A DNA stretch of 64,000 nt, taken from an uncultured Prolixibacteraceae bacterium (GTDB lineage: Bacteria > Bacteroidota > Bacteroidia > Bacteroidales > Prolixibacteraceae). Position 1 is the stretch's first letter. Each line of letters starts with the position of its first letter. The notes under the pieces were generated by a model. The model was not told the DNA's origin and searched no databases. It worked only from the letters and a program-made list of their open reading frames with translations. The stretch is from positions 41,184 to 105,183 of the forward strand of contig CALGIG010000071.1 in NCBI GenBank assembly GCA_937915865.1, given 5' to 3'. Shown here piece by piece: positions 1-64,000 of this stretch. The position numbers and the translations under genes were made by a program.

Positions 1-179
1 GCAGAACCGATCCGGGCCAGTTGCATCACTTCCGTTCGGGAAATAGTAAACTGGTCGCTGAACCGGTTGGCGTTCCAATGCTGAAACAGGGCAATATACA
101 GGCTGATGTGATAGGAAGACAGGCGCTCATCTTCGGCCAAACGTTCAAAAAATCCGTTCAAATGCCGGATATAATTCAT
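1..179 (-). CDS. Partial CDS (59 N-terminal codons, continues past the window start). Mobile-element-associated protein of unknown function.
   Basis: Open-ended, so it is absent from the ORF track. The reverse-strand ATG at 179..177 reads MNYIRHLNGFFERLAEDERLSSYHISLYIALFQHWNANRFSDQFTISRTEVMQLARIGS. An ATGA overlap with the stop (178..176) of the upstream HTH gene suggests translational coupling. Confidence 0.45.
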   Translation of the reverse strand, partial: MNYIRHLNGFFERLAEDERLSSYHISLYIALFQHWNANRFSDQFTISRTEVMQLARIGS

Positions 180-472
180 CGCCGGGCTGAAAAGTTAAAA
201 CGATCTTTTTGTTTGCCCGATTCCAGGATTTTCAGGATTTCAGCGGAATCATAAAACAAGATCCCGCCCATCTTGGTAAACGGGATGGTTCCGTTAATGC
301 GCATGTTCTGAAGCGTTCCGGGGGAAATACCCAGCATTTTACGGACTTCACAGGATTTTAACCATTTTTTTGCGGGTTGTCCCTGGCGCTCGTCAAGCAG
401 TCTTTTCAGTTCGGAGAATAATTCGAGTTTAAATTCCCGAAGGTCGTCGGTGGTAATAATTTCTGAAGGCAT
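176..472 (-). CDS. Small helix-turn-helix DNA-binding protein (excisionase/MerR-like HTH type common on Bacteroidota integrative elements).
   Basis: 98 aa. The segment WLKSCEVRKMLGISPGTLQNMRINGTIPFTKMGGILFY looks like a classic HTH. It is coupled to the downstream partial CDS. Confidence 0.7.
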   Translation of the reverse strand: MPSEIITTDDLREFKLELFSELKRLLDERQGQPAKKWLKSCEVRKMLGISPGTLQNMRINGTIPFTKMGGILFYDSAEILKILESGKQKDRFNFSARR

Positions 473-622
473 AATAATTAAATTTAAATTGGTACATTTT
501 GATCTGTCCCAAAATTGAAGCCTTCATTTAAGTTTTGAACCAACGTTGACCCGGACTCCGGCCTGATTTTTTTACAACTCAGACGCTGTTTTTTTGATTT
601 AGGAATTGGATTGTAAAAAATC

Positions 623-871
623 TTATCTTTTTTGTGAATCTCCATTGATCAGGAAATCAGCCCTCCGTAAAGCGATGCATGTCCGGTGATGGGAGCGGAG
701 CTGTTCCAATTCCGGCTCAGAAAGCGAGTTTAATATCCTGATTTGTTCTTCCGGATTATTGAGCTGGTAAGCCTGGATAAACGGGCAATCAGCAACCGGT
801 TCGTCAAACGGGCATCGGAGAAATGCACTGACCAGATCGGCATTTCTATTGTTTTTTTCGGTTTGATACAT
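623..871 (-). CDS. Small Cys-motif protein (C-x8-C ... H-x3-C), unknown function. Paralog of 2572..2775.
   Basis: 82 aa. Contains CPFDEPVADCPF followed about 31 aa later by HHRTC. The same motif spacing occurs in the 2572..2775 product. Confidence 0.45.
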   Translation of the reverse strand: MYQTEKNNRNADLVSAFLRCPFDEPVADCPFIQAYQLNNPEEQIRILNSLSEPELEQLRSHHRTCIALRRADFLINGDSQKR

Positions 872-1198
872 AGTGGTTTATACGTTTTGGATAGAAGATG
901 TTCACATACCGGAATACAAAAAGAAACGTGAACTGCACGTTATTCGTACCAGAGGTATCGTCAAACACCCACACCACAAATAAGCACAGCCCACGCAATA
1001 CACAGGCTGTTCACTTATATTCCTGTGGTGTACATATTTGACGATTTTCCGGTACAAGAATAAAAGCCAACGCTCTTATAATTTTAATATGTCCTTATTT
1101 TCTAAACACTCTACATGATCTTTTAAAATTTGATTCGTTAGATTATTTCCAATAGCTTGTATTCCTGTTTATAATTTCGGCTTATATCCTTATTGTTC

Positions 1199-2050
1199 TC
1201 ATTTCTCATCGCTTTCGTCCATCCTTTTGATCAGGCACTTTTTCATCAGGTCCAGGAAACTTGTACGGTTGCTACGCTCTTTCATCTCGGAAAACGTATG
1301 GTAAAACCTGGGGAGCCTGATGTTAAAGAAAATCTCGTACCCTTTGACCAAATCTTTGATTTCCACTTTCCCGTTATTAATGGCGCCTGTGTCACGGACC
1401 CCGTAGATCATTTCCATCAGGTCGGTTTTACTGCCGGTCCACCTGAAATTGAGATTCGCCTTCTTTAACAGTTTTTGCAGATCAGTAGCCCTTTCAAGCT
1501 CTTCCAATTGCTTGATTTCAGTTTTGCAGTATACAATGATTTTTTCATTGGCCTTTATGGCAGCCAATGTATAGTCATGGCTGGTTGAAAAGGACGGGTC
1601 CACAACAAAATGATGCGCATTCAGGCAGTTTATTGTTTTTGCCCGGACAAAACACTTCTCGTCGAAATGTGTTGACCCGCTCCGGTAATATTGGTACGAC
1701 TCCGGGTTTTCATTAAAAAATTGCTGTGCCTGTGAAATCATCTTTTTTAAATATTTCTTCTGGTCCCTTGCCGTTGTGACCGGCCGCCTGGTTTCTATCT
1801 CGAATAGTTTGGAGAAGTACAGGTATTCTCCGAGAACATACGGTTTGATAACTTTAAAGAAGTTGATTTCTTCTTCCCGTGTTTCAAAGTCATGCCTGCT
1901 GACGTATTCCCGTAATTCCAAAAGTGCTGAAGAACAGAACCCGATGGCTTTTTCAATAACCGGCAGGTCGCTGGTTCCGTCACAACCAAGCTCCTGTAAA
2001 TTGTTCTTCAACACTTCAACTGTTTGTTCCGGGGTGTAGTTTATATTCAC
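1199..2050 (-). CDS. rteC: RteC-family regulatory protein (conjugative-transposon regulator).
   Basis: 283 aa. The size and segments such as EEEINFFKVIKPYVLGEYLYFSKLFEIE match my recollection of RteC proteins of CTnDOT-like elements. Confidence 0.75.
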   Translation of the reverse strand: MNINYTPEQTVEVLKNNLQELGCDGTSDLPVIEKAIGFCSSALLELREYVSRHDFETREEEINFFKVIKPYVLGEYLYFSKLFEIETRRPVTTARDQKKYLKKMISQAQQFFNENPESYQYYRSGSTHFDEKCFVRAKTINCLNAHHFVVDPSFSTSHDYTLAAIKANEKIIVYCKTEIKQLEELERATDLQKLLKKANLNFRWTGSKTDLMEMIYGVRDTGAINNGKVEIKDLVKGYEIFFNIRLPRFYHTFSEMKERSNRTSFLDLMKKCLIKRMDESDEK

Positions 2051-2410
2051 GGCAAACTAAATCTCAGGGGGTTCAACTAAAATGCAATATCCTGTTAAAA
2101 GTGAATTTAACCGCAAAATAAGAGATAAACCCCTGTACGCTGTTGTGAAATGCCCGGTTGAACATTGAGCACAGAACCACTGCGCCCGGAACAAGAACAC
2201 ATTCCATCCTATCCGGAGACTTTCCGACAATTTCATTCTCTCCGGGTAATCCATTTTTTAAATCACACGCCTTTTGATTAATTGTTTCCATAGCTAAAAT
2301 TAAACAGTTAATAGTTGGGCCTCAGTTTAAGGCCGGTTAATATTTTAAACCCATCCACCGGATTCTGTAACCGTTCAATTTTTTATTTCATTTTCAAATC
2401 ATTTCAATTG

Positions 2411-2477
2411 ATAAAAACCAATTCTGTAAGAATTTTACAGAAATGGTTAAACCCGGGAGCATCGAAACACTCCCGGG
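2411..2477 (-). terminator. Tandem hairpins with a U-run downstream of the last gene of the long minus-strand cluster.
   Basis: There is a perfect 8-bp stem cccgggag/ctcccggg at 2452-2477. A 12-bp stem with one mismatch lies at 2418-2446. On the minus strand the second stem is followed by TTTTTAT (2411-2417). Confidence 0.5.
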
Positions 2478-2571
2478 CAACCTTCCTTTTTTCTTAACCA
2501 AAGGGAAGATTTACTTGAACCAAAACCAAACAATGTCAAAAACTCAATACTCTGCTTTTTCAATAATAATT

Positions 2572-2775
2572 TCAGGAAAACCTTTTTGAAATACATTCAA
2601 CCAGATGTTCCGAGGCTGCTTCCTTTCTCAACTGATCCCACTTATTATTCATTTCTGCTTTCTCGCCGAATGACCGGGATTCTATTTCTCTAAACGGACA
2701 ATCTTGCTCCCTCCGTTTGTAGGGGCATTCATAAACCAGACCATATAGAAATACATCTTTATCCACTATTGACAT
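2572..2775 (-). CDS. Small Cys-motif protein (C-x8-C ... H-x3-C), terminal gene of the corrinoid operon.
   Basis: 67 aa. Contains ECPYKRREQDCPF followed about 30 aa later by EHLVEC. It lies 40 bp downstream of the MetH-activation-like gene on the same strand. Confidence 0.5.
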   Translation of the reverse strand: MSIVDKDVFLYGLVYECPYKRREQDCPFREIESRSFGEKAEMNNKWDQLRKEAASEHLVECISKRFS

Positions 2776-2815
2776 TAGTTTTTAAAATATGCATCAATCA
2801 CAATTAATGAAAGAG

Positions 2816-3526
2816 TTAAACCAGTGGTATTTGCATGCCGTCTCTTATTTTCCGGTATATGCATGCTTTACCTGAACAAAGCGTACAAGTATATTCCCGG
2901 TATCTTACACCCTTCCCTATCCCAATTACCCCACTTATCGATTTGACAGGTGTCATCAATGCTGATGCTGTGAGCGACACACCACTCGTACTCCCCTGAA
3001 AAAGGGAAAACAATTTGTGTTGATCCCAAACCGGCCACTGACAATATCCCGGGCTATACCGGTTTGTTATTTTTTCCTGTTTGCTTTCTACCTTCTGTTC
3101 CAAAATAGATTGTAACCGGTCACCTGCCGCTTCTACGATACTGCTGCCTAGCACATCATAGACATAACCGAGCACGGGGTCGTCTCCATGGAGAAGGGTT
3201 TCTGATTTCTGACTGATCACGCTGCCTGCCGTACAAATAAAAAATGCCAGCCGTTCTGACCCACGCATTTCCTTGCACAATGTTTTTCCCACTTCAAACA
3301 CCTCATCATTGATCAGTATTTTATTCTCCTTTTCCAAAATCACAGGATCATCCATAACCCGGTAGCATCCCCGGATATCAGCCAGACATTTAGCTTCTGT
3401 TAACGCCTCTTCCAGATAATAATTAAACGGCGGCGGTAGTTGCCCGCTGGTATATCCTAATATCGATTCAATTTTTTTGTAATCGATTACCAGTTCATCA
3501 AATTTGAAATTAAATTCCCTTATCAT
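2816..3526 (-). CDS. Methionine-synthase (MetH) activation-domain-like protein with a C-terminal Cys cluster.
   Basis: 236 aa. The core NRYSPGYCQWPVWDQHKLFSLF is typical of the B12-dependent methionine synthase activation region family. The C-terminus carries CTLCSGKACIYR. Its start overlaps the COG0523 gene stop (3523-3526). Confidence 0.7.
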   Translation of the reverse strand: MIREFNFKFDELVIDYKKIESILGYTSGQLPPPFNYYLEEALTEAKCLADIRGCYRVMDDPVILEKENKILINDEVFEVGKTLCKEMRGSERLAFFICTAGSVISQKSETLLHGDDPVLGYVYDVLGSSIVEAAGDRLQSILEQKVESKQEKITNRYSPGYCQWPVWDQHKLFSLFQGSTSGVSLTASALMTPVKSISGVIGIGKGVRYREYTCTLCSGKACIYRKIRDGMQIPLV

Positions 3527-4425
3527 GGATTACAATAGCTTTCAAATAGTTCCAAATAGTTTTTTTCTTCAGACTTGCCTATCCCAACCAGTTCTGTGAC
3601 TCCCGGGAACCAATCTACCTGATCAACCGTGACATAATCAAAACTCCCCTGGACTGCCATTTTTCTGTTTCCCGTTATATTCACATAACCTTTGCACCGA
3701 ATGAAACTGTCTTTTATTGAATCGATAAAATCCACTAATCGTTCAAGATTTATTAACCGGCTGCTTTTTATTACGACCGATTGCAAATCAGGCCTGCAAC
3801 TTTCCGTATTTTCCATTTCCGGTAAATATTTGAAAGCTTGTTTCTCCCCTGTAAAGCTGATCCGGGCAAATGAACCTGTCTCTATCCTGGCATATGGATT
3901 GAGCTTCTTAACTGAGTTTGTAACTGATACAACCTGCCCCCTGGCTGCTAAATCATACTTGTTAATAATTACAGTGTCTGCTATGCGTAACTGGTGCTCC
4001 AGGCGCGAACGCAGAAAAGCCAGTTTGTCAAAGTTCCGGGCATCGACAACAGTCCAGCAATGTCCCAGGTAAACTTTGTCCCTGAGCTTGCCGGACTGAA
4101 AGATCTGACCCAGACTGACGGGGTCCGACATACCGGAGGCCTCCATGATGACCTCGTCAGGTGAACTGTCTGTGACAAAAGCTGCCAGTGAATCGATAAA
4201 ACTACCCAGCAAACAAACACAAAAGACCGAACCGTTATTGATCTCCAGCAACCGGTAGGTTCCCTCATGGCTGCGAATAATTTTACCATCCATTCCCGCG
4301 GAAGAAAACTCGTTCTGAATCACCCCGATCTTTCGACCTTTGGAAAAGGTATCCAGGTAATGCATCAGAAAAGTAGTCTTTCCACTTCCTAAAAATCCGG
4401 TAATCAAATGCAGCGGAATACTCAT
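3523..4425 (-). CDS. COG0523/CobW-family G3E GTPase (metallochaperone-like).
   Basis: 300 aa. Has the P-loop GFLGSGKTTF. The usual CxCC motif is degenerate here (CVCLL). Confidence 0.85.
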   Translation of the reverse strand: MSIPLHLITGFLGSGKTTFLMHYLDTFSKGRKIGVIQNEFSSAGMDGKIIRSHEGTYRLLEINNGSVFCVCLLGSFIDSLAAFVTDSSPDEVIMEASGMSDPVSLGQIFQSGKLRDKVYLGHCWTVVDARNFDKLAFLRSRLEHQLRIADTVIINKYDLAARGQVVSVTNSVKKLNPYARIETGSFARISFTGEKQAFKYLPEMENTESCRPDLQSVVIKSSRLINLERLVDFIDSIKDSFIRCKGYVNITGNRKMAVQGSFDYVTVDQVDWFPGVTELVGIGKSEEKNYLELFESYCNP

Positions 4426-4478
4426 TGTTTTATTTTTGAGGTTTTTTCTTAAGGTTTATTCTTAAAGCCCTGATTTTC

Positions 4479-5831
4479 TCAATTCAATGTCATAGCCTTT
4501 TCAATGGCTTTCTCCAGTTCCCTGCGTTGGGGAATCTGGCTGATAAAAGAGATTTGACCGTTGATACAGGTCGTAGGAACATTCTGAACACCCAATGCTT
4601 TCATCATCCGGATACCATCGATGTCTTTTATCTTGTGCTCGTTTACTATGACTTTATCACCGAATGCTGTTGAAGCTTGTTTAACTGCTTCCACCATATA
4701 CTGACAGGGGGCGCAGGAGCCTGAATCCAGGGTAATGATATCAACGACTACTTTGCCTTTCTTCCAATGTGTATCAAGATTCAGGGGTTGAAGCGACGAA
4801 CTGTGTTTCATCTCCCGTGCTACCTGCTGAAGATATTCATCATATACCAGATCCGTTACTGCCTGAAGATTCTCTACCGGGGTATCCATAGGCAAATCGC
4901 ATCCGGGGGCCAATATAAATCCCTTATTACCTCCTGAATCAAGACAACTTACCGCCTCTTTTTTGGAATCCTGCTCGTCGCCCAGCAACAGCACACTGGT
5001 CAGCTTAAGATTGCCGCCAAAGCTGATCCTCTTTGAAAGAGCAATCTGCTTCACGTAATCAAGCGGAATATTTTCGTCAATTGATATGTTGTCCGGGCGA
5101 CAATCACACATCACCCCGATATTTTGCTGGGCATGTCCGCATACAAAAAATGAACTGTATTTTCCGGAGGATCGAACATAGTTGAATATCTGCCGTGCAT
5201 AAGGACTGACAAAAATCTCGAAAGACTGCGGATCAATCTGGCTGGTCATCGGATCAACCACTGCAATTACATCGCAACCTGCATCCAGAAGCATCCTGCT
5301 GTATTTAACGCCCACCTGTGTGCAAAATTCCATCACCTCCAGCACATAATCCGGCTCTTCAAACATTTTCATAAAAATATCGGTCCCTAACAGGTGGAGC
5401 GCAAGGGTGAACGGTCCGGTAATTAACCCGTATAAGGCCAGGTCAGGGAATTTCTTTCGCAACTTTTCCGCTGCATCCAAAACAACCGGGAAGCGGCCAT
5501 CTGTTTTCCGGGGCAATCTCAACGAGTTCAGTTCTACTCCTTCCGAAAGCGGGTGTGAGACCACTGCCGGGGGATTTTCCTTACTCCAGACCAGTTTACA
5601 TCCCAATATCTCGGCCTCAACCTGCAGGTCGAAGATAACCGGAATTCCGTCCGGCCGGTACAGTTCTACCGCCTTACTGACCCCTTCAACAATGAGTTGG
5701 GTTGATTTTAAATACAATTCAGCATCTGCCCCGATCAGCTTTCCGCCATGCACCCCGACAAAAGGCACCCACGGGGTACGTTCAGTTTCTTCTAACCTAA
5801 ACGCTTTCATTATAATCGACAATCCGTTCAT
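4479..5831 (-). CDS. URO-D-family (MtaA/CmuA-like) methyltransferase fused to a C-terminal thioredoxin-like CxxC domain.
   Basis: 450 aa. The N-terminal ~340 aa align by eye with the four other URO-D paralogs (ILAPGCDLPMDTP). The C-terminal ~90 aa carry CAPC and a ...VPTTCINGQ... thioredoxin/glutaredoxin-like layout. Confidence 0.8.
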   Translation of the reverse strand: MNGLSIIMKAFRLEETERTPWVPFVGVHGGKLIGADAELYLKSTQLIVEGVSKAVELYRPDGIPVIFDLQVEAEILGCKLVWSKENPPAVVSHPLSEGVELNSLRLPRKTDGRFPVVLDAAEKLRKKFPDLALYGLITGPFTLALHLLGTDIFMKMFEEPDYVLEVMEFCTQVGVKYSRMLLDAGCDVIAVVDPMTSQIDPQSFEIFVSPYARQIFNYVRSSGKYSSFFVCGHAQQNIGVMCDCRPDNISIDENIPLDYVKQIALSKRISFGGNLKLTSVLLLGDEQDSKKEAVSCLDSGGNKGFILAPGCDLPMDTPVENLQAVTDLVYDEYLQQVAREMKHSSSLQPLNLDTHWKKGKVVVDIITLDSGSCAPCQYMVEAVKQASTAFGDKVIVNEHKIKDIDGIRMMKALGVQNVPTTCINGQISFISQIPQRRELEKAIEKAMTLN

Positions 5832-5834
5832 CTT

Positions 5835-6506
5835 TTACGCTACTTTACTGTTTAAGAATTCCACAACGCCCTGCGGGTCCGAAGAATAAGCATCCGCACC
5901 TATCTTTTTACAAAAGTCTTCGTTTACCGGAGCGCCTCCAATGGCAACCAAGGTTCCCGGAACAGCCTCTTTGATCTCTTTGGTGATTTTTTCCATGTTG
6001 ACCATCGTGGTTGTCAGCAAGGCAGACAATCCAACTACCGCATCCGGATTTTCCCTGACTGCCGTGATAAACTTTTCGGAATTCACGTCTGTACCCAGGT
6101 CTATAACTTTATACCCATTGCCTTCCACCATCATCGCTACCAGGTTTTTACCTATGTCGTGAAGGTCTCCCATAACTGTACCTATAATGAAGGTCCCTTT
6201 TTGTTTGGCCGCTCCCGAGGCAAAATATGGTTTCAGGTGGATCATTGCTGCATTCATCGCTTTTGCTGACATTAACACCTGCGGTACAAATACCTGGTTG
6301 GCCCGAAACTTAAGACCGATTCGTTCCATTCCCGGCATCAATCCTGAAGTCAGGATTTCCTGCGCTTCTACTCCTGCATCCAGCAACTGGCGGGTCAGCT
6401 CATCTGCACCTAACTCTCCCTTCATTTGCGGCGGGTACGGCGATGACTGGTTTATCTTGCCAAACTCTACATACTCTGATAATTTTTGTAATAATTCGTG
6501 CTTCAT
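5835..6506 (-). CDS. Corrinoid (cobalamin-binding) protein, MtaC/MtbC-like.
   Basis: Has the DxHxxG motif (GDLHDIGKN), SALLTTT and IGGAP. I chose the start at the internal ATG 6506 (MKHELLQKLSEYVEFGK) because it aligns with the N-terminus of the paralog at 48269. The ORF track extends to 6563. Confidence 0.9.
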   Translation of the reverse strand: MKHELLQKLSEYVEFGKINQSSPYPPQMKGELGADELTRQLLDAGVEAQEILTSGLMPGMERIGLKFRANQVFVPQVLMSAKAMNAAMIHLKPYFASGAAKQKGTFIIGTVMGDLHDIGKNLVAMMVEGNGYKVIDLGTDVNSEKFITAVRENPDAVVGLSALLTTTMVNMEKITKEIKEAVPGTLVAIGGAPVNEDFCKKIGADAYSSDPQGVVEFLNSKVA

Positions 6507-6682
6507 GATTGTTGTTTTTTTATTTTTATTTTTTGTTGGTTGATAGCCTATCCTTGTTTTCAATCATAGATAAATACATCCCATTGATAAGAAAAGAATT
6601 CCCACAAAAACAGTAGCAGTTGTTTTGAGGAGTATGATCTTTAAATTTAATTGATGGCATTATATCCGATATTAACCCATTT

Positions 6683-7699
6683 TCAGAACTTTACCAAAAT
6701 TTTTAAGATTTCGCCTGTATTTTGAGACCAGTCCCGCATCGCATCCGGTGCATCCTCCGGTTCTACAATTTTGGAGATCAAAATACGCTCATCGAGTTGA
6801 CTGTTCTTCAGATATTTGATTACAGATTCAAAATCAGAAGGATTGGCGTTTCGCGAGCCCATAATTTCCAGTTCTTTTTGCACCCAGAGTTTGGTTGGAA
6901 AAAGGACTTCGTCTTTTGCATAGCCAATACAAACAACTCTTCCACAAAAAGCGACCTCGTCAATTGCAGCTTTATAAGTTACTGGGCTTCCTGCTGCTTC
7001 AATCACTACTGACGGGCCATTGCCGTTTGTCAGCTTCTCAAGCTTCTCATGAAGCTTTTCAAGTTTTGAATTGATAACGTGGTGTGCACCCAGCTTTTTT
7101 GCAGTTTCCAGCTTTGCTTTATCAATATCGACTGCGATCACCGTAGCTCCGCGCAAACTTGCCCTGACAATGGCTCCGCTCCCGATCATGCCGCAACCAA
7201 AAACCAGAACCGTATCCAGATCAGTTACTTTTCCATTATCCACAGCGTGAAAGCCAACCGTCATCGGCTCAACCAGAACCAACTGAAACGCTGAAAGGTC
7301 ATCGTCAACCAAAACCTTTTGCCACGGAACAGCAATGTATTCTGACATTGCCCCATCTCTCTGTACACCAAGAGTCTGGTTATAGCGACAGGCATTAAAC
7401 TTTTTTTGCCGACACGAAGAGCACTGCCCGCAATTAGTGTACGGAACAACCGTTGCCTTTTGGCCGATTCTATAATGACCCGGAACATCATTCCCAACTT
7501 TTTCTATCACTGCTGAAATTTCATGCCCCGGAACCCTGGGGTACTGGACCAGCGGATTTTTACCCAGGTAGGTGCTCAAATCCGAACCGCAAAATCCGAC
7601 ATAAACGATTCTCAACAACACATCCTCTTTTCCCGGGTTGGGCAGTTCCCTGTCAACCAAACTCATCTCTCCCGGTTCTCTTATTTCTATTGCTTTCAT
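6683..7699 (-). CDS. Zn-dependent medium-chain alcohol/polyol dehydrogenase.
   Basis: 338 aa. Contains GFCGSDL and PGHEISAV zinc-ADH signatures and a GxGxxG fold region (VFGCGMIGSG). Confidence 0.85.
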   Translation of the reverse strand: MKAIEIREPGEMSLVDRELPNPGKEDVLLRIVYVGFCGSDLSTYLGKNPLVQYPRVPGHEISAVIEKVGNDVPGHYRIGQKATVVPYTNCGQCSSCRQKKFNACRYNQTLGVQRDGAMSEYIAVPWQKVLVDDDLSAFQLVLVEPMTVGFHAVDNGKVTDLDTVLVFGCGMIGSGAIVRASLRGATVIAVDIDKAKLETAKKLGAHHVINSKLEKLHEKLEKLTNGNGPSVVIEAAGSPVTYKAAIDEVAFCGRVVCIGYAKDEVLFPTKLWVQKELEIMGSRNANPSDFESVIKYLKNSQLDERILISKIVEPEDAPDAMRDWSQNTGEILKILVKF

Positions 7700-7734
7700 T
7701 GTTCCCTCGTGCTAAATTTTTGTTTCCCGATATT

Positions 7735-8562
7735 TTATAGATTGTAAACCCGGATAGCATTCCTTCCAAAGATTTGTTCCTGCTCAAAAGCGCTAAGCCC
7801 GGATATGTTTTTTTTGACCAGATTCAACCATTCAATGTACCTGACAGCCACTAAACAGACCGGCCAGTCTGAGCCGAACAGTAATCGTGACGGGCCAAAA
7901 GCCTCCAAAACCACCTCAAAATAAGGCTGAAGCTGTTTTTCTGTCCAGCTTGTGAAATCTCCTTCCGTGACCATTCCACTGATTTTGCAACACACATTTT
8001 CACGCTTTGCAAATTCCTTAATGTTTTTTTCCCACTCGGCTATCTCATTAATCTTTATTTTTGGTTTTGCAATATGGTCCAGCACGAATTGCTGGTTGGG
8101 ATGCCGATCTACAAAGCGAATAGTGTTAAGCAATTGATGCTCGAAAATCAGGATGTCATACGCTAAACTGTAATTTTTTAGCAAGGATATTCCGCGGTTA
8201 AATTGCTCACCTAAAATAAACTCTGGATCAGGCTCTCCCTGAATAACATGACGAACTGCTTTTAGCCACGTGTTTTGACTATATCGATCCAGTATTTCCC
8301 GAATATTTTCATTGGCAAGCGGGACCCACCCGACAACTCCTTTGATAAATTCATTTTCTGATGCCAGTTTCAGAAGCCAATCCGTTTCTTCTACTATTTG
8401 ACGCGCCTGCACAGAAACCACTCCTCCAACCTCTGTCCCGGCAATCGTTTCCTGCAGATCACGGGGTAAAAAACTCCGCCGGATGGAAGCCATGTCGTCA
8501 TCAATCCAGTCAAAATCAACCGGATTGTAATTCCAAAAATGATGGTGCGTATCGATAATCAT
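7735..8562 (-). CDS. Amidohydrolase_2-family hydrolase, sugar-lactonase-like (L-fucono/rhamnono-lactonase type).
   Basis: 275 aa. The [11 protein letters not shown]-terminus is typical of the COG3618 lactonase group. Its neighbours are a mutarotase and a sugar dehydrogenase. Confidence 0.7.
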
Positions 8563-8574
8563 AGGCTTACGGTT

Positions 8575-9651
8575 TTATAAATACGGATATTCAGAATCGA
8601 TAATCCCATTCTTTTTCAACTCATCCCAAAATGCGGTTGGCAACTCATTGGCAATAACCCACTGGTTATGCGCCATTCTTTTAGGTTTGCTTGGGTTTAA
8701 AGCCACAGCATTCACCTGAGGGGCAGAAAGCGCAAACTTCAGACAGGCATGGCCCGGCTCAACTTTGTATTTTTCACAAACGGAAAAAAATTTTTCCCTC
8801 CATTCAAAAAGATGTTTGTCATCCGGGTGATCCGGGTCAGTTTTCCGGTAATCGAAATACTCGCCGCCCGTGATAAAACCGGCATTAAAAATGGCCGAAT
8901 TGATAATGCCTACTCCATCCTGATTTAATTGGTCCATAAATTCCAGAATGGTTTTCGGATGATGATAAAGCGTGAATTTATTGGCAAACATGACCCAGTC
9001 AAATTTAACGTGCTGATACAACTCTTTGATCACCAGCCAATCTTTCGAGCCGATGCCCACACCTTTTACTTCGCCCTTTTCTTTTAACTCAAACAATGCC
9101 TGGTAAGCGCCGAGAATATCATTCATTCGCGAAACCCGTTCTTCCTGGTTCAATGAAGCAGCTAAATATTCGTCCGGATCGTGCACTGAAACTAAATCAG
9201 GCTTGAATTTTCCACCAAGCAACTCACAGCCTTGTTCCCAACACTCCAGAATCCCGTCATAACTGATTTTCTGAACGGCATCATATTTTAAGTTTGCCCA
9301 GGCTCCGGGTTCAAAAGTTGGCTCCTTAGTCACAAGCGGCACCCGGAACCATCCAAGTTTATTGCTGATGGTAATTTGCCCGGGCTCAATCCCCAGTTTT
9401 TCCAACCCCCGTCCGATCACCTCCAGGGCAAGACCGGCTCCATATTTTCCTGCACTGTCAATCAGTACATGCCCGTCGCTTACCTTAAACCATTCAGCCA
9501 TCAAGGCCAGTTTTTCATTCTCTGAAAGTTCGCGGTACAAATTGCCAAGGAAGCTGGTCCCGTAAATTACTGGGGGACAGGAAATGCCCGTTTTGCCGAG
9601 GAAGCGGCTCCTTTTCCTGCTAACGCTCTTTTTGTTGCCCTTCGTTTGCAT
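8575..9651 (-). CDS. Aldo/keto reductase, aldose 1-dehydrogenase-like.
   Basis: 358 aa. Has the AKR N-terminal pattern RFLGKTG...YGTSFLG. It overlaps the mutarotase stop by 32 nt. Confidence 0.75.
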   Translation of the reverse strand: MQTKGNKKSVSRKRSRFLGKTGISCPPVIYGTSFLGNLYRELSENEKLALMAEWFKVSDGHVLIDSAGKYGAGLALEVIGRGLEKLGIEPGQITISNKLGWFRVPLVTKEPTFEPGAWANLKYDAVQKISYDGILECWEQGCELLGGKFKPDLVSVHDPDEYLAASLNQEERVSRMNDILGAYQALFELKEKGEVKGVGIGSKDWLVIKELYQHVKFDWVMFANKFTLYHHPKTILEFMDQLNQDGVGIINSAIFNAGFITGGEYFDYRKTDPDHPDDKHLFEWREKFFSVCEKYKVEPGHACLKFALSAPQVNAVALNPSKPKRMAHNQWVIANELPTAFWDELKKNGIIDSEYPYL

Positions 9652-10009
9652 CGAACACCTCCTTTTGATCCAATTCGTAAATACGTTCCATTAACTGCCA
9701 CTTCTCCTTTGCATTCGCGTCTTTGGTGGTTACCTGGAAACGCGACACAAATGACTCCCATTCGCTTTGCCGCGGTTTGGCTGCAAGCTCCTTCATAGCC
9801 TGGTCATGATCAAAGTCCGCCACCGTATCCATGATCATAAATAATCGATTCCCATGAATATAGATCTCCATATCCAGAATGCCTATTTCTTTCATTCCCC
9901 GGGTAATTTCAGGCCATGCAGCACCTGGGGCATGCACTTTTTTATATGCTTCGATTAGCGCTGGATCGTTCTCAAGCAGAAGCGCTTTACAATATCTTTT
10001 AAATCTCAT
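9620..10009 (-). CDS. L-rhamnose mutarotase (RhaM) family protein (deoxy-sugar mutarotase).
   Basis: I chose the start at ATG 10009 (MRFKRYCKALLLENDPALIEAYKKVHA...WPEI...GILDMEIY). The size and pattern match the RhaM family. Confidence 0.75.
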   Translation of the reverse strand: MRFKRYCKALLLENDPALIEAYKKVHAPGAAWPEITRGMKEIGILDMEIYIHGNRLFMIMDTVADFDHDQAMKELAAKPRQSEWESFVSRFQVTTKDANAKEKWQLMERIYELDQKEVFDANEGQQKER

Positions 10010-10112
10010 TCTTACGAAGTGTTTAATGTGAAACAAACGTGAGACTTGTCAATTCCTAACGTTTGCCTGAAAGGCATGAGCCAAAGAGTATTATTTTTAA
10101 AACAAATAGGGC

Positions 10113-11129
10113 CTAATTAATACCTTTTCGCGGTGCATTGCAAAAAGCTTCAAATGTTTCATCAGGAGTACCGGAAGGGATTTCACATCCGGCACTTAAC
10201 ATATACCGGGAACCTTCAGTGAGTTTCAGGCATTCGATTGCCTTTTTTTCACAACTTTCGGGCGAAGCCATTAATATGTCTGATACAGGATCAAGGTTTC
10301 CTTTGTAGCACAATTGGTTCTTCTCATATACCTGCCGGGCTTCGGATAAATTGACCAAATGGTCGACGTTAAACAGGTCGGCTCCGGATTTTACCATACT
10401 TTCCATCAAGTGAGAGGTGTTACCGCAGATGTGCAACTTTACCAATCCCCCTTTCTCATGAATAGCAGAGCATACCCTTTGTTCATAAGGCAATGCGAAT
10501 TCATCAAACAATTCTTTTGAAATCAGGGATGCTGCGGCATCGCCGGCTCCGATCATGGGAGCGCCGGCTTCCAGTTGTCTTAAGCTAAACTGAATGACGA
10601 TTTCTGTCAGAAATGACAAGATTTGGTGGGCCAGGAGCGGATTTTCAAAAAGTATCATCATAAATTCTGAAACCCCGCAAACGGAGCAGGCCTCGGCAAA
10701 CGGCATATCTACCCACCCAAACACCATGCATTCGTCACCTGCTGCCTCGACCATTTCACGGACTCCCTTCACCCGGTCATTCATTCGTGATTTGGGATGG
10801 TCGAAATCGGGCATCTTCAAACCTTTGAAATCTGTTTCATTTTTTACCAGTGGCGAAGCCGCATAAGGTGGGGCGTTATCCGGATAAGCCATATCGGCTC
10901 CCAGGTCGGCTGTTATCCTGAAAGCATCGGAGCAGGCTGTGATAGCATCAATATTAAATTTTTGCCTGATATTCAGTTGTGCTTCAGCCATGGCTTTACC
11001 ATCAGTGGCAAATGTCTTATAGCTGATTCCCAGCCTTTTCTGGGCAAAAAACATCAGGAGGGGAAATACAGGGACTCTGTCAACAGGGTTGCCATGCAGC
11101 ATGGCTAAAAATCGTTCTTTACTATTCAT
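10113..11129 (-). CDS. URO-D-family corrinoid methyltransferase (MtaA/CmuA-like).
   Basis: 338 aa. Has the putative Zn motif LHICGNT plus a downstream SAGCEIP. Confidence 0.85.
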   Translation of the reverse strand: MNSKERFLAMLHGNPVDRVPVFPLLMFFAQKRLGISYKTFATDGKAMAEAQLNIRQKFNIDAITACSDAFRITADLGADMAYPDNAPPYAASPLVKNETDFKGLKMPDFDHPKSRMNDRVKGVREMVEAAGDECMVFGWVDMPFAEACSVCGVSEFMMILFENPLLAHQILSFLTEIVIQFSLRQLEAGAPMIGAGDAAASLISKELFDEFALPYEQRVCSAIHEKGGLVKLHICGNTSHLMESMVKSGADLFNVDHLVNLSEARQVYEKNQLCYKGNLDPVSDILMASPESCEKKAIECLKLTEGSRYMLSAGCEIPSGTPDETFEAFCNAPRKGIN

Positions 11130-11207
11130 GGTGAACCGGTTAAATTAGAATTAATCAATCTTAGTTTGTAAAATTTGGAATAAAGTGCCAAGGTCCAAAG
11201 GACGATT

Positions 11208-12245
11208 TTATTCTTTTAAAGCGTTGAACAATATCTCTATATTTGCAGGCGGAATATCCGGAAGAATAGCCTCATGGCTGGGAGAGAAAACAAGACCTGT
11301 GGGGAACAAATTTCTCAGTTCATACACTTTAGCCTTTATTTCAGCAGGAGATCCTTTAACTAAGAGATGCTGCACATCTACTCCGCCGACAAACGAAACT
11401 TTGTTCCCGAAATTTTCTTTTAGTGTTCTTGCATCCATGTTTGCCGCTGTTGCCTGGATGGGATGGATTGCATCAACCCCGATATCAATAAGATCAGGAA
11501 TAATTTCAAATATTGATCCGCATGAATGATGGATTACTTTAAGTCCGTAGCTGTGTGCCTGCTCCACGAACTGCCTGGCTCCTGGAATGACAAATTCTCT
11601 TATAGCCTCAGGCGATGCTATCGGGCCGGTTTGCGCGCCGAAGTCATTTCCTATAAGCACTGCATCGAGATATCCTTTTGTTGCTTCGAAAAAAATCTCA
11701 TTTGCTTTAAGGTAAAAATCAACAATCCTTTTCGTTACCGCTTTGAACATTTCAGGAGCCATCAGCATCTGAATAAGTGCATTCTCCATACCAAAAGCAG
11801 CAAGTACGTCCTGAAAATGAGCCGACCAGATTATTCCGGTGATAGCCATGTTTTTCGGAGCATTTTTACAGATTATTTTGCATTCATCCCTGCTTATGTA
11901 TTTTGAAGGGTCGGGCCAGTCGAATTTATCGACCATTGACAAATCGTTGATATTTTCAAAAAAACCCGGAGAATTCAATGTTCTGTGATCTGGGTTATAA
12001 TCTCCCTTTTTCGCAAACGGGAAAGCGGTATAAATGGCTTCAGAGGTCGGAGAGTGGTACGGCATCTCCACGGGGAAAATATCATCGTCCAAAATAGCTT
12101 TTAGATGATTCATTCCCGTGACTCTGAAATGTTGGAAAAGGGCCGGTATTGAATCAGGATGTGGAAGTCCCAGCCATGATGAGGGCCTGTCCACAGGCTT
12201 TCTTTCAATTGTGGCAAAAAATCGCTCTTTATGTGTCATAATCAT
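11208..12245 (-). CDS. URO-D-family methyltransferase, divergent paralog.
   Basis: 345 aa. Has HHSCGS, but the downstream conserved Cys position reads SPSHE instead of xGC. Confidence 0.8.
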   Translation of the reverse strand: MIMTHKERFFATIERKPVDRPSSWLGLPHPDSIPALFQHFRVTGMNHLKAILDDDIFPVEMPYHSPTSEAIYTAFPFAKKGDYNPDHRTLNSPGFFENINDLSMVDKFDWPDPSKYISRDECKIICKNAPKNMAITGIIWSAHFQDVLAAFGMENALIQMLMAPEMFKAVTKRIVDFYLKANEIFFEATKGYLDAVLIGNDFGAQTGPIASPEAIREFVIPGARQFVEQAHSYGLKVIHHSCGSIFEIIPDLIDIGVDAIHPIQATAANMDARTLKENFGNKVSFVGGVDVQHLLVKGSPAEIKAKVYELRNLFPTGLVFSPSHEAILPDIPPANIEILFNALKE

Positions 12246-12273
12246 TGAATTTTAATTATTTACTTTGATATGA

Positions 12274-13305
12274 TTAATTCATAAGACTGTTTGCATATCC
12301 GAGGATTATCCATGATACAATGAGAATGACATTCCCTGTGATCAATATTTTTTTTGGTCCCGATATGCCCCTCCATTCACCTGATATCAACCCCCATATG
12401 GTGCTTACGATTAAAGAAAGTGCGAGAAACATGGTCCACCCGGCTGCAGGGCCAAGACTGCCCATGAGGGCTGCCCCCTGTCCGTAGATACCAAGGGCGG
12501 CAAACCAGAGGATTGATGTGATAACAGCAGATAAATAGCCTCTTTCGGCACCCCTTTGAGTTAAAGTACCGTATGACTTGTTCTTATACAAAAGATACGT
12601 AGCGTATCCGCCATTTACAAGAAATCCTCCCCAGAGGACTACCACCCAGGCGACAAGGCTGGCATTCTGAATTTTATTACCCATATCTGCTGCTGCTTTT
12701 ACCAGGGGTTGGGCATAAATGAATCCAACATTCAGTAAAGCCGCGGCAATCCCGTTGGCAATGGAGAAAAACACTCCGAACCAAAAGTATTTCCCGGTTT
12801 TGATATCAGATGAAACATTTTTCTTTCCTTTCATCTGCCTGTCGCGCATAATTCCGGCCAGGGTTATTACAATTATCCCGGAAAGCATAATAATAATACC
12901 TGCCATGATAAAGGGAAATGCCGGAAGTTTGGTCACATTCTCAATTCTGAGTAGCGGGACAACTGCTCCCATAATGGCTGCCAATCCCATTGTAATTCCA
13001 TAGGTCAGCGAAATGCCTATATAAGTTATTGCCAGCCCGAACAGGATGGAGCCGATACCCCATAAAGCCCCGAAAAGCATCGACCCTGCAATAATATTAG
13101 TACCGGTACCCCCGATTGCCTTCATAGTTCCTGTTACTGCGATTGAAGACCACAAAAGCGGAATGATAAGCATCCCTGTTACGGAAAATAAAACCCAGAA
13201 TGCTTCCCATGAAAAGGGGGAGAATTTTTTCATACCCAAACCATACGTACCTTGGAATATCCCGGCAATAAAAATCAGGATAAGTGATAAAAAGAAGTTA
13301 TTCAT
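12274..13305 (-). CDS. RhaT-family sugar:proton symporter (L-rhamnose/deoxy-sugar transporter type).
   Basis: 343 aa, about 10 TM segments. The N-terminus FLSLILIFIAGIFQGTYGLGMKKFSPFSWEAFW resembles RhaT-family proteins. Confidence 0.75.
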   Translation of the reverse strand: MNNFFLSLILIFIAGIFQGTYGLGMKKFSPFSWEAFWVLFSVTGMLIIPLLWSSIAVTGTMKAIGGTGTNIIAGSMLFGALWGIGSILFGLAITYIGISLTYGITMGLAAIMGAVVPLLRIENVTKLPAFPFIMAGIIIMLSGIIVITLAGIMRDRQMKGKKNVSSDIKTGKYFWFGVFFSIANGIAAALLNVGFIYAQPLVKAAADMGNKIQNASLVAWVVVLWGGFLVNGGYATYLLYKNKSYGTLTQRGAERGYLSAVITSILWFAALGIYGQGAALMGSLGPAAGWTMFLALSLIVSTIWGLISGEWRGISGPKKILITGNVILIVSWIILGYANSLMN

Positions 13306-13376
13306 GTCTTTATTTTTTGAAACTTATTTGTTTGAATCATAGTAAAACCATTCAATTATTCTTATTGTCAATCCAC

Positions 13377-14861
13377 CTATAATATCATTTCGCCAACATA
13401 AATATCCTGAAAATTGGGATTGCCTTCCAGGTTGATGTGCGTGGTTTTTCCCAGAATTTCTGTTCTGAGTTGCGAACCGGAAAACAGAAACATCTTAGCC
13501 CCGATCAGTGCCGTATTTCCCATTTTGTGAATTTTTTCCCCTTCGCTTCTTATCATTCCGGTAGCCACCACGTTTTCGATGCTGATGTAATTACCGAACC
13601 CGCCGGCAATGTAAATGGTCTGTATGTCGGCAACCCGTATTGAAAGATAGTTTGCAAGAATGGTCAGTCCTACTGCGATGGCAGCTTTGGCCAGTTGAAA
13701 TTCGTTAATATCCTTTTGAGTCAGGTTTACTTTTCCAGCGATGGAAATTTGCCCCTCACCCGAATTAATTTCGCCGAACATACCTACCCGTTCCAGCTTC
13801 CGTAGGATGGCCACAGCATCGATCAGCGCGCTCCCGCAAATTCCTTTGGGAGAGGCATTCCCGATCACACTGGGCACAATATTCCCGTCAACCAGATTTA
13901 ATGATGAAATTGCCCCGGTAACGGCGCGCATTCCTACCGAAATATTGGCCCCTTCAAATGCCGGGCCGGCCGCCGTCGAAGCACACACAATCCGGTTTTT
14001 GTTACCAACCACAATTTCTCCGTTGGTTCCCAGATCAATTAAAGCGGTATAATCTTCTTTTTGGTGAAGCCCGGTTGCAGCAATACCTGCCAGTATGTCG
14101 CTGCCAACAAAACTTCCAATCGAAGGATAAAAATGCACCTTTTCGATCACCTGAAAGTTCCATCCTAATTCTTGAGGTTCAAAGGTTTTTATTCCCAGGT
14201 TGTTGGTTTGGAACGGGTATGCTGACAGCGGGGTTACATCGCAATCGCTGAAAATAAGTTGCATGGCGGTATTGCCAACCAGGACTACTTTCCGGATGTC
14301 AACCGGGTGTTTTTTCAGCATCAGATTAATCATTGCCCCGATCGATGAGCGAATCATCCGGGTCATTTCGGTTGCCTGCCCGTCCAGGCAAGCCTGAATC
14401 CTGGAAATCAGGTCAGCCCCGAATTTAACCTGCGGGTTCAGCATGGTTTCAACGGCCAGCACTTTTGCCGACGACAAGTCGATCAATTGGGCTACCACCG
14501 TGGTTGTCCCCAGGTCGACCGCAATTCCGAAGCCTTTTTGCGGGTGAAAGTCAAATTCGCTCTCGTCGGCCAGGATCAGGTGGTTGAATTGTTCGATTTC
14601 GAGGGTAATATCGCCGGTACAACGGCTAAAACACGCCAGCCTCCATTCTGGAGAAAGGCCAAGCTGTTCGATCTTCTGCCGGTGGGCATCGGTGATTTTT
14701 ATTTCGCCGTCCAAAAGCCTGACCTTACATTTTCCGCAGGTCCCTTTTCCCCCGCAGGGAAACTCCACGCCATATTCATGCAACACATCAATTAACGGCG
14801 TTTGATCGTTGACTTCCAGTACTTTTCCCAGTGGCAATAAATGGATAATATGTTTTTTCAT
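13377..14861 (-). CDS. RACo-type reductive activator of corrinoid proteins ([2Fe-2S] ferredoxin domain plus ASKHA ATPase).
   Basis: 494 aa. The N-terminus has CGGKGTCGKCKV...LAC. ASKHA motifs are AVDLGTTTV and IDLGTNGEIV. The start overlaps the upstream URO-D gene stop (14858-14861). Confidence 0.85.
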   Translation of the reverse strand: MKKHIIHLLPLGKVLEVNDQTPLIDVLHEYGVEFPCGGKGTCGKCKVRLLDGEIKITDAHRQKIEQLGLSPEWRLACFSRCTGDITLEIEQFNHLILADESEFDFHPQKGFGIAVDLGTTTVVAQLIDLSSAKVLAVETMLNPQVKFGADLISRIQACLDGQATEMTRMIRSSIGAMINLMLKKHPVDIRKVVLVGNTAMQLIFSDCDVTPLSAYPFQTNNLGIKTFEPQELGWNFQVIEKVHFYPSIGSFVGSDILAGIAATGLHQKEDYTALIDLGTNGEIVVGNKNRIVCASTAAGPAFEGANISVGMRAVTGAISSLNLVDGNIVPSVIGNASPKGICGSALIDAVAILRKLERVGMFGEINSGEGQISIAGKVNLTQKDINEFQLAKAAIAVGLTILANYLSIRVADIQTIYIAGGFGNYISIENVVATGMIRSEGEKIHKMGNTALIGAKMFLFSGSQLRTEILGKTTHINLEGNPNFQDIYVGEMIL

Positions 14862-15880
14862 ATCGTATGGGTTGCGGCATTAAATTCATTCAATGCTTCA
14901 AAAAAGGCATAAATATTTTTAGGAGGGACACCCGGTGGCAAATCGCACCCTGAAGATAAGATGAAATTTGGATAATCCCTGGTAACTTCCAGAAGTTCAG
15001 CCGTTTTGTGCCTTACATATTCGGGCATACCTCTCTGTAATATATCAACCGGATCCAGATTGCCCATCACCAGGATATGGCTGGGAACCTGTTTTAGAAC
15101 CGTTTTCATATCAGCGGCATTACCAAAATGAAGAGCTGCTGCACCGGTCGATACCATAGACCGGGAAAGTTGTCCATTATGACCGCAATTGTGTAAGACT
15201 ATCAGAAAATTATCATCCTGTAATTCGTCAACTATTCCTTTAATATAAGCGGATGAGTAAATGTTGCACTCTTCCTCTCCCAGCAAACCCGCGGCTGGTT
15301 CTGCCACGATAATACCGTCGGCCCCTATTGATTTATAGGCCCGGATATAATCCCTGATAAAATGCGTGCATTTCTTCAACGTTGCGTGTACCATATCCGG
15401 GTCTGTAAAAATTGCTGTCATTATCTCTGTCATATCCAACAACCTGCCTGCCAGGGAAAATGGGCCGATACATCCGGGGAATACAGGAACATCGGTGATG
15501 TCTTTCATCGTCAATTCCGCTGCTTTAAGATATTCCCGTACCCTTTTTGAAGAAGAAATCTCTGGAACAGCTATTCCATTCATTTCTTGAATACTGTTGA
15601 CCAATCTTTCTTTGACTGTCGGAATTTCATCCTTTTCAAACCTGATACTGCACCCGAAGGCTTCTGCTTCCACAGTCAGGTCCATAATCATGGTCACTGC
15701 GGCAGAATTATAATTCTGGTGCAACGACCTAATCGCCCGGGCATGTTCACTGCCATTAGTGACTGCTTCAAATACCGTCGCCCCGGTAAATTCAATACCC
15801 GGGTTTGTCATTATTGGAATAGCAACCCTTTCCGGCAAACCAAGAATGTTTTTACACCACTGTCCAACTGATATTTGCAT
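14858..15880 (-). CDS. URO-D-family corrinoid methyltransferase.
   Basis: 340 aa. Has LHNCGHN plus SSGCDLPPGVP. Confidence 0.85.
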   Translation of the reverse strand: MQISVGQWCKNILGLPERVAIPIMTNPGIEFTGATVFEAVTNGSEHARAIRSLHQNYNSAAVTMIMDLTVEAEAFGCSIRFEKDEIPTVKERLVNSIQEMNGIAVPEISSSKRVREYLKAAELTMKDITDVPVFPGCIGPFSLAGRLLDMTEIMTAIFTDPDMVHATLKKCTHFIRDYIRAYKSIGADGIIVAEPAAGLLGEEECNIYSSAYIKGIVDELQDDNFLIVLHNCGHNGQLSRSMVSTGAAALHFGNAADMKTVLKQVPSHILVMGNLDPVDILQRGMPEYVRHKTAELLEVTRDYPNFILSSGCDLPPGVPPKNIYAFFEALNEFNAATHTI

Positions 15881-15972
15881 CCTTTCTTGTTTTTATAGTT
15901 AAGCAGACTTAGATTGATTCAAATGCTCAACGAGCCCTTGCGGATCAGGGAAACAGGCATTCGCTCCTATTT

Positions 15973-16992
15973 TCAAAATTTCCTTGCTGATTCTATAAGG
16001 GCGAAGATGTTTTCTTCGGGCGTAGTCGGTGGAATAGCACATCCCGCATTTAGAATGAAACGGTTTGTTTTGCTGAATACCTCCAGCAGTTCGTTTGTCT
16101 TTCGCCTTACCAGTTCCGGCGATCCCAGTGCGATGACGCCGCTGGGGTCGATGTTCCCGATAAAAGTTGCATGATCGTGCAAGATACTGAAAGCTTTATG
16201 GCTATCGGTTTTGTAGTCGATCTCAAAAGCATCCGCGCCGGTTTTCAGCATCAGTTCCAGTATCAGGTCGGTGTTGCCGCAAATGTGCAACGCGTAAGGT
16301 AATCCCTGTTTATGGGCTTCGTCAACGACCTTTTTTTCATAAGGCAAAGCAAATTCTTCATATTGTTCGGGCGAAATCATGGCAGGCCCGGCCACGCTGT
16401 CGCCGTTCGATACCATGTGCGCGTCCGCCTGCGCCATCAACCGGATAAACTGGCAGGTGGCATCTGTGCAGTAATCCAGCAGTTCGGCCAGTCGCGCCGG
16501 TTCGGCCATGTACAAATCCAGCATCAGTGCATCGGTTCCCCGTACCATGCTGGCCAGCGAAAACGGCGACTGGTCGCAGTTGCCCCTGACCAGTATTTCG
16601 TTTCCAAAATGCCCTCTCAGCAAACGCACCGCTTCGAGCCAGTTTTGAACGTACCTGTAATTTTCGACCTTTGGAGGCTTTAGCTTCTTTACATCTTCCA
16701 ATGAACCCAACATCCCGCGAAGCGGCCTGGCAGGCTCATCTTCCGGGAAATCGACAGATACCCCCAGGCTGCCGGCCAGGGTAACGGTATCCACGTCAAC
16801 CAGGATGCCGTCGTACCCATATTTCTCTATTGCATGGATAAAGGCCTTCGCTATTATTTTGGGATTTTCCCTGAATTCTTGCATCGACACGTTGATCTCC
16901 CTGGCTGCCAGCATGAAATTGTGCAGCATAACCGGGACCCGGTCGTGCGGTTCGCCTTTCAAGGCCGCCATTGTTCTTTCATATCCGTTCAT
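15973..16992 (-). CDS. URO-D-family corrinoid methyltransferase.
   Basis: I chose the start at ATG 16992 (MNGYERTMAALKGEPHDRVPV) because it aligns with the paralog N-termini and avoids overlap with the MFS gene. The ORF track extends to 17034. Has LHICGNT plus NAGCAIPPTTP. Confidence 0.85.
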   Translation of the reverse strand: MNGYERTMAALKGEPHDRVPVMLHNFMLAAREINVSMQEFRENPKIIAKAFIHAIEKYGYDGILVDVDTVTLAGSLGVSVDFPEDEPARPLRGMLGSLEDVKKLKPPKVENYRYVQNWLEAVRLLRGHFGNEILVRGNCDQSPFSLASMVRGTDALMLDLYMAEPARLAELLDYCTDATCQFIRLMAQADAHMVSNGDSVAGPAMISPEQYEEFALPYEKKVVDEAHKQGLPYALHICGNTDLILELMLKTGADAFEIDYKTDSHKAFSILHDHATFIGNIDPSGVIALGSPELVRRKTNELLEVFSKTNRFILNAGCAIPPTTPEENIFALIESARKF

Positions 16993-17003
16993 GTTGTTTA
17001 TTT

Positions 17004-18416
17004 TTATTCGTTTTCCAATAGATTCGTTTTCCATGTTTCTTCCATTTGTTCCAGGGTTTTTCCTTTGGTTTCAGGTACCATCTTCCATACGAAAATGAAG
17101 GATAGCAGGGCCATGCTCCCGAATATCCAGAACGACAGGGAATGATTGAACTTTTCCACCAGCCAGGCGTTCCGGTCAAGCAAGGGGAAAGTGGACGAAG
17201 CCACGTAATTCATGATCCACTGCACGGCCACGGCTACTGCCATTGCCTTGCCGCGAATGGCATTCGGGAAAATTTCCGACAGTAACACCCAGGTAACGGG
17301 GCCCCATGAAAAGGCAAAAGCTGCTACGAACCCCAAAACAGCTATCAGCGATACAATTCCCATGTGGTTGGTAAAAAAGGCAAAACCCAGGATAAACATG
17401 AAAACGGTCATCAAAGCTGAGCCGGCCAACAGCAGAGGTTTACGGCCAGCCCTGTCAACGGTGTAAATGGCGATAATGGTAAACAGCACGTTCACCGCCC
17501 CTACAAGGATGGCCCGGAACATCGACGAATCGGCATTGCTTCCCATGTTGCGGATAATTTCAGGGGCGTAATACATCATTACCTGGATGCCGGTAAGTTG
17601 CTGAAAGACCGATAGAAGTATCCCGATAATCAGCACTTTCTTTCCGAACGAAAGCAGTTTACCGGAATGGTGGTGTTCCAGCGACGATTTAATTTCGTCG
17701 AACTCCTTTTTTGCACCTTCCTGTCCGTTTAAACGGGAAAGGATGTCAAGCGCCTTTTCCTTTTTTCCTGAAAGCGCCAGCCACCGGGGGCTTTCGGGAA
17801 CAAACCAGAGCAATACAAAAAACAGGAACGCGGGGAAGGCCATCGAGGCAAACATCCACCGCCAGCCTGTAACTGTATCCCAGGCTTCATCGCCCGCGAG
17901 GGCGATGCGGTAATTCACGATATACACGATCAGTATGCCCAGCGTGACAGCCAACTGGTTCCACGACACTAGTCTGCCTCTAATGCCGGCCGGTGAAACC
18001 TCCGCGATATACATCGGCGAGAGTACCGACGCAAGCCCGATACCGGTTCCTCCCATCATCCGGAAAATGATGAACGAAAACATCACCGCTTTACCCCCCG
18101 AGGGGATGATTCCCATTTCCGGGATGGCCGAACCGAGGCTTGAAACCAGAAACAACAAGGCTGCCATCAACAACGAACGCTTCCGCCCGAACTTCCGGCT
18201 GAAATATCCGCCTAATGTGCTTCCTATCACGCAGCCGATCAGCGCGCAGGCTACAATAAATCCCAGCAGGGCATTGGCCGCTTTCTCCGGAAGCCCCATC
18301 GGGACGATGAAATATCGATTCAACGATTCAACCGCTCCCGAGATCACGGCTGTATCGTATCCAAACAGGAACCCGCCCAAAACGGCAACAAAAGCAATGC
18401 TATATATTTTTTTCAT
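17004..18416 (-). CDS. MFS sugar porter family transporter (sugar:H+ symporter).
   Basis: 470 aa, 12 TM-like segments. Signatures are GRKRSLL, PESPRWL and PETKGKTLEQME. Confidence 0.9.
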   Translation of the reverse strand: MKKIYSIAFVAVLGGFLFGYDTAVISGAVESLNRYFIVPMGLPEKAANALLGFIVACALIGCVIGSTLGGYFSRKFGRKRSLLMAALLFLVSSLGSAIPEMGIIPSGGKAVMFSFIIFRMMGGTGIGLASVLSPMYIAEVSPAGIRGRLVSWNQLAVTLGILIVYIVNYRIALAGDEAWDTVTGWRWMFASMAFPAFLFFVLLWFVPESPRWLALSGKKEKALDILSRLNGQEGAKKEFDEIKSSLEHHHSGKLLSFGKKVLIIGILLSVFQQLTGIQVMMYYAPEIIRNMGSNADSSMFRAILVGAVNVLFTIIAIYTVDRAGRKPLLLAGSALMTVFMFILGFAFFTNHMGIVSLIAVLGFVAAFAFSWGPVTWVLLSEIFPNAIRGKAMAVAVAVQWIMNYVASSTFPLLDRNAWLVEKFNHSLSFWIFGSMALLSFIFVWKMVPETKGKTLEQMEETWKTNLLENE

Positions 18417-18490
18417 TTGATTGCATCAGTGATTTATAAAGTATTAGCGCAATAGTCAGGCTTTTAGTAATTCTGCTTCTTTTTTTTAGA

Positions 18491-19243
18491 TTACTTTTCA
18501 CCCTTATTCCTTACCTTATTTTCCCCGGTATGATCAAATCCACGTTCCCTCTCATAATTAATCATTTGCTTTGGCCTCATGTTTATTATCATTGCCCTGC
18601 GATGTGAACCGGTGGTATTTCCGCGGCTGTAATGAACGGTTGCCCCATGGTGTATCACTACCGATCCTGGTTCAAGTTCAACATACACTCCTTCCGATTC
18701 GTTCCCATCACAAATCAGGGCCCCGTTTTTAGCAGTTGAAGTATGTTCTCTCATCGGCTGAAGATGGGAACCAGGCACATACCACATGCACCCGTTATCA
18801 ATAGTTGCATGATCTAAAGGCATCCAGGCACTTAATGCTCTTTTGTCGGGCATATCGATCCAATAGGCGCAATCCTGGTGCCATGGCGTCGGGGAATTAC
18901 TGTACGGAGGTTTATTGATCAGCATATCAAAGTCAATCTCAAGATCATTTCCCATGAGTTGATGACCAATCGCCGTAACCTTCTGATAATATTCTGAATC
19001 GCGGAGAATCGGCAAATATTTTGAGGGAATCATAATCTGCGTGATACTCTCTTTCGCCGCTTTATCATCCGACCCTTTTAAATCTCTCCTGCTATTTCCG
19101 ACATCAATTTTCCCGGAAATAAAATCGTCGTAAATTCCCTGATACCCGACAACCATTTCATTGGATATTAAGCCCCGGACGACTAAATACCCGTTTTCAC
19201 GAAAAAAGTTAATGTCTTCCTGTAATATAGCTTTTTTTGTCAT
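18491..19243 (-). CDS. Phytanoyl-CoA dioxygenase (PhyH) family Fe(II)/2-oxoglutarate oxygenase.
   Basis: I chose the start at ATG 19243 (MTKKAILQEDINFFRENGYLVVRGL). The WHQD...H pattern (PWHQDCAYW ... HHGATVHYS) matches the PhyH facial triad layout. Confidence 0.7.
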   Translation of the reverse strand: MTKKAILQEDINFFRENGYLVVRGLISNEMVVGYQGIYDDFISGKIDVGNSRRDLKGSDDKAAKESITQIMIPSKYLPILRDSEYYQKVTAIGHQLMGNDLEIDFDMLINKPPYSNSPTPWHQDCAYWIDMPDKRALSAWMPLDHATIDNGCMWYVPGSHLQPMREHTSTAKNGALICDGNESEGVYVELEPGSVVIHHGATVHYSRGNTTGSHRRAMIINMRPKQMINYERERGFDHTGENKVRNKGEK

Positions 19244-19278
19244 ATCGATTGTTTTAAAATTATTTTTTAGAATTTTTT

Positions 19279-19497
19279 TTATACAATATCGGAGCTGTTC
19301 CAACTGGCTACAATTTTTACAGTTTCGGCTGGATCAGACCAACCCCAGATGGCAACTTCCGAATTTTGCTGGAGAACCATATTATCGGCAAACACCGAAG
19401 GAAGTACGATCTTCCCGTACGAAGGAAATACAGTTTTCCCGTATGAACCTGTAATGAAAAGGAAAAAAGCGAGAATGATTAAAATTGTATGTTTCAT
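19279..19497 (-). pseudogene. N-terminal remnant of a sialate O-acetylesterase-like (SASA/SGNH-type) secreted esterase.
   Basis: Only 72 codons survive: a signal peptide plus LPSVFADNMVLQQNSEVAIWGW, which resembles the N-terminus of proteins normally longer than 450 aa. It then runs into the PhyH gene region. Confidence 0.5.
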
Positions 19498-19512
19498 TTT
19501 TATTTTCTTGTC

Positions 19513-21672
19513 TTAGGTGAGTTCAAAACAAACGATTTCGCTTATTAAAATCCGGGGTATAGTCACCTCGATCCCATTGCCAACCTGTCGTTGTTTAAGT
19601 TTTTCTCCTGACACAGCGGCTAAAACGGAGACATTTCGCATCGGAATGTTGAGCTTCACCCGGATATCGGTCAACGCAACAGGGTCATCATGCACCACCG
19701 GATGAGGAGGCGTTTTTCGGGTTGGCGACCAGTTGACCAAATGTACCATGTAACGTTCCGGACGGCGCAACTCCTGATCGGCAGGCTGGTATGTAACCGT
19801 AATTTCAGTATTGAGCGGAGCATTTGTTTCAACCAGTCTTGCCGGGTAAACCTCATTAACCAACTTTTGAAATGCAGTCCGGTAAATCCAGTATCCCGCA
19901 TTGTAATAACTTTCGCCCACAGGAAATGCGGCAAAGCCTACTTTGCCACTCACTGCCAGCGCCGAGTATTCGGTCGTGTGGTCAAACGGAGATTGCGCGT
20001 GACTCGTATAATGTTCAGCGCTCCTTTGGAAAAGCGGTTCTCCAAGCGTAGCCGATGATTTAGCCGGATGCCGGACTTTCCACTGCGAAGCCCCGTCATA
20101 CAATGCATAAGCATAACCAGGCATGTCGTTGACGAAATTGTTGCTGGTTACAAAATAGGCTGGTTTGTATGGCGATTGCCCGTAATACTGCATCCCGTAA
20201 CGTTCGAGCCACGATTGTTTGATTTCAGATTGAAGCCCTCCATTGTGGCAGGCAATGACCGAACCGCCTTTCTCAATATAGCGATTCAGCCTTTCAACAG
20301 TACCCTGATCGGGCATGAATTCATCGGGAATTACCACCAGGTTGTAACGTTCCCAATCCTGGCCAGGCCCAACCAAATCGAACTGAAGCTTCAACTCAAT
20401 CATCAGCTTGACAACGCCCATAACGAAGGTGTCTCTCACAGTTGACAGGGGCACATCCGGGATCAGAAGCGCCGCTTCGGTAACCGGCGCCGCCTGATCA
20501 AGCCACGGTTCCAGTTTTTTTATCCGTCCGAATGATTTTCCCAGGACATAATACACTGCCGCATCCAATTGTCCATCGGGAGGCATTTGGTCGCCTACAT
20601 CGCAACGGGCCGCATTGGCAACCAGACTGGCCAGTTCAACGTCAAGCTGCTGGGGAAGTTTCAGGCCGCCAAAATCGGCCCAGGATAATGCAAAACGGCC
20701 CGTCACTCCATAAACAGGCAATCCAAAATTACGCTGGTACCTGATCTGGAGCGGGGCATACCAATAGCCCCACATCGGAGTAGTTGGCAAAGCTTCAACA
20801 TCGATATTATCGAGAAAACCAGCTCGTTCACTCAGCTCACCCACTCCTCCATCATTAAAATCGACCTGGCATGAAGGTTTTATCTCGTGTACCAACTCCT
20901 TCATCCGGCGATGAAAATCAAGAAAATTTTTGTTCATATTTTCTCGTTGTGCTTCCTTATCGTATGGGTCTTTTCCCGAAGCTATGATTTGGCGCATACA
21001 TGAATCGCAATAACATTCAGGTGCAATAGGTGAGGCCATATCCAGCCATGCGCCGTCAAGATCATAATGGGAAACAAATTCCCGAATGTGTTTCTCCACC
21101 AAGTCAACAAAATCTTTGTTTCCCAGGCACAAAGCCGTCCATCCCGGAATTTCACCCGGCTTAGGCCGGTAATCAGAGCCGTCGCGTTTGCGCATATTCC
21201 ATTCCGGATGCGTGTCGGCCAGGTAATTGTCCCAAGAAGCGCAATAATAACCATATACAGCAATATTACGTTCGCGACAGGCTTTGACCTGTTCTCCGAG
21301 CAAATCGAACGACAGACCGGGGTGAACCGGGCCATATTTACTGGGGTAATAAAAATAACCGTACATATCTTTGGCAAAAACAACTATACTGTCAAGATTC
21401 CCGGTAACTAATTGATCACCCCATTCATTGGCATTGAATTTGTTCCCGATTTTGGGAATATACTTTGAATTGTGAAAATCAAGGTGCACTTTACGCCACG
21501 GCTTTTTCTTATGGCTGAAAAAACGGGGGTCGATCCATAATTCAGGCGCTTCACCTGTATAATCAGAACTGATCCCGGTTGACGAAAACGCTTGTAACGG
21601 AATAACCTGGGAAGCTATTACTCCTGTTCCTAATGTAGTTAAAAAATGCCGGCGATTTAAAGTTGATTTCAT
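19513..21672 (-). CDS. TAT-signal secreted glycoside-hydrolase-like protein (TIM-barrel GHL6/GH42-like N-terminal half plus additional domains).
   Basis: 719 aa. Has an RRHFL twin-arginine signal. Segments HLDFHNS...VVFAKDMYGYFYYPS and ECYCDSC resemble the 'hypothetical glycosyl hydrolase 6' / GH42-like families. The assignment is from memory only. Confidence 0.5.
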   Translation of the reverse strand: MKSTLNRRHFLTTLGTGVIASQVIPLQAFSSTGISSDYTGEAPELWIDPRFFSHKKKPWRKVHLDFHNSKYIPKIGNKFNANEWGDQLVTGNLDSIVVFAKDMYGYFYYPSKYGPVHPGLSFDLLGEQVKACRERNIAVYGYYCASWDNYLADTHPEWNMRKRDGSDYRPKPGEIPGWTALCLGNKDFVDLVEKHIREFVSHYDLDGAWLDMASPIAPECYCDSCMRQIIASGKDPYDKEAQRENMNKNFLDFHRRMKELVHEIKPSCQVDFNDGGVGELSERAGFLDNIDVEALPTTPMWGYWYAPLQIRYQRNFGLPVYGVTGRFALSWADFGGLKLPQQLDVELASLVANAARCDVGDQMPPDGQLDAAVYYVLGKSFGRIKKLEPWLDQAAPVTEAALLIPDVPLSTVRDTFVMGVVKLMIELKLQFDLVGPGQDWERYNLVVIPDEFMPDQGTVERLNRYIEKGGSVIACHNGGLQSEIKQSWLERYGMQYYGQSPYKPAYFVTSNNFVNDMPGYAYALYDGASQWKVRHPAKSSATLGEPLFQRSAEHYTSHAQSPFDHTTEYSALAVSGKVGFAAFPVGESYYNAGYWIYRTAFQKLVNEVYPARLVETNAPLNTEITVTYQPADQELRRPERYMVHLVNWSPTRKTPPHPVVHDDPVALTDIRVKLNIPMRNVSVLAAVSGEKLKQRQVGNGIEVTIPRILISEIVCFELT

Positions 21673-21685
21673 CTTTTATGTATTT

Positions 21686-23656
21686 TTAATGTGCATTACT
21701 AATTTTTACAACAAACCCTCCGCCTTCAACCATATTCAATTTCAGCTTTGAGCATTTAGTTATTTTCTTGTCTTCAAACTCATAGTCTGTTCCTATACGG
21801 TCGGCGTTGGGGCCGTCTCTCAATATCCGGGCATCGAAACTACCCTCACCGAGAAATGAACAGTCAATTATGACTTCCCTTGCTGTTTCACCGTTTAACC
21901 CGGCCACGTACCAGTTCCCTCCGGTTTGCCGTGCTTCCACCAGGTACTCTCCAAACCGGGCTTCAAGCACTTTCGTATCGTCCCACACGGTGGGTATTTT
22001 GGATATAAAGCGGATCACCTCCGGTTCCCTTTCATACACAGAAGGGGCATCACATACCATTTTCAGGGGTTCGTTGTAAACTACGAACAAAGCCATTTCG
22101 TTGCACCGGGAACCATGTACCACCGGCAAGGTAAACCGCAGGTTGTGACCGGACTGCAGGTTACGCATGCCTCCCGGAGTAAAATCCATCGGCCCGAGCA
22201 ATCCCCGCGTAAAGGGAAGGATCACTTTATGGGAAAGTGTAACCTTGTCGTCCGAAAGCTTGTTCCATTCATTGCCGGCAACCGCTTCAATGTTGATCAC
22301 GTTCGGATAAGTCCTTGAAAGCCCCGTTGGCTTTGCCGCCCCGTGAAAGTCGACCAGCATTTTGCGGGCGGCTGCTGCTTTCGCAATTTCTTCATACATC
22401 CGTATTCCGGTCTGATCTTCCCTTCCAAAGAAATCAGCCTTCACCCCTGCAATTCCAAGCGAGGCAAAAAAATTCAGTGCGCCGTCAAGGTTACGATAAA
22501 GCGAGTGCCCCGGGCACCAAACCATTACTTTCACTCCTTTCGATTTGGCATAATCAGTGATCCGCTTAATGTCCACTTCTGGGTTAACGAGCGTAAGGTC
22601 GTATTTATCAGTCCATAGCCAGTCGATCAGGAGGTATTCCAAACCATATTTCGCGGCAAAGTCGATGTGATAAAGGTACGTTTGGGTATTTACGCCACCT
22701 CTGAAATTTTGGCCTTCCACCACGTAGTCATGCCACCATTCCCAGGCTGCCTTCCCGGGTTTGATCCAATCTGTTTCCTTTAACTCACAGGGTTTGGAAA
22801 GCTGGTAAACCAGGTCACAATCGGGAAAGGTTCGGTCGTCGTCACTGATGACCAGCAAACGCCACGGGTATTCGCGTGAGCCATTGGTAACAGCAATGTA
22901 GCCGGCCTGCTGGTCAGCAATCTGCGAATAGTTGCTGAACCCGCCGGTTTTGGTCGTTAAAGCATATTTCTCAAATGTTCCTTTCAAATTATTCTCGTAG
23001 TCATTGCCACGATCGAGAAACAAACTGGGATAATCATAAAGCCCGGCTTCGGTAATTAGTACCTTCACGTTGGCTGTGGGTTCAACAATTACCGGAAGGT
23101 ATATTTTATCCATCACGTTATCAAAATGATGAGTATCCTGAACATCCAGGGGAACATGCTTGAAATTGGTTTCATAACTTTTGGAATCGAGCATCCATGC
23201 TGATACGCCAAATTTGAAATGAAACGCCACTTCTTCGGTTTTCACCGTCACCTGTTTATCTTTCAGACGGGTAACAAAACGGTACGCTATGCCGGTGTTA
23301 TACGCCCGGAACTCCACAGAAAAATCCCCGTTAAAATTCAGGGTTAGCTGGTTGTAATAATCCCGGATTTTTTTCCGGCTACCCCAAACAGTTGCCAGAG
23401 AAGTGTCTGTCGTTCCTGTGTTCGAACTGACCAGTTCCGGATTCGCCCCAAGCACCCGGTCTCCGATCGTTAAGCTGATCGGGGAGGCTTCCAAAACCCT
23501 TTCGTTTTTGAAGAGAACAGTGTAATAAATTTTCTCCCTGAGGATAATCTCTGCGGTAATATTCCCATCAGGTGATGTTAATTTCACGTCCGACGCATGA
23601 GTTACAATACTAATTACTGAAAACAGCATTAAAAGAATAAGCTCATTTATTTTCAT
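21686..23656 (-). CDS. Glycoside hydrolase family 97 (alpha-glucosidase/alpha-galactosidase family).
   Basis: 656 aa with a signal peptide. It has the typical GH97 N-terminus (SPDGNI...KIYYTVLFKNERVL) and a catalytic region (GVKADFFGRED, VDFHGAAKPTGLSRTYPN). Confidence 0.88.
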   Translation of the reverse strand: MKINELILLMLFSVISIVTHASDVKLTSPDGNITAEIILREKIYYTVLFKNERVLEASPISLTIGDRVLGANPELVSSNTGTTDTSLATVWGSRKKIRDYYNQLTLNFNGDFSVEFRAYNTGIAYRFVTRLKDKQVTVKTEEVAFHFKFGVSAWMLDSKSYETNFKHVPLDVQDTHHFDNVMDKIYLPVIVEPTANVKVLITEAGLYDYPSLFLDRGNDYENNLKGTFEKYALTTKTGGFSNYSQIADQQAGYIAVTNGSREYPWRLLVISDDDRTFPDCDLVYQLSKPCELKETDWIKPGKAAWEWWHDYVVEGQNFRGGVNTQTYLYHIDFAAKYGLEYLLIDWLWTDKYDLTLVNPEVDIKRITDYAKSKGVKVMVWCPGHSLYRNLDGALNFFASLGIAGVKADFFGREDQTGIRMYEEIAKAAAARKMLVDFHGAAKPTGLSRTYPNVINIEAVAGNEWNKLSDDKVTLSHKVILPFTRGLLGPMDFTPGGMRNLQSGHNLRFTLPVVHGSRCNEMALFVVYNEPLKMVCDAPSVYEREPEVIRFISKIPTVWDDTKVLEARFGEYLVEARQTGGNWYVAGLNGETAREVIIDCSFLGEGSFDARILRDGPNADRIGTDYEFEDKKITKCSKLKLNMVEGGGFVVKISNAH

Positions 23657-23657
23657 A

Positions 23658-25403
23658 TTATTTTATATTATTACCCTCAATTACAAGATGGTCCACATTT
23701 TTTGTATAGATGGGCTTTTTATTGTTAATACCATATTTTTCTCCATGTGCTCTGACGATGGCCTTACTGATGGTAATTTGATTCCCGGTAATCTGCACGC
23801 TGTCTGCAGATGTGACGATTATTGCCGGTATTGTGCTGTTTTCGATATTATTATTTTTAATTATAATATTTTTAAATCCTCCTGACGGTGCAATCTGGTT
23901 TTTACCATTGGTAAAAATTACCGAAAGGGGAGCGGCCTGCTCAATACCATAATTGGAATTAGCGAACATGCAATCCTTTATGGTATTATTCTCGATTATC
24001 AGGTTTCTTGCAAGTCCTGCTTCCATAAACCAGAATTCCGGGGCGATGCTGATCCCGCACAGTTCACATCCGGTGATTTCGTTGTCTGAAATAATACCAT
24101 CAGAAGATTTTATAAGCAAACCACGTGCTCGGGTGTTTCCAATTTTATTATTCTTTACAACAAATCCCGAACCGCTCATATCGAGCGAATAAACAACATC
24201 ACCGGTAGCAACAGTTAGTTTGCGATCGAGTGTTAAGCGGGTTATGAAAGGTGTTTCGCTTCCATATATAGACGATTTTTCATACATTTTTGAAAGCTTT
24301 TCAGTTAGCCTCTTATGTTTTGCCTGCGGATAATCTGATATCTGTTCAATTTTAAGCACTTTGGCATCACCAATAACTCTTCCATCATAACTGACAAATC
24401 TCAGCATATTACCTGGTGCCATTTGTATTCCCGGAAAACGTGCTGCAAGGTCTATTATATCACCTTTGTTGTTTAGAACTTTATAAAAAGTGGTGTGTAT
24501 TGCAATATCGTCGTCGCCATTGTCCATAAGAGTGCAATTAGTGATTTTTGGTCCTATTTTGGCGCTCCTGCTGTTAATGGCATCCCTGTTAATTGAGACG
24601 AGCCTTGGATAAGAGACCTTCGGATCATCCAGTTTTTTTATTACCTTGCAACGGTTATAGGAATTCTTCTCACACTCAAGTTCGTAAAATCCGACAAAAT
24701 TGCCCGAATAAATGGTCACATCTTCAAACTGAATATTTTTTGACCGGGATGTGACGATTGTATGGGGTTTGGTGCCTTCATAATTAAGTCCGATAACTAC
24801 CAAATCGCCTAAAGCTTCATTTGAATCCGGATTGTATTGCTTTTTTTCAAATCGGAATCTCCTTTCCCCAACTTTTTCAATTTTATCCCAAATCCCCGTG
24901 AAATAGGTATAAAGATTCTTCTTCAGCTGATTGGTATTCGGATCAAAAATTTGTACAAATCCAGGCAAAACACTCCCAAGTCTTCCTAACGGATAGCCAC
25001 CCATTATTTCAACTTCCCACCACATGCGTTTGACAGAATCTATTGCAACTATTTTCCCTTGTGTGAAAGGTAGGGTGTCACAATCGATGCTGAAGCCGGA
25101 TATCTTGACATTCTCGCAATTTGAAATCTGGATGGCTCGCGACGGACGCATAGTTATCACCTCTGATCCGTTTGCGTTAATCTCGATATCTTTAAGACTA
25201 TCAAGGGTCAAAGGTTTAATATCTTCGGTAAACATATAATATGTTCCTTTTGGAATGTCGATTTTTTTCTGTCCCTCTTTAAGAGCCTTATAAACTATCT
25301 CTGCAAAGTCTTTCCTTTCATTTTTTTCATTCTTTTTGACACAGGCTCCAAATAGAAGCGACAGAATAAAAAATGAAACCAGTGCTTCTTTCAGTTTTTC
25401 CAT
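23658..25403 (-). CDS. Secreted right-handed parallel beta-helix repeat protein (probable carbohydrate-active enzyme, family unassigned).
   Basis: 581 aa with a lipoprotein-like signal (FGAC). It has repeated NxxIxN/ITGN beta-helix turns (NNKIGNT, ENNTIKD, KNNNIENS, ITGNQI). Confidence 0.65.
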   Translation of the reverse strand: MEKLKEALVSFFILSLLFGACVKKNEKNERKDFAEIVYKALKEGQKKIDIPKGTYYMFTEDIKPLTLDSLKDIEINANGSEVITMRPSRAIQISNCENVKISGFSIDCDTLPFTQGKIVAIDSVKRMWWEVEIMGGYPLGRLGSVLPGFVQIFDPNTNQLKKNLYTYFTGIWDKIEKVGERRFRFEKKQYNPDSNEALGDLVVIGLNYEGTKPHTIVTSRSKNIQFEDVTIYSGNFVGFYELECEKNSYNRCKVIKKLDDPKVSYPRLVSINRDAINSRSAKIGPKITNCTLMDNGDDDIAIHTTFYKVLNNKGDIIDLAARFPGIQMAPGNMLRFVSYDGRVIGDAKVLKIEQISDYPQAKHKRLTEKLSKMYEKSSIYGSETPFITRLTLDRKLTVATGDVVYSLDMSGSGFVVKNNKIGNTRARGLLIKSSDGIISDNEITGCELCGISIAPEFWFMEAGLARNLIIENNTIKDCMFANSNYGIEQAAPLSVIFTNGKNQIAPSGGFKNIIIKNNNIENSTIPAIIVTSADSVQITGNQITISKAIVRAHGEKYGINNKKPIYTKNVDHLVIEGNNIK

Positions 25404-25654
25404 TTTAATAAAATTATAAGTTAAATTCCCCGACCTCAGCAGGAAAATAAAAATTTAAATTATAAGCTGGGAATAAACAATTCAAGCTGATCTTGAATCA
25501 CAGAATAATGCCCTTGTTTAGGTCTTGCTGGAATATCAACATACCACACCCCAGACACCTTGTCGCTATACGAATAAAAGGAACCTAAAAAGCTTACCTA
25601 ACTCAATTTTGCGATATTACGTCTAGAACTTAAAAAGCATAATAATAAGGAAGG

Positions 25655-25697
25655 AACTGAAGCTATTTTATGGTAGTAACCATTGATAGCTTCAGTT
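25655..25697 (-). terminator. Long hairpin immediately downstream of susD (attenuator/terminator or processing-site candidate).
   Basis: The stems aactgaagcta (25655-25665) and tagcttcagtt (25687-25697) are perfect 11-bp complements, with an inner atggt/accat stem. The hairpin lies in the only long (319-bp) gap of the PUL. Confidence 0.4.
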
Positions 25698-25722
25698 TTT
25701 TTCCGATCGACTAAAAAATATA

Positions 25723-27519
25723 TCAATAACCCGGATTTTCTACCAAATTTGGATTATTTCCAGTGCGCGCTGTTGTTATGGGAAAATAATAATTATAGTT
25801 GTAAAATACTGGATTCGAATTAGCCCCATCATAATTTTTAACCACCTGTAATTTATACTTTCCGGTAGTGAAATCCAGAATATAACGTAAGCCTGACCGG
25901 TTTACCGTAAGTTCACTGACTGCTGTGCGCCATCTCCGAAGGTCCCAGTAACGTTGCCCTTCAAAGGCAAGTTCAACTTTTCTCTCATGACGTATTTTCT
26001 CGCGATCAATCGAACCTAATAAGGCAATCCCGGCCCTTGCCCTTATTTGATTTACGGCATCTAAAGCGTCTCCGGTTTTTCCGAGTTCGAAAGCCGCTTC
26101 GGCATAATCGAGCATAATTTCGGCATAACGGAAGATTGGCCAGTCCGTTCCTGAGGTTGCCCGTTCTCCCATATTGCTGTGACTTTCTTCCAAAAGTTTC
26201 ATAACCCCAAACCCGGTACCCGGGCCGGGACTAGAAGACTGAGATCCCTTTGCTAAAATACCGTTGTAAGAACCATCTGGCAAAATAGAACCATCTGGCA
26301 ATAAAAGACCATTATAAAAATCAACCTTACCGCCCTGCCAGGGTGTATCCTGCATATAGATGGTCGCATAGAAACGTGGGTCTTTATTGCCCCAAAGTTC
26401 GTCCATGGTCCATAAACCTTGTTGAATAGCGCTTATATCCAGTTTCCCTGTGGAGCCGTCCACATGTTCATATTCCTCAGCCATTTCCAGGTAAGGCGCG
26501 TTCTGGTTCCCTGCCCCCCAGGCATGTGGCTTCGGACATTGGAAGAAATCCCATACCCAACCATTGCCACCCTGGGACGGTTGATTGTAATCATGTCTCT
26601 GCGCCCAAATGATTTCAGGGTTGTTTTTAACAAGAAAGACATTCTTAAAATTGGTAACCTTATCAGCATCCTGATTATAAAGCGCGTAGCTACCGCTATT
26701 CATAATCGCTTTAGCGGCATCGTAAGCTTGCTGGTAATATCCGTTCGCTTTGGAGGCATCAATGCCAAGGATACCGTTTAGCTGTACCGTCCCAAACTGG
26801 GCGATGCTCCCGGCATAAAGGGCAGCCCTGCATTTTAAGGCCAGTGCAGCATATTTGGATGGCCTCCCAAGTTCGGTGGCTGCCCGTTCAGGAAGATCGT
26901 TGACAATCGCATCCATCTCCGACAAAACAAAGTCATATATTACCTGTTCCTTATCCCTGGCGCGATACAATTCCTCATCAGAAGCATTAATATCCTGCAC
27001 TTTGGTAATGAGCGGCACACCCCCGTAACGTTTCACCATGGAAAAATAATTGTAAGCCCTTAAAAACCGGGCTTCCGCTACTTTTGATTTCTTAAAGCCT
27101 TCATCGATTTGCGATTCAGGAAGCCGCTCTATAACCTCGTTCAGTTTCCGGATGGCCTGGTAGGAATACTCCCACCATTCCAAGACACCACCGCCAATTT
27201 GTATGCCGTTCATTTTTGCTTGCGATTGACCGTAAATCCAGTTACGGGTTGCCTCATCGGCTAGTTCATTCACAATAAACGGACCGTTCCAGTCCATGCT
27301 GGATGCCCAGTTGTCAAATGCCGATGCCGGTGTTTCGTTTTGTAAAATATACATATTGGTGTAAACATCTGTCAGATAAGCATCCAGCAATGCCTGGTCA
27401 TTCCAGAGCATATTGTCGCCAATAATATCCAGTGGTTCCTTTTGTAAAATATCATTAACGCAGGATGTCAACGATATCAAACCAATCATAAAAATATAAA
27501 TAAGTTTTTTCATGTTCAA
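25723..27519 (-). CDS. susD: SusD/RagB-family nutrient-binding outer-membrane lipoprotein.
   Basis: 598 aa with a lipoprotein signal (LTSC). The C-terminal pattern ERKVELAFEGQRYWDLRRW is typical of SusD homologs. It sits directly downstream of the susC-like gene. Confidence 0.9.
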   Translation of the reverse strand: MNMKKLIYIFMIGLISLTSCVNDILQKEPLDIIGDNMLWNDQALLDAYLTDVYTNMYILQNETPASAFDNWASSMDWNGPFIVNELADEATRNWIYGQSQAKMNGIQIGGGVLEWWEYSYQAIRKLNEVIERLPESQIDEGFKKSKVAEARFLRAYNYFSMVKRYGGVPLITKVQDINASDEELYRARDKEQVIYDFVLSEMDAIVNDLPERAATELGRPSKYAALALKCRAALYAGSIAQFGTVQLNGILGIDASKANGYYQQAYDAAKAIMNSGSYALYNQDADKVTNFKNVFLVKNNPEIIWAQRHDYNQPSQGGNGWVWDFFQCPKPHAWGAGNQNAPYLEMAEEYEHVDGSTGKLDISAIQQGLWTMDELWGNKDPRFYATIYMQDTPWQGGKVDFYNGLLLPDGSILPDGSYNGILAKGSQSSSPGPGTGFGVMKLLEESHSNMGERATSGTDWPIFRYAEIMLDYAEAAFELGKTGDALDAVNQIRARAGIALLGSIDREKIRHERKVELAFEGQRYWDLRRWRTAVSELTVNRSGLRYILDFTTGKYKLQVVKNYDGANSNPVFYNYNYYFPITTARTGNNPNLVENPGY

Positions 27520-27542
27520 TATTTTTTAGTTGTTAACAACTT

Positions 27543-30500
27543 TTAAAGGGACACGTTAACCCCCAACGAGATTGTTTTTTGCTGAGGGTAATACGTACCG
27601 GATTCAAATGAGGGCGCTTCAGGGTCAAGGTTATATTTCTTCAGTTTGTCAAAAGTCAATAAATTAGTACCTGACAAATAAATCCTTACCTGTTTCATGT
27701 TGATTCGCTGCAAATATCGTTCTGGAATTGAGTACCCCAGCGAAAATACTTTTAAGCGCATATATCCGGCTTTTTTCAGATAAAAATCCGAATAATAAGA
27801 ACTATTGGGGGAGCCGTATGAACCCAATCGTGGAATCGAGGCATTTCGATTATTGTTTTGTTCCGTCCAGCGGGATTTATATACATAAGTAGCAAAGTTG
27901 CTCGGGTTACTACTCTTCAGGTCGCCAGTATAGTATTTAATGTAAGTGTAGTATCCAAATGCACCTTGCAAAAGAGCAGAAAGGTCGAAATTCTTATACC
28001 TCAAATTGACACTAGCCCCGACCATCCAGTGGGGCATTGTTCCTTTCCCGATTTCAACCATATCTCTCCAATCCAGTTTTCCGTCATTGTTAACGTCCTT
28101 GTAACGGATATCTCCAGGTTTAAGCGTCGTGTTACCTAAATTGTCCTGATTAAAAGGCAACGCATCGATTTCTGCCTGAGAGGTAAACAGACCGTCCGAT
28201 AAATATCCAAAATTAAGATCAGTCCATCTACCTGATCTCTGGTAGATTCGTACCTGGTCGGAATCTGTATAAGCGGGTTCTTCAAAATGACCCCATTTAG
28301 CCCTCGACCAGGAAATGTTTCCGCTGACATCCCAGGACAAATCGCGCTTGTTTCCGGCCGTCCCCAATTTCAACTCAAAACCTCTGTTATTCTGGCTGTT
28401 GATATTTTCGGGAGGTAAAGTCGCACCGAATGTCGAAGGCATCGAGAGAAGCCGGGTTGCCATAATTCCGTCGCGTTCACGGTAGAACACATCACCTTCC
28501 CCGTACAACTTCCGGTTAAAAAATGAGAAATCAAGACCAACATTGTACAGTTTCATTTTTTCCCATGTTAAATAAGGATTGGCTAAACCTTTTGACCCTA
28601 ATCCTTTTTGGGAGCCTGAGCCGAGTAAGTAGGAAAAATAGTCGAATTGGTACCCTGCCAAATATTGAAAATTACCTATGTTGTCGTTACCAGCTTCCCC
28701 GAAAGCAGCCCTTAGCTTTAAATCTGAGAGGGAACTGAAACTTTTCATGAAATTTTCTTCTGAAACCCGCCATCCAAGCGATACGCTCGGGAAATAACCC
28801 CATCGGCTATCTTTGGGGAACTTGGCTGACGCGTCAGCTCGCAGGATTGTCTCAATCAAATATTTATTCTGGTAAGAATAATTTAGCCTTCCCACATAAC
28901 TTGCCCGACCCATTTCACTGGCGCTTCCATTATTAGACATGCCATTGGTACTCCCTGCAAACAGTTGGTCAATTGCGGTAGTCAAGAAATTCTGCCGGTG
29001 GGCGCTAAACCAATCGCCCTTGTAATTTATAAATTCGTAAAGCGCGAGGGCCGTGATATGGTGGTCTTTACCAAGCGTGTTATCATAATGCAAAGATAAC
29101 TGTCCGGTAAGCGTCAGATCTTTAGAATCGCTCATGTCAAGGAACGCCTGGCTTCCTACGGCTGCAGAAAAAGTATATATTTGACTTTCCGGATCATACG
29201 TGTAAAATTTAACAGGTTTGGAGAATGCTTTATTGGTTGAATAGTTTCTGTCATAGTTGACGAACGCTTTTGCCGAAAGACCTTTAATTGCTTTAACGGA
29301 ATAATTTAAGGCGAGGGATCCCTTAAGGTTTTGCTTATCCGTGTCATTGTATCCATAGATTGACCTGTTGGTTGAAGCCAGACCTCCCGGCACAGAACCG
29401 GTAAAGGGCAATTTCGTGGGATCGGGAAAATGTGCCGGATAAATAGGGAGAGTTGACCAGAAATAAAGCCATGCGCTTTCCCCGCTTCCTTTATCATAGT
29501 TGGCATGCGGATAGTTAATGTCTTCAACAATACTTGATAAGGTCAGTTGTAAAGACAAATTATCCAAAATTTTTGCATCAATATTTGACTGAAAATTATA
29601 GCGGCGATAGTTTCCACCATCATTTTTAAACATGACCCCCTGATCCAAATAACCAACGAGCCCATAATATTTAATTTTGTCGCTTCCTCCTTGTACCGAT
29701 AAATTATGCTGTTGCTGAGGGGCCCAGGGTCTGACTAGTTCATTATACCAATCGGTATTAGGGTACAACGGATCCCCGCCTTGATAATATTTCTGAATAG
29801 CTTCCTCAGTAAACGGAGCGTTTTCTGCCGGCTGGCCGGATTGCAACCAGGCTTCCCTGACCAATTCGGCATACTGACCGGCATTGCAAGGCTTTGGGAC
29901 TGTTGTTATTCCTTGTAATGTATAGGACGAATTCAAGGTTATAGTCGGTTTTTGCACCGTACCCCGCTTTGTCGTCACCAATATTACGCCATTCCCTGCG
30001 CGCGAACCGTAAATTGAGGCCGAACCATCTTTTAAGATGGAAATAGATTCAATTTGGTTTGGATCAATTGAATTAAGACTGGATTCAACTCCATCAACAA
30101 TTACCAATGCGTTACCAAAACCCCGGATACTTAATGACGCCGCATCATATCCCGGTTGCCCACTTGATTGTACAGAGATCAGACCAGGAAGGCGTCCAGC
30201 CAGAGCATTCGTCGGGCTGGCAACAGGGGCGACAGTCAAATCATTTGATTTAACGGTAGAAATTGCCCCTGTAACATTTCCTTTTCGTTGTGTACCGTAG
30301 CCAACAGCCACAACTTCTTCAAGTCCAACTGTTTCTTCCTGCATAACCACATTAATGCTGGTTTTCCCGGATGTGGGAATCTCCTGTGTTTTCATGCCCA
30401 CAAAAGAAAATATTAGCGTTGCATCCCTTGCCACGTTGGTCAACGAATAATTACCGTTGGTATCTGTAATAATTCCTTGCGTAGTGCCTTTAATGAGTAC

Positions 30501-30956
30501 GGTCACGCCTGGCAAAGGTGCGCCAGAAGAGTCGGTAACTTTTCCCGATACGCTTCGTTGTTGTTGCACTAATTGAGAAACAGATTGATTTCCTCCCTTT
30601 TTCTGGATTAAGATATACCGATCAAAAATTTCATATTCAAAGCCATTGTCTTTCAAAAGGTAGTTTAATATCTCTGAAATAGACGCCTGCTTTGTTTCAA
30701 TTGTCAGATTTTTCAATTCTTCGATTTCGTCAGCCTTAAAAAAGAAGTTAAACTCTGTTTTTTCTTCAATTGCGCTTAGAATTGACTTGAGTGAAGCATT
30801 CTTCATATTCAGATCAAGATGGGTCGTTTGGGAGTATGTTTCTGTCGCATGAGCGGAAACTAACCCTACCAAAATAAAAATTACTATAAGCTTCATTGTC
30901 AATAAAAAATTTTGCCATTGCCATGACAGGCAACAGTCCTTGTTGTTTTTTTTCAT
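27543..30956 (-). CDS. susC: SusC/RagA-family TonB-dependent transporter with an N-terminal STN signalling extension.
   Basis: 1137 aa. An STN-like segment (LKSILSAIEEKTEFNFFF) precedes a carboxypeptidase-regulatory-like domain (VSGKVTDSSGAPLPGVTVLIKGT), a plug (GNVTGAIS...) and a C-terminal barrel. Confidence 0.92.
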   Translation of the reverse strand: MKKNNKDCCLSWQWQNFLLTMKLIVIFILVGLVSAHATETYSQTTHLDLNMKNASLKSILSAIEEKTEFNFFFKADEIEELKNLTIETKQASISEILNYLLKDNGFEYEIFDRYILIQKKGGNQSVSQLVQQQRSVSGKVTDSSGAPLPGVTVLIKGTTQGIITDTNGNYSLTNVARDATLIFSFVGMKTQEIPTSGKTSINVVMQEETVGLEEVVAVGYGTQRKGNVTGAISTVKSNDLTVAPVASPTNALAGRLPGLISVQSSGQPGYDAASLSIRGFGNALVIVDGVESSLNSIDPNQIESISILKDGSASIYGSRAGNGVILVTTKRGTVQKPTITLNSSYTLQGITTVPKPCNAGQYAELVREAWLQSGQPAENAPFTEEAIQKYYQGGDPLYPNTDWYNELVRPWAPQQQHNLSVQGGSDKIKYYGLVGYLDQGVMFKNDGGNYRRYNFQSNIDAKILDNLSLQLTLSSIVEDINYPHANYDKGSGESAWLYFWSTLPIYPAHFPDPTKLPFTGSVPGGLASTNRSIYGYNDTDKQNLKGSLALNYSVKAIKGLSAKAFVNYDRNYSTNKAFSKPVKFYTYDPESQIYTFSAAVGSQAFLDMSDSKDLTLTGQLSLHYDNTLGKDHHITALALYEFINYKGDWFSAHRQNFLTTAIDQLFAGSTNGMSNNGSASEMGRASYVGRLNYSYQNKYLIETILRADASAKFPKDSRWGYFPSVSLGWRVSEENFMKSFSSLSDLKLRAAFGEAGNDNIGNFQYLAGYQFDYFSYLLGSGSQKGLGSKGLANPYLTWEKMKLYNVGLDFSFFNRKLYGEGDVFYRERDGIMATRLLSMPSTFGATLPPENINSQNNRGFELKLGTAGNKRDLSWDVSGNISWSRAKWGHFEEPAYTDSDQVRIYQRSGRWTDLNFGYLSDGLFTSQAEIDALPFNQDNLGNTTLKPGDIRYKDVNNDGKLDWRDMVEIGKGTMPHWMVGASVNLRYKNFDLSALLQGAFGYYTYIKYYTGDLKSSNPSNFATYVYKSRWTEQNNNRNASIPRLGSYGSPNSSYYSDFYLKKAGYMRLKVFSLGYSIPERYLQRINMKQVRIYLSGTNLLTFDKLKKYNLDPEAPSFESGTYYPQQKTISLGVNVSL

Positions 30957-31085
30957 AACTTTGTCATGTTTTAATTAAAGTTTTACTACAAGTGAAAGCA
31001 ATTGGCGGTGAGAGTGGAGGGCACTTTCACCGTTCTTTAGTTAATCTTTTGGTTTCAGTAAATAAATCATAGGCAGCTAGTTTTT
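30957..31085 (-). promoter_or_regulatory. susC leader/promoter cassette, copy A (contains an imperfect hairpin at 31006-31032).
   Basis: This is the intergenic region between the fecR stop and the susC ATG. About 85 bp of it recurs nearly identically at 43596-43680 and more loosely at 38122-38175. Confidence 0.6.
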
Positions 31086-32090
31086 TTAGTTTTTAGATAT
31101 TATTATTTCGTCTTTTTTGTTGTTATATGCTTTCAATTCACATTTCACGCCGTACATGCGTTCCAGGATTTTAAGGAATGGATTAAGCGATTTTCCCTTT
31201 GAAATAGTCCCGGAGACTTCAATATCGCCAACCTTATCTCCAACGAGTTGAATATTAACATTATACCACCTCTCCAGCATAATTACTAATTCAGAAAGCT
31301 TAGTTCTGTTAAGGTATATTTTCCCGTCAATCCAACTGCTGTAGAAATCGGTATTGACTTGCTGGATAGTTGTTTGGCCGCTATGTTTGTTGATGCGAAG
31401 TTGCTCTGACGGTTTCAGGGTTGCCAGGTAATTGCCATTGCTTTTTTCTACTGTCACCACACCTTCAATAAGAGTTACAGTCAAGTCAGGGTCGTCTTTA
31501 TAAGCTGACACATCAAAAGTTGTCCCATACACCTTGATAATCCCTGTTTTCGTCTTGACCTCGAAAGGAACTTTATCGTTGTGCGTAACCTTAAACTGCG
31601 CTTCCCCGATTAGCGTTACTGACCTTTCTTTGTTATCAAACGTTGTAGGGTATTCGAATATGGTGCCGGAGTTGAGCCAAACCTGTGTTCCGTCTGACAA
31701 GGTTATTTTTCCCATCTGTCCTCTTTCCAATTCAATCCTGTTTTTTGTTTCCTGTGATTCCGGTGTGAATAATTTAGGTACCATCACTCCGACCAAAAGG
31801 GCAATCAGAAATATAGCGGCATATTTTGAAAAATTCATAAGAAAGTTCCTTACCTGCCGGAATTGGCTTATTTGACGATTTATGTGTTTCCAGTTTTTCT
31901 CTTTATCGATTTTTTGAATGAGAAAACTATTAGAGGACTTAATGCGAATGAGTTTTACCTGACGTAGTGCTTTTTGGGTTTCCTTGTAACCTTTTATCTT
32001 CTCAAATTCCTTTTCTTCATTTGCATCCAGTTCGTCATTGACCTTTTTGACGCACAAATCCCAAACCCTATTCTTGTCCATTCCGTTCAT
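31086..32090 (-). CDS. FecR-family anti-sigma factor / transmembrane sensor.
   Basis: 334 aa. It has one central TM segment and a FecR-like periplasmic part (ITLSDGTQVWLNSGT). It lies between the ECF sigma gene and the STN-bearing susC. Confidence 0.85.
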   Translation of the reverse strand: MNGMDKNRVWDLCVKKVNDELDANEEKEFEKIKGYKETQKALRQVKLIRIKSSNSFLIQKIDKEKNWKHINRQISQFRQVRNFLMNFSKYAAIFLIALLVGVMVPKLFTPESQETKNRIELERGQMGKITLSDGTQVWLNSGTIFEYPTTFDNKERSVTLIGEAQFKVTHNDKVPFEVKTKTGIIKVYGTTFDVSAYKDDPDLTVTLIEGVVTVEKSNGNYLATLKPSEQLRINKHSGQTTIQQVNTDFYSSWIDGKIYLNRTKLSELVIMLERWYNVNIQLVGDKVGDIEVSGTISKGKSLNPFLKILERMYGVKCELKAYNNKKDEIIISKN

Positions 32091-32160
32091 CTGTATTATC
32101 GTTTCTACTTTAAAGACGCTAATACATCAAAATCCAGTGACAGGAAAAAGATAAATAATT

Positions 32161-32721
32161 TCAATTTTTTTTGAAAAAGAACCATAAAAGGAGCTCGTTC
32201 CTGTTTAACCGTTCGCGTAGAAACCGGTAAGCGCGGCACATTTGTGTATTGACCGTATTAACAGATATTTCCAGTATTTCAGCAATTTCCTTATAAGTCT
32301 TGCCCCTAAAGACAGCCAGTTCCAAAATTTTTTTTTGTTGATTCGGTAGTTCCTCGATCAACCGGTAAACACGACGAATGGTTTCTTCCTTCTCAAGGTT
32401 ATACTCGTCAACCGCGATATTCTCCAAACGTTCGACAACGGTATTGATATCAACTTTTCGACTTTCTGGAGACTGCAAATAAGTGTAAATGGCATTTCGA
32501 ACAGAAACCAAGAGATAATATTTGAGAGAAGATTTAATCTGAATGGACTCCTTTCTCTCCCAAATCCTTATAAAACAATCACTAACAATATCTTGCGAAA
32601 GCTCTAAATTGTTAATTAATGAATTTGCATACTGGCATAAAGGTGAATAATAATCATCAAAAAGCAAACGAAATGCCTGTTTATCCCCTGATTTAATATT
32701 ATCCCAGTTCCATTCCTCCAT
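32161..32721 (-). CDS. ECF-type RNA polymerase sigma-70 factor.
   Basis: 186 aa with region 2 (FRLLFDDYYSPLCQYA) and a region 4 HTH (KTYKEIAEILEISVNTVNTQMCRA). Confidence 0.9.
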   Translation of the reverse strand: MEEWNWDNIKSGDKQAFRLLFDDYYSPLCQYANSLINNLELSQDIVSDCFIRIWERKESIQIKSSLKYYLLVSVRNAIYTYLQSPESRKVDINTVVERLENIAVDEYNLEKEETIRRVYRLIEELPNQQKKILELAVFRGKTYKEIAEILEISVNTVNTQMCRAYRFLRERLNRNELLLWFFFKKN

Positions 32722-32761
32722 AAAAATATGATGATAAAATTCTCACAATATTAAAGATTAA

Positions 32762-33658
32762 TTTGAGAAACTGTTTAAATTTTAGAAAATGATTGTATAA
32801 TATATTGACTATCAGTTGATTGGTTAAGTAAATTGTCGTATCTTTAAGAGTACCAACTACTTACAGATACATGACTCATTATCCAACCAACCTTACTGAT
32901 AGCCAATGGCTCTTTTTAGATGGCATTTTACGCAATAAACGCAAGAGGAAGCACTCCCTGCGTGAAATACTTAATGGCATCTTCTATCTGCTTAAAACAG
33001 GCTGCCAGTGGCGTATGCTGCCACATTGTTTTCCAAAATGGGAACTAGTTTACTACTACTTCTCGAAATGGAAGAACGATGGCACTATTGAACTTATTCA
33101 TGAATTGCTTCGTGATAAAGTTCGCAAGAAAGCTGGGAGGCAAGTATCTCCAAGCTTAGCTTGCATTGATAGTCAATCCGTTAAAACCACCCGTATTGGA
33201 GGTGATTGCCGCGGGATTGATGGAGGCAAAAGGATCAAAGGACGTAAGCGTCATATTATCACAGATTCCATGGGGCTATTGCTTGCCGTGGTTGTTCATG
33301 CTGCAAATGTACATGACAGCAAGGGTGCCGCTGATGTAATTGCCTTATTGAGATATCGTTTCGACAGGCTTGTCAAGATTGTTGCCGATGGCGGTTATAG
33401 AGGTGAACTCGTAGAGAAGACCAAAACTGCTTATGGCTGGATTCTTGACATCGTACTGAGAAAAGACGATTCTCCAAAATTTGCCGTAATACCCAAAAGG
33501 TGGGTTATAGAAAGAACGTTTGCTTGGTTTGAAAGCTACAGAAGGCTCAGTAAAGATTTTGAATACAATACTAATACAAGTGAAGCTATGATCCAACTTG
33601 CAATGATAAAACTAATGCTTAACAGAATTCATAAATGAAATTTAAACAGTTTCTGAAA
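32762..33658 (+). mobile_element. IS5-family insertion sequence with terminal inverted repeats and a 7-9-bp target-site duplication.
   Basis: The left IR is TTTGAGAAACTGTTTAAATTT (from 32762). The reverse complement of the right end is TTTCAGAAACTGTTTAAATTT (to 33658). The direct repeat AGATTAA sits at 32755-32761 and 33659-33665. Confidence 0.85.
32871..33638 (+). CDS. IS5-family DDE transposase.
   Basis: 255 aa. The N-terminus LTDSQWLFLDGIL...REILNGIFYLLKTGCQWRMLP and the C-terminus RWVIERTFAWFESYRRLSKDFE are typical of IS5-family transposases. Confidence 0.9.
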   Translation: MTHYPTNLTDSQWLFLDGILRNKRKRKHSLREILNGIFYLLKTGCQWRMLPHCFPKWELVYYYFSKWKNDGTIELIHELLRDKVRKKAGRQVSPSLACIDSQSVKTTRIGGDCRGIDGGKRIKGRKRHIITDSMGLLLAVVVHAANVHDSKGAADVIALLRYRFDRLVKIVADGGYRGELVEKTKTAYGWILDIVLRKDDSPKFAVIPKRWVIERTFAWFESYRRLSKDFEYNTNTSEAMIQLAMIKLMLNRIHK

Positions 33659-34132
33659 AGATTAAAATCATCTTAGGGGGTTTACCGCAGCCAACGAAAT
33701 CAAAAGATGATTCGTGTTAAAGCTCTGTAAAGAAATGAGCGAAGAACAATTTTTTGACCAAATGCGCCAACTTCGCAAAATAAGGGAGATGGATATAAAC
33801 AAGTAGTAGAATTACATTAGATGCAAGATTATAAAAGAAGGACATTTGATAGGTCCAATTATAGAAGTGATTCGCCAAATGGGTTATTTGGGTGGCAACG
33901 CTCAGGCATACCAGCACATCAATTTTCTTAAAGGCACTCCCGCAACATAGCTACGAACTACATGGAATCACAACGAAAAAGCATACCTTAACGTGAATTC
34001 GATCTAATTTTTAGGTTCAAGTGCGTTTCTATAATTGATATCAATGTTTTCCGCCCCAAATTAAAATGATACCAGGGTCTTCTATAGGTTTATTGCTCAT
34101 ATTTTTGCTGTACTAGTTTTCCCTGATGTTCA

Positions 34133-34199
34133 CGATAACTCGGTTCCCGATTATGCAAACGTTTTCATAATCGGGAACCAAATAATTCGGCAGTTATCG
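34133..34199. repeat. Long imperfect palindrome (perfect 14-bp inner stem).
   Basis: ggttcccgattatg (34142-34155) pairs with cataatcgggaacc (34166-34179). The outer arms are cgataact (34133-34140) and agttatcg (34192-34199). It lies in an apparently non-coding ~900-bp stretch. Confidence 0.6.
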
Positions 34200-34549
34200 A
34201 ACACCTGAGTAACCCTCGATGCTTCATGGTTTTGCCATCAATCTTCACACGCCCCGCATGCAGGATAGCAGAGTCTTCTACAACAGGAGACATCATTTCC
34301 GGGCTTACTGCGTTATGTAATATATCCGGCATCCATGTACTGTGGTTCGAAATTTTTGGTTACAGACAAGGTAAATATTCCGTGTTCTCATCTTTTATAA
34401 TCGCAGTTTGTTTCATCGCGGGCTACAGTCACTTTGATCATTTTTTCTGCTGGCGGCTAAGCGACAAGCCGCAGGCCCGATAAGATGACAAAGCCAAAAA
34501 TACTATTCGAAGGTGATACATAGCTACCATGGTTTATTGATTTTGATCT

Positions 34550-35863
34550 TCATTTAAAACTTATTTGTGTTTTTGCAGATTCCAGCCCAACCCTGTTGAC
34601 AGTTGTAAGCGATATTGAGTCCTTTGCGCTTATTCCAATCCCCAACAACTTTACCGACATAGGAGGTGGAACAACGGGAACAGCGTCATCGCAGTTGGTA
34701 TCGTACGACTGAAAATTCCCGTACGGCGGGTATTGCATGAACAACTTCCCATTCCTGTAAAAATTAAAACACTGGATGCCTGATTCAATGTCGGCATCAG
34801 CAGTCCAGTTGATTGTTAAAGTGTCGCCTCTTTTTTCAAATTTTGCGTTTTTGGGAGAAGGGGGAGGTGTAACATCTTTTACTTTAGCTGTGGCGATATA
34901 TTCACTGAACTTCGCGGCACAGGCCGAATCCGGCAGCCATGATTTGTTTTGCGGGTTTCCTTGGAACAGAGCCGCATTATAGATTTGTGGTTTGCAGTTG
35001 GTGGTAGTATCGCAAAGCCATGCTTTTGCCTGATCCATATCTTTCAGAACATTTGAACCATCTGTGGAAAGGCGCTGTTTCAGTACCGATTCAAAAAAAG
35101 GTATTACCATGTTCCTCAGATAGGTAAAATTGTGCGTCTGACCAGCATTGTAAGCCAAGCTTACCAGTCCGCCCATGCTACGTAACTTCGAAAACGTGTG
35201 CAGAGCTGTTTCCCAACAATTAATAATGTCCTTCGATCCAGCATGTCTTATCAACAGTGGAATCTTTGTGGCTGCTTCTGAATAGACGAACTGGGGATCG
35301 AAAGCCGGCGAGTAGGCTACGATAGCCATAATTCGTTCAGGAAATTTATCCAGCATAGACAGCACCCAATAGCCACCACCCGAGTGGCCCCACAGCAAGA
35401 AAGGGGCACTGGCAAGTTCCGGATGTTTGGAAATTTTTCCAATCGTTTCGAGCGCTGCGAAAAGAGACGGCCCTGAACCGTCCTCAACAGGATCCCGCCA
35501 GTCAAAACAATTCGAACCAGGTTTGGGATACAGGTCCGGGCCAACTACAGCCAATCCCCATTTTTTTGCAAAGGATTGATATTGCACATCGTAAGCAGTA
35601 GCAACTCCTCTGCCCTCTGCTGTGCATCCATGTTGATGGATAAAGGAACCCCGGATTTTCCCTATCCCTTCTGGTATAAAAATAGAATAACAAGCTCGAT
35701 CAAAGTTGAAACTGCTGTCGCGGATAGTTACATTATAGATAGTCCCACCTGGAACCTTTACAATGGTTTGACCAAATACTGACGACAAAATAAATGTAGA
35801 TATTATGACAGCTTTTATTTTCAATTTTATACAACACATAAGACTTATATTTTTCATATGCAA
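34550..35863 (-). CDS. Secreted alpha/beta-hydrolase esterase (carbohydrate-esterase-like) with a C-terminal Ig/Fn3-like domain.
   Basis: 437 aa with a signal peptide. It has a nucleophile elbow GHSGGG, and the C-terminal ~100 aa look like a beta-sandwich (TINWTADADIESGIQCFNFYRNG). Confidence 0.6.
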   Translation of the reverse strand: MHMKNISLMCCIKLKIKAVIISTFILSSVFGQTIVKVPGGTIYNVTIRDSSFNFDRACYSIFIPEGIGKIRGSFIHQHGCTAEGRGVATAYDVQYQSFAKKWGLAVVGPDLYPKPGSNCFDWRDPVEDGSGPSLFAALETIGKISKHPELASAPFLLWGHSGGGYWVLSMLDKFPERIMAIVAYSPAFDPQFVYSEAATKIPLLIRHAGSKDIINCWETALHTFSKLRSMGGLVSLAYNAGQTHNFTYLRNMVIPFFESVLKQRLSTDGSNVLKDMDQAKAWLCDTTTNCKPQIYNAALFQGNPQNKSWLPDSACAAKFSEYIATAKVKDVTPPPSPKNAKFEKRGDTLTINWTADADIESGIQCFNFYRNGKLFMQYPPYGNFQSYDTNCDDAVPVVPPPMSVKLLGIGISAKDSISLTTVNRVGLESAKTQISFK

Positions 35864-35951
35864 TTTTTATTTAAAATCATTGTTGCCCGGTAAACCAGGA
35901 TATTTCTAATAAATTCATAATAGTTTTTAGTTTAAATGGTCTGTAAATCTT

Positions 35952-37931
35952 TCATCGCGTAATTCTCATGACAAATCCGCCTCCATGTGCCATTTTAACT
36001 GCAAAATTTGAATCTTTATTAACTGGTACATTTTCAAAAAGATAATCCGTTCCGATACGATCAGAATTCGGACCGTCTTTTAAAATTTGGGCAGTATAAT
36101 TTCCATCACCCAAAAAAGAGAAATCAATGGTAGCTTGCTGTGGTTGTTTTCCTGTCATACCAGCTACATACCAGGTATTGCCAGTCTTCCGCGCTTCAAC
36201 GAGGTATTCTCCAAATTTCGCCTCCAACACTTTTGTTTCGTCCCAGGTGGTCGGAATTTTAGCGATGAACTTCGTAATTTCAGGTTCGTGTTCATAAACA
36301 GAAGGAGCATCACATAACATTTTCAGAGGTTCATTGTAAAGAACATACAGGGAGATTTCATTGCATCGTGTTCCATGAACGCAAGGTAAAGTCATGCGCT
36401 GGTTGTGTCCTGATTGCAAGTTACGCATTCCTCCAGGAGTGTAATCCATCGGCCCCTGTAACCCACGGGCAAATGGGAGTAATACTTTATGGGCCACTGT
36501 AGCCTTGTCTACATTGATTTTATTCCATTCATTTCCTGCCACAGCTTCCCAATTAATCACATTCGGGTAAGCCCTTGATAAACCTGTTGGTTTTGTACAA
36601 CCATGGAAGTCAACAAGCATTTTCCTTTCAGCCGCGGCCCGTGCAATGTTCTCGTAAATTTGTATTCCGGTCTGGTCTTCCCGATAAAAAAAATCGGCCT
36701 TGATCCCTGCAACACCATACGAAGCGAACAAATCGAGTGCCTTATTCAGTTGTTCGTAAAGAGAATGTCCTGGCACCCATACAATCACCTTAACCCCTTT
36801 CGATGAACCATAATCAACAATTTTTTTTAGGTCAACCTCCGGATTTAATAAGGTAAGGTCGTCCTTATCGGTCAAGCCTGCGTCAATCAAGATATATTCC
36901 AGTCCATAATTGGCAGCGAAATCTATATGGTACAAGTAGGTTTGAGTATTTACCCCGCCCTTCAAATCCTGCCCTTCAACCGCATAGTCATGCCACCATT
37001 CCCACGCTACTTTACCTGGCTTAATCCAATCAGTTTTCGGTAACTTGCATGGTCTGGAAAGCTGATATACCAAATCACAATCAGCAAAAGTCCGGTCATC
37101 ATCGCTAATCACCAATAAACGCCATGGATACTCTCGGGAGCCGTTCGTTTTAGCTATGTAATCTGCCTCCTTATCCGGATTCCGTAAATAGTTATTGTAT
37201 CCTCCTCTCTTAGCAGTTAAAACATATTTTTCAAAGGAGCCTGAAAAATTGTTTTCAACATCATTTCCCCGATCAAGAAATAAACTCGGATAATCGAACA
37301 GATCAGCTTCGGTAATCGCAACTTTTACGTTTGGCGTTGCTTGCACGATAACAGGCAGGCAGATTTTATGCATTCTCCTTCCAATACCCCGCCTTTGTAT
37401 CGAATCGGCATTAAGGGAGACAAACATATAGTTTGTCTCATAATTTGGTTCATCAAGAACCCAGGCTGATGCATCGGCATTGAAACGAAATTCCACTTGC
37501 TCATTTTTCACAATCACCTGTTTTTCTTTTAACCGGGTCACAAACCGGTAAGCGATTCCATTGTCGTAAGCCCTAAATTCCACCGAGTAATTTCCTGCAA
37601 AATTAATAGTCAACTGGTTATAATTATCATTTACTTCATGTCGGCTACCCCAAACAGGCCGAATGGTTGTGTCAACTGCATTCTCGGAAAAGTCCAGCAT
37701 CTTTGGATCTTTTCCCAAAGTTGTGTTCTCCAGAGAAAGACTTAATGGTGAGGCGTTGAGAACCCTCTCATTTCTGAAGAAAACAGAATAATAGATTTTT
37801 TCTTTTAAAATAACCTCAACAGCTATGTTATTAGCAGGAGACACAAGCTTTATTTCTGAGGCGTAGGCTATTAAACCTGAGAAGAAAAATAATAAAACAA
37901 AAACTAACCTTTTCTTTTGCATTTTTTTCAT
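35952..37931 (-). CDS. Glycoside hydrolase family 97, second paralog.
   Basis: 659 aa, collinear with and highly similar to the 21686..23656 product (for example GIKADFFYREDQTG, VDFHGCTKPTGLSRAYPN). Confidence 0.88.
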   Translation of the reverse strand: MKKMQKKRLVFVLLFFFSGLIAYASEIKLVSPANNIAVEVILKEKIYYSVFFRNERVLNASPLSLSLENTTLGKDPKMLDFSENAVDTTIRPVWGSRHEVNDNYNQLTINFAGNYSVEFRAYDNGIAYRFVTRLKEKQVIVKNEQVEFRFNADASAWVLDEPNYETNYMFVSLNADSIQRRGIGRRMHKICLPVIVQATPNVKVAITEADLFDYPSLFLDRGNDVENNFSGSFEKYVLTAKRGGYNNYLRNPDKEADYIAKTNGSREYPWRLLVISDDDRTFADCDLVYQLSRPCKLPKTDWIKPGKVAWEWWHDYAVEGQDLKGGVNTQTYLYHIDFAANYGLEYILIDAGLTDKDDLTLLNPEVDLKKIVDYGSSKGVKVIVWVPGHSLYEQLNKALDLFASYGVAGIKADFFYREDQTGIQIYENIARAAAERKMLVDFHGCTKPTGLSRAYPNVINWEAVAGNEWNKINVDKATVAHKVLLPFARGLQGPMDYTPGGMRNLQSGHNQRMTLPCVHGTRCNEISLYVLYNEPLKMLCDAPSVYEHEPEITKFIAKIPTTWDETKVLEAKFGEYLVEARKTGNTWYVAGMTGKQPQQATIDFSFLGDGNYTAQILKDGPNSDRIGTDYLFENVPVNKDSNFAVKMAHGGGFVMRITR

Positions 37932-38121
37932 TTTGATGTATTTAAATCATAATACTTCGTTAATTTTTAACCATTTATTTTGCTCCAATCCAATAGTTCT
38001 GCAACATTTTTTTTTTTTAATTTTTAGCAGTGTTTGGATTAGTAGTGAACCCGCAGATAATTTCCCCAATTATCAAGGTTCCAGTAAGTTTAATCTATCG
38101 TCTATCCTCCCTAAATTTTTC

Positions 38122-38267
38122 CTACTTGTTAAAGCAATTGACGGTGAAGGTAATGGGCACTTTCGCCGTTCTTCCATTTGATGTCTTTCTGTTCATTTGC
38201 TTTTAAGGTTTCTATTTAAAAGACGCTAAGGCATCCAAATTAAGTGACAGGGAGGGCAGATAATCTC
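38122..38267 (-). promoter_or_regulatory. Leader/promoter cassette copy B (hairpin, 24-codon fecR-start scar and sigma-fecR intergenic homolog).
   Basis: Homologous to 43625-43770, and in parts to 30990-31040 and 32086-32160. It lies about 190 bp upstream of the second GH97 gene. Confidence 0.55.
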
Positions 38268-38343
38268 AAAAAATAAATCTAAAGCATTTAAAAACTAATT
38301 TCCCTATGCCCTTGTTTTTAATAGGCTTACTATCTTTCGGATA

Positions 38344-38583
38344 GTGCACGCAGTAAGATATACTATTCCGTTCTATAAAGAAATTAATGAATTGCTGGCT
38401 TCCATTGGATTGGAGTACACGACTGCTGATCCGCTTTTTTATTGTTTGCGATTAAAGGAGAATGATGGTTCACTAAACAATTACAAACCACCGTTCAGAA
38501 AAGACTTTTATTTTATAACTTTGAGAGACAGAAACATGGGAGAATGTCCAAGATTTGTGAAAATCGGCATCCCCCGTTTTTAA
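38344..38583 (+). pseudogene. N-terminal fragment of an AraC-family regulator (no HTH domain left).
   Basis: 79 codons with a non-ATG start. The segment DPLFYCLRLKE...YKPPFRKDFYFITL resembles the sensor half of Bacteroidota AraC-type regulators. The ORF stops before any HTH. Confidence 0.4.
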
Positions 38584-38591
38584 ATAATGAA

Positions 38592-39584
38592 CTACTTATT
38601 TAAAATCAATTTTTGCGTCGACGTCCCTTCTTTTGTCGACATTTTGACAAAATAAATCCCATTTGAAAGACCAGATAAATTGAAGAATTGGTTCGGGTTC
38701 ACATTATCTTTTTTCAACATTGCTTTCCCATCAATGTTGAAAATCTGGATATGATCTAGCCGCGAAGGAGAAATAATCGTTAGAGAACCAGTTGAGGGGT
38801 TTGGATAAATCTGGCATTTCAATTGATCAGCTTCTTCAATACCAGTAGTTATCGTGCTTTGTGGAACTGACAAATTATCGATATAAATATTACCACTTCC
38901 CCTGTTTGGAGTATTATCGTCTGCCAGGAAGAAGATTTTGGCTTTTTTCAGGGAACCGTTAAAAACACTGTCCCCATTTGCAACATAAGGGTTCAGGTGA
39001 AACCGGAAAGAACTTCTTGTGTAGCTTATGGGGTTATCTCCTTCCAACTTCTGTAATTTGATTGAACAGGTATGATCGTAAGCGCTTCCTGTCTTCATAT
39101 TTATTTCTACATGAAACCAACTATCCACGGGAAATTGCATATTGGTACCTTCATCTGTTTTTATGGCACCGCCAAAAAAGGTTTCGCCTAACGCGCCATA
39201 TAGTCCGAGGAAAACTAAATCCGGCCCTCTTCGCCCAACCGAATCCAGAACAACAATGTGAAACCATAAAGGACTCGGAACCTTAACATCAAAACTAAAC
39301 GTAGCAATCCCATTGTCAGGTTCTTTGAGATTGATCGCGAAATAGGGATCGGCAGCTGCAGAGAGGGAATCGTCCGTCATAACCAAAGACTTGCTTCCTG
39401 ACCATTTATCTTCAGAAGTCACTTCAACTGCCGTATTACCACTGGCACTTACATCGGTAATAAAACCAGGGACTGCGCCGTCATCATAGTTTTCAAAGCC
39501 TTCCTGGGCTTGAGTGGATTTGAGGCATATCAAACTTATACTACAAATCAATAAGACAAAAATGTAAACTTTTTTCATGATCAA
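38592..39584 (-). CDS. Secreted protein with a T9SS C-terminal sorting domain. The N-terminal beta-sandwich (lectin-like) domain is of unknown specificity.
   Basis: 330 aa with a signal peptide. The C-terminus IYPNPSTGSLTI...NGIYFVKMSTKEGTSTQKLILNK is a typical type-A Por sorting domain. Confidence 0.75.
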   Translation of the reverse strand: MIMKKVYIFVLLICSISLICLKSTQAQEGFENYDDGAVPGFITDVSASGNTAVEVTSEDKWSGSKSLVMTDDSLSAAADPYFAINLKEPDNGIATFSFDVKVPSPLWFHIVVLDSVGRRGPDLVFLGLYGALGETFFGGAIKTDEGTNMQFPVDSWFHVEINMKTGSAYDHTCSIKLQKLEGDNPISYTRSSFRFHLNPYVANGDSVFNGSLKKAKIFFLADDNTPNRGSGNIYIDNLSVPQSTITTGIEEADQLKCQIYPNPSTGSLTIISPSRLDHIQIFNIDGKAMLKKDNVNPNQFFNLSGLSNGIYFVKMSTKEGTSTQKLILNK

Positions 39585-39997
39585 AATTTTTAGGTTAATT
39601 AAAAAATATTAGTCTGTATTGAATTTTTCCGTGAAAATGGCAGAAAGGTATTTCCACTATTCCCGGGTATCTACTTCTTCTTTTTTTAAAAATCCATCGC
39701 CTTTATCTTCTCGATTTTCACTCCTCCAATTAGACGGCGAGCTTCAACCAGTGCGTTGGCCCTTATTTCATATTCTGAAGGGTAAAGTATTTTTGTATTT
39801 GGGTCTTCACAAAAATGAGTATCTGAATATGTTGGGACTGTAAAGTATTTTACTATATAATTCTGAATAAGAAGCACTCAGGTTGAATCCAAATGTTTGG
39901 GGATTCATCCGTAATTTATTCAAGAGTGATAAGAAAAATATGTTCTTTCGGATAAATAATGAGATTTTGAAATAGGAATGCATTATTGTGATGATCC

Positions 39998-41800
39998 TCA
40001 TTTTAAAATCTTAAAAACCGAAATTCCACCGCCTGAAACCTTGTCTCTTTTAATTTCAAACTGAAACGCCTCCAATTCCTTTCCTTTAATTTTCCACTTC
40101 CTGTCATTCCAAAGGTCGTGTATGGTATAGGTTTTATCCGGGTTTATCCCCGTATGCTGCAATGGCATTTTTATTTTGCATTTCACGTCCTGATTGGTGT
40201 TGTTGCCTGCCACAATAATGATTTTTTTCGTGTTTTGCATAGCAAAAGGCACAGGTATTTTTATCGAACTTTCGTATTGCAGTTCAAACAGATCCGGCAA
40301 AGTATCATTCAGATAGGCATGAAAGATATCGGCCTCTTCTTTTCTAATTGAAATCATCCTTTTGACATCCTGTAACATATCCCGTTGCTCTTTCTGATTG
40401 AGCTGTTCCCAGTCGATGATCGCACCATAAAGCCAGGTGCCATCTCCCGGGGTTCCTTTGCCATAAAGGTCAGGGGTGAGTTTGGGATTGGGACTGAATT
40501 TTGCATCAAATTCCTCTCCGCTCATAAATAAAGGAATCGCCGGGGTAAAAAGGCAACTGTATCCAAACAAACAACGGCTTCCTTCCGCCACATAAGGATT
40601 TTGTTCTTTGGGAAAGTTCTCCCAGCCTTCATCGTGGTCGCTGAGATCAACGGAATAATAATGCAGATCGGGGACAAATGGCTCCAGGTACAGACGCATG
40701 CTTTCTCCGGTATTGATCGCGCTATACAGTTGACCGTCGCTACCAAAGGTCCATTTTACATCTAACCTATAACTTCTAGGGATGACATCTATGTTTGTAA
40801 TATGCTTGGTTGTATCAATGTTTTCGACAAGCAATTCAATATTCCGATAATTCTTGTCTTGTTTGCTTTTTTCAATGTCCACCGGGATCTCGGGCTCCGC
40901 CAGTTTGGTAACACTCAGTTTGCCATCACGAAGTGTGGAGCCTTCCTCCACTGTCCCGTCCTGGTAATGGATGAGGACGGTGAAGTCATTCCTGTTTTGA
41001 AATTTGTTGTTGAAGAATAATGCTGTATTGGAAAGGATTGTCTTGTCGGAATTCACACCTTCTTCCAGAAGCTCGCTAAGTCTTTCCATGCGCTGAAAGA
41101 AATCGCACACACTTTCATTGCGCCTGTCCCATTCCAGAAAAACAACAATCGGGTGGCCGGCATCAGCACACCGTTTCTTGATTTCCCTCCACAGATCAGG
41201 ACGGTATATATCCACATCCAGTCGGAAACCATCAACGCCATACTTTAACACATAATCCACATGGGTTTGCACCCACCAGGCGTCCAGGTCGTCATGATTG
41301 CCAGACCAGTCGTAATCGGTCATTCCCCAGGACCCCCCTTTGAACCATTCGGGATGTTCGTGAATCAGGGGACTTTCATTCATAACTCCGTGTGTAATCA
41401 CATCGAGGAATACTTTGATCTTGTACTTATGGAATTCATCCACAAGCGATCTGAAGTCTGACGGTGTCCCTAAAGTAGGCTCAATACTATCTGGGCGAAT
41501 GCAGGCATATTGCGTCCATATCCCATAAAAATGGCCATTATCGGCCCAGCTGGATCCGGCCAGCCAAACCCCGTTAATCCCAAGGTCTGCGAGGTAGGGG
41601 ACTCTTTCTTTTGTCGATTGAAATGTCCCTGTTCCCTGCCCTTTGGGAGAAGTGAAATTTTTTGTGGAAATTTCATAAACAATGAGGTCTTTTATCCATT
41701 CGGGCTGCCGCATCGTTTGGGCTGAAAGTATATTTGCCCATAGTAGCAACGTGATAAGCATGATTTTCCTGATCTGCTTACATTTATCTAACTTACACAT
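39998..41800 (-). CDS. Glycoside hydrolase family 13 (alpha-amylase superfamily) enzyme.
   Basis: 600 aa with a signal peptide. It has GH13 conserved-region-like segments DVITHGV, GVDGFRLDVD and VVFLEWD. Confidence 0.8.
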   Translation of the reverse strand: MCKLDKCKQIRKIMLITLLLWANILSAQTMRQPEWIKDLIVYEISTKNFTSPKGQGTGTFQSTKERVPYLADLGINGVWLAGSSWADNGHFYGIWTQYACIRPDSIEPTLGTPSDFRSLVDEFHKYKIKVFLDVITHGVMNESPLIHEHPEWFKGGSWGMTDYDWSGNHDDLDAWWVQTHVDYVLKYGVDGFRLDVDIYRPDLWREIKKRCADAGHPIVVFLEWDRRNESVCDFFQRMERLSELLEEGVNSDKTILSNTALFFNNKFQNRNDFTVLIHYQDGTVEEGSTLRDGKLSVTKLAEPEIPVDIEKSKQDKNYRNIELLVENIDTTKHITNIDVIPRSYRLDVKWTFGSDGQLYSAINTGESMRLYLEPFVPDLHYYSVDLSDHDEGWENFPKEQNPYVAEGSRCLFGYSCLFTPAIPLFMSGEEFDAKFSPNPKLTPDLYGKGTPGDGTWLYGAIIDWEQLNQKEQRDMLQDVKRMISIRKEEADIFHAYLNDTLPDLFELQYESSIKIPVPFAMQNTKKIIIVAGNNTNQDVKCKIKMPLQHTGINPDKTYTIHDLWNDRKWKIKGKELEAFQFEIKRDKVSGGGISVFKILK

Positions 41801-41801
41801 T

Positions 41802-42071
41802 TTATCGCTTTTTAAAATTGAAAAGTTTGGTTTGAGCCTGCTCCAAAATGATATTTGGTTTCTGTTTAGACAAAATTACATTCTGCTTGTGCCATATCTC
41901 TATGACTTTTATAGGTGCATCCTTTCTAATCTGCGTCGGTATGTTGAGCCTCATCTCGACTCTGCGGTTGACGGTGTGGTTAATGCCTTCTTCAAAATTG
42001 TCAGCCAGTATCCGGACGCTTCCGTCGTTCAGTTTCCAATTATAAATATAATCTTCGCGGTATTTTTCCAT
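41802..42071 (-). CDS. Hypothetical small protein.
   Basis: 89 aa. It is packed tightly between two genes (a 3-nt gap upstream and a 1-nt gap downstream). I recognised no motif. Confidence 0.35.
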   Translation of the reverse strand: MEKYREDYIYNWKLNDGSVRILADNFEEGINHTVNRRVEMRLNIPTQIRKDAPIKVIEIWHKQNVILSKQKPNIILEQAQTKLFNFKKR

Positions 42072-42074
42072 TGT

Positions 42075-43595
42075 TTAATTACCCTCAACAAAGTCAGCAT
42101 AAGTGCCAAAATTGCGCGTGCCTTCCCCGTCATAGGCCAGCGGAGTATTCGTGATAGAAAGGGCTCCTGTCGCTGATAAGACCGTCTCACCCGCGCGGGT
42201 AAGGATGATTTGGGGCTGTCCCCGGTTGGCGCCCCAGGGCGCTTCTACGTGACTGACACCGGCATTAAGGTCCCACGAACCGATCTGAACACCGCCCAGG
42301 TTCACTGTCAGGGTAGCTGGAGCTGTCAACTCCGTGGTCAGATAGACCTCATCTTTAGCGTTTTCAATCCCTGTAATAGGAGTCCCGGCTTCAACGCATT
42401 CACATCCTGTGGGAGCCGGTAAATCTTTGGGATGTTGCCGGTAACTGTAGAAGATTTTATCTTTTACGATCGGTTGAACTTCGCCAAGTCGGTAAGACTT
42501 AATCAGTCGTTTCTGGGCCTCCCGAAAGCCGCGGTGTGTCCATATCGGCATGTCCGTGTTCCCGTTAAATCCGCCGGGAACAACATACGCGACAGACCCC
42601 CCGTAAGGCGCAGGTGGAATCTGAACTTGAGGCACCAGATGATGATCTTCACTCAAGTCTGAATACTCAGTCAGAAAGACCATATCCTTGTCTTTGAGCA
42701 CTCCATTCGGCGGAAGCAACGCATTCCAGAACCTGAACAGTCCTTTACTACCCTCATGTTCTATGTAATTACTCCTGTCTCTGCCGCAGACCTGCCAATA
42801 GGCTGGTGAGACACCTGGAAATACAGTAGCTCCATACTGGCCCATTGCGTCCTGCAAGGTGAGCGTCCGATCAATATTCGCTTGTGAAGAATCAGTCCCA
42901 AAAACATAAAAATTTACATCGTATCCGGCCTGTCGCATAATTCTGACGTTATTCGCGATCGTGTTCGGATAAAGCCCACTCTCATATAGAAAATAGGGGT
43001 CAAACCCCGCTGACTTTAGTGGCGTGAGCAGATCATTAATATATTGACCCGCAGTTGCCTGAGAAGCGCCTCCGTTCCACACAGCAAATATTGGTTTACC
43101 ATTCTTTGTGGCGTAATCCGGACCATGTCCATACTGCTTCAGGGCTTCGACGCCCCAAAAATTATCAAAAACACCGGTACTAGAATTAAAAGGCTCTGCC
43201 AGGATAAACCAGGAGAATTTTGCATCATGCTCCTGGTTATATTCCCGGACCGCTTGCGCAATGGCAGCCATGTTGTCCTTGTCCCGTTGTTCATCAAAAG
43301 CATCATCCATCAGTGCGTTAACGCCAAGATCAACCATTCCCGCTATAATATTTTTGTAGGCATTGACCCGACCTGTTAAAGAATAGTCGCCTTGAAGCCC
43401 GCCATAAAGCCACGAGCCGGACATGGGAGAAAAATCAACAGCGATCACACTTCGCGGTGGCAGCTCTATCCCACCTTCCCACGGTTCGGGAATAGGTTCG
43501 GGTGCTGGATCCTTTTTACAGGTCCAAAACAAATAACTTGAACAAAAAAATAGCAAGATCAAGGATGCAAAATAATGTGCTTTTACTTTTTTCAT
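42075..43595 (-). CDS. Lipoprotein, putative glycoside hydrolase (GH71/alpha-1,3-glucanase-like TIM barrel plus a C-terminal beta domain).
   Basis: 506 aa with a lipobox (FWTC). The segment VSPAYWQ...FWNALL...MVFLTEYSDLSEDHHL resembles the GH71 VSPWF...WNDYGESHY pattern. The family call is tentative. Confidence 0.45.
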   Translation of the reverse strand: MKKVKAHYFASLILLFFCSSYLFWTCKKDPAPEPIPEPWEGGIELPPRSVIAVDFSPMSGSWLYGGLQGDYSLTGRVNAYKNIIAGMVDLGVNALMDDAFDEQRDKDNMAAIAQAVREYNQEHDAKFSWFILAEPFNSSTGVFDNFWGVEALKQYGHGPDYATKNGKPIFAVWNGGASQATAGQYINDLLTPLKSAGFDPYFLYESGLYPNTIANNVRIMRQAGYDVNFYVFGTDSSQANIDRTLTLQDAMGQYGATVFPGVSPAYWQVCGRDRSNYIEHEGSKGLFRFWNALLPPNGVLKDKDMVFLTEYSDLSEDHHLVPQVQIPPAPYGGSVAYVVPGGFNGNTDMPIWTHRGFREAQKRLIKSYRLGEVQPIVKDKIFYSYRQHPKDLPAPTGCECVEAGTPITGIENAKDEVYLTTELTAPATLTVNLGGVQIGSWDLNAGVSHVEAPWGANRGQPQIILTRAGETVLSATGALSITNTPLAYDGEGTRNFGTYADFVEGN

Positions 43596-43770
43596 AACTT
43601 TGTCATGTTTTAGTTAAAGTTTTACTACTTGTTAAAACAATTGGCGGTGAAGGTGGAGGGCACTTTCACCGTTCTTTTATTTGATGTCTTTCTGTTCATC
43701 TGCTTTTACCATTTCTATTTAAGAGACGATAAAGCATCCAAATTCAGTGACAAGGAGGGCAGATAATCTC
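43596..43770 (-). promoter_or_regulatory. Leader/promoter cassette copy C (susC-type leader, hairpin, 24-codon fecR-start scar and sigma-fecR intergenic homolog).
   Basis: 43596-43680 is nearly identical to the susC leader 30957-31040, including the ATGAAAAAA start context. 43681-43770 is homologous to 32086-32160 and to copy B. Confidence 0.6.
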
Positions 43771-43854
43771 GTAATTATTTATCTGGACACACTAGTGGGC
43801 ACTTAAATCCCTCCGATTGTTAATTGTTTATAACAGATCATTGAGCAGGTTATT

Positions 43855-43962
43855 GTGTTTGTTCCTGATTTTGGAAAAGTTGTCCGCAAGCTGGAACAAC
43901 AGGTTACTTTACGCGGGCAGAGCAAAAGTACGTTAAATGATTACATCCGCCGTATCGCCCTG
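43855..43962 (+). pseudogene. Fragment resembling the N-terminal SAM-like domain of a tyrosine recombinase/integrase.
   Basis: About 36 codons (VRKLEQQVTLRGQSKSTLNDYIRRIALF) with a non-ATG start. It is abruptly joined to RACo-homologous sequence. Confidence 0.3.
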
Positions 43963-44648
43963 TTTGTACTTCACGAGTTCGGGATTGAGTTTCAATGCGG
44001 GGAAAAGGGACCTGTGGCAAATGTAAAGTCAGAGTTATTTGGGGAGAAATTAAAACAACAGAAAATCACCTTCGGAAGATTGAACAACTGAGCCTGCCAT
44101 TCGACCGGCGACTAGCTCGTTTCAGTCAGTGCACCGTTGATATTACGCTTGAAATTGAGCAGTTTAATCACCTAATCCTGGCCGACGAGAGCGAATTTGA
44201 CTTTCATCCGCAAAAAGGCTTCGGAATTGCGGTCGACCTGGGGACAACCACGGTGGTAGCCCAATTGATCGACTTGTCCTCGTCAAAAGTGCTGGTCTTT
44301 GAAACCATGCTGAACCCGCAGGTTAAATTCGGGGCTGATTTGATTTCGAGGATACAGGCCTGCCTGGATGGACATGCTTCTGAAATGACCCGGATAATCC
44401 GTTTATCAATAGGAACAATGATTGAATTGATGCTGAAAGAACACGAAGTCGGTTTGCAAAAAGTGATCCTTGTTGGCAATACCGCCATGCATCTGATTTT
44501 CTGCAATTGTGACGTTACTCCTCTTTCGATGTACCCTTTTCACGCCAGCAATTTAGGGATGAAAATCTTCGTTCCGGAGGAATTGGGATGGGACTTTCAG
44601 GTTAACGGAACAATACAGTTTTATGGAACGAAGTTATTAAATAAATAA
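43963..44648 (+). pseudogene. Truncated, frameshifted copy of the RACo reductive-activase gene.
   Basis: Homologous to codons ~25-245 of 13377..14861. A G4 run at 43999-44002 replaces the G5 run of the intact gene and shifts the frame inside the CGGKGTCGKC cluster. Homology ends near 44610, and the ASKHA C-terminal half is missing. Confidence 0.85.
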
Positions 44649-44743
44649 ACTTTGTCTCCTTTGGTTACATAATACCCCAGACTGCTATTTTTGCCATTGC
44701 ATTGAAGGTAAACCTGGACATGAATTTGAAATTTCAGAATTTA

Positions 44744-45610
44744 TCACAACCCTTTAAACCGTTTCCGATATTCTGTTGGAGTAACTCCAGTTATTTTTCT
44801 GAACTGTTTATTGAAATGACTCAAATTGTTAAAACCACTATCGAGGCAAGCATCCAGAATACTCAGGCTCGGGTCCATCAACAGTTTGCAGGCAAATTCC
44901 ACTTTGATCTTGTTCAGGTATTCAAAAATAGTCAATCCCATATTTTGTTTAAAAAAGCGACAGAGCGACCCTTCTGCCATATTGACCATTTCGGACAGCC
45001 TTTCCAAATCAATTTCCTCCCGGTAATTGTTCATTAAATACTCGTGAATAGTTGCTATCCGCTTATTCTGTGAAGAGAATCTCGTGATTAAATATTCTTT
45101 ACTTGCCAAACTGACTAAAGAATCACTCTTCCCGATAATGTCCATCATCTTAAAAAAATGCAGCATTCGCTCAAAGCCTTTTAGATAGGGCATCTGAAGC
45201 ATCAGCTCGCTCACTTCGTTGAGTGTTTGGCCCATAATCTGAATGCCCTGTTCCGATAAGGAAAGGGCTTTCGCAACATGACAAAATTCTGGAAGGGCAA
45301 GCAACTGAGAACACAATACTTTTTCGGTAAACTGAAGGAAGACCATTTCAAGGGTACGGTTTGACCATATTCCTTGTCCCTTATCAGCAATCCACACATG
45401 AGGCAGATTCTTCCCCAGAAATACCAAATCACCTGGCTGAAAATCTTCTATTGAATCGGCAACAATCCGTTTCCCTGAACCTTCGGTAATGAAACTGATT
45501 TCGTAGTTATTGTGATAATGCCATGTACTTTTCTCCAGGTTATCCTGAAAAATCCCAATGAAAAAGGATTCGTCTTCGTTTAAAATGATTTGTTCGAACT
45601 GGGCCGACAT
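44744..45610 (-). CDS. AraC-family transcriptional regulator (cupin-like sensor plus HTH).
   Basis: 288 aa. The C-terminus FNNLSHFNKQFRKITGVTPTEYRK is a canonical AraC HTH. Confidence 0.9.
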   Translation of the reverse strand: MSAQFEQIILNEDESFFIGIFQDNLEKSTWHYHNNYEISFITEGSGKRIVADSIEDFQPGDLVFLGKNLPHVWIADKGQGIWSNRTLEMVFLQFTEKVLCSQLLALPEFCHVAKALSLSEQGIQIMGQTLNEVSELMLQMPYLKGFERMLHFFKMMDIIGKSDSLVSLASKEYLITRFSSQNKRIATIHEYLMNNYREEIDLERLSEMVNMAEGSLCRFFKQNMGLTIFEYLNKIKVEFACKLLMDPSLSILDACLDSGFNNLSHFNKQFRKITGVTPTEYRKRFKGL

Positions 45611-45728
45611 AGTGGTAATTATTGAACGAAAAGCACACGAAATGTGAATATCGCATCAAAACTAGTAAAAATTGATGTAGATTTCGTTTCTGTCTAAACC
45701 TATTTTTGTATCATAAACCTTAGTACAT

Positions 45729-47025
45729 CATGAGTGTCCATTAAAAAAATAAATACGTTCTTTGAAATCATTGATAATCTATATTTTGCAAGAGTTTGAG
45801 TAGCGTGACGATTTGAATTGATTAGGTTAGTTGGAAAAACCACTGACTATGAATCAAGGGAAATATGTTTTCGCCCAGATCGTTGAGTTTTTACCTCAGC
45901 GGATTTTCGATCGTTTTGTCGAAAAGTATGATGGCAATAAGTACGTTAAACATTTTTCGTGCTGGAACCAGCTACTCTGTATGCTTTTCGGTCAACTCAC
46001 CAATCGGGATAGTCTTCGGGATTTGATTGTTGCTCTGGATGCACATAGCAGTAAATCTTATCATCTGGGCTTCGGCATAAGCGTTACAAGAAGTAATTTG
46101 GCAAAAGCCAATGAAACCAGAAACAGCAAAATATTTGAGGCGTTTGCTTATCATCTTATCGCTATTGCCAGGAAAAAAAAGGCCAACAATGATTTTGAGA
46201 TTAAAGGCAAAATCTATGCTTTTGACTCATCAACCATTGACCTGTGTCTGAGTGTATTCTGGTGGGCGACCTTTCGTAAAACCAAAGCTGGGATAAAACT
46301 TCATACTCTTTTTGATATAACAACTCAAATTCCAGCCTTTGTGCATATTACACCTGCCACGATGAATGATATGAAGGCAATGGATTATCTGGTCTATGAG
46401 CAGAATGCATTCTATATTTTTGATAGAGGATATGTGGATTACACCAGACTCTATAAGATAACTGTTCATTCCGCTTTTTTCGTCATACGGGCAAAATCAA
46501 ACCTCAAATTTAACCGGATGTATTCCTTGAAGATTGACAAAAGCACCGGAGTTTTATGTGATCAGATTGGCAAACTGAAAGGCTTTTATGTATCCAAGCA
46601 GTATCCTGTGAAACTGAGAAGAGTCAAGTTTTACGATAAGGAAACCAAACGGACTTTCGTTTTTCTAACCAATAATTTTCAGGTCACATCCGATCAGGTA
46701 GCATTGCTATACAAAAACCGTTGGCAGATAGAACTTTTTTTCAAATGGATCAAACAACACCTGAAGATAAAATCCTTTTGGGGAACTTCAGAGAACGCTG
46801 TCCGTATTCAAATTTATAGTGCCATTATTACGTATTGCTTGGTAGCTATCGTTGGAAACGAACTGAAAATAGAGCGGTCAACCTACGAAATATTACAGGT
46901 AATTGGCATATCCCTACTGGACAAAACGCCTATAAATGAACTACTTGCAAATACAGATTACAAAGATGTCAAAGAACTTGATTGTAAACAACTGTCACTC
47001 AGCTTATTTTAAGTGGACAGTCATG
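45729..47025 (+). mobile_element. IS4-family insertion sequence nested in the left end of the outer IS. The 9-bp target-site duplication is TTAGTACAT.
   Basis: The terminal IRs are CATGAGTGTCCA (45729-45740) and TGGACAGTCATG (47014-47025), matching at 11 of 12 positions. The direct repeat ttagtacat sits at 45720-45728 and 47026-47034. Confidence 0.8.
45849..47012 (+). CDS. IS4-family DDE transposase.
   Basis: The start MNQGKYVFAQIVEFLPQRIFDRFV is typical of one Bacteroidota IS4 group. It also has the YKNRWQIELFFKWIKQHLKI signature. Confidence 0.9.
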   Translation: MNQGKYVFAQIVEFLPQRIFDRFVEKYDGNKYVKHFSCWNQLLCMLFGQLTNRDSLRDLIVALDAHSSKSYHLGFGISVTRSNLAKANETRNSKIFEAFAYHLIAIARKKKANNDFEIKGKIYAFDSSTIDLCLSVFWWATFRKTKAGIKLHTLFDITTQIPAFVHITPATMNDMKAMDYLVYEQNAFYIFDRGYVDYTRLYKITVHSAFFVIRAKSNLKFNRMYSLKIDKSTGVLCDQIGKLKGFYVSKQYPVKLRRVKFYDKETKRTFVFLTNNFQVTSDQVALLYKNRWQIELFFKWIKQHLKIKSFWGTSENAVRIQIYSAIITYCLVAIVGNELKIERSTYEILQVIGISLLDKTPINELLANTDYKDVKELDCKQLSLSLF

Positions 47026-47143
47026 TTAGTACATGACAAAAAAATAAATGGTTGATTATCAGCAAAATAAGTGTTAAAATATTTGTTTAAAACTCTGAAT
47101 ATCAGTATCTTACAAGAAATTACCACACTTCGAAGTAAGAATA

Positions 47144-48232
47144 ATGACACCCAGAGTAGAGTCTAAAAGTAGTGAATTAGTTTCCATTTTCCATGAGCAA
47201 TCAGGTTGGAATCTAGCACGTGTTAAGTTCTTTGTTTTAATGATCAGTGCGCTGTGTAAAGTGCAAACAGTTGGTTTTGAGAAGTTAGCTACAGCATTCG
47301 ATTGCAATGCCAGTACCAGTTCGTCCCTGAGGAGAATACAACGGTTTATGGCAGGTTATCTTCTGGATACAGATTTGATTGCAAGGTTGATATTTAGGTT
47401 ATTACCAAATAAACCTCCTTTTCGCTTAGCTATGGACCGCACGAATTGGAAGTTTGGGCAGCAGAATATCAATGTATTGGTGATTGCAGTTGTTTATCAC
47501 GGAGTTGCTTTTCCTCTGTTGTTTAAGTTGTTGCCAAAATTTGGCAATTCAAATACCAGTGAACGCATTGAATTGATTGAGCGGTTTATCCGCCTTTTTG
47601 GTACTGCATCGCTGGATTGTTTGACCGCAGATCGGGAGTTTGTAGGAGAAAGATGGATCAAATACCTGAATGATAACCGGATTCGATACTATATCCGCAT
47701 TCGCGAAAACTTTTGGGTTATGCAACCTCACAATGGCAAGCAAGTCAAAGCCAGTTGGTTGTTTACCGATTTGCCAATGAATGGTTGCCGGGTGAATCAC
47801 CGGATTGTTTATCTGAACAATCAACTGTGTTATCTCTCTGCATCAAAAGGAAAAGACAAAGACGGAAAACCTGAATTGCAGATTGTTATCTCATTCAACA
47901 AGCCAGACAGTGCGCTGGAGTTATATAAAGAGCGCTGGCAAATTGAAACAGCGTTCAGAGCACTGAAAACAAGCGGGTTCAATATTGAAGATACCCACTT
48001 GACCGAAATAGAAAGAATTGAAAAACTATTTGCACTGGTGATCGTTGCTTTTACCTGGGCATATCTGGTTGGTGATTATTTGCACAGATATATCAAACCA
48101 ATCCCGATAAAGAAGCATGGAAATAAGGCTAAAAGTTTATTCAAATATGGACTAACTTATATTGCAACTGTCCTTTTAAACGCTTTCTTTCAAGATGATA
48201 TCGATATATTCAAATTTTTGTCATGTACATAG
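47144..48232 (+). CDS. IS4-family DDE transposase (outer element).
   Basis: 362 aa with the YKERWQIETAFRALKTSGFNIEDTHL signature. The stop codon lies inside the right IR. Confidence 0.9.
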   Translation: MTPRVESKSSELVSIFHEQSGWNLARVKFFVLMISALCKVQTVGFEKLATAFDCNASTSSSLRRIQRFMAGYLLDTDLIARLIFRLLPNKPPFRLAMDRTNWKFGQQNINVLVIAVVYHGVAFPLLFKLLPKFGNSNTSERIELIERFIRLFGTASLDCLTADREFVGERWIKYLNDNRIRYYIRIRENFWVMQPHNGKQVKASWLFTDLPMNGCRVNHRIVYLNNQLCYLSASKGKDKDGKPELQIVISFNKPDSALELYKERWQIETAFRALKTSGFNIEDTHLTEIERIEKLFALVIVAFTWAYLVGDYLHRYIKPIPIKKHGNKAKSLFKYGLTYIATVLLNAFFQDDIDIFKFLSCT

Positions 48233-48268
48233 ATCATAAACCTTAAAATTAAATAATACCAATACATT

Positions 48269-48937
48269 ATGGAAGAATTACTCGAAGAACTACTCGAAGC
48301 CGTCGAACTAGGGAAAGTGGATTTGAAATCACCGTTTCCGCCCCAGCTTCGAGGCATGGATGGCGCCCTCGAACTTACAGTAAAAGCGTTGGAGTCCGGT
48401 GTTGGTCCCCAGCAAATACTTGAAAGTGCATTGGTTCCTGCTATGGACCGGGTGGGTAAAAAATTCTCCGAAAACAAGATTTTCGTACCTCAAATGCTCA
48501 TGTCGGCCAAAGCTATGGGCGCTTCGATGACCCAGCTCAAACCATTTTTCACTTCCGGCGAAATTAAAACAAAGGGCACGTTTATTATCGGAACCGTTAA
48601 AGGCGATTTGCACGACATCGGTAAAAACCTGGTAGCCATGATGGTGGAAGGAGCAGGTTGGACAGTTATCGATCTTGGCGTTGATGTTCCTTCGACAAGA
48701 TACCTTGAGGCCCTGAGTAACAACCCGGGAGCAGTTGTGGCTTTATCGGCCCTGCTGACCACCACGATGGTTTATATGGGAGAGATTGTATCCGACATCA
48801 AAGCACAGATTCCTGATGCAAAAGTTTTTATTGGCGGAGCACCGGTTAACAACGATTTCTGTAAAAAGATAGGAGCCGATTTCTACGCTCCAGATCCACA
48901 AGGCGTGGTGGAACACCTGAACAAACTGGCCTCTTAG
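48269..48937 (+). CDS. mtaC: Corrinoid (cobalamin-binding) protein, MtaC-like.
   Basis: 222 aa with GDLHDIGKN (DxHxxG), SALLTTT and IGGAP. It is a paralog of 5835..6506 and lies directly upstream of the MtaB-like gene. Confidence 0.88.
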   Translation: MEELLEELLEAVELGKVDLKSPFPPQLRGMDGALELTVKALESGVGPQQILESALVPAMDRVGKKFSENKIFVPQMLMSAKAMGASMTQLKPFFTSGEIKTKGTFIIGTVKGDLHDIGKNLVAMMVEGAGWTVIDLGVDVPSTRYLEALSNNPGAVVALSALLTTTMVYMGEIVSDIKAQIPDAKVFIGGAPVNNDFCKKIGADFYAPDPQGVVEHLNKLAS

Positions 48938-48989
48938 TAAATTAACTACGGATTATAAATTAACCTAATTGCCATAAAAATATGGCAAA

Positions 48990-50429
48990 ATGGGGTTGTT
49001 TGCCCAGTGTTATAGCAACAACAAATTTAGTAATACATTAAAAAACAGTAATGTGAAGTATAAAAGTTTAGTAATAACCAATCCTGAAGACCTGATGTTC
49101 GGGATTGCCCCCAATCCGGTAAAGACGAGGCGGGGACTTGAAATCGGGGGCGGACAGGTTTATGCCGAATTGAATTTTACCCTCCCGGTAATGAGTATCA
49201 ATGAAAATACTCTTTCTGAAGTGTACGGCCACTACCGCGAAATTACCGAAGGCGCCCTTGAACGCGCTCTTGAGCTGAACTCGAAAGGTGTTGTCCTGGA
49301 ACTGGAAACGCTGCTTGAAATGACCAAAACTCCAAAGATTGGAATCGGGATTGTTAAGATCATGAATGAGATTTGTGAAGACTATTACCAAAAATATGGC
49401 CTTGCTTCAGAAATCCGCCTGACACCTAACGACCTGCGCGAATTTGAGCGCCCGGCCAAACAACGAACTTCGGCATATTTAGAGCCGATGATGGAACTAT
49501 TTGAGCAAGGGATGATTGAAGGCGGTGACTTACTTTCAATAGAGAGTACCGGCGGAAAAGAAGTTTCGGACGAAGCGTTGATGATGTGTGACGTTAAAGG
49601 AGTTGTTTTTGCTTTGGCCGTTCTTGGAGTGAGGGATATGCAGTTTCTGTGGAAAAAAATCGTATCTCTGGCCATTAAGTATAACAAAATTGCTGCCGGT
49701 GATTCTGCCTGCGGATTTGCCAATACGGCCATGGTCCTGGCCGAAAAAAAATACATTCCGCGGGTATTTGCTGCTTTGGTGCGCGTAATTTCGGTGGTTC
49801 GTTCGATTGTCGCCATGGAAGAAGGCGCCATTGGCCCTGATAAAGATTGCGGTTACGAAGGCCCGTTCCTGAAAGCCATTACCGGAATCCCGATTTCGAT
49901 GGAGGGGAAAACTGCCGCCTGTGCACACCTCAGTCCAATCGGCAATATTGCCTCTGCCTGTTGTGATTTGTGGAGTAATGAATCGGTGCAGAACATTAAA
50001 TTGCTTTCAGGTATGGCCCCGACAGCTTATATGGAGCAACTCGAATACGATGCGCGGCTGATAAATCAGGCTTTAATAGCCGGAACAGTTCCCAGCCATA
50101 TTTTGCAACAATTACTGGTTGCTTCCGATGTTTATACCGACCCGCAGGCGTTGATCCTTTCGCCGGAAAATGTGATTCGTATATCGAAAGAATTGGTAAA
50201 AGGCGATTCGTATGTGGCTAATGCTCGGAATGGCGCTTTGGCAGCCCTGGATATTATTGAAGAGGTTCTCCGGTCAGGGAAAATGAAACTTTCAGAACTG
50301 GAAACCGGTTATCTCCCGATCCTTCGCGATGAATTAAACAGCATTCCCGAAAATGAAAGCGATTTTGTGGAGATGATGATGCCGCTTATCGATCAAAGCA
50401 AATTCATCCCGGCCGAATACGGATTGTAA
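48990..50429 (+). CDS. mtaB: Methanol:corrinoid methyltransferase MtaB-family protein.
   Basis: 479 aa, collinear by eye with methanogen MtaB as I remember it. Shared segments are LLSIESTGGKEV, AAGDSACGFANTAM, GPDKDCGYEG, MEGKTAACAH and CCDLWSNES. The first ~21 codons may be an over-extension, since an in-frame GTG lies at 49053. Confidence 0.8.
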   Translation: MGLFAQCYSNNKFSNTLKNSNVKYKSLVITNPEDLMFGIAPNPVKTRRGLEIGGGQVYAELNFTLPVMSINENTLSEVYGHYREITEGALERALELNSKGVVLELETLLEMTKTPKIGIGIVKIMNEICEDYYQKYGLASEIRLTPNDLREFERPAKQRTSAYLEPMMELFEQGMIEGGDLLSIESTGGKEVSDEALMMCDVKGVVFALAVLGVRDMQFLWKKIVSLAIKYNKIAAGDSACGFANTAMVLAEKKYIPRVFAALVRVISVVRSIVAMEEGAIGPDKDCGYEGPFLKAITGIPISMEGKTAACAHLSPIGNIASACCDLWSNESVQNIKLLSGMAPTAYMEQLEYDARLINQALIAGTVPSHILQQLLVASDVYTDPQALILSPENVIRISKELVKGDSYVANARNGALAALDIIEEVLRSGKMKLSELETGYLPILRDELNSIPENESDFVEMMMPLIDQSKFIPAEYGL

Positions 50430-50480
50430 AATAGTTTATCTTTGAAGCCGGGCAACCCATTGTCCAGCTTTTTTATTCTT

Positions 50481-51422
50481 ATGGAAAAAATTCCGGTAAA
50501 TATCATTTCCGGGTTCCTCGGTTCAGGGAAAACTACGGCAATCATACGGCTTTTAGAGCAAAAACGACCAGAGGAATGCTGGGCCATCGTGGTGAACGAA
50601 TTCGGGAAAGTGCCCATCGACGGGCAAACCCTGCAATCCAAATCAGTCACCGGCTCGGTTTTCGATATTTTGGGCGGGTGCATCTGCTGTTCGGCCAAAA
50701 TCTACCTGAAAGAAAACCTTGAAAAGATCGTTGAAACCAAAAAATTTGACCGGATCATCATCGAACCCAGCGGATTGGGTGGTATTGAAATGGTTTCTGA
50801 AATGGTTGGGCTAATCCCGCAACTCAGTTTAATGCCGGTTATTTGCATGGTGGACATTACCGGTACAGACAACCCTAAATTCCGGCGAATTCCGATATGC
50901 AGCGCTCAAATCAGGATGTCGGACAGGATTGTTTTTAGTAAATGCGACCTGCTGGATTCTCCCGGGCAGCAGGATGAACTGGTAACCAGGTTCAAATTGG
51001 CATTTCCCGATAAGCATTCCTGTTTTGTTGGCACAAAAGTGACCATCGCGGTTTTAAACCCACCTGATCCGGAGGAAAAAACGAAAGAACCGAATTCAAA
51101 AACCTATTTTATCCCGGCACATCACCTGACCGACGGGAACTTTAGGGAGCAGGCCTTTCAATTTGAAGCCGACCGGATTTTTGCTCCGGAAGCTTTAAAA
51201 ACTGTTTTTGCCGCAAATCCGTCCATCATCCGGGCCAAAGGACATATCTGTACCACCAGCGGCTGGGTGCTGTTCAACTATACACTGTCGGGGTACCATT
51301 CAGAACCTTGCCCGGAAAAAGAACAAAGTGAGATTATTATTATTGCTGAAAAATCAGGTTCTGACCAGTTCCAAAACCTCGAAGCCGACATTGAGAAATC
51401 AGGTGTTTGGGGTACTTTTTGA
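50481..51422 (+). CDS. COG0523/CobW-family G3E GTPase.
   Basis: I chose the start at ATG 50481 (MEKIPVNIISGFLGSGKTT). It has the canonical GCICC metal motif. It is a paralog of 3523..4425. Confidence 0.85.
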   Translation: MEKIPVNIISGFLGSGKTTAIIRLLEQKRPEECWAIVVNEFGKVPIDGQTLQSKSVTGSVFDILGGCICCSAKIYLKENLEKIVETKKFDRIIIEPSGLGGIEMVSEMVGLIPQLSLMPVICMVDITGTDNPKFRRIPICSAQIRMSDRIVFSKCDLLDSPGQQDELVTRFKLAFPDKHSCFVGTKVTIAVLNPPDPEEKTKEPNSKTYFIPAHHLTDGNFREQAFQFEADRIFAPEALKTVFAANPSIIRAKGHICTTSGWVLFNYTLSGYHSEPCPEKEQSEIIIIAEKSGSDQFQNLEADIEKSGVWGTF

Positions 51423-51445
51423 AATCAGTTAAAAAATATACACTT

Positions 51446-51991
51446 ATGAAAAAACATAACTTACAAATTAACCAACAAAACTTTACGGTACATGCAGACG
51501 GACATCAGTTTGATGTAGGCAAAGCTGTCTGCAAAGAATTAAAGGGGACAGAACGAGCAGCATTTTATGTTTGTACAGCAGGCAAAACTATTAGTGAAGA
51601 ATCTTCCAGGTTACTATACGGCGAAGATCCCATTTTGGGATACATTTTGGATATTATGGGAAGTATGATTACCGAGGCCGCCTGTGATTTGCTTCAGTCT
51701 CGGTTAAAGAAAGAGATGGAATTAACAAATGAGTTATTGACCAATCGATATAGTCCAGGGTACTGTCAATGGCCGGTAGCCGATCAGCATAAGCTATTTT
51801 CATTGTTTCCTGAAAATGTTTGTGGAATATCGCTGTCGGATTCGGCCCTGATGTCTCCCCTGAAATCAGTAAGTGGCATTATTGGAATTGGAGAAAAGGT
51901 AAAATTCAGGAAGCATGTTTGCACGCTCTGTTCAAGTAAAGATTGCATTTATCGTAGAATCAAGAAGGATATAAAAAAACTTAAATATTAA
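51446..51991 (+). CDS. MetH activation-domain-like protein with a C-terminal Cys cluster (shorter paralog).
   Basis: I chose the start at ATG 51446. It has NRYSPGYCQWPVADQHKLFSLF and CTLCSSKDCIYR. It lacks the ~55 N-terminal residues present in the 2816..3526 product. Confidence 0.7.
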   Translation: MKKHNLQINQQNFTVHADGHQFDVGKAVCKELKGTERAAFYVCTAGKTISEESSRLLYGEDPILGYILDIMGSMITEAACDLLQSRLKKEMELTNELLTNRYSPGYCQWPVADQHKLFSLFPENVCGISLSDSALMSPLKSVSGIIGIGEKVKFRKHVCTLCSSKDCIYRRIKKDIKKLKY

Positions 51992-52378
51992 ATCTTTCAA
52001 ACCTGGCCACCAGAACGATTCGAGATTCACGTTATGTTCATAAATTTTTCTCCTTACGCAGATAGTCAGAACGTATTTTTTTGCGGTTAATATTCAGTTG
52101 TTAATACTATTGCCTTTTCCGAAAAGCAGCAATAAAAAGATTTTCAGACATTCGGGGTCAGGCTATTTATTTGTTAATCTTTATAATTAAGCTATTAGAA
52201 AGCATCAAAAATGGAGCCTGCAAATAGTCTCGTATAAACAGATAAATAGTTTACATCTGTTTTCGAAAATAATAAAAACTGGTTAAATCTGTCCGATCGC
52301 GGATTGGCTGGATGAGTGAAACTATTTTTTTGTATCAAATCTGAACATTTTATATCTTTGGAATATTGAAATCGTTCT

Positions 52379-54094
52379 TCAATTCATTGCAGTGACAAAA
52401 TCGAGACCAAAAAAAATCAAGACTCGATAACAAACTGAATTTAAGCTTAATAACATTCCAAAACATGCCCTTGTTCTGGGCACCAAAGCGGATGTTTCGT
52501 CAATATTGACAAAACATCCGCTTTTATTTTGTTCCAAAACCCGCTTCAGTTGCGGGATTGCTGAGAAAAAAGTGTTCACTCTCGTGGTTCGATATTGATC
52601 GAATTCTCGATTATAGATAATTCCTTCAGGAAATAGCAAACTTTGAAATACCTGCTTGCCATTAAAATCCAAATCATTCCACATTATCAACGGATTACAG
52701 CATACTTTAACAGCAAAGTCAATCACTTTTTTGAGGTTCGAGAAATATCCGTCACTCTTATTCAATTCCCGTTCAATCTCAAAACATTCCTTTTCATATT
52801 TGGGTCTGAATTTATCGTAAAGATTACGGTCAATCTCTCCAATGACAAATCTTTCCTCAATAGCCTCCAATTTCTTTTTAACCTCAGCCAAGTTACTTTT
52901 TAATACTCTGGTATCTTTAAAACTGGATGCAAAGAAAACATTCATTTGCTCCTCTAACTGAATTCTGACTATTTCAAACTCATCCTTTCCTATTTGAAAA
53001 CATTTCAATAGGTCCCGAAATAAATCATGCATTGCTTTCGCACTTCGGTTTACTTTGCATCCTTTGGTGCTGCATTTGTAATAATACAGTCCTTTCTTTT
53101 TGACTAAGTATCCTGTTAGAGGTTGTTTGCATTTATCACATTGAGTAAAAATTTTCAGAGGTAGGTTGTCATTTTCTTTGTCGTGCACAAAACCCTGACT
53201 TCTCTTTTCCTCCCTGATATTGTGTACCGCCAAAAACAGTTCTTTTGAAACTAATGGTTCGTGCCTCCCTTCTATGACCTGACCAGGTATCATTTTACTC
53301 GTAAGAAGCCCACAATAAAAGGGATTTAAGAATATCTCATTCAGCCGTTTTTCGTTAATATTTAGTCCCTTGCGGAACAAATGTCTCGAAATTTCTGCAT
53401 TAGAGAACTTCTTGTAAACTTTCAATTCAAACGCACTTTTCAATAGCTTTCCTTGTTCATTAACCACCAGATTACGCTGATTAGCCTTCCCTTTATTTAA
53501 ATCCTTGTATCCAAATGGTATTCGCCACACCCAATACCCATTCAAAAGATGTTCCTTCATTCCTGTAATTACCTTATCCCGCCTTAACTCATTGTCCATT
53601 TGCCCAAATAGGAACAATATCTTCTGCTGAAAAGAACCTGCTGGGGTTCTCGGGTCAAGTTCCTGTGTTGCAGCCAAGGTCATAACCCCATATTTTTTTA
53701 ATAGATCTTCTGCAATAGAAGCCCCGTTAATGCCAGAGCGTGAAAAACGTTCATACGAATAAACTATCACATAATTGATGTTCTTTGTACGTTTTACGAA
53801 GGTCAGCATCCGGTTAAACTCTTTCCTATCATCTGTTTTAGCAGACTCATAAGTTCCGCCAAAATATCCAACCACATTCAGGCCTCTTCGATCTGCATAT
53901 ATCTCGCAATGTTTCTTCTGTGATGCCAGACTGGTATTGTCTTCCTGTTCTGCTGACGATACTCGAGTATAAACAACCGCATTATTCCCCTCCTGAAATT
54001 GCTTTGGAGCCTGAGGAGCAAACTGTTTAAATAGGCTTAAATCACTCATTGCAATAATATATTGAGTTAAATCGAAGATAGAATTTTGCAACAA
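52379..54094 (-). CDS. Large serine recombinase (resolvase/invertase N-domain, recombinase domain and zinc ribbon).
   Basis: 571 aa. It has AVVYTRVSSAEQ with a catalytic Ser context, and later CDKCKQPL...YYYKCSTKGC. An alternative start lies at 54049. Confidence 0.88.
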   Translation of the reverse strand: MLQNSIFDLTQYIIAMSDLSLFKQFAPQAPKQFQEGNNAVVYTRVSSAEQEDNTSLASQKKHCEIYADRRGLNVVGYFGGTYESAKTDDRKEFNRMLTFVKRTKNINYVIVYSYERFSRSGINGASIAEDLLKKYGVMTLAATQELDPRTPAGSFQQKILFLFGQMDNELRRDKVITGMKEHLLNGYWVWRIPFGYKDLNKGKANQRNLVVNEQGKLLKSAFELKVYKKFSNAEISRHLFRKGLNINEKRLNEIFLNPFYCGLLTSKMIPGQVIEGRHEPLVSKELFLAVHNIREEKRSQGFVHDKENDNLPLKIFTQCDKCKQPLTGYLVKKKGLYYYKCSTKGCKVNRSAKAMHDLFRDLLKCFQIGKDEFEIVRIQLEEQMNVFFASSFKDTRVLKSNLAEVKKKLEAIEERFVIGEIDRNLYDKFRPKYEKECFEIERELNKSDGYFSNLKKVIDFAVKVCCNPLIMWNDLDFNGKQVFQSLLFPEGIIYNREFDQYRTTRVNTFFSAIPQLKRVLEQNKSGCFVNIDETSALVPRTRACFGMLLSLNSVCYRVLIFFGLDFVTAMN

Positions 54095-54115
54095 ATTTTG
54101 AACCAGAATCTCGTG

Positions 54116-54301
54116 TTATTTCTTCAAAAAGAGGGCTTTCAAGATCAAAAGAGCAATGGTTTCTGCATCTTTAATAAGCTGTTCATAATCTTCAACAGAC
54201 AAATCCTTGTATTTGGGAACAAGACGTAGTTTTTCCAGGGGTATTCTACTTTTTACTCTTTCGGTTGCCTCTTCTATATTTTTGCTTTGCTTTTCCCCCA
54301 T
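54116..54301 (-). CDS. Hypothetical small protein upstream of the serine recombinase.
   Basis: 61 codons from ATG 54301 (MGEKQSKNIEEATERV...), same strand, 22 bp upstream of the recombinase ORF. No motif found. This is a weak call. Confidence 0.25.
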   Translation of the reverse strand: MGEKQSKNIEEATERVKSRIPLEKLRLVPKYKDLSVEDYEQLIKDAETIALLILKALFLKK

Positions 54302-54490
54302 GGTATAATAAAGCTGAAACCAGAAATATTGATTTTGTTGTTTTAGCTTTAACAAACCTATGGAATGTATTGATATATTGGAAAATAGAAGATAAACTGA
54401 CTGAAAGTGGCTGTATTTGTCCGGATTCATATCTTAGACATTCAAAGAACAAGCAATGCATTTCTTTTTTCATAGAAATAAATTCAATGT

Positions 54491-55056
54491 TCCGATCCCT
54501 CCAGCCCCTTCATTCCGGTCTTTCGGTTCTCATTCTCTACATTCAGGAGCTTCCAGTTCCCGCGCAAGAGTAACTCCTTTATTTCGCTAATTCACCCTAA
54601 GCGGGTTGACCCGCTCATTCAATCGTTACACTTGCCTTGCTCACGCCATCAAGATTCTCAAATAAAGTTCCTGTGCTTCCGGTAACTTTATTACATATAT
54701 TTTTCCGAACCCGTTCGGAACATTTCTTCCATTCAGTAACCTTCAACACCGCGCACAAGAGTAAATGCTTCATTTCACTTCACTCGCCCTGCTTTCGGAC
54801 AGACCTCGCTACTTTTCATTCTACATCCACACTTGTTTTTGCCACCGCCCAGGATTTTAGAAAACGTTTAATGACATTTTGCCCCATCCCTTCAGCCCCT
54901 TCTTTCCGGTCTTTCGTTCCTCTCTCCCTGCATTCAGGAGCTTTCGGTTCCCGCTCAAGAGTAACTCTTTCATTTCGCTAAATCACCCTAAACGGGTTGA
55001 CTCGCTCATTCAATCGTTACACTTGCCTTTGCCTGCGCACCATTAAGATTTTTTGG
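54491..55056. repeat. Three tandem non-coding repeat units of ~190-200 bp. The outer two are well conserved and the middle one is degenerate.
   Basis: Unit 1 is 54491-54660 and unit 3 is 54881-55056. I estimate them at roughly 85 percent identical by eye, for example cattcaggagcttccagttcccgcgcaagagtaactcc against cattcaggagctttcggttcccgctcaagagtaactct. Unit 2, about 54690-54880, is clearly related but diverged. No long ORF spans the units on the minus strand. Confidence 0.7.
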
Positions 55057-55579
55057 AAAATGTCTCACTGCCCTTTTTGCAAAATGGGTTGCTAATCTCT
55101 CCGATCACCCATATAAAAGTTCTTCTTTCTCCATTGTACTTATTTAAAATCTGGCCTTTCCGTCTGGTGTTGCTGTTTTGATGACAAAGGTAAATCCGTG
55201 TTTTGAGGGTGAGCAAGTTCAAGCCTGCGGTTTTGCAGAAAATCTCCATGCTCCTTTGTCGGATAGTATTTTCTACAAAAAACCTGCATACCCAAACACG
55301 ACCTTTTTCAGCCACCAAAACAACAACGACCGACCCGATGGAAAGACGCATAACGTTAAACGAATCGGCGATGAAAAAGAAAAATGATAATAACAATTTT
55401 GAAAATGTCAGTAACGAACAACAAAACTCACTCACCTCAAGAATCCGCATAGGGTTGGATGAGAATTTTGGATTAACTAGAAACGGAAAAAGGAATAAAG
55501 CCAGTGTTTTAGCGGGGTGTTGAGAGCTTAGGTATTACTTAATTATCATTATTTTTGAACTAATGAAAATTCTTGAATT

Positions 55580-56293
55580 ATGAATTTGGATGTATTGTGT
55601 AGTCCTACATTACAACACCTCAATGAAATAAGGGAATGGCTCCAAAAGGAAGATCGTTCGTCCAATGAAGGTTTTTTCTGTCAAATAGATACGATTGAGA
55701 ATTCATTTCGAAAAAACCGGATCATAGTCATTACCAAAGATGATGTTGCGATTGGTTTTCTTACATTTTACTACTCTGACTACATTGTCAATATAGAAAT
55801 TGCTGAGGTCAAACCTAGTGAGAGAAAAAAGGGAATTGGTAAATTATTATTACAACGTAGTTTTGACAAATTTATTAAAGATGGAGTGTTAGTTGCTCAA
55901 TTATTTTGTGCTCCTGCGAGTTCTGAGAAAATATGGAAAAAAATGGGATTCAATAACTTTCCCAATAAAATAATTAAGGAATCAAGAATTTATTTGTATC
56001 ACATATTGGTGGAAACAGCAGAATTTTATACTCAAGAGAACGAGACTGAGCTGATAGAATTATGGGATTTTGAAGATTATAAGAATGAGCATCTCCCGAA
56101 ATGGAGATGGGAGGTGAAACGTAAAGAAAAGTCGAATAATTTGATTAAACCAATAATTTACCCATGCTCAGATGAATGGTCTGTAGCTCATAAGATTGGC
56201 TCAGAAATAAGTGAAAAAAGAATAATGAAATATTTTGACAAGAAGAAACATGATGGAGGATATTTTTTGATTGTCACTGAACTTGAAACATAA
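55580..56293 (+). CDS. GNAT-family acetyltransferase domain fused to a ~100-aa C-terminal domain of unknown function.
   Basis: 237 aa. The acetyl-CoA-binding-like segment is ERKKGIGKLLLQRSFDKFIKDG...KIWKKMGF. It lies in an AT-rich island on the strand opposite to the tra genes. Confidence 0.6.
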   Translation: MNLDVLCSPTLQHLNEIREWLQKEDRSSNEGFFCQIDTIENSFRKNRIIVITKDDVAIGFLTFYYSDYIVNIEIAEVKPSERKKGIGKLLLQRSFDKFIKDGVLVAQLFCAPASSEKIWKKMGFNNFPNKIIKESRIYLYHILVETAEFYTQENETELIELWDFEDYKNEHLPKWRWEVKRKEKSNNLIKPIIYPCSDEWSVAHKIGSEISEKRIMKYFDKKKHDGGYFLIVTELET

Positions 56294-56353
56294 AAGGCAA
56301 CACTAAGCTGCCTTTCATGTTTCCCTTTGAATACAATACAAGAATAGAAACTA

Positions 56354-57235
56354 TCACAATCGTTCAATTGTCCGCGCGTTTACCAAATCTCCATTTTTGA
56401 CAATAAACCGCTGATGCCTACCACCGTTCTTTTCGAATAGTTCAACAACCAGTAGTTTTTTATCAGGAATGGTAAATTTTGGAAATGCAAAAACAGTGCC
56501 TTCAGATTCCTTTCCTTTTACTGAAGTCAGGTAATTGTAAGCCCGAACTGGTTCGATGATGGTTTCCTGAATTGCCGTACGTTTGACTACCTTTTTATCG
56601 ACAATTTTGAACACGAGAAAGTCAACATCGAAAGGAATATCAGAGGTGTTTTTGATTTCAGTGTGAAAGAATAGCAGATCGCTATAACAGAAAATACCTC
56701 GGAGCGAAAACTCAATCCCAAACTGGTTACTTTCCCTAAGTTTGTTCTTCTTTCTGCTGGTTTTGTAAATTTTCTCCATAACCATTTGAACGGTCTTTGG
56801 GGACTCATTGCCTAATTCAGAAAGATGTATCTGCATCGAATTTTCAGGCAGATTGCCTGACTTTTCTGGATGAAGAAAATCGTTCATTTCAATATTCAGC
56901 TTTTCTGGATTGTCCGAATAGCTCACAATGAAAGAATAGAAACTGCCTTCATTAGTAATTACCGAGAAATTGGTCTCTTCTTTAAAACCTTTTACGGCTG
57001 CTTTAACCCTGACTACATTTTCAGCACCTTCAGCTTTTCCGGCAATGATATTGGGTGAGCCCAAATCAATGTAGGCAATTCCTGATGGAAAAATCAGGTG
57101 AACAGTTTTATCATAGGTTACGTCCAGACAATAAGAGGAAATTACATTGTTTTCTGGGATAACTTTGGTGTGATCATTTTGTGCAGAAAGAGTGAGCGTT
57201 GATATAAAAAGTATGACGAAAATTATAGGTTTCAT
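56354..57235 (-). CDS. traN: Conjugative transposon protein TraN.
   Basis: 293 aa with a signal peptide. The segment LDVTYDKTVHLIFPSGIAYIDLGSPNIIAGKA...VVRVKAA matches the Bacteroidota TraN pattern. It follows traM. Confidence 0.85.
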   Translation of the reverse strand: MKPIIFVILFISTLTLSAQNDHTKVIPENNVISSYCLDVTYDKTVHLIFPSGIAYIDLGSPNIIAGKAEGAENVVRVKAAVKGFKEETNFSVITNEGSFYSFIVSYSDNPEKLNIEMNDFLHPEKSGNLPENSMQIHLSELGNESPKTVQMVMEKIYKTSRKKNKLRESNQFGIEFSLRGIFCYSDLLFFHTEIKNTSDIPFDVDFLVFKIVDKKVVKRTAIQETIIEPVRAYNYLTSVKGKESEGTVFAFPKFTIPDKKLLVVELFEKNGGRHQRFIVKNGDLVNARTIERL

Positions 57236-57267
57236 TTTGATGATTTTTAAGATTAAACAATTGAATT

Positions 57268-58566
57268 TTAATTGGATGGCATCAATAGCAAGCGGTGCCC
57301 GGATTTTAGGGTTACTTTGGCTGTCCGCAGCTTCTTTGAGATATACTGCGATGTTCCCTGGATGAGGCTTCGCCCGACATCGGCGGCCAGTTGTTGACCA
57401 GCAGTTGTACCCTGCGTAATGCTGATGCTTGTTCCGGCATCGCGCCCCATGGAAGCTGTGATTTCCTTTAGTGTTGTTGTTTCCACAGAGCCGGGAATAA
57501 ACAAACCCTGCTGCCCGTCAACATCAAAAGCAATTAATTGAACCGGCAGGATAGTACCACTATTTTCCAGCGATTGCACAACGATTTGGAGTCGTTCGCC
57601 CTGAATCTGAGCTATTCCGGTTATCAACGAATTCACGGGAAGTTCCATTTCTCCGGTTTCCACCGGTTCGAGGAGGCGAAGTTTTACATTTTGTCCGTTA
57701 ACCAGCGTTTGGGTACTATTCACACAAGCCCAAATCGTATTCCGGTCTTTCTGTTTGCTTTCATTTCCTCCGGTTATAAATGAGAGATTTCGGGGTTGAG
57801 AAACCTGACTGACAAACGCAGAATCACTGATATGCTGTTTCAATGACGAAACTGTATGATCAGATACTGTCTTAACTGCTTTGGATACTACCTGTTGTTT
57901 TGTCTTTCCAACTGGTAACGAAGTTTTTGTTTCTGAAACTTCTTTTGTTGTTTGCGAATTGGATGGCTCCGGCAAATATTTGGATGCCAGTTGATACGAC
58001 TTCTCCATCAGCTTTAGCTGTTCAGACATCCGGTCTGGCTGTTCTTGATGAGCAAGCTGATTTTTTAAGTCTTCGACTTCCTTTTTCAGCTTTTCTGTTT
58101 CGGAATCTTCCTTCGGTTTTTCGTAAAAATCACCGAGTGTTTGATTTATCCCTTGGTACGCAGATGCCGAATGCTGCATTGCTTTTGCGGGCTGTTTTGT
58201 GCCAGAATACTTTTCAGCAAATGTTCGCTTATCTGATTTATTATCACTAATCGATAAATCAAACTTTGCGGGCTCATGCTTCCCGACAATAGCCGAGAAC
58301 TGGTCCAGCGAACGAACGGGCTTCTCTTCCAAAAGTTTTTCCTGTTCAAAAGCGCTGATTTTGTCTTTTATCAGCTTGCTTTCCCTGGGCATCGGCAGTT
58401 CTGTATTTAAACCCGTTGCCCCCTTCGCTTCAATACTTTTTTCGGAAGGCCTGAAAATAAGCCAGAGGCTTGCGCCACAAACCGCGAACATCAATGCAAA
58501 AACAGCATACTTTTTTAGCTGTTGCTTATGCTGCGGTTTCAGTAGAGTTTTATTGTTTTTGTCCAT
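57268..58566 (-). CDS. traM: Conjugative transposon protein TraM.
   Basis: 432 aa. It has an N-terminal TM segment, a coiled-coil middle, and a C-terminus VKLRLLEPVETGEMELPVNSLITG...ILPVQLIAFDVDGQQGLFIPGS typical of TraM. Confidence 0.85.
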   Translation of the reverse strand: MDKNNKTLLKPQHKQQLKKYAVFALMFAVCGASLWLIFRPSEKSIEAKGATGLNTELPMPRESKLIKDKISAFEQEKLLEEKPVRSLDQFSAIVGKHEPAKFDLSISDNKSDKRTFAEKYSGTKQPAKAMQHSASAYQGINQTLGDFYEKPKEDSETEKLKKEVEDLKNQLAHQEQPDRMSEQLKLMEKSYQLASKYLPEPSNSQTTKEVSETKTSLPVGKTKQQVVSKAVKTVSDHTVSSLKQHISDSAFVSQVSQPRNLSFITGGNESKQKDRNTIWACVNSTQTLVNGQNVKLRLLEPVETGEMELPVNSLITGIAQIQGERLQIVVQSLENSGTILPVQLIAFDVDGQQGLFIPGSVETTTLKEITASMGRDAGTSISITQGTTAGQQLAADVGRSLIQGTSQYISKKLRTAKVTLKSGHRLLLMPSN

Positions 58567-58813
58567 GAATCACATCTTTAAGTTTTTGAATTAAACTGTC
58601 CTGCGGTAAATCAAGCGATTTGATATGCTTGATTTCAGGCACTTTCCGTACCTGATTAGTGAAGGAATCCCAAAGCATGACTGAAAAAACCGTAATAAAA
58701 AGAAAGCATAGTCCGAACACAACAGGTTTGCGTTTCTTTTGCGGAATCCGTTCACATGCTTTTCGGATGGTATTATCCAGCGCCTGGCTGGTTTTGTTGA
58801 TTTTTTCGCTCAT
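58550..58813 (-). CDS. traL: Conjugative transposon protein TraL (small membrane protein).
   Basis: 87 aa with a single TM segment. The call rests on its position between traK and traM. Confidence 0.6.
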   Translation of the reverse strand: MSEKINKTSQALDNTIRKACERIPQKKRKPVVFGLCFLFITVFSVMLWDSFTNQVRKVPEIKHIKSLDLPQDSLIQKLKDVIHGQKQ

Positions 58814-58815
58814 GG

Positions 58816-59439
58816 CTACCGGTTGATGGTTTGAATGTCCCTGTTCTCCTTCACAGTAAAATTCTCAATCGTGAAGCCATGCGGATTGTTATCACTTCGC
58901 ACTGAATTAATCAGGTCGCAGGTGGTAACCAGGCTCCGCTCTGTAATGTTGCTTTCGCGGATGATAACCTGCCTGGCATAAGTAGATGCCAGATAAGGAT
59001 AATTTCGAAAGTCAACCACAACACTATCGACCTGAAGGGTTTGATTGATATTCCCCGAGATAATCCGGTTGAAATACCCTTTTTCTACTAAATCCTTGTA
59101 GTAGGTATAAACGCTTTTGTCTGCCAGGAACATCGCCCGGTTGATGTTGGATTCAATAGCGTTTTTATCTGGCGAAAGCGTGAAAAACAATTCATGAAAA
59201 CGCCGGATATGTTCCCGTGCCTCCACCGGGCGGTTCTGCGACAATTCCTGTGAAAGGGCAAGAATTAAGGATTTCCCTTTGTCCAGAACATAGATTTTCT
59301 GCCGTTGCTTTTCGGCGAACCGATAGGCGCTGAAAACCGAATAGCCGGTAATGCCTGCACACAGAATGACAAAAACAATCCCGAAAAAGCGAATCTGCCT
59401 GAAACTCGTTTCGATATTTTTTAATGATTTAAATTCCAT
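58816..59439 (-). CDS. traK: Conjugative transposon protein TraK.
   Basis: 207 aa. The N-terminus MEFKSLKNIETSFRQIRFFGIVFV is characteristic of TraK. Confidence 0.88.
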   Translation of the reverse strand: MEFKSLKNIETSFRQIRFFGIVFVILCAGITGYSVFSAYRFAEKQRQKIYVLDKGKSLILALSQELSQNRPVEAREHIRRFHELFFTLSPDKNAIESNINRAMFLADKSVYTYYKDLVEKGYFNRIISGNINQTLQVDSVVVDFRNYPYLASTYARQVIIRESNITERSLVTTCDLINSVRSDNNPHGFTIENFTVKENRDIQTINR

Positions 59440-59452
59440 AGTTGTTTCCTTT

Positions 59453-60454
59453 TTATTTCTTTAAAAGTTTCCCTGAGATATTCCCGGCTGAAGCACCGGC
59501 CACACCCGCGGCCACAGAACCTGCCTGGCTTGCCGACGAACTTACGTTCTTCCCGTAATTGCCCATTCCTCCGGCCATGATAATCCAGTTGGCCACCGTT
59601 GGGATGGTGAAATACCCAATAATGCCGATAACCATAAACACGATATACACCCCGTTGGAGGCATCTACGGAATAGCTCGGATCTGCCTGAAGCTTGTCAA
59701 TATCATTCTGTAACATCAGCACCTGAATCCGGGCCAGGATGGAACTGAACAGGTCGGAAACCGGGAGCCAGAGATAAACCGAGACATACCGCGAGAACCA
59801 TTGTGTCATGGTGGATTGGAATCCGTCATAAACACTGATGGCAAAGGCAATGGGGCCAAGAATGGAAAGCACAATCAGGAAGAACGTGCGGATGGTATCA
59901 ATAACCAAAGCAGCAGCCTGAAACAGCAATTCCAGAATCTCCCGGAAGAAATCACGGATGCTCCGTTTCATGTTGTACATGCCCCGCTCAATGTACATTC
60001 CCGACATGGTAGCCAAATCGGAAGGGCTCCAGCCCAGTTCATCCAGCTTTTTGTCGAACTCTTCATCGCTCACCAGAAAGGCTGTTTCCGGGTTTCGTTT
60101 CATGGCCTCGGTTTCCAGTTGCTCCTTTAAGTCACGGTATTTTTGCATGTCAAAAGTCTGCGACTGGAGCATCTGGTTGGTTCCTTTTACCACCGGGCTT
60201 AGCACCATGTTGATTGTCCCCAAAACAATAGAAGGAAAGAACATGATGCAAAAGCCAATGGCAAAAGGGCGCAAAAGTGGATAAACGTCAATCGGTTCAG
60301 TCCGGGCAAGCGACTGCCAAACGCGGCTAGCCACAAATAGCAGCGCTCCCAGACCGGCTATCCCTTTTGCCACCCCAGCCATTTCGCTGCATAAAGGCAT
60401 CATCTCCACATACAGGCTGCGGAGAATCTGATGTAGGTTATCGAAATCCATCAC
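59453..60454 (-). CDS. traJ: Conjugative transposon protein TraJ.
   Basis: 333 aa, multi-TM. The segment LHQILRSLYVEMMPLCSEMAGVAKGIAGLGALLFVASRVWQSLARTEPIDVYPLLRPF is characteristic of TraJ. Confidence 0.9.
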   Translation of the reverse strand: MMDFDNLHQILRSLYVEMMPLCSEMAGVAKGIAGLGALLFVASRVWQSLARTEPIDVYPLLRPFAIGFCIMFFPSIVLGTINMVLSPVVKGTNQMLQSQTFDMQKYRDLKEQLETEAMKRNPETAFLVSDEEFDKKLDELGWSPSDLATMSGMYIERGMYNMKRSIRDFFREILELLFQAAALVIDTIRTFFLIVLSILGPIAFAISVYDGFQSTMTQWFSRYVSVYLWLPVSDLFSSILARIQVLMLQNDIDKLQADPSYSVDASNGVYIVFMVIGIIGYFTIPTVANWIIMAGGMGNYGKNVSSSASQAGSVAAGVAGASAGNISGKLLKK

Positions 60455-61080
60455 CAGTACCTTTCGTCAGCATTGCCATATAGTGCCAGCATCCGCTGTG
60501 CATCGCCTTTTCGTTGAGCTCTCAGGTAAGAAACGGAAAGGTTCTTGTTGGTATAGTAGCGCACCAGGTTCCTGTAACGCTGAACAGATGTATAAACGCC
60601 GTCAATGACATCCAGACGTTCCTTATCGGTCATTGAAAGCGAACTGGCATTAACAATCCCTTTCAGGTCGAGCAACAGGTTGCTGCTTTCTTCCAGTAGT
60701 TTGGTATAGCCAAAAGCAATGGCTCCCAATTCTTCCAGTGAGAAGTTTTCATCCTGAATCATCAATTGATAGGAATTGATGTAGATATCCGCAATCTCGC
60801 CAACCATCAGGATGGTTTCCTGAACTTTACGGGCATCCTTTACCAGGTTGTTCACGGCTTTTAAAGCATCGTAATATTCCTTACCTTGCTCATACACCTT
60901 TTTTACTTCCTGAAAATTCTTGATCACGTTGGAAACCGTGTTTGATGTTTGTACAATTTCGTTGGCGGTATTGACAATACTTTGGACAAGGTTAACCGGG
61001 TCGGTCACCACAAATTGCGCTCTCAGGTTCAATGTACCGAGCATAACGAGCAGCCCGGCTATAAATAGTATTGTTTTCAT
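60451..61080 (-). CDS. traI: Conjugative transposon protein TraI-like (DUF4141-type).
   Basis: 209 aa with a signal peptide. The call rests on its position between traG and traJ and its size. Confidence 0.65.
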   Translation of the reverse strand: MKTILFIAGLLVMLGTLNLRAQFVVTDPVNLVQSIVNTANEIVQTSNTVSNVIKNFQEVKKVYEQGKEYYDALKAVNNLVKDARKVQETILMVGEIADIYINSYQLMIQDENFSLEELGAIAFGYTKLLEESSNLLLDLKGIVNASSLSMTDKERLDVIDGVYTSVQRYRNLVRYYTNKNLSVSYLRAQRKGDAQRMLALYGNADERYW

Positions 61081-61104
61081 GTTACTAATTTTGAATGTGA
61101 ATGA

Positions 61105-63603
61105 TTAAGCGTTTCGCTTGCTGGCAGCCAGTTGTTTGATGGCTTGTTCAATATTCCCATCCAGCTTTTCGGTTAGCCGGACGAGTTCCAGTTTTTCGGT
61201 TTCTTCGGTGGTATAAGTGTAATACTCTTCCAAAGAAACTTCGGTGGCATAAACCGCAGACTGCACCCCTCCCAACCCAATCCAAACCTCTTTATATTTT
61301 CTCCGGGGATGGTTGGCCAGGTTGATGGAAAGAATCTGCGATTTTTCTTTTTCGGTCAATCCAAGCAGTTCCTGGATAGAGCCAAACTTATTCATGTATT
61401 TGCGCTGATCGAGCAGGATTTTACAATCGGAGTTGTTGATGATGCTTTCCTTGACGATTTCTGAGGCGATAATATCATCGACCTCCTGAGTAACCACAAT
61501 CGCTTCGCCAAAGAATTTTCGAACCGTTTTAAACAGGTATTTGATGTACTCCGCCATCCCTTCTTTGGCAATCGCTTTCCACGCTTCCTCAATTAATATC
61601 ATCTTGCGGATACCTTTTAATCGTCTCATTTTGTTGATAAAAGCTTCCATAATGATGATCGTTACAATAGGAAACAGGATTTTGTGGTCTTTAATTTGAT
61701 CCAACTCGAAAACGATGAAGCGCTTGTTGAGCAAATCCATTTGTTTGTCCGAATTCAGCAGGTAATCATACTCGCCACCACGATAATAAGGTTCCAATAC
61801 ATTCAGGAAATTGGCAATGTCAAAATCCTTCTCGCGTACTTTTTTCTGTTGGAGTAATTCGGAATACTCATCCCGGACGAATTCATAGAAAGTATTAAAC
61901 GACGGAGCTATCGCGCCATCCTGATTCAATCGTTCGATATACTGGCTCACCGCATTCGACAAAGCCACCTCCTCTGAACGCGAGGGCGCTTCTTCCTCGT
62001 TTTTCCAGAGGGTAAGGATCAGCGTTTTGATGCTCTCCTTTTTTTCAATGTCAAACACTCCGTCGTCGGTATAGAATGGATTAAACGCAATCGGGTTGTC
62101 TTCGGTGTAGGTAAAATATACGCCGTCTTCGCCCCGTGTTTTGTAATGGATCAAATCACACAATCCTTTGTAGCTGTTCCCGGTATCCACCAGAAGTACA
62201 TGTGTTCCCTGCTCGTAATATTGCCTGACCATGTGGTTGGTGAAAAAGGATTTTCCGCTTCCCGAAGGTCCAAGGATGAACTTGTTCCGGTTGGTGATTA
62301 TCCCTTTTTTCATGGGCAAATCGGAAATATCGAGATGCAGTGGTTTTCCAGTGAGCCGATCAACCATTTTTATCCCGACAGGCGATAAGGAATCCCGGTA
62401 ATTGGTTTCTCCGGTAAAGAAGCATAAGGCTTGTTCTGAGAACGTGTAAAACGATTCTTCGGAAGGGAAGTCGGCCGCATTGCCGGGAATGCCCGCCCAA
62501 AACAGTGTCGGGACATCCACGGTGTTGTAACGCGGCTTGCATTCCATCAGCGCGATCTGGGAACCAGCATCATTTTTAACCTGCCGTAGTTCTTCCGGTC
62601 TGTCGCTCCATGCCAGTACATTAAAATGCGCCCGCACAGAAACCAGCCCTTTGCTGTGTGCTTCGTTCAGGTACTCTTCCAGCCATTGTTTATTAATCTG
62701 GTTTGCACGGCTGTACCTCGAAAGCGAGTGCATGTTCCGGGCCATCTTTTCAAAGCGGGAAAGGTTGGCCGAATGGTCGTCGATAAAAATGTACTGGTTG
62801 TAAATGTGGTTGCACGACAACAACAAGCCAACCGGCGAAGCGTATGAAAGCAGGCAACTGCTACGGTCAGTCGAAAGTCTCTCGTACCGGCTTTCGGTGT
62901 TCACTTTCGCGGGCAGGTCATCCAAGTCCGAAAGGGTATGAAGCACCAGGGAGTTGTCCCCGATTTTCATTTCTCCCGGATTCAGGGTGATGTCCTGCAA
63001 ACAGGCAGTTTGTTCCTGAGAAAGCGAGAAATACTTCTCCACAATTCCCGGTTCCTTTTCCGTTCCGGTAATTTGTTCGGGTGTAAGCCGCGAGAGTCTC
63101 ATAAAATCACAGTCGTTCATGATTTGTTCAAACTGGTTCACCGCTTCCACGAACCGCAAAACTAATTCCTTATTCTTTATCTCTTTCGGCAGAAGGGTGC
63201 CCCGTCCCAGCGAACTAAAGGTACTTTGCTGCCTGCTCCGTTCTTTGGTTGTCTTTGTCAGGAACAGGTAGCAGGTGTGGTTTAAATATGGCCGTTCGTT
63301 AAAATGGCGTTCGAAAGAGGAACTCAGAAAGCTTAAATCCTGATTCTGCTTTTCATGCTGGTAATTTTCCCTGATATACCAGTCCTGTTTGTGAACAATG
63401 GAATAATCGGGCAAAACTTTAATAGCCTTGTTCCAGACCGAATGAATGGCTTCGTATTCTTCCGAAGTTACGGTAAACAATTCCGGCAGCCTAACCTGAA
63501 AAACAACGGTAATGTCAGCGTCCTTGCTGATGATACAGCCTTGTTCAACGGACAGCAAAGGGAACTTACTTTCAAGGGTGGCGGTCTTTAAAATGCTTCT
63601 CAT
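61105..63603 (-). CDS. traG: Conjugative transposon ATPase TraG (VirB4-like).
   Basis: 832 aa with Walker A GPSGSGKS. The size and position are typical of CTnDOT-type TraG. Confidence 0.9.
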   Translation of the reverse strand: MRSILKTATLESKFPLLSVEQGCIISKDADITVVFQVRLPELFTVTSEEYEAIHSVWNKAIKVLPDYSIVHKQDWYIRENYQHEKQNQDLSFLSSSFERHFNERPYLNHTCYLFLTKTTKERSRQQSTFSSLGRGTLLPKEIKNKELVLRFVEAVNQFEQIMNDCDFMRLSRLTPEQITGTEKEPGIVEKYFSLSQEQTACLQDITLNPGEMKIGDNSLVLHTLSDLDDLPAKVNTESRYERLSTDRSSCLLSYASPVGLLLSCNHIYNQYIFIDDHSANLSRFEKMARNMHSLSRYSRANQINKQWLEEYLNEAHSKGLVSVRAHFNVLAWSDRPEELRQVKNDAGSQIALMECKPRYNTVDVPTLFWAGIPGNAADFPSEESFYTFSEQALCFFTGETNYRDSLSPVGIKMVDRLTGKPLHLDISDLPMKKGIITNRNKFILGPSGSGKSFFTNHMVRQYYEQGTHVLLVDTGNSYKGLCDLIHYKTRGEDGVYFTYTEDNPIAFNPFYTDDGVFDIEKKESIKTLILTLWKNEEEAPSRSEEVALSNAVSQYIERLNQDGAIAPSFNTFYEFVRDEYSELLQQKKVREKDFDIANFLNVLEPYYRGGEYDYLLNSDKQMDLLNKRFIVFELDQIKDHKILFPIVTIIIMEAFINKMRRLKGIRKMILIEEAWKAIAKEGMAEYIKYLFKTVRKFFGEAIVVTQEVDDIIASEIVKESIINNSDCKILLDQRKYMNKFGSIQELLGLTEKEKSQILSINLANHPRRKYKEVWIGLGGVQSAVYATEVSLEEYYTYTTEETEKLELVRLTEKLDGNIEQAIKQLAASKRNA

Positions 63604-63929
63604 ACTGCCCCCTTTCTTTTTGGGGCGAACAGCCGGAGAACACTTTTCCGGTTGATGATCCTGCGTGGGAAAGTCCGGGTTGCCTGGAGCTTCATTAATC
63701 CGAACCGGCCAAATTTCTGGTTAAGGGAAAATGTCAGCCATACGACAAGAAAAGCCAAAGCCTTTCCGGTGAAAATGCAAACCCACTGGTTTATCCCAGC
63801 CAGGTACATAATGATGAAAACCACGAAAGCACCAAGCAGCCCGCCGGCAAAAATGAACAAGTACTGGCTTTGCAGTCCCTTAAATTCTGCTGGTTTGTTC
63901 ACCCCTTTGTTGATGAAATATTCTGCCAT
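63600..63929 (-). CDS. traF: Conjugative transposon protein TraF (DUF4133-type small membrane protein).
   Basis: I chose the start at ATG 63929 (MAEYFINKGVNKPAEFKGLQSQYLFIFAGGLLG). Its stop overlaps the traG start. Confidence 0.75.
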   Translation of the reverse strand: MAEYFINKGVNKPAEFKGLQSQYLFIFAGGLLGAFVVFIIMYLAGINQWVCIFTGKALAFLVVWLTFSLNQKFGRFGLMKLQATRTFPRRIINRKSVLRLFAPKRKGAV

Positions 63930-63933
63930 GTTT

Positions 63934-64000
63934 TTACAGGAAGAATGAACGAAGGATGGTGGCAGCAACAATCAGGAAAATACAGGCACCGAACCAGGCG
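63934..64000 (-). CDS. traE: Partial CDS: C-terminal end of a TraE-like (DUF4134-type) small membrane protein, continuing beyond the window end.
   Basis: The reverse-strand frame reads ...AWFGACIFLIVAATILRSFFL* with the stop at 63936..63934, 4 nt upstream of the traF ATG. Confidence 0.55.
   Translation of the reverse strand, partial: AWFGACIFLIVAATILRSFFL

Follow-up and report, generated by a model that had tools for sequence, protein, structure and literature searches.

We favour, with moderate confidence, a reading in which two helper proteins encoded together in corrinoid operons serve different clients: a stand-alone protein related to the activation domain of MetH (hereafter ACT) would act on the corrinoid protein, and a COG0523 GTPase on the methyltransferase. 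The window, i.e. the whole stretch of 64,000 nucleotides that was analysed, carries two loci with the same gene set, namely a corrinoid protein, a methyltransferase (a URO-D–thioredoxin fusion or MtaB), a COG0523 GTPase and ACT. Corrinoid methyltransferase systems stall upon oxidation of their cobalt and, to our knowledge, the repair routes described are two: the ATP-driven activators RACo/RamA, and flavodoxin plus AdoMet acting on the fused domain of MetH.

In the explanation proposed here, ACT would correspond to the AdoMet-binding domain that reactivates cobalamin-dependent methionine synthase, encoded as a protein of its own. Oxidation of the neighbouring stand-alone corrinoid protein leaves its cobalt as inactive Co(II); ACT would then dock on this protein and, with AdoMet, capture the cobalt during its transient reduction as methyl-Co(III) by reductive methylation, as TM0269 of Thermotoga maritima does in trans for the enzyme of that organism; homology and synteny both point to these steps. 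More tentatively, a [4Fe-4S] cluster held by the cysteine site of ACT might feed the electron, replacing flavodoxin or ferredoxin or acting downstream of them. The GTPase would be an accessory of the methyltransferase of the same operon and not the partner of ACT, GTPases with an SVFCVCLL motif being paired with the URO-D–thioredoxin fusion and those with a canonical CxCC with MtaB. Family analogy and co-occurrence suggest that, with GTP, it would most likely insert or maintain the catalytic metal (Zn) of the methyltransferase. In locus 1, the ACT route and the ATP-dependent RACo route would coexist.

Gene content and integrity of the two loci

Locus 1 is intact and the RACo gene belongs to the extended cluster of this locus (Table 1). 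The 4-nt stop/start overlap that a sequence-only reading of this DNA had reported for the minus-strand pair at 2816-4425 is confirmed, bases 3523-3526 being common to both ORFs. The URO-D–thioredoxin fusion matches the URO-D profile of Pfam (4.4e-61) and Thioredoxin_3, as well as MtaA (PDB 4ay7, 6e-31), and its FVCGH, APGCD and CAPC motifs are kept in 22-23 of 23 orthologs. The ATG at 6506 is likely the true start of corrinoid protein 1; in a related locus (L001), the gene call for this region is 223 aa long.

Table 1. Features of the two corrinoid loci and their surroundings in the window
Feature	Coordinates	Strand	Size, evidence or state
Locus 1			
ACT1, stand-alone MetH activation-domain protein	2816..3526	-	236 aa; Pfam PF02965
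G3E_1, COG0523 GTPase of the SVFCVCLL subfamily	3523..4425	-	300 aa; cobW 2.4e-37 + CobW_C
MtaA-like URO-D methyltransferase fused to Thioredoxin_3 (CAPC)	4479..5831	-	450 aa
Corrinoid protein 1, B12-binding_2 + B12-binding	5835..6563	-	Pfam, NCBIfam
RACo-type reductive activator, intact, Fer2 + RACo middle + ASKHA	13377..14861	-	494 aa; Pfam
Locus 2			
RACo fragment, N-terminal region + middle domain only	43995..44648	+	Pfam Raco_middle only
AraC-family regulator	44744..45610	-	Pfam; 76% identity to L012 AraC
Two IS transposase genes	45831-47012, 47144-48232	+	ORFs
Corrinoid protein 2	48269..48937	+	Pfam; 92% identity to L012 ortholog
MtaB-type methanol:corrinoid methyltransferase	48990..50429	+	Pfam MtaB 7.8e-160
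G3E_2, COG0523 GTPase with canonical GCICC	50481..51422	+	Pfam; 64% identity to L012 ortholog
ACT2, 5'-truncated ACT	51446..51991	+	181 aa; without ~55 N-terminal residues

Locus 2 is orthologous to a separate operon type, represented by locus L012, and derives by damage from a corrinoid protein–URO-D–MtaB–GTPase–RACo–ACT operon: two IS elements have inserted, URO-D and RACo have been lost, and ACT is without its first ~55 codons. The IS transposase genes, which correspond to genes matching Pfam DDE_Tnp_1 in another locus (L091) and are missing from the L012 arrangement, now separate the AraC/promoter region from corrinoid protein 2; in intact relatives, the AraC regulator is divergent from this type of operon. 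The RACo gene next to locus 2 had been described as decayed and is indeed a fragment, with a blastn match to the 5' part of the L012 RACo. MtaB matches PDB 2i2x (5.5e-89), and the segments that we take to carry its Zn ligands are conserved between the two proteins. The 23-nt gap given earlier for the plus-strand pair at 50481-51991 holds with the ACT2 ATG at 51446; the alternative starts of the ORF track are a TTG at 50442 for G3E_2 and position 51407 for ACT2. In its closest full-length homologs, ACT2 matches residues ~60-235 (70% identity), and its deletion junction could be mapped by comparison with L012. The domain is incomplete (strands 2-7, 51-59 and helices 16-22, 34-45 of the model are gone) and, devoid of its N-terminal quarter, ACT2 is probably non-functional.

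ACT1 and ACT2 share 59% identity over 156 aa (E = 4e-74) and the two corrinoid proteins 64%, versus 27% for G3E_1 and G3E_2 (E = 2e-15), a discrepancy on which a recent duplication of one module was rejected. The GTPases come from different operon lineages and the two copies therefore do not result from recent duplication.

RACo and ACT are found together in the window cluster as well as in loci L009, L011 and L012. The suggestion that the gene pair acts instead of RACo is thus unlikely for locus 1, whose own gene cluster includes an intact RACo gene, and ACT was also rejected as a RACo substitute in operons of the locus-2 type, since their intact relatives (L012) carry both genes. Should RACo already restore Co(I), a need for ACT as well would be hard to account for, a point that counts against the explanation preferred here.

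The activation-domain protein, its probable client and its cysteine site

Both ACT1 (33.3 bits) and ACT2 (34.4 bits) exceed the gathering cutoff of 25 for the PF02965 (Met_synt_B12) profile. The nearest solved structure to ACT1 is TM0269 (PDB 1j6r; E = 5.8e-7, profile E = 1.3e-18). In Foldseek searches, the AF2 model of ACT1 (pLDDT 93.7) matches 1j6r with an E value of 4.5e-12, a TM score of 0.89 and an rmsd of 2.1 Å, and the next 18 matches are all MetH activation domains. The RxxxGY motif for AdoMet corresponds in ACT1 to R156-Y-S-P-G160-Y161, R156 being found in 138, G160 in all and Y161 in 143 of the 152 representatives of the ACT family. The RxSPGY segment aligns with the RxxxGY (R..PGY) segment of human MetH, and LTeSsLMsPvkSvSG with LTESLAMAPASAVSG of the same protein. 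Neither ACT nor the GTPase matches any RACo family of Pfam, including ASKHA PF14574. Both sequence signatures that had been proposed as common to the two proteins were recovered, the first one as RYSPGYCQWP in ACT1 and ACT2, the C-terminal cysteine motif as CTLCSGKACIYR in ACT1 and CTLCSSKDCIYR in ACT2.

Gene neighbourhoods were compared for the best-scoring 80 of at least 582 ACT loci, taken from species-level genomes; almost all of these 80 loci belong to Bacteroidota and the counts are phylogenetically non-independent. In 76 of these best 80 of at least 582 loci, ACT is immediately preceded, in the same orientation, by a corrinoid-methyltransferase gene, i.e. a gene for a GTPase (26 loci), MTHFR (25), Hcy S-methyltransferase (15) or, more rarely, a pterin-binding methyltransferase (5), a corrinoid protein (3), RACo (1) or URO-D (1). 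The synteny with corrinoid proteins expected from the window recurs in other genomes, a corrinoid protein gene being located at most 6.5 kb upstream of ACT in 60 of the best 80 of at least 582 loci. Some operons are arranged as corrinoid protein–pterin-binding methyltransferase–MTHFR–ACT, others as corrinoid protein–Hcy S-methyltransferase–ACT; judged from their gene content, these operons are MetH taken apart. In Clostridia, Cys-tailed relatives of ACT are found in MTHFR–ACT–MetH operons, in which MetH has four domains and is devoid of the activation domain. TM0269 is needed in trans for the reactivation of MetH, according to Huang 2007, and GapMind annotates BT0249 of Bacteroides thetaiotaomicron as the separately encoded reactivation part of the MetH of Bacteroides. 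Taken with the homology, this gene order suggests that ACT probably repairs the neighbouring corrinoid protein.

It is very improbable that ACT would be a catalytic AdoMet:corrinoid methyltransferase, transferring methyl groups from AdoMet to the corrinoid protein in the ordinary course of the pathway, or a regulatory AdoMet sensor, rather than a repair factor. Indeed, although the chemistry would be identical to reductive methylation and ACT ends operons in which an obvious methyl-donor enzyme is sometimes missing (corrinoid protein–Hcy S-methyltransferase–ACT), in these very operons AdoMet would be spent to make methionine in a futile cycle, other operons already include a methyl-donor methyltransferase (MtaB, URO-D, or a pterin-binding methyltransferase with MTHFR), and the characterised homologs act in repair only.

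The family-level associations of ACT and of the GTPase are both previously known or annotated, whereas neither the Cys tail of ACT nor the recruitment of this protein to methylotrophic operons appears to have been described in the searchable literature. The literature searched contained no report of corrinoid-dependent sugar demethylation in PULs and no description of a Cys-tailed or Fe-S-containing reactivation subunit, absences that are no proof of novelty.

The cysteines of ACT pointed out from the window are conserved among homologs: 149 of the 152 representatives, down to 33% identity, have C162, C214, C217 and C222. C162 directly follows the Tyr of the AdoMet motif, and the three others form a C-terminal CX2CX4C. 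A C-terminal CX2CX4-5C also occurs in 54 of 119 TM0269-like relatives, and the relatives from Clostridia keep the three cysteines of the tail without C162 but with about seven further conserved cysteines. TM0269 itself, the one stand-alone protein of this kind that has been characterised, is devoid of the Cys site, so that the basic reaction can proceed without it. The site would most likely bind a [4Fe-4S] cluster, a less secure assignment that draws on the spacing of the cysteines and on analogy with ThiC, in which a CX2CX4C at the C-terminus coordinates a [4Fe-4S] cluster adjacent to AdoMet (PMC4389238). Two other ideas about the site were discarded: the CX2CX4CX16C of CFeSP, considered as a second [4Fe-4S] precedent, was unconfirmed by literature search and was dropped as evidence, and maturation of the site by the GTPase was rejected because the same site is present in 53 loci without GTPase (best 80 of at least 582).

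Alternatively, ACT would be a reactivation subunit whose cysteines form a structural Zn knuckle pinning the tail over the AdoMet site, electrons being supplied by a separate flavodoxin, ferredoxin or RACo. Four cysteines are the commonest set of Zn ligands, and the short tail is poorly ordered in the metal-free AF2 model of ACT1 (pLDDT 61-71), in which Zn and Fe-S are not distinguishable. Furthermore, the same cluster encodes a RACo with its own [2Fe-2S] domain, and MetH itself uses an external flavodoxin as reductant. We nevertheless regard this knuckle as less likely: a CX2CX4C and a distant fourth Cys are the usual pattern of Fe-S sites, with ThiC as precedent, and not of CxxC...CxxC Zn ribbons, the three tail cysteines and about seven additional ones of the clostridial relatives look like cluster chemistry, and the hosts, judged by their taxon labels, are apparently anaerobes or facultative anaerobes.

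The stand-alone MetH-type domain with its conserved Cys site is thus the terminal gene of many corrinoid operons of Bacteroidota, and a Cys-rich relative accompanies a truncated MetH in Clostridia. If the Cys site holds an Fe-S cluster, ACT would provide a compact and testable third repair route that would also matter for the B12-dependent synthesis of methionine by gut anaerobes. A bolder version of the explanation preferred here, which we put forward as possible and tentative, is that Cys-tailed ACT proteins constitute a third, self-contained class of corrinoid activators with their own [4Fe-4S] cluster and that the SVFCVCLL GTPase is a maturation factor of the URO-D–thioredoxin fusion. If true, one small protein would supply both the electron and the methyl group. 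The class would be widespread in anaerobes, with a [4Fe-4S] cluster beside the AdoMet site (C162 being added in Bacteroidota), and would serve split MetH as well as methanol- and methyl-ether-type corrinoid proteins that were formerly thought to depend on RACo/RamA, and the SVFCVCLL GTPase would have a non-canonical metal site.

The GTPases and their probable partner

G3E_1 from locus 1 carries the motif SVFCVCLL and G3E_2 from locus 2 the motif GGCICCS. Both GCICC and CVCLL had been correctly spotted in the sequence-only reading, but its description of the latter as degenerate does not stand, as CVCLL is part of a conserved subfamily signature: NGSVFCVCLL is found in 110 of 120 G3E_1 homologs (at least 52% identity). 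Decay was rejected given this fixation and the intact GTPase motifs, i.e. Walker A G10-T17, E95/S97/G98 and N155-K156-x-D158 in G3E_1, all conserved at 95% or more. Those of G3E_2 are GFLGSGKT, EPSG and SKCD, and both proteins match CobW_C (PF07683) above cutoff. The best fold matches of G3E_1 in Foldseek are YjiA structures (4ixm, 1nij; E ~1e-15, best 3e-15). The GCxCC metal motif is present in G3E_2, whereas G3E_1 has GSVFCVC instead and, when the two are aligned pairwise, retains only the last Cys of CxCC. With two of the three CxCC cysteines missing from the SVFCVCLL subfamily, it is doubtful that G3E_1 handles Zn in the manner of YjiA/ZigA.

The GTPase and ACT had been taken for a single two-gene module. 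Such a module is not obligate: a GTPase gene is present in 27 of the best 80 of at least 582 ACT loci and ACT is found without it in the 53 others. Among these best 80 of at least 582 loci, those with a GTPase comprise 23 with the long URO-D–thioredoxin fusion, two with a URO-D gene cut at an edge, one with MtaB and one devoid of URO-D (L040), in which the GTPase gene has decayed and is split into two ORFs; the GTPase thus accompanies the fusion in 25 of 25 loci, and none of the 53 loci without GTPase encodes the long fusion. GTPase presence thus follows the URO-D–thioredoxin fusion or MtaB, not ACT or the corrinoid protein. The idea of a module dedicated to the corrinoid protein therefore survives in part: fold, motifs and synteny of ACT fit AdoMet-dependent reactivation, but the GTPase appears tied to the methyltransferase.

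The same data bear on the hypothesis, in our view unlikely, that GTPase and ACT form one two-protein machine for maturation or reactivation of the corrinoid protein, either by GTP-driven insertion of cobalt or cobamide or by GTP-gated access combined with AdoMet-dependent repair, in the manner of the MeaB-type G-protein chaperones of B12 enzymes. When both genes are present they are always adjacent, in the order GTPase–ACT, and the stop codon of the GTPase gene runs into the start of ACT in 25 of 26 loci, 17 times as ATGA (best 80 of at least 582), an arrangement that would also fit a physical pairing of the two proteins. In the window, ACT is paired with two very different GTPase subfamilies (27% identity), and G3E GTPases include chaperones of B12 enzymes, MMAA being among the distant fold matches of G3E_1. 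However, ACT is tightly coupled to any other preceding gene too, the junctions of Hcy S-methyltransferase and of URO-D with ACT being likewise tight. ACTs with the same Cys site do without any GTPase in 53 of the best 80 of at least 582 loci, and identity to ACT1 is alike for GTPase-partnered (48-59%) and unpartnered (56-57%) ACTs. The gene that predicts the GTPase is URO-D–thioredoxin or MtaB, not that of the corrinoid protein or ACT. Methanogens with mtaABC are not known to have a PF02965 protein. In methanogens, COG0523 genes cluster with mtaABC (Haas 2009, PMC2770081).

The link of the GTPase with the methyltransferase, which is the one preferred here, agrees with the description of a COG0523 subfamily linked to mtaA/mtaB/mtaC/ramM, MtaA and MtaB being Zn enzymes (Haas 2009, PMC2770081). 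Against a role as Zn supplier, Hcy S-methyltransferase is a Zn enzyme too, yet no GTPase is encoded in the operons that combine it with a corrinoid protein and ACT. The association of GTPase subfamilies with either the URO-D–thioredoxin fusion or MtaB would replace the vague notion of COG0523 near corrinoid genes by a specific hypothesis and would offer, as a hypothesis, a concrete client for an orphan metallochaperone family.

Comparison with known systems

TM0269 (1j6r) and BT0249 resemble ACT in Pfam family, fold, RxxxGY motif and size (~200-236 aa) and, like ACT, have a gene separate from that of the B12-binding module and are presumed to work in trans. However, TM0269 has PGYG and no C-terminal Cys tail, whereas ACT has both PGYC and the tail, and the client of TM0269 is a four-domain MetH, whereas those of ACT would be the free-standing corrinoid proteins of MtaB/MtaA-like methyltransferase operons. 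The C-terminal activation domain of MetH (E. coli, human; 1msk, 2o2k, 9ss*) shares the AdoMet-binding fold and motifs of ACT and the chemistry proposed for it, reductive methylation of Co(II). It differs in being ~100 residues larger, covalently fused and reduced by flavodoxin or MTRR, and in having no Cys4 site, the residue after GY being Pro in human MetH. RACo and RamA share with ACT the proposed client, a Co(II) corrinoid protein, and the genomic niche, but are unrelated in fold (ASKHA ATPase plus ferredoxin domain) and driven by ATP instead of AdoMet methylation. ThiC, a non-canonical radical SAM enzyme, is AdoMet-using and displays an identical, C-terminal Cys spacing; its fold and chemistry are unrelated to those of ACT, in which a fourth Cys could close the cluster in Bacteroidota, so that the likeness is an analogy of motifs.

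The COG0523 "subfamily 13" (Haas 2009, PMC2770081) is, like the GTPases of the window, encoded in corrinoid methyltransferase operons beside Zn-dependent methyltransferases, a likeness based on gene context and not on tree placement; G3E_2 resembles it (CxCC, beside MtaB), whereas G3E_1 differs by GSxFCxC in place of GCxCC. YjiA, ZigA and CobW are the best sequence and fold matches of G3E_1 and share Walker A, ExSG, NKxD and CobW_C with it, but the scores of G3E_1 are all far below the equivalog cutoffs, and this protein lacks two CxCC cysteines and has its own conserved C69, C71, H144 and C298. Finally, the type 1 mlp clusters (Kountz & Balskus, PMC10418091) are mostly from Firmicutes, in a paper that is silent on COG0523, PF02965 and Bacteroidota; with several MtaA-like URO-D paralogs, one corrinoid protein, RACE/RACo and no folate methyltransferase in the cluster, they resemble the region 4479-17034 of the window.

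The two corrinoid loci and their surroundings

As the sequence-only reading had described, both corrinoid loci of the window carry a COG0523 GTPase gene next to a gene encoding a stand-alone MetH activation-domain protein (hereafter ACT), a description borne out by the ORF map and domain scans (see table). The two ORFs have four bases in common at locus 1. ACT1 and ACT2, from loci 1 and 2 respectively, display 59% identity over 156 residues (E = 4e-74), and both carry the motifs already noted, RYSPGYCQWP and CTLCSxKxCIYR. The two corrinoid proteins are 64% identical; the GTPases G3E_1 and G3E_2 share only 27% identity, the first carrying SVFCVCLL and the second GGCICCS.

Features of the two corrinoid loci (window positions)
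Feature	Position	Strand	Basis
ACT1, Met_synt_B12 (PF02965), locus 1	2816-3526	minus	domain scan
G3E_1, COG0523 GTPase, locus 1	3523-4425	minus	domain scan
MtaA-like URO-D methyltransferase fused to Thioredoxin_3, locus 1	4479-5831	minus	domain scan
Corrinoid protein, locus 1	5835-6563	minus	ORF map, domain scan
Four short URO-D methyltransferase paralogs	10113-11129, 11208-12245, 14858-15880, 15973-17034	minus	Pfam
Intact RACo	13377-14861	minus	Pfam
MFS sugar transporter, RhaT, AKR, Amidohydro_2, Zn-ADH	within 6683-32721	minus	Pfam
GH97, beta-helix protein, GHL6/fucosidase-like hydrolase, PhyH	within 6683-32721	minus	Pfam
Putative SusD-like, 598 aa	25723-27519	minus	size and position only
Putative SusC-like, 1137 aa	27543-30956	minus	size and position only
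FecR anti-sigma	31086-32090	minus	Pfam
Putative ECF sigma, 186 aa	32161-32721	minus	size and position only
Corrinoid protein, locus 2	48269-48937	plus	ORF map, domain scan
MtaB, locus 2	48990-50429	plus	domain scan
G3E_2, COG0523 GTPase, locus 2	50442 or 50481-51422	plus	domain scan
ACT2, locus 2	51407 or 51446-51991	plus	domain scan

Locus 1 is intact and is the terminal part of a long minus-strand cluster in which glycoside hydrolases and SusC/D-sized ORFs accompany sugar transporters and a sugar-acid pathway. As this cluster carries an intact gene for RACo, the ATP-dependent reductive activator of corrinoid proteins, RACo and ACT coexist there, and the earlier suggestion that the gene pair might act instead of RACo is unlikely for locus 1. 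A polysaccharide-utilisation-type cluster (6683-32721) thus ends in the corrinoid locus. The cluster looks like a candidate for the anaerobic, corrinoid-dependent removal of methyl groups from O-methylated sugars, a system for which no describing paper was found in the literature searched.

An intact relative of locus 2 from another genome, L012, carries a divergent AraC gene and an operon encoding a corrinoid protein, URO-D, MtaB, GTPase, RACo and ACT. Locus 2 derives from such an operon but is damaged: relative to L012, it has two IS elements separating the AraC/promoter region from the corrinoid protein gene, it has lost URO-D as well as RACo from its operon position, and the first ~185 nt of the ACT gene are gone. 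The decayed RACo gene previously reported for this locus was recovered as a 5' fragment at 43966-44648. The alignment of ACT2 with its closest full-length homologs is confined to residues ~60-235; roughly a quarter of the fold is missing, and the protein is probably inactive. Further assemblies from this project show the arrangement again. G3E_2 and its L012 ortholog share only 64% identity (50442-51422 versus L012:5646-6557), the corrinoid protein and MtaB beside it are 92-94% identical to their counterparts, and a mid-gene segment (50948-51107) has no DNA match in L012; this divergence points to relaxed selection or else to a recombination boundary within the operon.

Mobile-element genes adjoin both loci (1199-2050, 52379-54094 and 56354-63603), with RteC just downstream of ACT1, and a large serine recombinase and CTnDOT-type tra genes (TraJ, TraL, TraM, DUF4138) downstream of ACT2. 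In L012, a TraG/YWFCY coupling protein follows the operon. The corrinoid operons may travel as conjugative-transposon cargo.

Identity and genomic neighbourhood of ACT

The sole solved structure retrieved by sequence search with ACT was 1j6r, i.e. TM0269, a stand-alone activation protein from Thermotoga maritima (profile E = 1.3e-18). An AlphaFold model of ACT built from 41 family members (pLDDT 93.7) superimposes on 1j6r with a TM of 0.89, and the next 18 fold matches are all MetH activation domains. Both the AdoMet motif RxxxGY (R156-Y-S-P-G-Y161 in ACT1) and the LTESxxMxPxxSVSG strand align with the corresponding segments of human MetH. The family comprises 4194 clusters (50% identity) at E ≤ 1e-3 and 269 at E ≤ 1e-30.

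That stand-alone PF02965 proteins are MetH reactivation subunits is already known from literature and annotation. TM0269 is needed in trans for MetH reactivation (Huang et al. 2007), and in GapMind BT0249 is annotated as the reactivation portion of a split Bacteroides MetH. The window ACTs are paralogs of this Bacteroides subunit that have been recruited into operons of MtaA-like and MtaB type. Given these two precedents, homology and synteny, the best-supported function of ACT would be the AdoMet-dependent reactivation of Co(II) corrinoid.

Scanning one genome per GTDB species by pattern plus tblastn yielded at least 582 relatives of ACT, of which the best 80 loci, nearly all from Bacteroidota, were retained; as this is a top-scoring subset, its counts lack phylogenetic independence. 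A simple script called the ORFs, which were classified against window and locus references, unknown neighbours being assigned by Pfam. Immediately upstream of ACT, on the same strand, lies a gene for a COG0523 GTPase in 26 of these best 80 loci, an MTHFR in 25, an Hcy S-methyltransferase (PF02574) in 15, a pterin-binding methyltransferase in five, a corrinoid protein in three, and RACo and URO-D in one each, i.e. one of these seven types in 76/80. The proposed synteny with corrinoid proteins extends to other genomes, one being encoded ≤6.5 kb away in 60 of the best 80.

Several operons recur: (i) corrinoid protein, pterin-binding methyltransferase, MTHFR and ACT; (ii) Hcy S-methyltransferase and ACT, with an optional corrinoid protein; (iii) a divergent AraC, then corrinoid protein, URO-D–thioredoxin fusion, Hcy S-methyltransferase, GTPase and ACT; and (iv) the locus-1 type, with corrinoid protein, URO-D–thioredoxin, GTPase and ACT, also present in Gaoshiqia and Sunxiuqinia. 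The first two are MetH disassembled into single-domain proteins. The first was seen in Bacteroidales loci L045, L049, L052, L061, L072 and 13 more; its MTHFR has an N-terminal DUF5981 domain, and it often adjoins MFS_2 transporters, GH10 or arabinofuranosidase genes. Together with the Hcy S-methyltransferase–ACT pairs encoded elsewhere, it makes up a single-domain split methionine synthase. Globally, terminal ACT genes occur in Bacteroidota operons of MtaA-like, MtaB, pterin-binding methyltransferase/MTHFR and Hcy S-methyltransferase kinds, sometimes also with RACo; no description of ACT as the last gene of Bacteroidota corrinoid operons was found in the literature searched.

The GTPase and its probable client

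The GTPase and ACT had been proposed to form a pair. They are indeed adjacent in the window, but the pairing is not obligate, as 53 of the best 80 of at least 582 ACT loci lack the GTPase; a GTPase neighbour makes no difference to how similar an ACT is to ACT1. Among these best 80, a long URO-D–thioredoxin fusion (447-553 aa) accompanies 23 of the 27 loci with a GTPase and none of the 53 without; the remaining GTPase loci have a URO-D cut by the contig end (two), MtaB (one) or no such methyltransferase (one, L040), and those without have MtaB (one), only a short URO-D (two) or none (50). The fusion alone predicts the SVFCVCLL GTPase (25/25 versus 0/53 in the same subset). In L040, the only GTPase locus without URO-D, the gene (9094-9998) is broken into ORFs of 174 and 132 aa, which could reflect a frameshift/pseudogene or a sequencing error. 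No description of the strict link between the SVFCVCLL subfamily and the fusion was found in the literature searched.

CVCLL, previously considered degenerate, is a conserved metal-motif variant rather than decay: NGSVFCVCLL occurs in 110/120 homologs of the tight G3E_1 subfamily, where C69, C71, H144 and C298 are conserved and Walker A, ExSG and NKxD are intact. Of the CxCC cysteines, G3E_1 keeps only the last (pairwise alignment), and its model has YjiA as closest fold match. The MtaB-linked GTPases (window locus 2, L012) retain GCICC. The window MtaB conserves segments that we take to bear the Zn ligands of 2i2x. In the fusion, FVCGH, APGCD and one CAPC are conserved in 22-23 of 23 orthologs.

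The association of COG0523 proteins with corrinoid methyltransferases is already known, a subfamily co-localising with mtaA, mtaB, mtaC and ramM having been described, and MtaA and MtaB being Zn enzymes (Haas et al. 2009). This association, the co-occurrence and the conserved metal-site residues suggest that the GTPase serves the methyltransferase, most probably in GTP-dependent metal insertion. Against this assignment, the stop codon of the GTPase gene overlaps the start of ACT in 25/26 loci (best 80 of at least 582), the altered G3E_1 motif is hard to square with standard Zn handling, and corrinoid protein–Hcy S-methyltransferase–ACT operons lack a GTPase.

MtaA-like URO-Ds with one or two Thioredoxin_3 domains and a single conserved CAPC were observed at 4479-5831 and in loci L009-L047, L089 and L090; in the fusion, the MtaA-type HxC Zn motif is supplanted by an invariant FVCGH. 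GTPases including that at 3523-4425 weakly match the CobW-related selenoprotein NF041053, and the thioredoxin-like domain of 4479-5831 weakly matches the HUIPC thioredoxin-like selenoprotein NF047660, matches that may tie in with the methyl-selenide/sulfur hypothesis for MtaA-like gene clusters.

The Cys site of ACT

The Cys cluster pointed out in the sequence-only reading is real: C162, C214, C217 and C222 are each present in 149/152 ACTs (the 150 best representatives and the two window copies), with identities to ACT1 as low as 33%, and are therefore a family signature. W164, Q169 and P193 are invariant beside them. C162 immediately follows the AdoMet-motif Tyr, and the other three form a C-terminal CX2CX4C, in a tail that the AlphaFold model renders with a pLDDT of only 61-71. 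The literature searched yielded no description of such a site in stand-alone activation proteins from anaerobes.

A search seeded with the TM0269 segment found Thermotoga proteins devoid of all these Cys, and the same C-terminal CX2CX4-5C in 54/119 more distant relatives, where PGYG replaces PGYC and about seven further Cys are conserved. The two of these examined lie in MTHFR–ACT–MetH operons whose four-domain MetH (805-808 aa) lacks the activation domain. Clostridia-type contigs (L094-L098) encode stand-alone MetH activation subunits with about ten conserved Cys, including the C-terminal CX2CX4-5C; TM0269, the sole characterised stand-alone protein, has none of them.

As TM0269 lacks the site, the site is dispensable for the basic reaction. 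The Cys-rich Clostridial relatives suggest cluster chemistry, and an in-built Fe-S cluster through which electrons enter is the favoured reading, with a roughly even chance of being correct; the main alternative is a structural Zn site. The Fe-S reading draws on the likeness to ThiC, in which C-terminal Cys of identical spacing bind a [4Fe-4S] cluster beside AdoMet (PMC4389238).

What the first reader, a model, noticed from the sequence alone, without database searches (positions are those of the whole stretch)
30957..43770. The susC promoter/leader cassette is present three times, placing two extra hydrolase units behind susC-type upstream regions
Seen:
- The ~85 bp upstream of the susC ATG (30957-31040) recurs nearly identically upstream of the GH71-like lipoprotein gene (43596-43680). 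The match includes the ATGAAAAAA start context and an imperfect hairpin, cggtgaRRgtg-gaggg-cactttcaccg.
- It recurs more loosely at 38122-38175, upstream of the second GH97 gene.
- Copies B and C continue into sequence homologous to the fecR start and the sigma-fecR intergenic region (32086-32160), but have no fecR or sigma gene.

Inference: cassette duplication may have brought three transcription units under the single ECF sigma/FecR/STN-SusC signalling system. Alternatively, copies B and C are relics of two lost sigma/anti-sigma/SusC modules.
Basis: partly seen in the sequence, partly recalled or inferred. Interest (0 to 1): 0.65.

Follow-up and report, generated by a model that had tools for sequence, protein, structure and literature searches.

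The report
Duplicated sigma-promoter plus antisense-RNA cassette
A 160-180 bp control region of a sugar-uptake gene cluster, made of a likely alternative-sigma-factor promoter and a likely small antisense RNA gene, has lost its anti-sigma gene and been copied in front of two extra enzyme operons, which probably puts them under the same sugar-sensing switch.

Summary
The repeat is real. Three copies exist (A split at 32163-32085 and 31040-30948; B 38267-38112; C 43770-43587), and the source metagenome holds no others.

- **Promoter.** The likely promoter is not the 85 bp before susC. It is the piece homologous to the sigma-fecR spacer. That piece carries an ECF-type motif, TGTCAC-N18-CGTC, found exactly three times in the window. 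It also occurs once, between sigma and fecR, in 11 of 12 related Prolixibacteraceae loci; the twelfth has TGTTAC.
- **Hairpin.** The hairpin belongs to the opposite strand. In 15 copies it pairs at 193 of 195 positions on the strand antisense to the genes, against 161 of 195 on the sense strand. It is always followed by a T-tract there. A TAnnTTTG promoter box overlapping the susC ATG lies about 40 nt before it.

Together these predict a roughly 72-nt cis-antisense RNA of the DonS type known from Bacteroides PULs.

B and C share one fecR-deletion junction, so a single fecR-less cassette arose and was then duplicated. They are not two independently decayed modules. C is grafted in frame onto the GH71 start codon. 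B has lost the antisense promoter and sits 180 nt from GH97.

Co-regulation by the single sigma factor is plausible but untested. This is a new variant of known kinds, of moderate interest.

The parts
32161..32721 (-). ECF sigma factor gene (186 aa), the only one in the cluster
   Evidence: Pfam Sigma70_ECF, r2 and r4_2. It is 64-71% identical to the sigma genes of the related loci.
32115..32142 (-). Copy A, predicted ECF-type promoter TGTCAC-N18-CGTC between the sigma stop and the fecR start
   Evidence: TGTCAC and CGTC are invariant in alignment A1. It is an exact-motif hit. The same motif occurs once per locus in 11 of 12 related loci, and as TGTTAC in L019.
31086..32090 (-). fecR anti-sigma gene (334 aa), present only in copy A
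   Evidence: Pfam FecR and FecR_C. It belongs to a subfamily of about 65 proteins at 48-68% identity in Prolixibacteraceae.
30956..30963 (+). Copy A, TAACTTTG: a Bacteroidetes -7 box (TAnnTTTG) on the antisense strand, overlapping the susC ATG. Predicted promoter of the antisense RNA.
   Evidence: CATAnnTTTG is present in all 12 related loci.
30968..31041 (+). Copy A, predicted cis-antisense small RNA (about 72 nt), complementary to the susC 5' leader. The terminator hairpin is at 31004-31034, followed by TTCTTT.
   Evidence: Top terminator-like site of the region. Hairpin energy is -20.2 kcal/mol on + against -13.0 on -. The whole RNA folds at -24.1 kcal/mol, z = -4.65. Covariance model R1 scores it 103.5 bits.
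27543..30956 (-). susC with an N-terminal STN extension, followed by susD (25723-27519), a beta-helix protein, GH97 and GHL6
   Evidence: Pfam. STN scores 26.9 bits, just under the 28.4 cut-off.
43725..43752 (-). Copy C, ECF-type promoter motif TGTCAC-N18-CGTC (the G before CGTC is replaced by T)
43625..43699 (-). Copy C, 24-codon relic ORF. It consists of the fecR start and about 7 codons fused across the deletion into the leader (MNRKTSNKRTVKVPSTFTANCFNK*).
   Evidence: It differs from the B version at 4 of 24 residues, so there is no sign of selection on the peptide.
43607..43681 (+). Copy C, predicted antisense small RNA. The -7 box TAACTTTG is at 43595-43602, overlapping the GH71 ATG. The hairpin is at 43643-43673, followed by TTCTTTT.
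   Evidence: Fold is -25.3 kcal/mol, z = -5.52. R1 scores it 103.4 bits.
39998..43595 (-). Unit behind copy C: GH71-like lipoprotein (42075-43595), an 89-aa ORF (41802-42071) and a GH13-like protein (39998-41800)
   Evidence: Pfam. Homology between A and C runs to ATG+9, so the GH71 start codon and two Lys codons come from the susC start.
38222..38249 (-). Copy B, ECF-type promoter motif TGTCAC-N18-(G)CGTC, fully intact
38122..38196 (-). Copy B, 24-codon relic ORF (MNRKTSNGRTAKVPITFTVNCFNK*)
38140..38170 (+). Copy B, antisense-strand hairpin followed by TTCTTCC. It is weaker than in A and C, and the homologous -7 box is lost. Only a near-match, TAAGTTTA, is present at 38085-38092.
   Evidence: Hairpin energy is -15.6 kcal/mol on + against -8.4 on -. 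The predicted RNA has z = -1.5. R1 scores it 67 bits. There is no exact TAnnTTTG upstream.
34550..37931 (-). Unit behind copy B: a second GH97 (35952-37931) and an alpha/beta hydrolase (34550-35863)
   Evidence: Pfam. This GH97 is 65% identical to the PUL's GH97 at 21686-23656.

Best explanation
**Canonical layout.** The repeated unit is a compact regulatory cassette derived from the sigma-fecR-susC control region of an ECF-type polysaccharide utilisation locus. In copy A and in 12 related Prolixibacteraceae loci the order is:
- the sigma gene;
- an ECF-type promoter, TGTCAC-N18-CGTC;
- fecR;
- a spacer;
- susC.

The spacer encodes, on the opposite strand, a roughly 72-nt cis-antisense RNA. 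Its TAnnTTTG -7 box overlaps the susC ATG. Its 13-bp terminator hairpin with a T-tract lies about 40 nt further on.

**Origin of B and C.** One deletion of about 1 kb removed fecR, from codon 8 to about 45 nt past its stop. This fused the promoter to the antisense-RNA and leader segment. The fecR-less cassette was then duplicated.
- Copy C is grafted in frame onto the start codon of a GH71-GH13 operon.
- Copy B lies 180 nt upstream of a GH97-hydrolase operon. It has lost the antisense promoter part.

**Inferred working.** When the STN-SusC/FecR pair releases the single sigma factor, the factor fires all three promoters, so the two hydrolase operons upstream of the sigma gene are induced together with fecR-susCD. 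The antisense RNAs of A and C are 88-96% alike across their segments. They pair with the leader, including the A-rich region at -11 to -23 before the ATG, and damp expression in the way reported for DonS in Bacteroides.

**Shown:** the repeat, the shared deletion junction, conservation of the motifs, and the strand asymmetry of the hairpin.

**Inferred:** promoter activity, sigma dependence, existence and size of the antisense RNA, and repression.
For: **Repeat and shared junction.**

**Promoter motif.**
- It matches exactly only at the three sites in the window.
- It occurs once per locus, between sigma and fecR, in 11 of 12 related loci whose surrounding spacer has diverged. L019 has TGTTAC.
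- There is no TAnnTTTG on the gene strand upstream of fecR/susC or GH97. The one upstream of GH71 lies about 170 nt beyond cassette C (43930-43923).

**Antisense terminator.**
- The three hairpins are the top three terminator-like sites in 15 kb, all on the + strand.
- Fifteen hairpins give 160 Watson-Crick + 33 G.U + 2 mismatches on the antisense strand. The sense strand gives 160 + 1 + 34.
- The antisense-strand energy is lower in all 15 (-15.1 to -20.2 against -8.3 to -16.1 kcal/mol).
- A T-rich tail follows in all 15.
- The loop can change (GAGGG to CCCCC) while the stem is kept.
- A model built on 12 copies found the element in 3 of 3 unseen loci at 97-107 bits, each time antisense to the susC start.
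- Two unrelated ECF-PUL loci have different hairpin sequences in the same architecture.

**Selection on the non-coding element.** SusC proteins of these loci are only 36-39% identical, while the element is about 90% identical.

**Known precedent.** DonS-type antisense RNAs of 78-128 nt lie opposite susC in ECF-type PULs and repress them. Thirty-two candidates have been reported in B. thetaiotaomicron (PMC7366714; bioRxiv 10.1101/2023.02.16.528795).

**Metatranscriptomes.** Two runs both show an RNA end at 30986, and a 179-nt contig ends at 43630. Both ends lie inside the predicted sense/antisense overlap and upstream of the ATGs. One adapter calibrator suggests these are 3' ends of the gene-strand RNA.
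Against: - There is no direct evidence of an antisense transcript of about 72 nt. The RNA data are unstranded assembler contigs at 2-7x depth, and short RNAs would not be in such libraries.
- The C contig extends 90 nt upstream of the predicted ECF start site, so at least some transcription enters from further upstream.
- The hairpin shows no clear double-sided covariation. One G.U to G-C change is the only candidate, and the shuffle controls are not exceeded. The strand argument rests on one-sided A/G changes in related sequences.
- Conservation of the 10-11 motif bases in B and C is only weakly significant, given 12-25% overall divergence over about 75 nt.
- CATAnnTTTG could be conserved for translation initiation of susC rather than as an antisense promoter.
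- B lacks that box and lies far from its gene.
- The predicted RNA (about 72 nt) is shorter than the 78-128 nt reported for the DonS family.
- No related genome with orphan copies was found, so there is no comparative support for their function.
Confidence: 0.55

Rival explanations
1. The hairpin acts in the mRNA itself, on the gene strand, as a leader structure. It could be an attenuator, an intercistronic processing site, or a 3' stabiliser for the fecR message. The 85 bp would then be a promoter/leader shared by susC, GH71 and GH97.
For: - RNA contigs covering fecR end at 30986 in two runs, and a leader contig of C ends at 43630. These ends are 18 and 13 nt downstream of the hairpin and upstream of the ATGs.
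- One adapter calibrator points to gene-strand 3' ends.
- The sense-strand leader still folds better than shuffles (z = -2.2 to -2.8).
Against: - On the sense strand every hairpin carries 1-3 A.C mismatches (34 in 15 copies). It is 3-7 kcal/mol weaker than on the antisense strand.
- An A-tract precedes it and no U-tract follows, so it is not an intrinsic terminator in that direction.
- No promoter motif of either kind lies between the hairpin and the ATG on the gene strand.
- The observed ends would equally result from cleavage within a sense/antisense duplex.
Confidence: 0.2
2. B and C are functionless debris of past duplications or rearrangements in an IS-rich region. The hydrolase units are driven by other promoters or by read-through.
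For: - The region is rich in IS elements (32871-33638, 45831-47012, 47144-48232).
- B has lost the 3' 45 nt of the leader, and its hairpin is degraded (z = -1.5).
- The relic ORF evolves freely.
- Motif conservation in B and C is only weakly beyond chance.
- A TACTTTTG box lies upstream of C on the gene strand at 43930-43923, and the RNA contig starts upstream of the ECF motif.
- No other genome shows such orphans.
Against: - Both copies sit immediately upstream of glycoside-hydrolase operons of the same apparent glucan theme, in the right orientation.
- The deletion removed exactly fecR while keeping both regulatory elements.
- The cassette was kept through a duplication and 12% divergence, with TGTCAC, CGTC and the stem intact.
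- C is fused in frame at the start codon, and its last 28 nt are 96% identical to A.
Confidence: 0.2
3. The imperfect palindrome is a DNA operator for a dimeric transcription factor, not an RNA structure.
For: It is an 11-13 bp inverted repeat with a 5-nt spacer, highly conserved across genera and placed close to a start codon.
Against: - The variable positions break DNA symmetry in every copy, yet they keep G.U pairing on one strand.
- The centre can be replaced (GAGGG to CCCCC).
- A T-tract on one side only is conserved.
- Unrelated loci carry different hairpins at the same place.
Confidence: 0.04

Closest known systems
DonS-type PUL-associated cis-antisense RNAs of Bacteroides (Cao et al. 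2016, J Bacteriol 198:2410, as described in PMC7366714 and bioRxiv 10.1101/2023.02.16.528795)
   Same: It is a small RNA gene on the strand opposite the susC homologue of a PUL controlled by an ECF sigma/anti-sigma pair. It has its own housekeeping-type promoter and a terminator, and it overlaps the susC 5' region. The family is reported to repress its PUL.
   Different: - The host is a Prolixibacteraceae (Marinilabiliales) bacterium from an anaerobic sludge or biofilm community, not a gut Bacteroides.
- The predicted length is about 72 nt, against 78-128 nt.
- The element here also occurs detached from susC and fecR, in front of hydrolase genes.
- Expression is not demonstrated.
ECF sigma / FecR-like anti-sigma / STN-SusC trans-envelope signalling PULs (Martens et al. 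2009; ECF240 in the classification of PMC7826278)
   Same: Copy A has the full gene set and order: sigma, fecR, susC with an N-terminal extension, susD, then glycoside hydrolases.
   Different: Target promoters of this ECF group have not been defined experimentally (PMC7826278; PMC12596196). This study predicts a motif, TGTCAC-N18-CGTC, located upstream of fecR rather than of susC. Extra copies of it without an anti-sigma gene extend the regulon to genes upstream of the sigma gene.
FopS/GibS trans-acting sRNAs of B. thetaiotaomicron (PMC11697453)
   Same: These are 65-70-nt RNAs with a single-stranded 5' seed and a terminator hairpin. They bind next to the start codon of susC, or of the first glycoside hydrolase gene of a PUL operon, and block translation. 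They are multicopy.
   Different: FopS RNAs are mostly encoded elsewhere and act in trans through a short seed. The RNA predicted here is encoded opposite its target, with full complementarity. No Rfam family matched.

Membership tests
ECF sigma/FecR/STN-SusC trans-envelope signalling PUL | Adjacent ECF sigma and FecR-type anti-sigma genes | tested here: met
   Pfam Sigma70_ECF/r2/r4_2, and FecR + FecR_C.
ECF sigma/FecR/STN-SusC trans-envelope signalling PUL | SusC-like TonB-dependent transporter with an N-terminal signalling (STN) extension, followed by SusD | tested here: met
   Plug and CarboxypepD_reg domains are present. STN covers residues 69-120 at 26.9 bits, just below the 28.4 cut-off. 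SusD_RagB scores E = 9e-52.
ECF sigma/FecR/STN-SusC trans-envelope signalling PUL | Sigma-dependent promoter driving the PUL genes | tested here: inconclusive
   An ECF-like motif, TGTCAC-N18-CGTC, is conserved upstream of fecR in the related loci and in B and C. Activity and sigma dependence are not testable with these tools.
DonS-type PUL-associated cis-antisense RNA | Encoded on the strand opposite the susC homologue's 5' region, in an ECF sigma/anti-sigma PUL | tested here: met
   The hairpin, T-tract and -7 box all lie on the antisense strand between fecR and susC, in A and in 12 related loci.
DonS-type PUL-associated cis-antisense RNA | Own promoter and intrinsic terminator defining a discrete small RNA | tested here: met
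   TAnnTTTG overlaps the ATG. A 13-bp stem with a T-tract is paired at 193 of 195 positions on that strand. This holds at the motif level only.
DonS-type PUL-associated cis-antisense RNA | Length 78-128 nt | tested here: not met
   The predicted length is about 72 nt, from the -7 box to the T-tract. This is borderline and depends on an unmapped start site.
DonS-type PUL-associated cis-antisense RNA | Transcript detected, and anti-correlated with or repressing its PUL | not testable with these tools
   Only unstranded, low-depth metatranscriptome contigs are available. They show RNA ends at 30986 and 43630 within the predicted overlap.
DonS-type PUL-associated cis-antisense RNA | Sequence homology to DonS or the B. 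thetaiotaomicron BTnc antisense RNAs | not tested
Miniature mobile or REP-like interspersed repeat | Many dispersed copies, terminal inverted repeats or target duplications | tested here: not met
   There are only three copies in the source metagenome, all in this cluster, and one per locus elsewhere. No terminal repeats were reported.
Leader-peptide transcription attenuator | Conserved upstream ORF coupled to a sense-strand terminator | tested here: not met
   The 24-codon ORF exists only in B and C, as a deletion product. It differs at 4 of 24 residues between them. The sense-strand hairpin has no U-tract.

The most novel reading that the evidence does not exclude
The fecR-less cassette (ECF promoter, translated fecR-start relic, antisense RNA gene and susC start codon) may be a portable wiring module. 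It would plug newly acquired glycoside-hydrolase operons into a PUL's trans-envelope signalling circuit. The near-identical antisense RNAs of the copies would act on each other's leaders in trans, giving one sigma factor and one small-RNA pool joint control over three operons. This would be a mode of regulon growth not yet described for PULs. It would come with the first defined promoter motif for a Bacteroidota ECF240-type sigma subfamily, and with an extension of DonS-like riboregulation beyond gut Bacteroides.
Probability: 0.3. Interest if true: 0.6.

Novelty: new variant of a known kind. Interest (0 to 1): 0.5.

Why it matters
Promoters recognised by the many PUL-linked ECF sigma factors of Bacteroidota are still essentially undefined. 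PUL antisense RNAs have been studied only in gut Bacteroides.

This locus offers three things:
- a concrete promoter motif that can be tested in cultivable relatives (Gaoshiqia sediminis, Maribellus comscasis);
- evidence that the antisense-RNA architecture is conserved in an environmental family, where it is under stronger constraint than the transporters it sits beside;
- a natural experiment in which the control region, stripped of its anti-sigma gene, has been re-used in front of other operons.

If confirmed, it would show how a PUL can enlarge its regulon by copying about 170 bp. It would also provide a compact, inducible promoter-plus-riboregulator part.

If the orphan copies are inert, the finding reduces to an ordinary rearrangement scar.

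Tried and rejected
- **Metagenome scan for the hairpin.** It gave only two chance hits, inside GC-rich coding regions.
- **Genome scan.** It found three true loci but no genome with orphan copies. The source species itself is not among the species representatives.
- **Rfam.** Searches at gathering and at permissive thresholds found nothing.
- **Cao et al. 2016, the DonS paper.** It is not held, so homology to DonS could not be checked.
- **RNA runs for relatives.** None hold the Gaoshiqia locus. The Maribellus locus could not be submitted.
- **GH71 homologues.** The closest are 48% identical and sit in unrelated, non-PUL contexts.
- **tblastn for decayed sigma, fecR, susC or susD.** None were found.
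- **Mobile-element reading.** Rejected on copy number.
- **dCas12f-sigmaE RNA-guided transcription (PMC13472631).** Considered and set aside. Those sigma genes lack a FecR partner, unlike the one here, and no Cas12f-like gene showed up among the ORFs scanned.
- **A + strand start at 30986.** Considered and judged unlikely, because no -7 box lies at the right distance and the region is not conserved.

Full report
**Setting**

The window is a metagenome contig (ENA assembly) from a member of the Prolixibacteraceae. That assignment rests on its closest FecR and element matches: Gaoshiqia, Draconibacterium, Maribellus, Sunxiuqinia and Mangrovibacterium.

All the relevant genes lie on the minus strand. 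In order they are:
- copy C;
- a GH71-like lipoprotein, an 89-aa ORF and a GH13-like protein;
- a T9SS-tail protein;
- copy B;
- GH97 and an alpha/beta hydrolase;
- an IS5 transposase (on the plus strand);
- the ECF sigma gene, fecR, and susC with an STN extension;
- susD, a beta-helix protein, a second GH97, GHL6 and an MFS sugar transporter.

The two extra hydrolase units lie upstream of the sigma gene. They therefore cannot be co-transcribed with the canonical PUL operon.

Local alignments show that B (38267-38112) and C (43770-43587) are continuous. Each has four parts:
- about 75 nt homologous to the spacer between the sigma stop and the fecR start of copy A (32163-32085);
- the fecR ATGAAC and about 7 degenerate codons;
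- a junction;
- sequence homologous to the fecR-susC spacer from 31040 downwards.

C continues to ATG+9 of the GH71 gene. B's homology ends at about 38112, 180 nt before the GH97 ATG.

| Segment | A-B | A-C | B-C |
|---|---|---|---|
| Promoter part | 75% | 76% | 88% |
| Hairpin part | 77% | 88% | 85% |
| Last 28 nt | unrelated | 96% | unrelated |

(Identities.)

Chance is excluded. The DNA run that contains this organism has only three contigs matching the cassette, namely A, B and C. This is a locus-specific triplication, not an interspersed repeat.

**Origin of B and C**

B and C share the same 5' boundary, at the position of the sigma stop codon, and the same deletion junction. A single deletion of about 1 kb removed fecR from codon 8 to about 45 nt past its stop. 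The resulting fecR-less cassette was then duplicated. Two independently decayed modules would not share the junction, and no sigma, fecR, susC or susD remnants are detectable anywhere else in the window.

The deletion created a 24-codon ORF. It differs at four residues between B and C, so I treat it as an accident of the fusion. It keeps the fecR translation start, so it may well be translated.

**The promoter is in the fecR-proximal part**

Across copy A and the related sigma-fecR spacers first aligned, the only invariant blocks are TGTCAC and, 18 nt later, CGTC, usually within GCGTCCTTTATATG. With further loci fetched through FecR homologues, the exact motif occurs once per locus, always between sigma and fecR, in 11 of 12 loci. 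L019 has TGTTAC.

In the 64-kb window the exact motif occurs only three times, at A, B and C. A -35-like element followed by a CGTC -10 is the general shape of ECF promoters; that statement rests on established knowledge of the family.

On the gene strand there is no housekeeping TAnnTTTG box upstream of fecR/susC or GH97. For GH71 the only one, at 43930-43923, lies about 170 nt beyond cassette C. Nothing promoter-like lies between the hairpin and the susC ATG on the gene strand.

The likely transcription unit is therefore P(ECF)-fecR-susC-susD onwards. What B and C have inherited is this promoter.

The literature searched does not define target promoters for this PUL-linked ECF group (PMC7826278; PMC12596196), so the motif is a prediction.

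**The hairpin belongs to the other strand**

- *Terminator scan.* In the 15-kb region the three best terminator-like sites are exactly the three hairpins, all on the plus strand, antisense to the genes.
- *Folding.* The plus-strand hairpin is a 12-13-bp stem of -15.6 to -20.9 kcal/mol. The gene-strand version is interrupted by A.C mismatches, at -8.4 to -14.3.
- *Pair counts, six copies.* 98.7% of cells pair on the antisense strand, against 80.8% on the sense strand.
- *Pair counts, fifteen copies.* The antisense strand has 160 Watson-Crick, 33 G.U and 2 unpaired positions. The sense strand has 160, 1 and 34.
- *Pattern of variation.* The variation is a purine wandering among three adjacent positions (GAGAG, GAAGG, GGAAG, GGGAG) opposite an invariant UUU. 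That preserves pairing only in the antisense RNA.
- *Loop.* It can be replaced (GAGGG to CCCCC in L009) with the stem intact.
- *Tail.* Every copy is followed on the antisense strand by a T-rich tail (TTCTTT, TTTTTT, TTTTCT and similar). On the gene strand it is preceded by an A-tract and followed by no U-tract, so it should not stop fecR-to-susC read-through.

About 40 nt upstream on the antisense strand, CATAAnTTTG is conserved in A, C and all 12 related loci. It contains the Bacteroidetes -7 box TAnnTTTG and overlaps the susC ATG. It is followed by a conserved ATGTTTTAAT block, which would be the 5' end of the RNA and is complementary to positions -11 to -23 of the susC leader.

The predicted RNAs of A and C (about 72-75 nt) fold at -24.1 and -25.3 kcal/mol, with z = -4.7 and -5.5.

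A covariance model built from 12 copies detected the element in 3 of 3 loci not used to build it, at 97-107 bits, each time antisense to the susC start. It found nothing else in about 300 kb of flanks.

Two unrelated ECF-PUL loci that happened to lie in the flanks (L012 2993-3107 and L018 1871-2040) have entirely different hairpin sequences in the same arrangement: a -7 box over the ATG, then a stem, then a T-tract on the antisense strand. This is the best evidence that the architecture, not the sequence, is what matters.

*Caveats.* Double-sided covariation is essentially absent, the shuffle controls are uninformative, and the sequences are related.

**Constraint**

Between these loci the sigma factors are 64-71% identical and the FecR proteins 56-63%. 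The SusC proteins are only 36-39% identical, and the downstream enzymes differ: fucosidases, sulfatases, GH32, GH5, and here GH97 and GH71. These are paralogous PULs for different glycans. They share a closely related sigma/anti-sigma pair, its promoter motif and a nearly invariant non-coding element.

**RNA evidence is thin but suggestive**

Two metatranscriptomes hold parts of the locus, as low-depth assembler contigs without strand information.
- In both, a contig covering the 3' part of fecR and the hairpin ends exactly at 30986. In one it ends with read-through into a sequencing adapter, so this is a real fragment end.
- For copy C, a 179-nt contig spans 43630-43808.
- Both ends lie 13-18 nt beyond the hairpin, 30-35 nt before the ATG, and inside the predicted sense/antisense overlap.
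- A second adapter junction lies in an IS transposase transcript whose 5' end (45803) is shared by both runs. It suggests that read 1 is sense in this library, which would make 30986 a 3' end of the gene-strand RNA. This is a single calibrator, and it is meaningless if the library is unstranded.

Truncation of the leader within the duplex region is what antisense-guided cleavage or repression would produce. Plain endonucleolytic processing, with the hairpin acting as a 3' stabiliser, would look the same.

The C contig starts 90 nt upstream of the predicted ECF start site, so some transcription enters from further upstream. No RNA was seen over B.

**Comparison with what is known**

The closest known system is the DonS family. 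These are cis-antisense RNAs of 78-128 nt, encoded divergently to susC homologues of ECF-type PULs in Bacteroides, which repress their PUL (PMC7366714). Thirty-two such candidates are reported in B. thetaiotaomicron (bioRxiv 10.1101/2023.02.16.528795).

The present element matches the family in position, strand, promoter type and terminator. It is somewhat shorter, comes from a different order and habitat, is not in Rfam, and is not shown to be expressed. Homology to DonS could not be tested.

FopS RNAs are similar in size and in targeting the start region of the first PUL gene, but they act in trans (PMC11697453).

What appears new is the detached, fecR-less cassette placed in front of non-susC genes. 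None of the 12 related loci has an orphan copy within 10 kb. The genome-wide pattern scan also found single copies only.

**State of the two orphan copies**

C looks fully functional on paper. It has the promoter motif (one flanking G changed to T), the complete antisense gene with its -7 box, and an in-frame graft of the susC start (ATGAAAAAA) onto the GH71 signal peptide.

B keeps a perfect promoter motif. It has lost the last 45 nt of the leader, including the -7 box. Its hairpin is weaker and its predicted RNA is hardly more stable than shuffled sequence (z = -1.5). It lies 180 nt from GH97. It may work as a promoter only.

The closest GH71 homologues are 48% identical and lie outside PULs.

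**Verdict**

Its anatomy is wrong on two counts: where the promoter is, and which strand the hairpin serves.

The mechanism I favour, at about 55% for the whole chain, is a single ECF sigma factor firing three copies of its promoter, with a DonS-like antisense RNA damping at least two of the three leaders. The individual links are more secure than the chain: common fecR-less origin about 0.9, ECF promoter about 0.7, antisense terminator or small RNA about 0.65-0.7.

The main rivals are a sense-strand leader function and inert rearrangement debris, each at about 0.2. This is a new variant of known kinds and of moderate interest.

Noticed in passing
window 10113-17034, 43995-44648, 48269-51991: A corrinoid methyltransferase gene set flanks the PUL in a Bacteroidota contig. 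It includes four URO-D/MtaA-like genes, a full RACo activator (13377-14861), MtaB (48990-50429, E = 8e-160), a B12-binding protein (48269-48937) and cobW-like/Met_synt_B12 genes. A truncated RACo-middle ORF (43995-44648) abuts cassette C. Methanol- or methoxy-group methyltransferases are unusual next to a glycan locus, and might act on methylated sugars.
   Followed up: no
window 32871-33638, 45831-47012, 47144-48232: Three DDE transposase genes lie in the region. An IS5-family element sits directly upstream of the sigma gene, and two IS elements split the methyltransferase cluster from its truncated RACo gene. Both metatranscriptomes have a contig starting at 45803, 28 nt upstream of the 45831 ORF, which is a likely transposase start site.
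   Followed up: partly
window 31068-31075 (minus strand); also L003-L005, L008-L013 and L018 1871-1891: An 8-mer TGCCTATG (a few loci differ at one or two bases) lies immediately after the fecR stop codon in the ten related loci whose spacers were printed, and in an unrelated ECF-PUL locus. It was removed by the deletion that created B and C. Its function is unknown. The short ORFs starting at its ATG are not conserved.
   Followed up: partly
L012 2993-3107 (+) and L018 1871-2040 (antisense): Two further sigma/FecR/SusC loci of other subfamilies carry non-homologous hairpins with a T-tract on the strand antisense to susC, and a TAAATT(T/C)G box over the susC ATG. Antisense RNAs opposite susC may therefore be general in Prolixibacteraceae ECF-type PULs.
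   Followed up: partly
window 30915-30936 (minus strand) and equivalent positions in L004, L005, L012: The first about 15 codons of these otherwise divergent SusC proteins are conserved (MKK-N--C---QW). The DNA there contains a conserved TTGCC...GGCAA inverted repeat, flagged as terminator-like on the gene strand. It could be an mRNA structure or an upstream element of the antisense promoter.
   Followed up: no
window 30986 and 43630: Discrete RNA ends appear in metatranscriptome contigs, 13-18 nt from the hairpin and 30-35 nt upstream of the susC and GH71 start codons. The 30986 end is seen in two independent runs, one with adapter read-through. The strand is not established.
   Followed up: partly
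window 34135-34186: A 26-nt inverted repeat with no spacer (85% complementary) lies in the 900-nt non-coding stretch between the IS5 element and the alpha/beta hydrolase gene.
   Followed up: no
window 39585-39997: A 413-nt intergenic gap lies between the GH13-like gene and the T9SS-tail protein gene. It contains a 34-nt direct repeat (39782-39815 and 39840-39873). It is unclear whether transcription from cassette C continues through it.
   Followed up: no

Follow-up and report, generated by a model that had tools for sequence, protein, structure and literature searches.

The locus studied here raises the question of what a glycan-degrading bacterium does with a methanol:corrinoid methyltransferase, and to which acceptor the methyl group would be passed in a host that, from its taxonomy, is expected to have neither the Wood-Ljungdahl pathway nor methanogenesis. 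The window, by which we mean the whole stretch of 64,000 nucleotides that was analysed, encodes a protein that had been read as MtaB next to a corrinoid protein. The assignment of the contig to a Bacteroidota host was borne out by genes for SusC (27543-30956) and SusD (25723-27519), a T9SS sorting domain (Por_Secre_tail, 38592-39584), RteC (1199-2050) and TraN/M/J/G of the CTnDOT type (56354-63603), all of which are Bacteroidota markers, and an ECF sigma/anti-sigma pair in the window fits the same origin. The araC DNA of the window was 83% identical to that of a Prolixibacter MAG.

The product of the open reading frame at 48990-50429 (479 aa) matched the Pfam MtaB profile PF12176 from position 3 to 460 of 460 with 533 bits (E 7.8e-160; gathering score, 25 bits), which confirms its reading as MtaB. 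Methanosarcina barkeri MtaB (PDB 2I2X chain A) aligned to it (residues 23-465 / 5-445, E 5.5e-89) with 37% identity by BLASTP, and the closest named full-length relative was the MtaB of Eubacterium maltosivorans, at 47%; in the related E. limosum, growth on methanol is lost when mtaA or mtaC of its mta operon is deleted (PMC10223405). The Glu in LSIESTG and the cysteines in DSACGFA and DKDCGYE fell opposite residues 164, 220 and 269 of 2I2X, respectively, so that the three positions named in the initial annotation are indeed equivalent to Glu164, Cys220 and Cys269 of the M. barkeri enzyme, which we take to be its zinc ligands (Hagemeier et al. 2006). None of the three columns varied among 10 Bacteroidota relatives, and most family representatives keep them as well. 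Against the NCBIfam equivalog of methanogen MtaB, NF040651, the protein scored 426 bits, below the cut-off of 720; orthology to the archaeal isozymes was therefore ruled out, and by its sequence the window MtaB is a member of a distinct bacterial subfamily.

MtaB begins with an ATG at M-K-Y-K in 80 of 84 sequences, with stop codons upstream in 75 of the 84, and the true product in the window is therefore probably the 458-aa protein encoded at 49053-50429 on the forward strand. It would start from a GTG where the relatives have ATG, a change unique among the 84 sequences, while the ATG at 48990, at which the reading frame opens, would add 21 residues that show no conservation. An alignment of 80 MtaB sequences was free of gaps and invariant at 211 of 458 columns; the window protein had one private change at otherwise invariant columns and other genomes had 1-3. 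Identity was 79-96% within Bacteroidia and 45-50% between phyla, and dN/dS against the nearest relatives was 0.027-0.045 (about 0.03) at a dS of about 0.9, a sign of very strong purifying selection on mtaB.

The gene directly upstream (48269-48937, forward strand) encodes a 222-aa corrinoid protein with Pfam B12-binding_2 and B12-binding domains and the His-on motif DLHDIG, in agreement with the DxHxxG protein described earlier. Between its end and mtaB lie 52 nt if the ATG at 48990 is taken as the start, or 115 nt with the GTG at 49053, and a corrinoid protein adjoins MtaB on its upstream side in 67 of 73 relatives. The name MtaC is used here by position only: scores of 107 and 114 bits against the NCBIfam MtaC equivalogs NF040655 and NF040669 (cut-offs, 420 and 450) rule out equivalog-level identity, and the top NCBIfam model, MtgC-like, gave 187 bits, below its cut-off of 370. 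The best PDB match was 1Y80, a cobalamin-binding protein of Moorella (160 bits), compared with 90 bits for M. barkeri MtaC (2I2X_B), and the metH model matched at E 3.8e-35. The orthologue at the related locus L002 was 90% identical. We consider it very likely, from the sequences of both partners, that MtaB and the corrinoid protein form a genuine MT1-type module, which would catalyse CH3OH + Co(I)-protein <-> CH3-Co(III)-protein + H2O.

Close relatives of this MtaB are encoded at no fewer than 518 species-representative genome loci; of the best 80 of these at least 518 loci, 78 are titled as Bacteroidota taxa and two are metagenome chromosomes, and 6,705 proteins matched at E<=1e-20. NCBI and JGI already annotate relatives as methanol--corrinoid methyltransferase. 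The view of the pair as an oddity acquired by rare transfer thus has to be given up, and MtaB can no longer be regarded as confined to methanogens together with some acetogens and sulfate reducers, since metagenome surveys have found mtaB-type genes in many bacterial phyla (PMC10805028). The initial annotation therefore stands as regards MtaB, its zinc sites, the corrinoid protein and the host, but not as regards the known distribution of the pair, and it overlooked both the partner genes and the damage to this copy that are described below. On checking, the protein scored as MtaB, the zinc positions were equivalent and the contig was of Bacteroidota origin.

Across the Bacteroidia the pair lies in a conserved, self-contained cassette, in the order araC (divergent), corrinoid protein, URO-D/MtaA-like gene (in some loci), mtaB, cobW, RACo and MetH-activation-like gene (in some loci). 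The AraC gene was upstream and divergent in 63 of 73 loci; downstream of mtaB, where the flank was long enough, CobW was found in 43 of 57 loci, RACo in 36 of 57 and the activation-like gene in 8 of 57. The URO-D gene was immediately upstream of mtaB in 21 of 80 loci (about one quarter), and since about 75% of the Bacteroidota cassettes are without one, the MT2 is no fixed part of the operon. The genes flanking the cassette vary by genome and include ilv, cobalamin salvage and sulfur assimilation genes, and Cys_Met_Meta_PP genes (of the O-acetylhomoserine-sulfhydrylase type) flank it in one Prolixibacteraceae group. A homocysteine S-methyltransferase domain was not found in the Bacteroidota loci; an MtaB cluster of Chthonomonadales has one (PF02574, 218 bits). 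In relatives outside Bacteroidota, URO-D accompanies MtaB in the non-acetogens and Pterin_bind (PF00809) only in the acetogen. The URO-D partners are only 20-30% identical across lineages, and several are without the H-x-C motif.

The copy in the window is a rearranged derivative of this cassette amid CTnDOT-type transfer genes, a serine recombinase and IS elements, with four lesions: an IS pair at the promoter, deletion of RACo, truncation of the activation-like gene and the GTG start of mtaB. The conserved cassette regulator, an AraC-family protein with a cupin sensor domain (44744-45610, reverse strand; Pfam HTH_18, HTH_AraC and Cupin_2), is 78% identical to that of L002. The -7 consensus of Bacteroidota is TAnnTTTG, and a probable -7 box of the native mtaC promoter, TATTTTTG, is present at 45701-45708 on the forward strand; the same motif was found 39-48 nt upstream of the mtaC ATG in 28 of 65 relatives, but as it was not enriched in count across the whole window, the evidence for this promoter is positional only. 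Between the box and mtaC lie two tandem IS4-family elements (45723-48232, forward strand) with transposase genes at 45831-47012 and 47144-48232 (NCBIfam transpos_IS4_1, 279 bits, and transpos_IS4_2, 243 bits) and inverted repeats at 47029-47049 and 48208-48228. A 13-nt direct repeat, ATCATAAACCTTA, flanks the pair at 45710-45722 and 48233-48245, and deletion of 45723-48245 in silico restored a 135-bp intergenic region nearly identical to that of L002.

Downstream of mtaB, a CobW/COG0523-type GTPase metallochaperone (50481-51422, forward strand; Pfam cobW and CobW_C, CxCC motif GGCICCS) matches the CobW of the L002 operon over its full length at 52%, from residue 14, and would probably deliver metal to the zinc methyltransferase or the corrinoid protein. 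The next gene, a stand-alone MetH-activation-domain-like gene (51446-51991, forward strand; Pfam Met_synt_B12), is without about its first 59 codons: residues 60-228 of the L002 orthologue align to 51458-51964 at 87%, and residues 1-59 have no counterpart at that place in the window. An intact reductive activase (RamA/RACo) is absent from the mtaCB locus, where RACo is deleted after cobW; a RACo/RamA-type remnant lies upstream (43995-44648, forward strand; Pfam Raco_middle only), covering residues 38-245 of about 494 without the ASKHA ATPase domain, and is 77% and 76% identical to the same residues of the RACo at 13377-14861 and of the L002 RACo, respectively. A large serine recombinase (52379-54094, reverse strand; Pfam Resolvase and Recombinase) forms the right-hand boundary of the module. 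No URO-D gene is found inside the mtaCB locus of the window.

Both partners are present in a second corrinoid methyltransferase cluster (2816-17034, reverse strand), which is joined to a polysaccharide-utilization locus (PUL). From low coordinates upwards it encodes a MetH-activation-like protein (2816-3526; a full-length paralogue that matches the stand-alone PDB chain 1J6R, deposited as methionine synthase), a CobW-like protein, a URO-D protein fused to a thioredoxin-like domain (4479-5831), a corrinoid protein 64% identical to the window MtaC, a Zn-ADH, an amidohydrolase_2 protein, an aldo-keto reductase, rhaM, two URO-D proteins, a RhaT-like transporter, RACo and two further URO-D proteins, making five URO-D methyltransferases in all. 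Its RACo (13377-14861, reverse strand; Pfam Fer2, Raco_middle and RACo_C_ter) is the only intact one in the window, lies 33 kb from mtaCB and is 79% identical to the RACo of the L002 operon over 494 aa; it is a candidate for the reactivation of MtaC in trans. The adjacent MtaA/CmuA-like URO-D methyltransferase (14858-15880, reverse strand; Pfam URO-D, 199 bits) is the closest homologue in the window of the URO-D proteins encoded between the corrinoid gene and mtaB in relatives, with 50-52% identity to those of L026, L060, L001 and L002. Like these operon proteins it keeps an H-x-C...C site, aligned with HiCG and GC of MtaA (4AY7), and against the NCBIfam MtaA equivalog it scored 127 bits (cut-off, 400).

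The Bacteroidota cassette shares with the MtaB/MtaC (PDB 2I2X)-MtaA-RamA system of M. barkeri the same full-length Pfam family, the zinc-ligand columns, an adjacent His-on corrinoid protein, a candidate partner of the URO-D (MtaA-like) type and a RACo/RamA-type activase. It differs in the distance of its MtaB (37% identity; 426 against 720 bits), in a corrinoid protein of generic bacterial type far below the MtaC equivalogs, in the additional CobW and MetH-activation-like genes and in its glycan-degrading host, where CoM and methyl-CoM reductase are not expected. Methionine synthase offers another comparison: the corrinoid protein is homologous to the B12 domains of MetH, the cassette often ends in a stand-alone activation-domain-like protein with an R-x-S-P-G-Y motif, as in split forms such as 1J6R (presumably Thermotoga maritima TM0269, a stand-alone activation-domain protein), and the Chthonomonadales relative adds a homocysteine-binding module; unlike MetH, however, the Bacteroidota cassette has no folate-binding module, and MtaB takes the position of the methyl donor. 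The O-demethylases of Acetobacterium dehalogenans and Desulfitobacterium hafniense, which pass the methyl groups of phenyl methyl ethers to THF via a pterin-binding MT2, likewise have four components (MT1, corrinoid protein, MT2 and activating enzyme) and methyltransferases of the URO-D superfamily, and 4JGI, which we take to be the Desulfitobacterium O-demethylase corrinoid protein, matched that of the window at E 1.7e-30; to our knowledge these systems are without MtaB. The type 1 mlp clusters, for which a thiol or selenol acceptor has been proposed (Kountz and Balskus, PMC10418091), resemble the loci studied here in combining URO-D/MtaA-like proteins, a corrinoid protein and Ram/RACE in non-methanogenic anaerobes without a THF methylase. 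The URO-D/thioredoxin-like fusion of the window is a further likeness, as are its CobW-like proteins (3523-4425 and 50442-51422), which weakly match a CobW-related selenoprotein model. On the other hand, the mlp clusters have no MtaB, Firmicutes make up 73% of the carrier genera (PMC10418091), and "Bacteroid-" as a word is absent from that paper.

Our best overall explanation, to which we give slightly less than an even chance, is that the cassette takes up methanol and hands its methyl group to a URO-D methyltransferase; direction and acceptor taken together, this reading is favoured, tentatively, at close to even. Methanol, for example from pectin methyl esters, would be loaded by MtaB onto the corrinoid protein, and the URO-D methyltransferase, with its MtaA-type H-x-C...C zinc site, would pass the methyl group neither to tetrahydrofolate nor to CoM but to a thiol-type acceptor, for which homocysteine is the most attractive candidate. 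Oxidised Co(II) would be rescued by RACo through ATP-dependent reduction, by the MetH-activation-like protein through SAM-dependent remethylation, or by both, and the COG0523 GTPase would metallate the zinc enzyme. Hints of a thiol/methionine acceptor are the PF02574 protein of Chthonomonadales, the Cys_Met_Meta_PP neighbours and the likeness of the activation-like protein to 1J6R. Against the uptake of methanol, the variable URO-D partners fit substrate-specific MT1s better than one conserved MT2, the presence of MtaB loci within sugar-degradation genes (GH67, GH127, GH31, GH141 and sugar transporters) is not predicted by simple methanol uptake, and a fermenter would have no obvious energy gain from thiol methylation.

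In a rival reading the module runs in reverse, which we regard as unlikely, though less so than the other two rival mechanisms. The URO-D proteins would then be MT1s that strip the methyl ethers of O-methyl sugars onto the corrinoid protein, and MtaB would discharge CH3-Co(III) to water, freeing methanol. Candidate substrates include 4-O-methyl-glucuronate and 2-O-methyl-fucose or -xylose; on balance, methyl ethers would be hydrolysed with the corrinoid as catalyst, and neither THF nor CoM nor the Wood-Ljungdahl pathway would be required. As the MtaB half-reaction is probably close to equilibrium, a low methanol concentration would be expected to pull it backwards. The constancy of MtaB beside URO-D proteins that are variable and multiplied per genome, with five in the window beside sugar transporters, rhaM and a PUL, argues for reversal, as does the lack of a folate-type, acceptor-specific MT2 in any Bacteroidota locus examined. 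So does the gene order at L094, where corrinoid protein, RACo and MtaB are followed by GH67, which starts 10 nt before the mtaB stop, and then by URO-D; GH67 enzymes release 4-O-methyl-glucuronic acid from xylan. In termite-gut Bacteroidales, too, the MtaB, corrinoid protein and activation-like genes lie amid GH127, GH31, GH141 and MFS/SSF transporter genes and divergent URO-D genes. However, every characterised MtaB consumes methanol, the URO-D proteins of the Bacteroidota operons keep the thiol-activating site of MtaA, and the Chthonomonadales cluster contains a real acceptor enzyme in its homocysteine methyltransferase. Glycan genes are so numerous in Bacteroidota genomes that some of these neighbourhoods would arise by chance, and most cassettes adjoin unrelated genes such as those of ilv or cobalamin salvage. 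The same glycoside-hydrolase contexts, together with an AraC-type regulator whose cupin sensor is common in sugar regulons, could mean that the Bacteroidota MtaB is itself an O-methyl-sugar:corrinoid methyltransferase, its zinc activating the sugar methyl-ether oxygen and URO-D serving as MT2. This we hold to be highly improbable, as the protein is collinear with the methanol-specific enzymes without insertions, and its strong conservation across Bacteroidia whatever the neighbours argues for one small, invariant substrate.

A folate route, in which an unlinked methyltransferase makes CH3-THF for oxidation (MetF, FolD and Fhs) or assimilation, as in acetogens and Desulfotomaculum, is also improbable. 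In its favour, folate C1 enzymes are near-universal in bacteria, and this is the sole bacterial fate of the methyl group with experimental support (PMC5770442, PMC10223405). The acetogen operons (E. limosum / maltosivorans and Acetobacterium woodii) are also close to the Bacteroidota cassette in their MtaB (47% identity), and the Eubacterium locus has an AraC-type (PocR) regulator, a cobW-like gene, corrinoid proteins and RACo nearby. But the acetogen operon carries, directly after MtaC, its own Pterin_bind MtaA, which methylates tetrahydrofolate for the Wood-Ljungdahl pathway, whereas no Pterin_bind methyltransferase was found among the recurrent neighbour families of the 80 Bacteroidota loci or among the window genes scanned, and in the window a URO-D protein takes its place. 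Whichever chemistry applies to the family, the window copy could be a silent, decaying remnant on a mobile element, given the IS pair immediately after the -7 box, the losses in RACo and the activation-like gene, the RACo fragment upstream, the change of ATG to GTG and the surrounding recombinase, IS and Tra genes. We nevertheless think this unlikely: mtaC, mtaB and cobW are free of frameshifts and stops, the single private substitution of MtaB is inside the range of other genomes, both transposase genes are co-oriented with mtaCB, the second ending 36 nt before the mtaC ATG, so that read-through is possible, and intact RACo, corrinoid protein, CobW and activation-like genes are present elsewhere in the window. 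If the copy is active, transcription would have to run through the IS elements, and it would have to borrow RACo (13377-14861) and URO-D (14858-15880) from the second cluster.

The window copy itself adds little to the family; its use lies in drawing attention to the clade and to the neighbouring PUL-linked corrinoid cluster. Two carriers, Draconibacterium aestuarii Z1-6 (L046) and Sunxiuqinia indica (L067), are in culture, and the direction and fate of the methyl group are therefore directly testable. In guts, sediments and wetlands, methylotrophic methanogens use methanol as a main substrate, and mtaB has been put forward, and applied, as a marker of anaerobic methanol users (PMC5770442, PMC10805028). 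Because a tightly conserved mtaB clade occurs in several hundred Bacteroidota species or more, counts of mtaB in metagenomes cannot be taken as a measure of methanogen or acetogen potential. It is doubtful, but conceivable, that MtaB is a universal methyl sink run backwards in Bacteroidota and other saccharolytic non-acetogens; if so, a B12-dependent, oxygen-independent "methyl-ether hydrolase" would be built into polysaccharide utilization, and glycan degraders would supply methylotrophic methanogens with methanol from a source other than pectin. Bacteroidota fermenters with the MtaB cassette would have a B12-dependent methyl metabolism, through which abundant glycan degraders may compete for methanol or, if MtaB is reversed, produce it.

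The product of 48990-50429 (+) matched the Pfam MtaB profile end to end (profile positions 3-460 of 460, 533 bits) and aligned at full length with Methanosarcina barkeri MtaB (PDB 2I2X chain A; E 5.5e-89, 37% identity), which bears out the initial annotation of this protein as MtaB. Counting along the alignment placed the Glu of LSIESTG, the Cys of DSACGFA and the Cys of DKDCGYE, the three residues previously put forward as zinc ligands, in the same columns as residues 164, 220 and 269 of the M. barkeri chain, which are reportedly its zinc ligands (Hagemeier et al., 2006). The DxHxxG corrinoid protein that had been described directly upstream of mtaB was likewise found: the 222-aa product of 48269-48937 (+) has both a B12-binding_2 and a B12-binding domain and the His-on motif DLHDIG. 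Both proteins scored below the cut-offs of the equivalog models, MtaB reaching 426 bits versus 720 for the methanogen enzyme (NCBIfam NF040651) and the corrinoid protein 107-114 bits versus 420-450 for the MtaC models. Judged by these scores, the window MtaB is a member of the family without equivalog status to the methanogen enzyme, while the corrinoid protein, which matched 1Y80 at 160 bits and the M. barkeri MtaC chain (2I2X_B) at 90 bits, is "MtaC" by position only and is nearer to corrinoid proteins of a generic bacterial type. The mtaB gene of 80 of 84 relatives starts with an ATG at M-K-Y-K, and 75 of the 84 have stop codons upstream of this position; because both features are conserved, the true window product is probably 458 aa long, beginning at 49053, where the codon is GTG, the sole such case among the 84 sequences.

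The host had been assigned to the Bacteroidota, and this assignment holds, since the contig carries SusC, SusD, a T9SS sorting domain, RteC and a CTnDOT-type tra block (TraG, DUF4141, TraJ, TraM, TraN), along with an ECF sigma/anti-sigma pair and GH97 and GH71-like genes; the araC gene of the window is 83% identical at the DNA level to a Prolixibacter MAG. The MtaB family is small, with 612 matches at E<=0.001 in a set of 1.84 billion cluster representatives at 50% identity. Scanning one genome per GTDB species recovered at least 518 loci encoding MtaB relatives, the best 80 of which were 78-94% identical to the window MtaB and came from Prolixibacteraceae, Paludibacter, Draconibacterium, Mangrovibacterium, Mariniphaga, Tangfeifania, Sunxiuqinia, Lentimicrobium, Dysgonomonadaceae, Tannerellaceae and Candidatus Symbiothrix, plus two unlabelled metagenome chromosomes; the carriers include the isolates Draconibacterium aestuarii and Sunxiuqinia indica. 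The protein database yielded 6,705 matches at E<=1e-20, and the best 120 of these were 83-96% identical, many of them already carrying the NCBI or JGI name "methanol--corrinoid methyltransferase".

Clustering the ORFs of the relatives' loci revealed a conserved order in which a divergent araC precedes the genes for a corrinoid protein, in some cases a URO-D protein, MtaB, CobW, the corrinoid reductive activase RACo and, in a few cases, a stand-alone protein resembling the MetH activation domain (hereafter activation-like). Among loci with enough flank, the corrinoid protein and AraC genes were found upstream of mtaB at 67/73 and 63/73 loci, respectively, and a URO-D gene immediately upstream at 21/80, while cobW, RACo and activation-like genes followed downstream at 43, 36 and 8 of 57 loci. 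The outer flanks vary by genome (ilvBNCD, cobalamin salvage, sulfur assimilation and others), and the cassette is therefore self-contained. Purifying selection on MtaB is very strong: dN/dS is 0.027-0.045 at a dS of ~0.9, and 80 sequences aligned without gaps show no variation at 211 of 458 columns.

In a neighbour-joining tree of 50%-identity representatives, the Bacteroidota proteins formed a tight clade apart from the archaeal clade, and the tree did not single out a donor lineage. The named full-length neighbours are from Chthonomonadales (48% identity), the acetogen Eubacterium maltosivorans (47%) and Armatimonadota (45%), and the archaeal proteins, from M. barkeri, Methanobrevibacter smithii, Methanomethylophilus and Hodarchaeota, form their own branch at 33-39%. 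The apparent sister of the Bacteroidota clade, the cluster representative P0141, follows the MtaB profile only through the N-terminal half, diverging beyond residue ~259, so we draw no claim about origin from its placement. Composition gave no sign of horizontal origin, the GC content being 0.44 at 48-50 kb and 0.37-0.51 across the window. One further representative, P0158 (L095:8001-11717), is a 1238-aa protein with its MtaB domain at residues 787-1236; a Pfam search of its 780-residue N-terminal region returned no match, and its neighbourhood, which lacks corrinoid genes, was uninformative.

The window copy of the cassette is damaged. Two IS4-family elements (45723-48232), with the 13-nt direct repeat ATCATAAACCTTA on both sides, lie between the likely promoter and mtaC. 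With the IS pair and a single copy of the repeat taken out, araC and mtaC are 135 bp apart, and the restored intergenic region nearly matches that of a related locus (L002). It holds a TAnnTTTG box (45701-45708) that in many relatives is found 39-48 nt upstream of mtaC; since the box falls before the insertion, the IS elements separate the likely promoter from mtaC. Both transposase genes are co-oriented with mtaCB, which makes read-through conceivable, and a search for an outward promoter found no TAnnTTTG motif on the + strand from 46817 to the mtaC ATG at 48269. Downstream, cobW is intact from Met14 (50481), but the canonical RACo gene expected to follow it is absent, and the activation-like gene lacks approximately its first 59 codons (residues 60-228 of the L002 protein align to 51458-51964 at 87%). 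A RACo fragment (residues 38-245) is found at 43995-44648, upstream of araC, and the GTG start codon of mtaB also counts among the changes in this copy. Counting against decay, mtaC, mtaB and cobW are free of frameshifts, and MtaB departs from the other sequences at only one otherwise invariant column, a number in the range that other genomes show.

A large serine recombinase gene (52379-54094) and then the tra block follow the mtaCB module, which thus sits in a region that is mobile and mosaic. The sequence at 43840-43990 (+), immediately before the RACo fragment, resembles by eye what is left of the N-terminus of a tyrosine recombinase/integrase. A third transposase gene of IS4/IS5 type (32871-33638, +; DDE_Tnp_1 and DUF4096) lies between the regulators of a polysaccharide-utilization locus (PUL) and a second GH97 gene. 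RteC (1199-2050) is encoded at one end of the window and the tra block (56354-63603) at the other, and the PUL, both corrinoid clusters, the three IS elements and the serine recombinase may be cargo of, or lie beside, a conjugative transposon.

The second corrinoid cluster (2816-17034, -) encodes a full-length activation-like protein, a CobW-like GTPase, a URO-D protein with a fused C-terminal thioredoxin-like domain (4479-5831, -), a corrinoid protein 64% identical to the window MtaC, a Zn-ADH, an amidohydrolase_2 protein, an aldo-keto reductase, RhaM, four more URO-D (MtaA/CmuA-like) proteins, making five in all, a RhaT-like transporter and an intact RACo that is 79% identical to that of the L002 operon. 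One of the URO-D proteins (14858-15880) is 50-52% identical to the URO-D within the cassette of relatives and keeps an H-x-C...C site aligned to the corresponding residues of MtaA (PDB 4AY7). Should the mtaCB module be expressed, the second cluster could act in trans as a source of both an activase and a partner methyltransferase. The URO-D fusion weakly matched models of HUIPC-motif thioredoxin-like (seleno)proteins and the adjoining CobW-like GTPase weakly matched a CobW-related selenoprotein model, a pair that recalls the methyl-sulfur/selenide hypothesis for mlp clusters. Beyond this cluster lie genes for an MFS sugar porter, a PhyH protein, GHL6, GH97, a beta-helix protein and SusD/SusC, so that 2816-31000 (-) joins a corrinoid methyltransferase cluster to a PUL and looks like a locus for anaerobic, B12-dependent O-methyl-(deoxy)sugar demethylation.

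The genes that accompany MtaB bear on the methyl acceptor. At the acetogen (Eubacterium) locus, a Pterin_bind (THF-type) MtaA directly follows MtaC, and in E. limosum deletion of mtaA or mtaC abolishes growth on methanol (PMC10223405). Neither the genes scanned in the window nor the gene families that recur around mtaB at the 80 Bacteroidota loci included a pterin-binding gene, and URO-D proteins accompany MtaB in the Bacteroidota and in the non-acetogen outgroups inspected: as MtaB-URO-D in Armatimonadota, as corrinoid protein-MtaB-URO-D on a JGI contig, on a further contig (L096), in GCA_900096875.1, and in a Chthonomonadales MAG (DATIKM010000157.1, L090:7372-14020). In the last of these, a corrinoid protein, MtaB, an unknown protein, URO-D, a PF02574 homocysteine S-methyltransferase (218 bits) and DUF1638 form a run that reads like a modular methionine synthase with MtaB in place of the folate domain. 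Because URO-D accompanies MtaB and a pterin-binding gene does not, the wiring would be of the methanogen type, with a URO-D partner, unlike that of acetogens. The H-x-C...C site, the Chthonomonadales homocysteine methyltransferase and the MetH-like accessory protein hint at a thiol acceptor such as homocysteine. We rejected the idea that the URO-D partners across phyla are one co-evolving family, since they are only 20-30% identical.

An opposite direction of methyl flow has perhaps a minor chance of being correct: the URO-D proteins would be substrate-specific O-demethylases of methylated sugars, and MtaB a common module passing the methyl group of methyl-Co(III) to water as methanol. The divergence of the URO-D partners between lineages, several of them lacking H-x-C, set against the conserved MtaB, is in favour of this reading, as is the location of MtaB inside sugar-degradation genes in several lineages. 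At L094 (5617-12491; GCA_900096875.1 contig FMJZ01003794.1) an ABC transporter, corrinoid protein, RACo, an MtaB homologue (46% identical), GH67 alpha-glucuronidase and URO-D follow one another, the GH67 gene starting 10 nt before the mtaB stop; the order suggests a link between the family and 4-O-methyl-glucuronic acid from xylan. In termite-gut Bacteroidales, MtaB lies among GH127, GH31, GH141 and MGH1-like hydrolases, MFS/SSF transporters and rhaM. Three termite/insect-gut Bacteroidales loci (L065:3414-19378, L071:536-10490 and L077:530-6054) have the order MtaB-corrinoid protein-activation-like, lack AraC, CobW and RACo, and are set among these same kinds of hydrolases, transporters and rhaM as well as divergent URO-D genes. 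Less likely than methanol release through a common module, and indeed very improbable, is a direct action of the Bacteroidota MtaB on sugar ethers, because this MtaB is 79-96% identical whatever its neighbours.

Surveys have reported mtaB-type genes in many non-methanogenic phyla (PMC10805028; PMC12343361), and one describes mtaB transcripts from heterotrophic side populations (PMC10130057). In other anaerobes, Kountz and Balskus described MtaA-like clusters that lack a THF methylase (PMC10418091). Our full-text search found no study of the Bacteroidota MtaB clade, of corrinoid-dependent sugar demethylation or of such a PUL-joined O-methyl-sugar demethylation system, the matches for the first two being methanogen or rumen studies. 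The suggestion of new biology stands only in part: the enzyme is an ordinary and well-conserved representative of a known family, it is common and already annotated in the phylum, and this copy of it is damaged. The PUL-joined corrinoid cluster may be more novel than the mtaCB pair, for which the testable question is in which direction the Bacteroidota cassette works physiologically and what accepts its methyl group.
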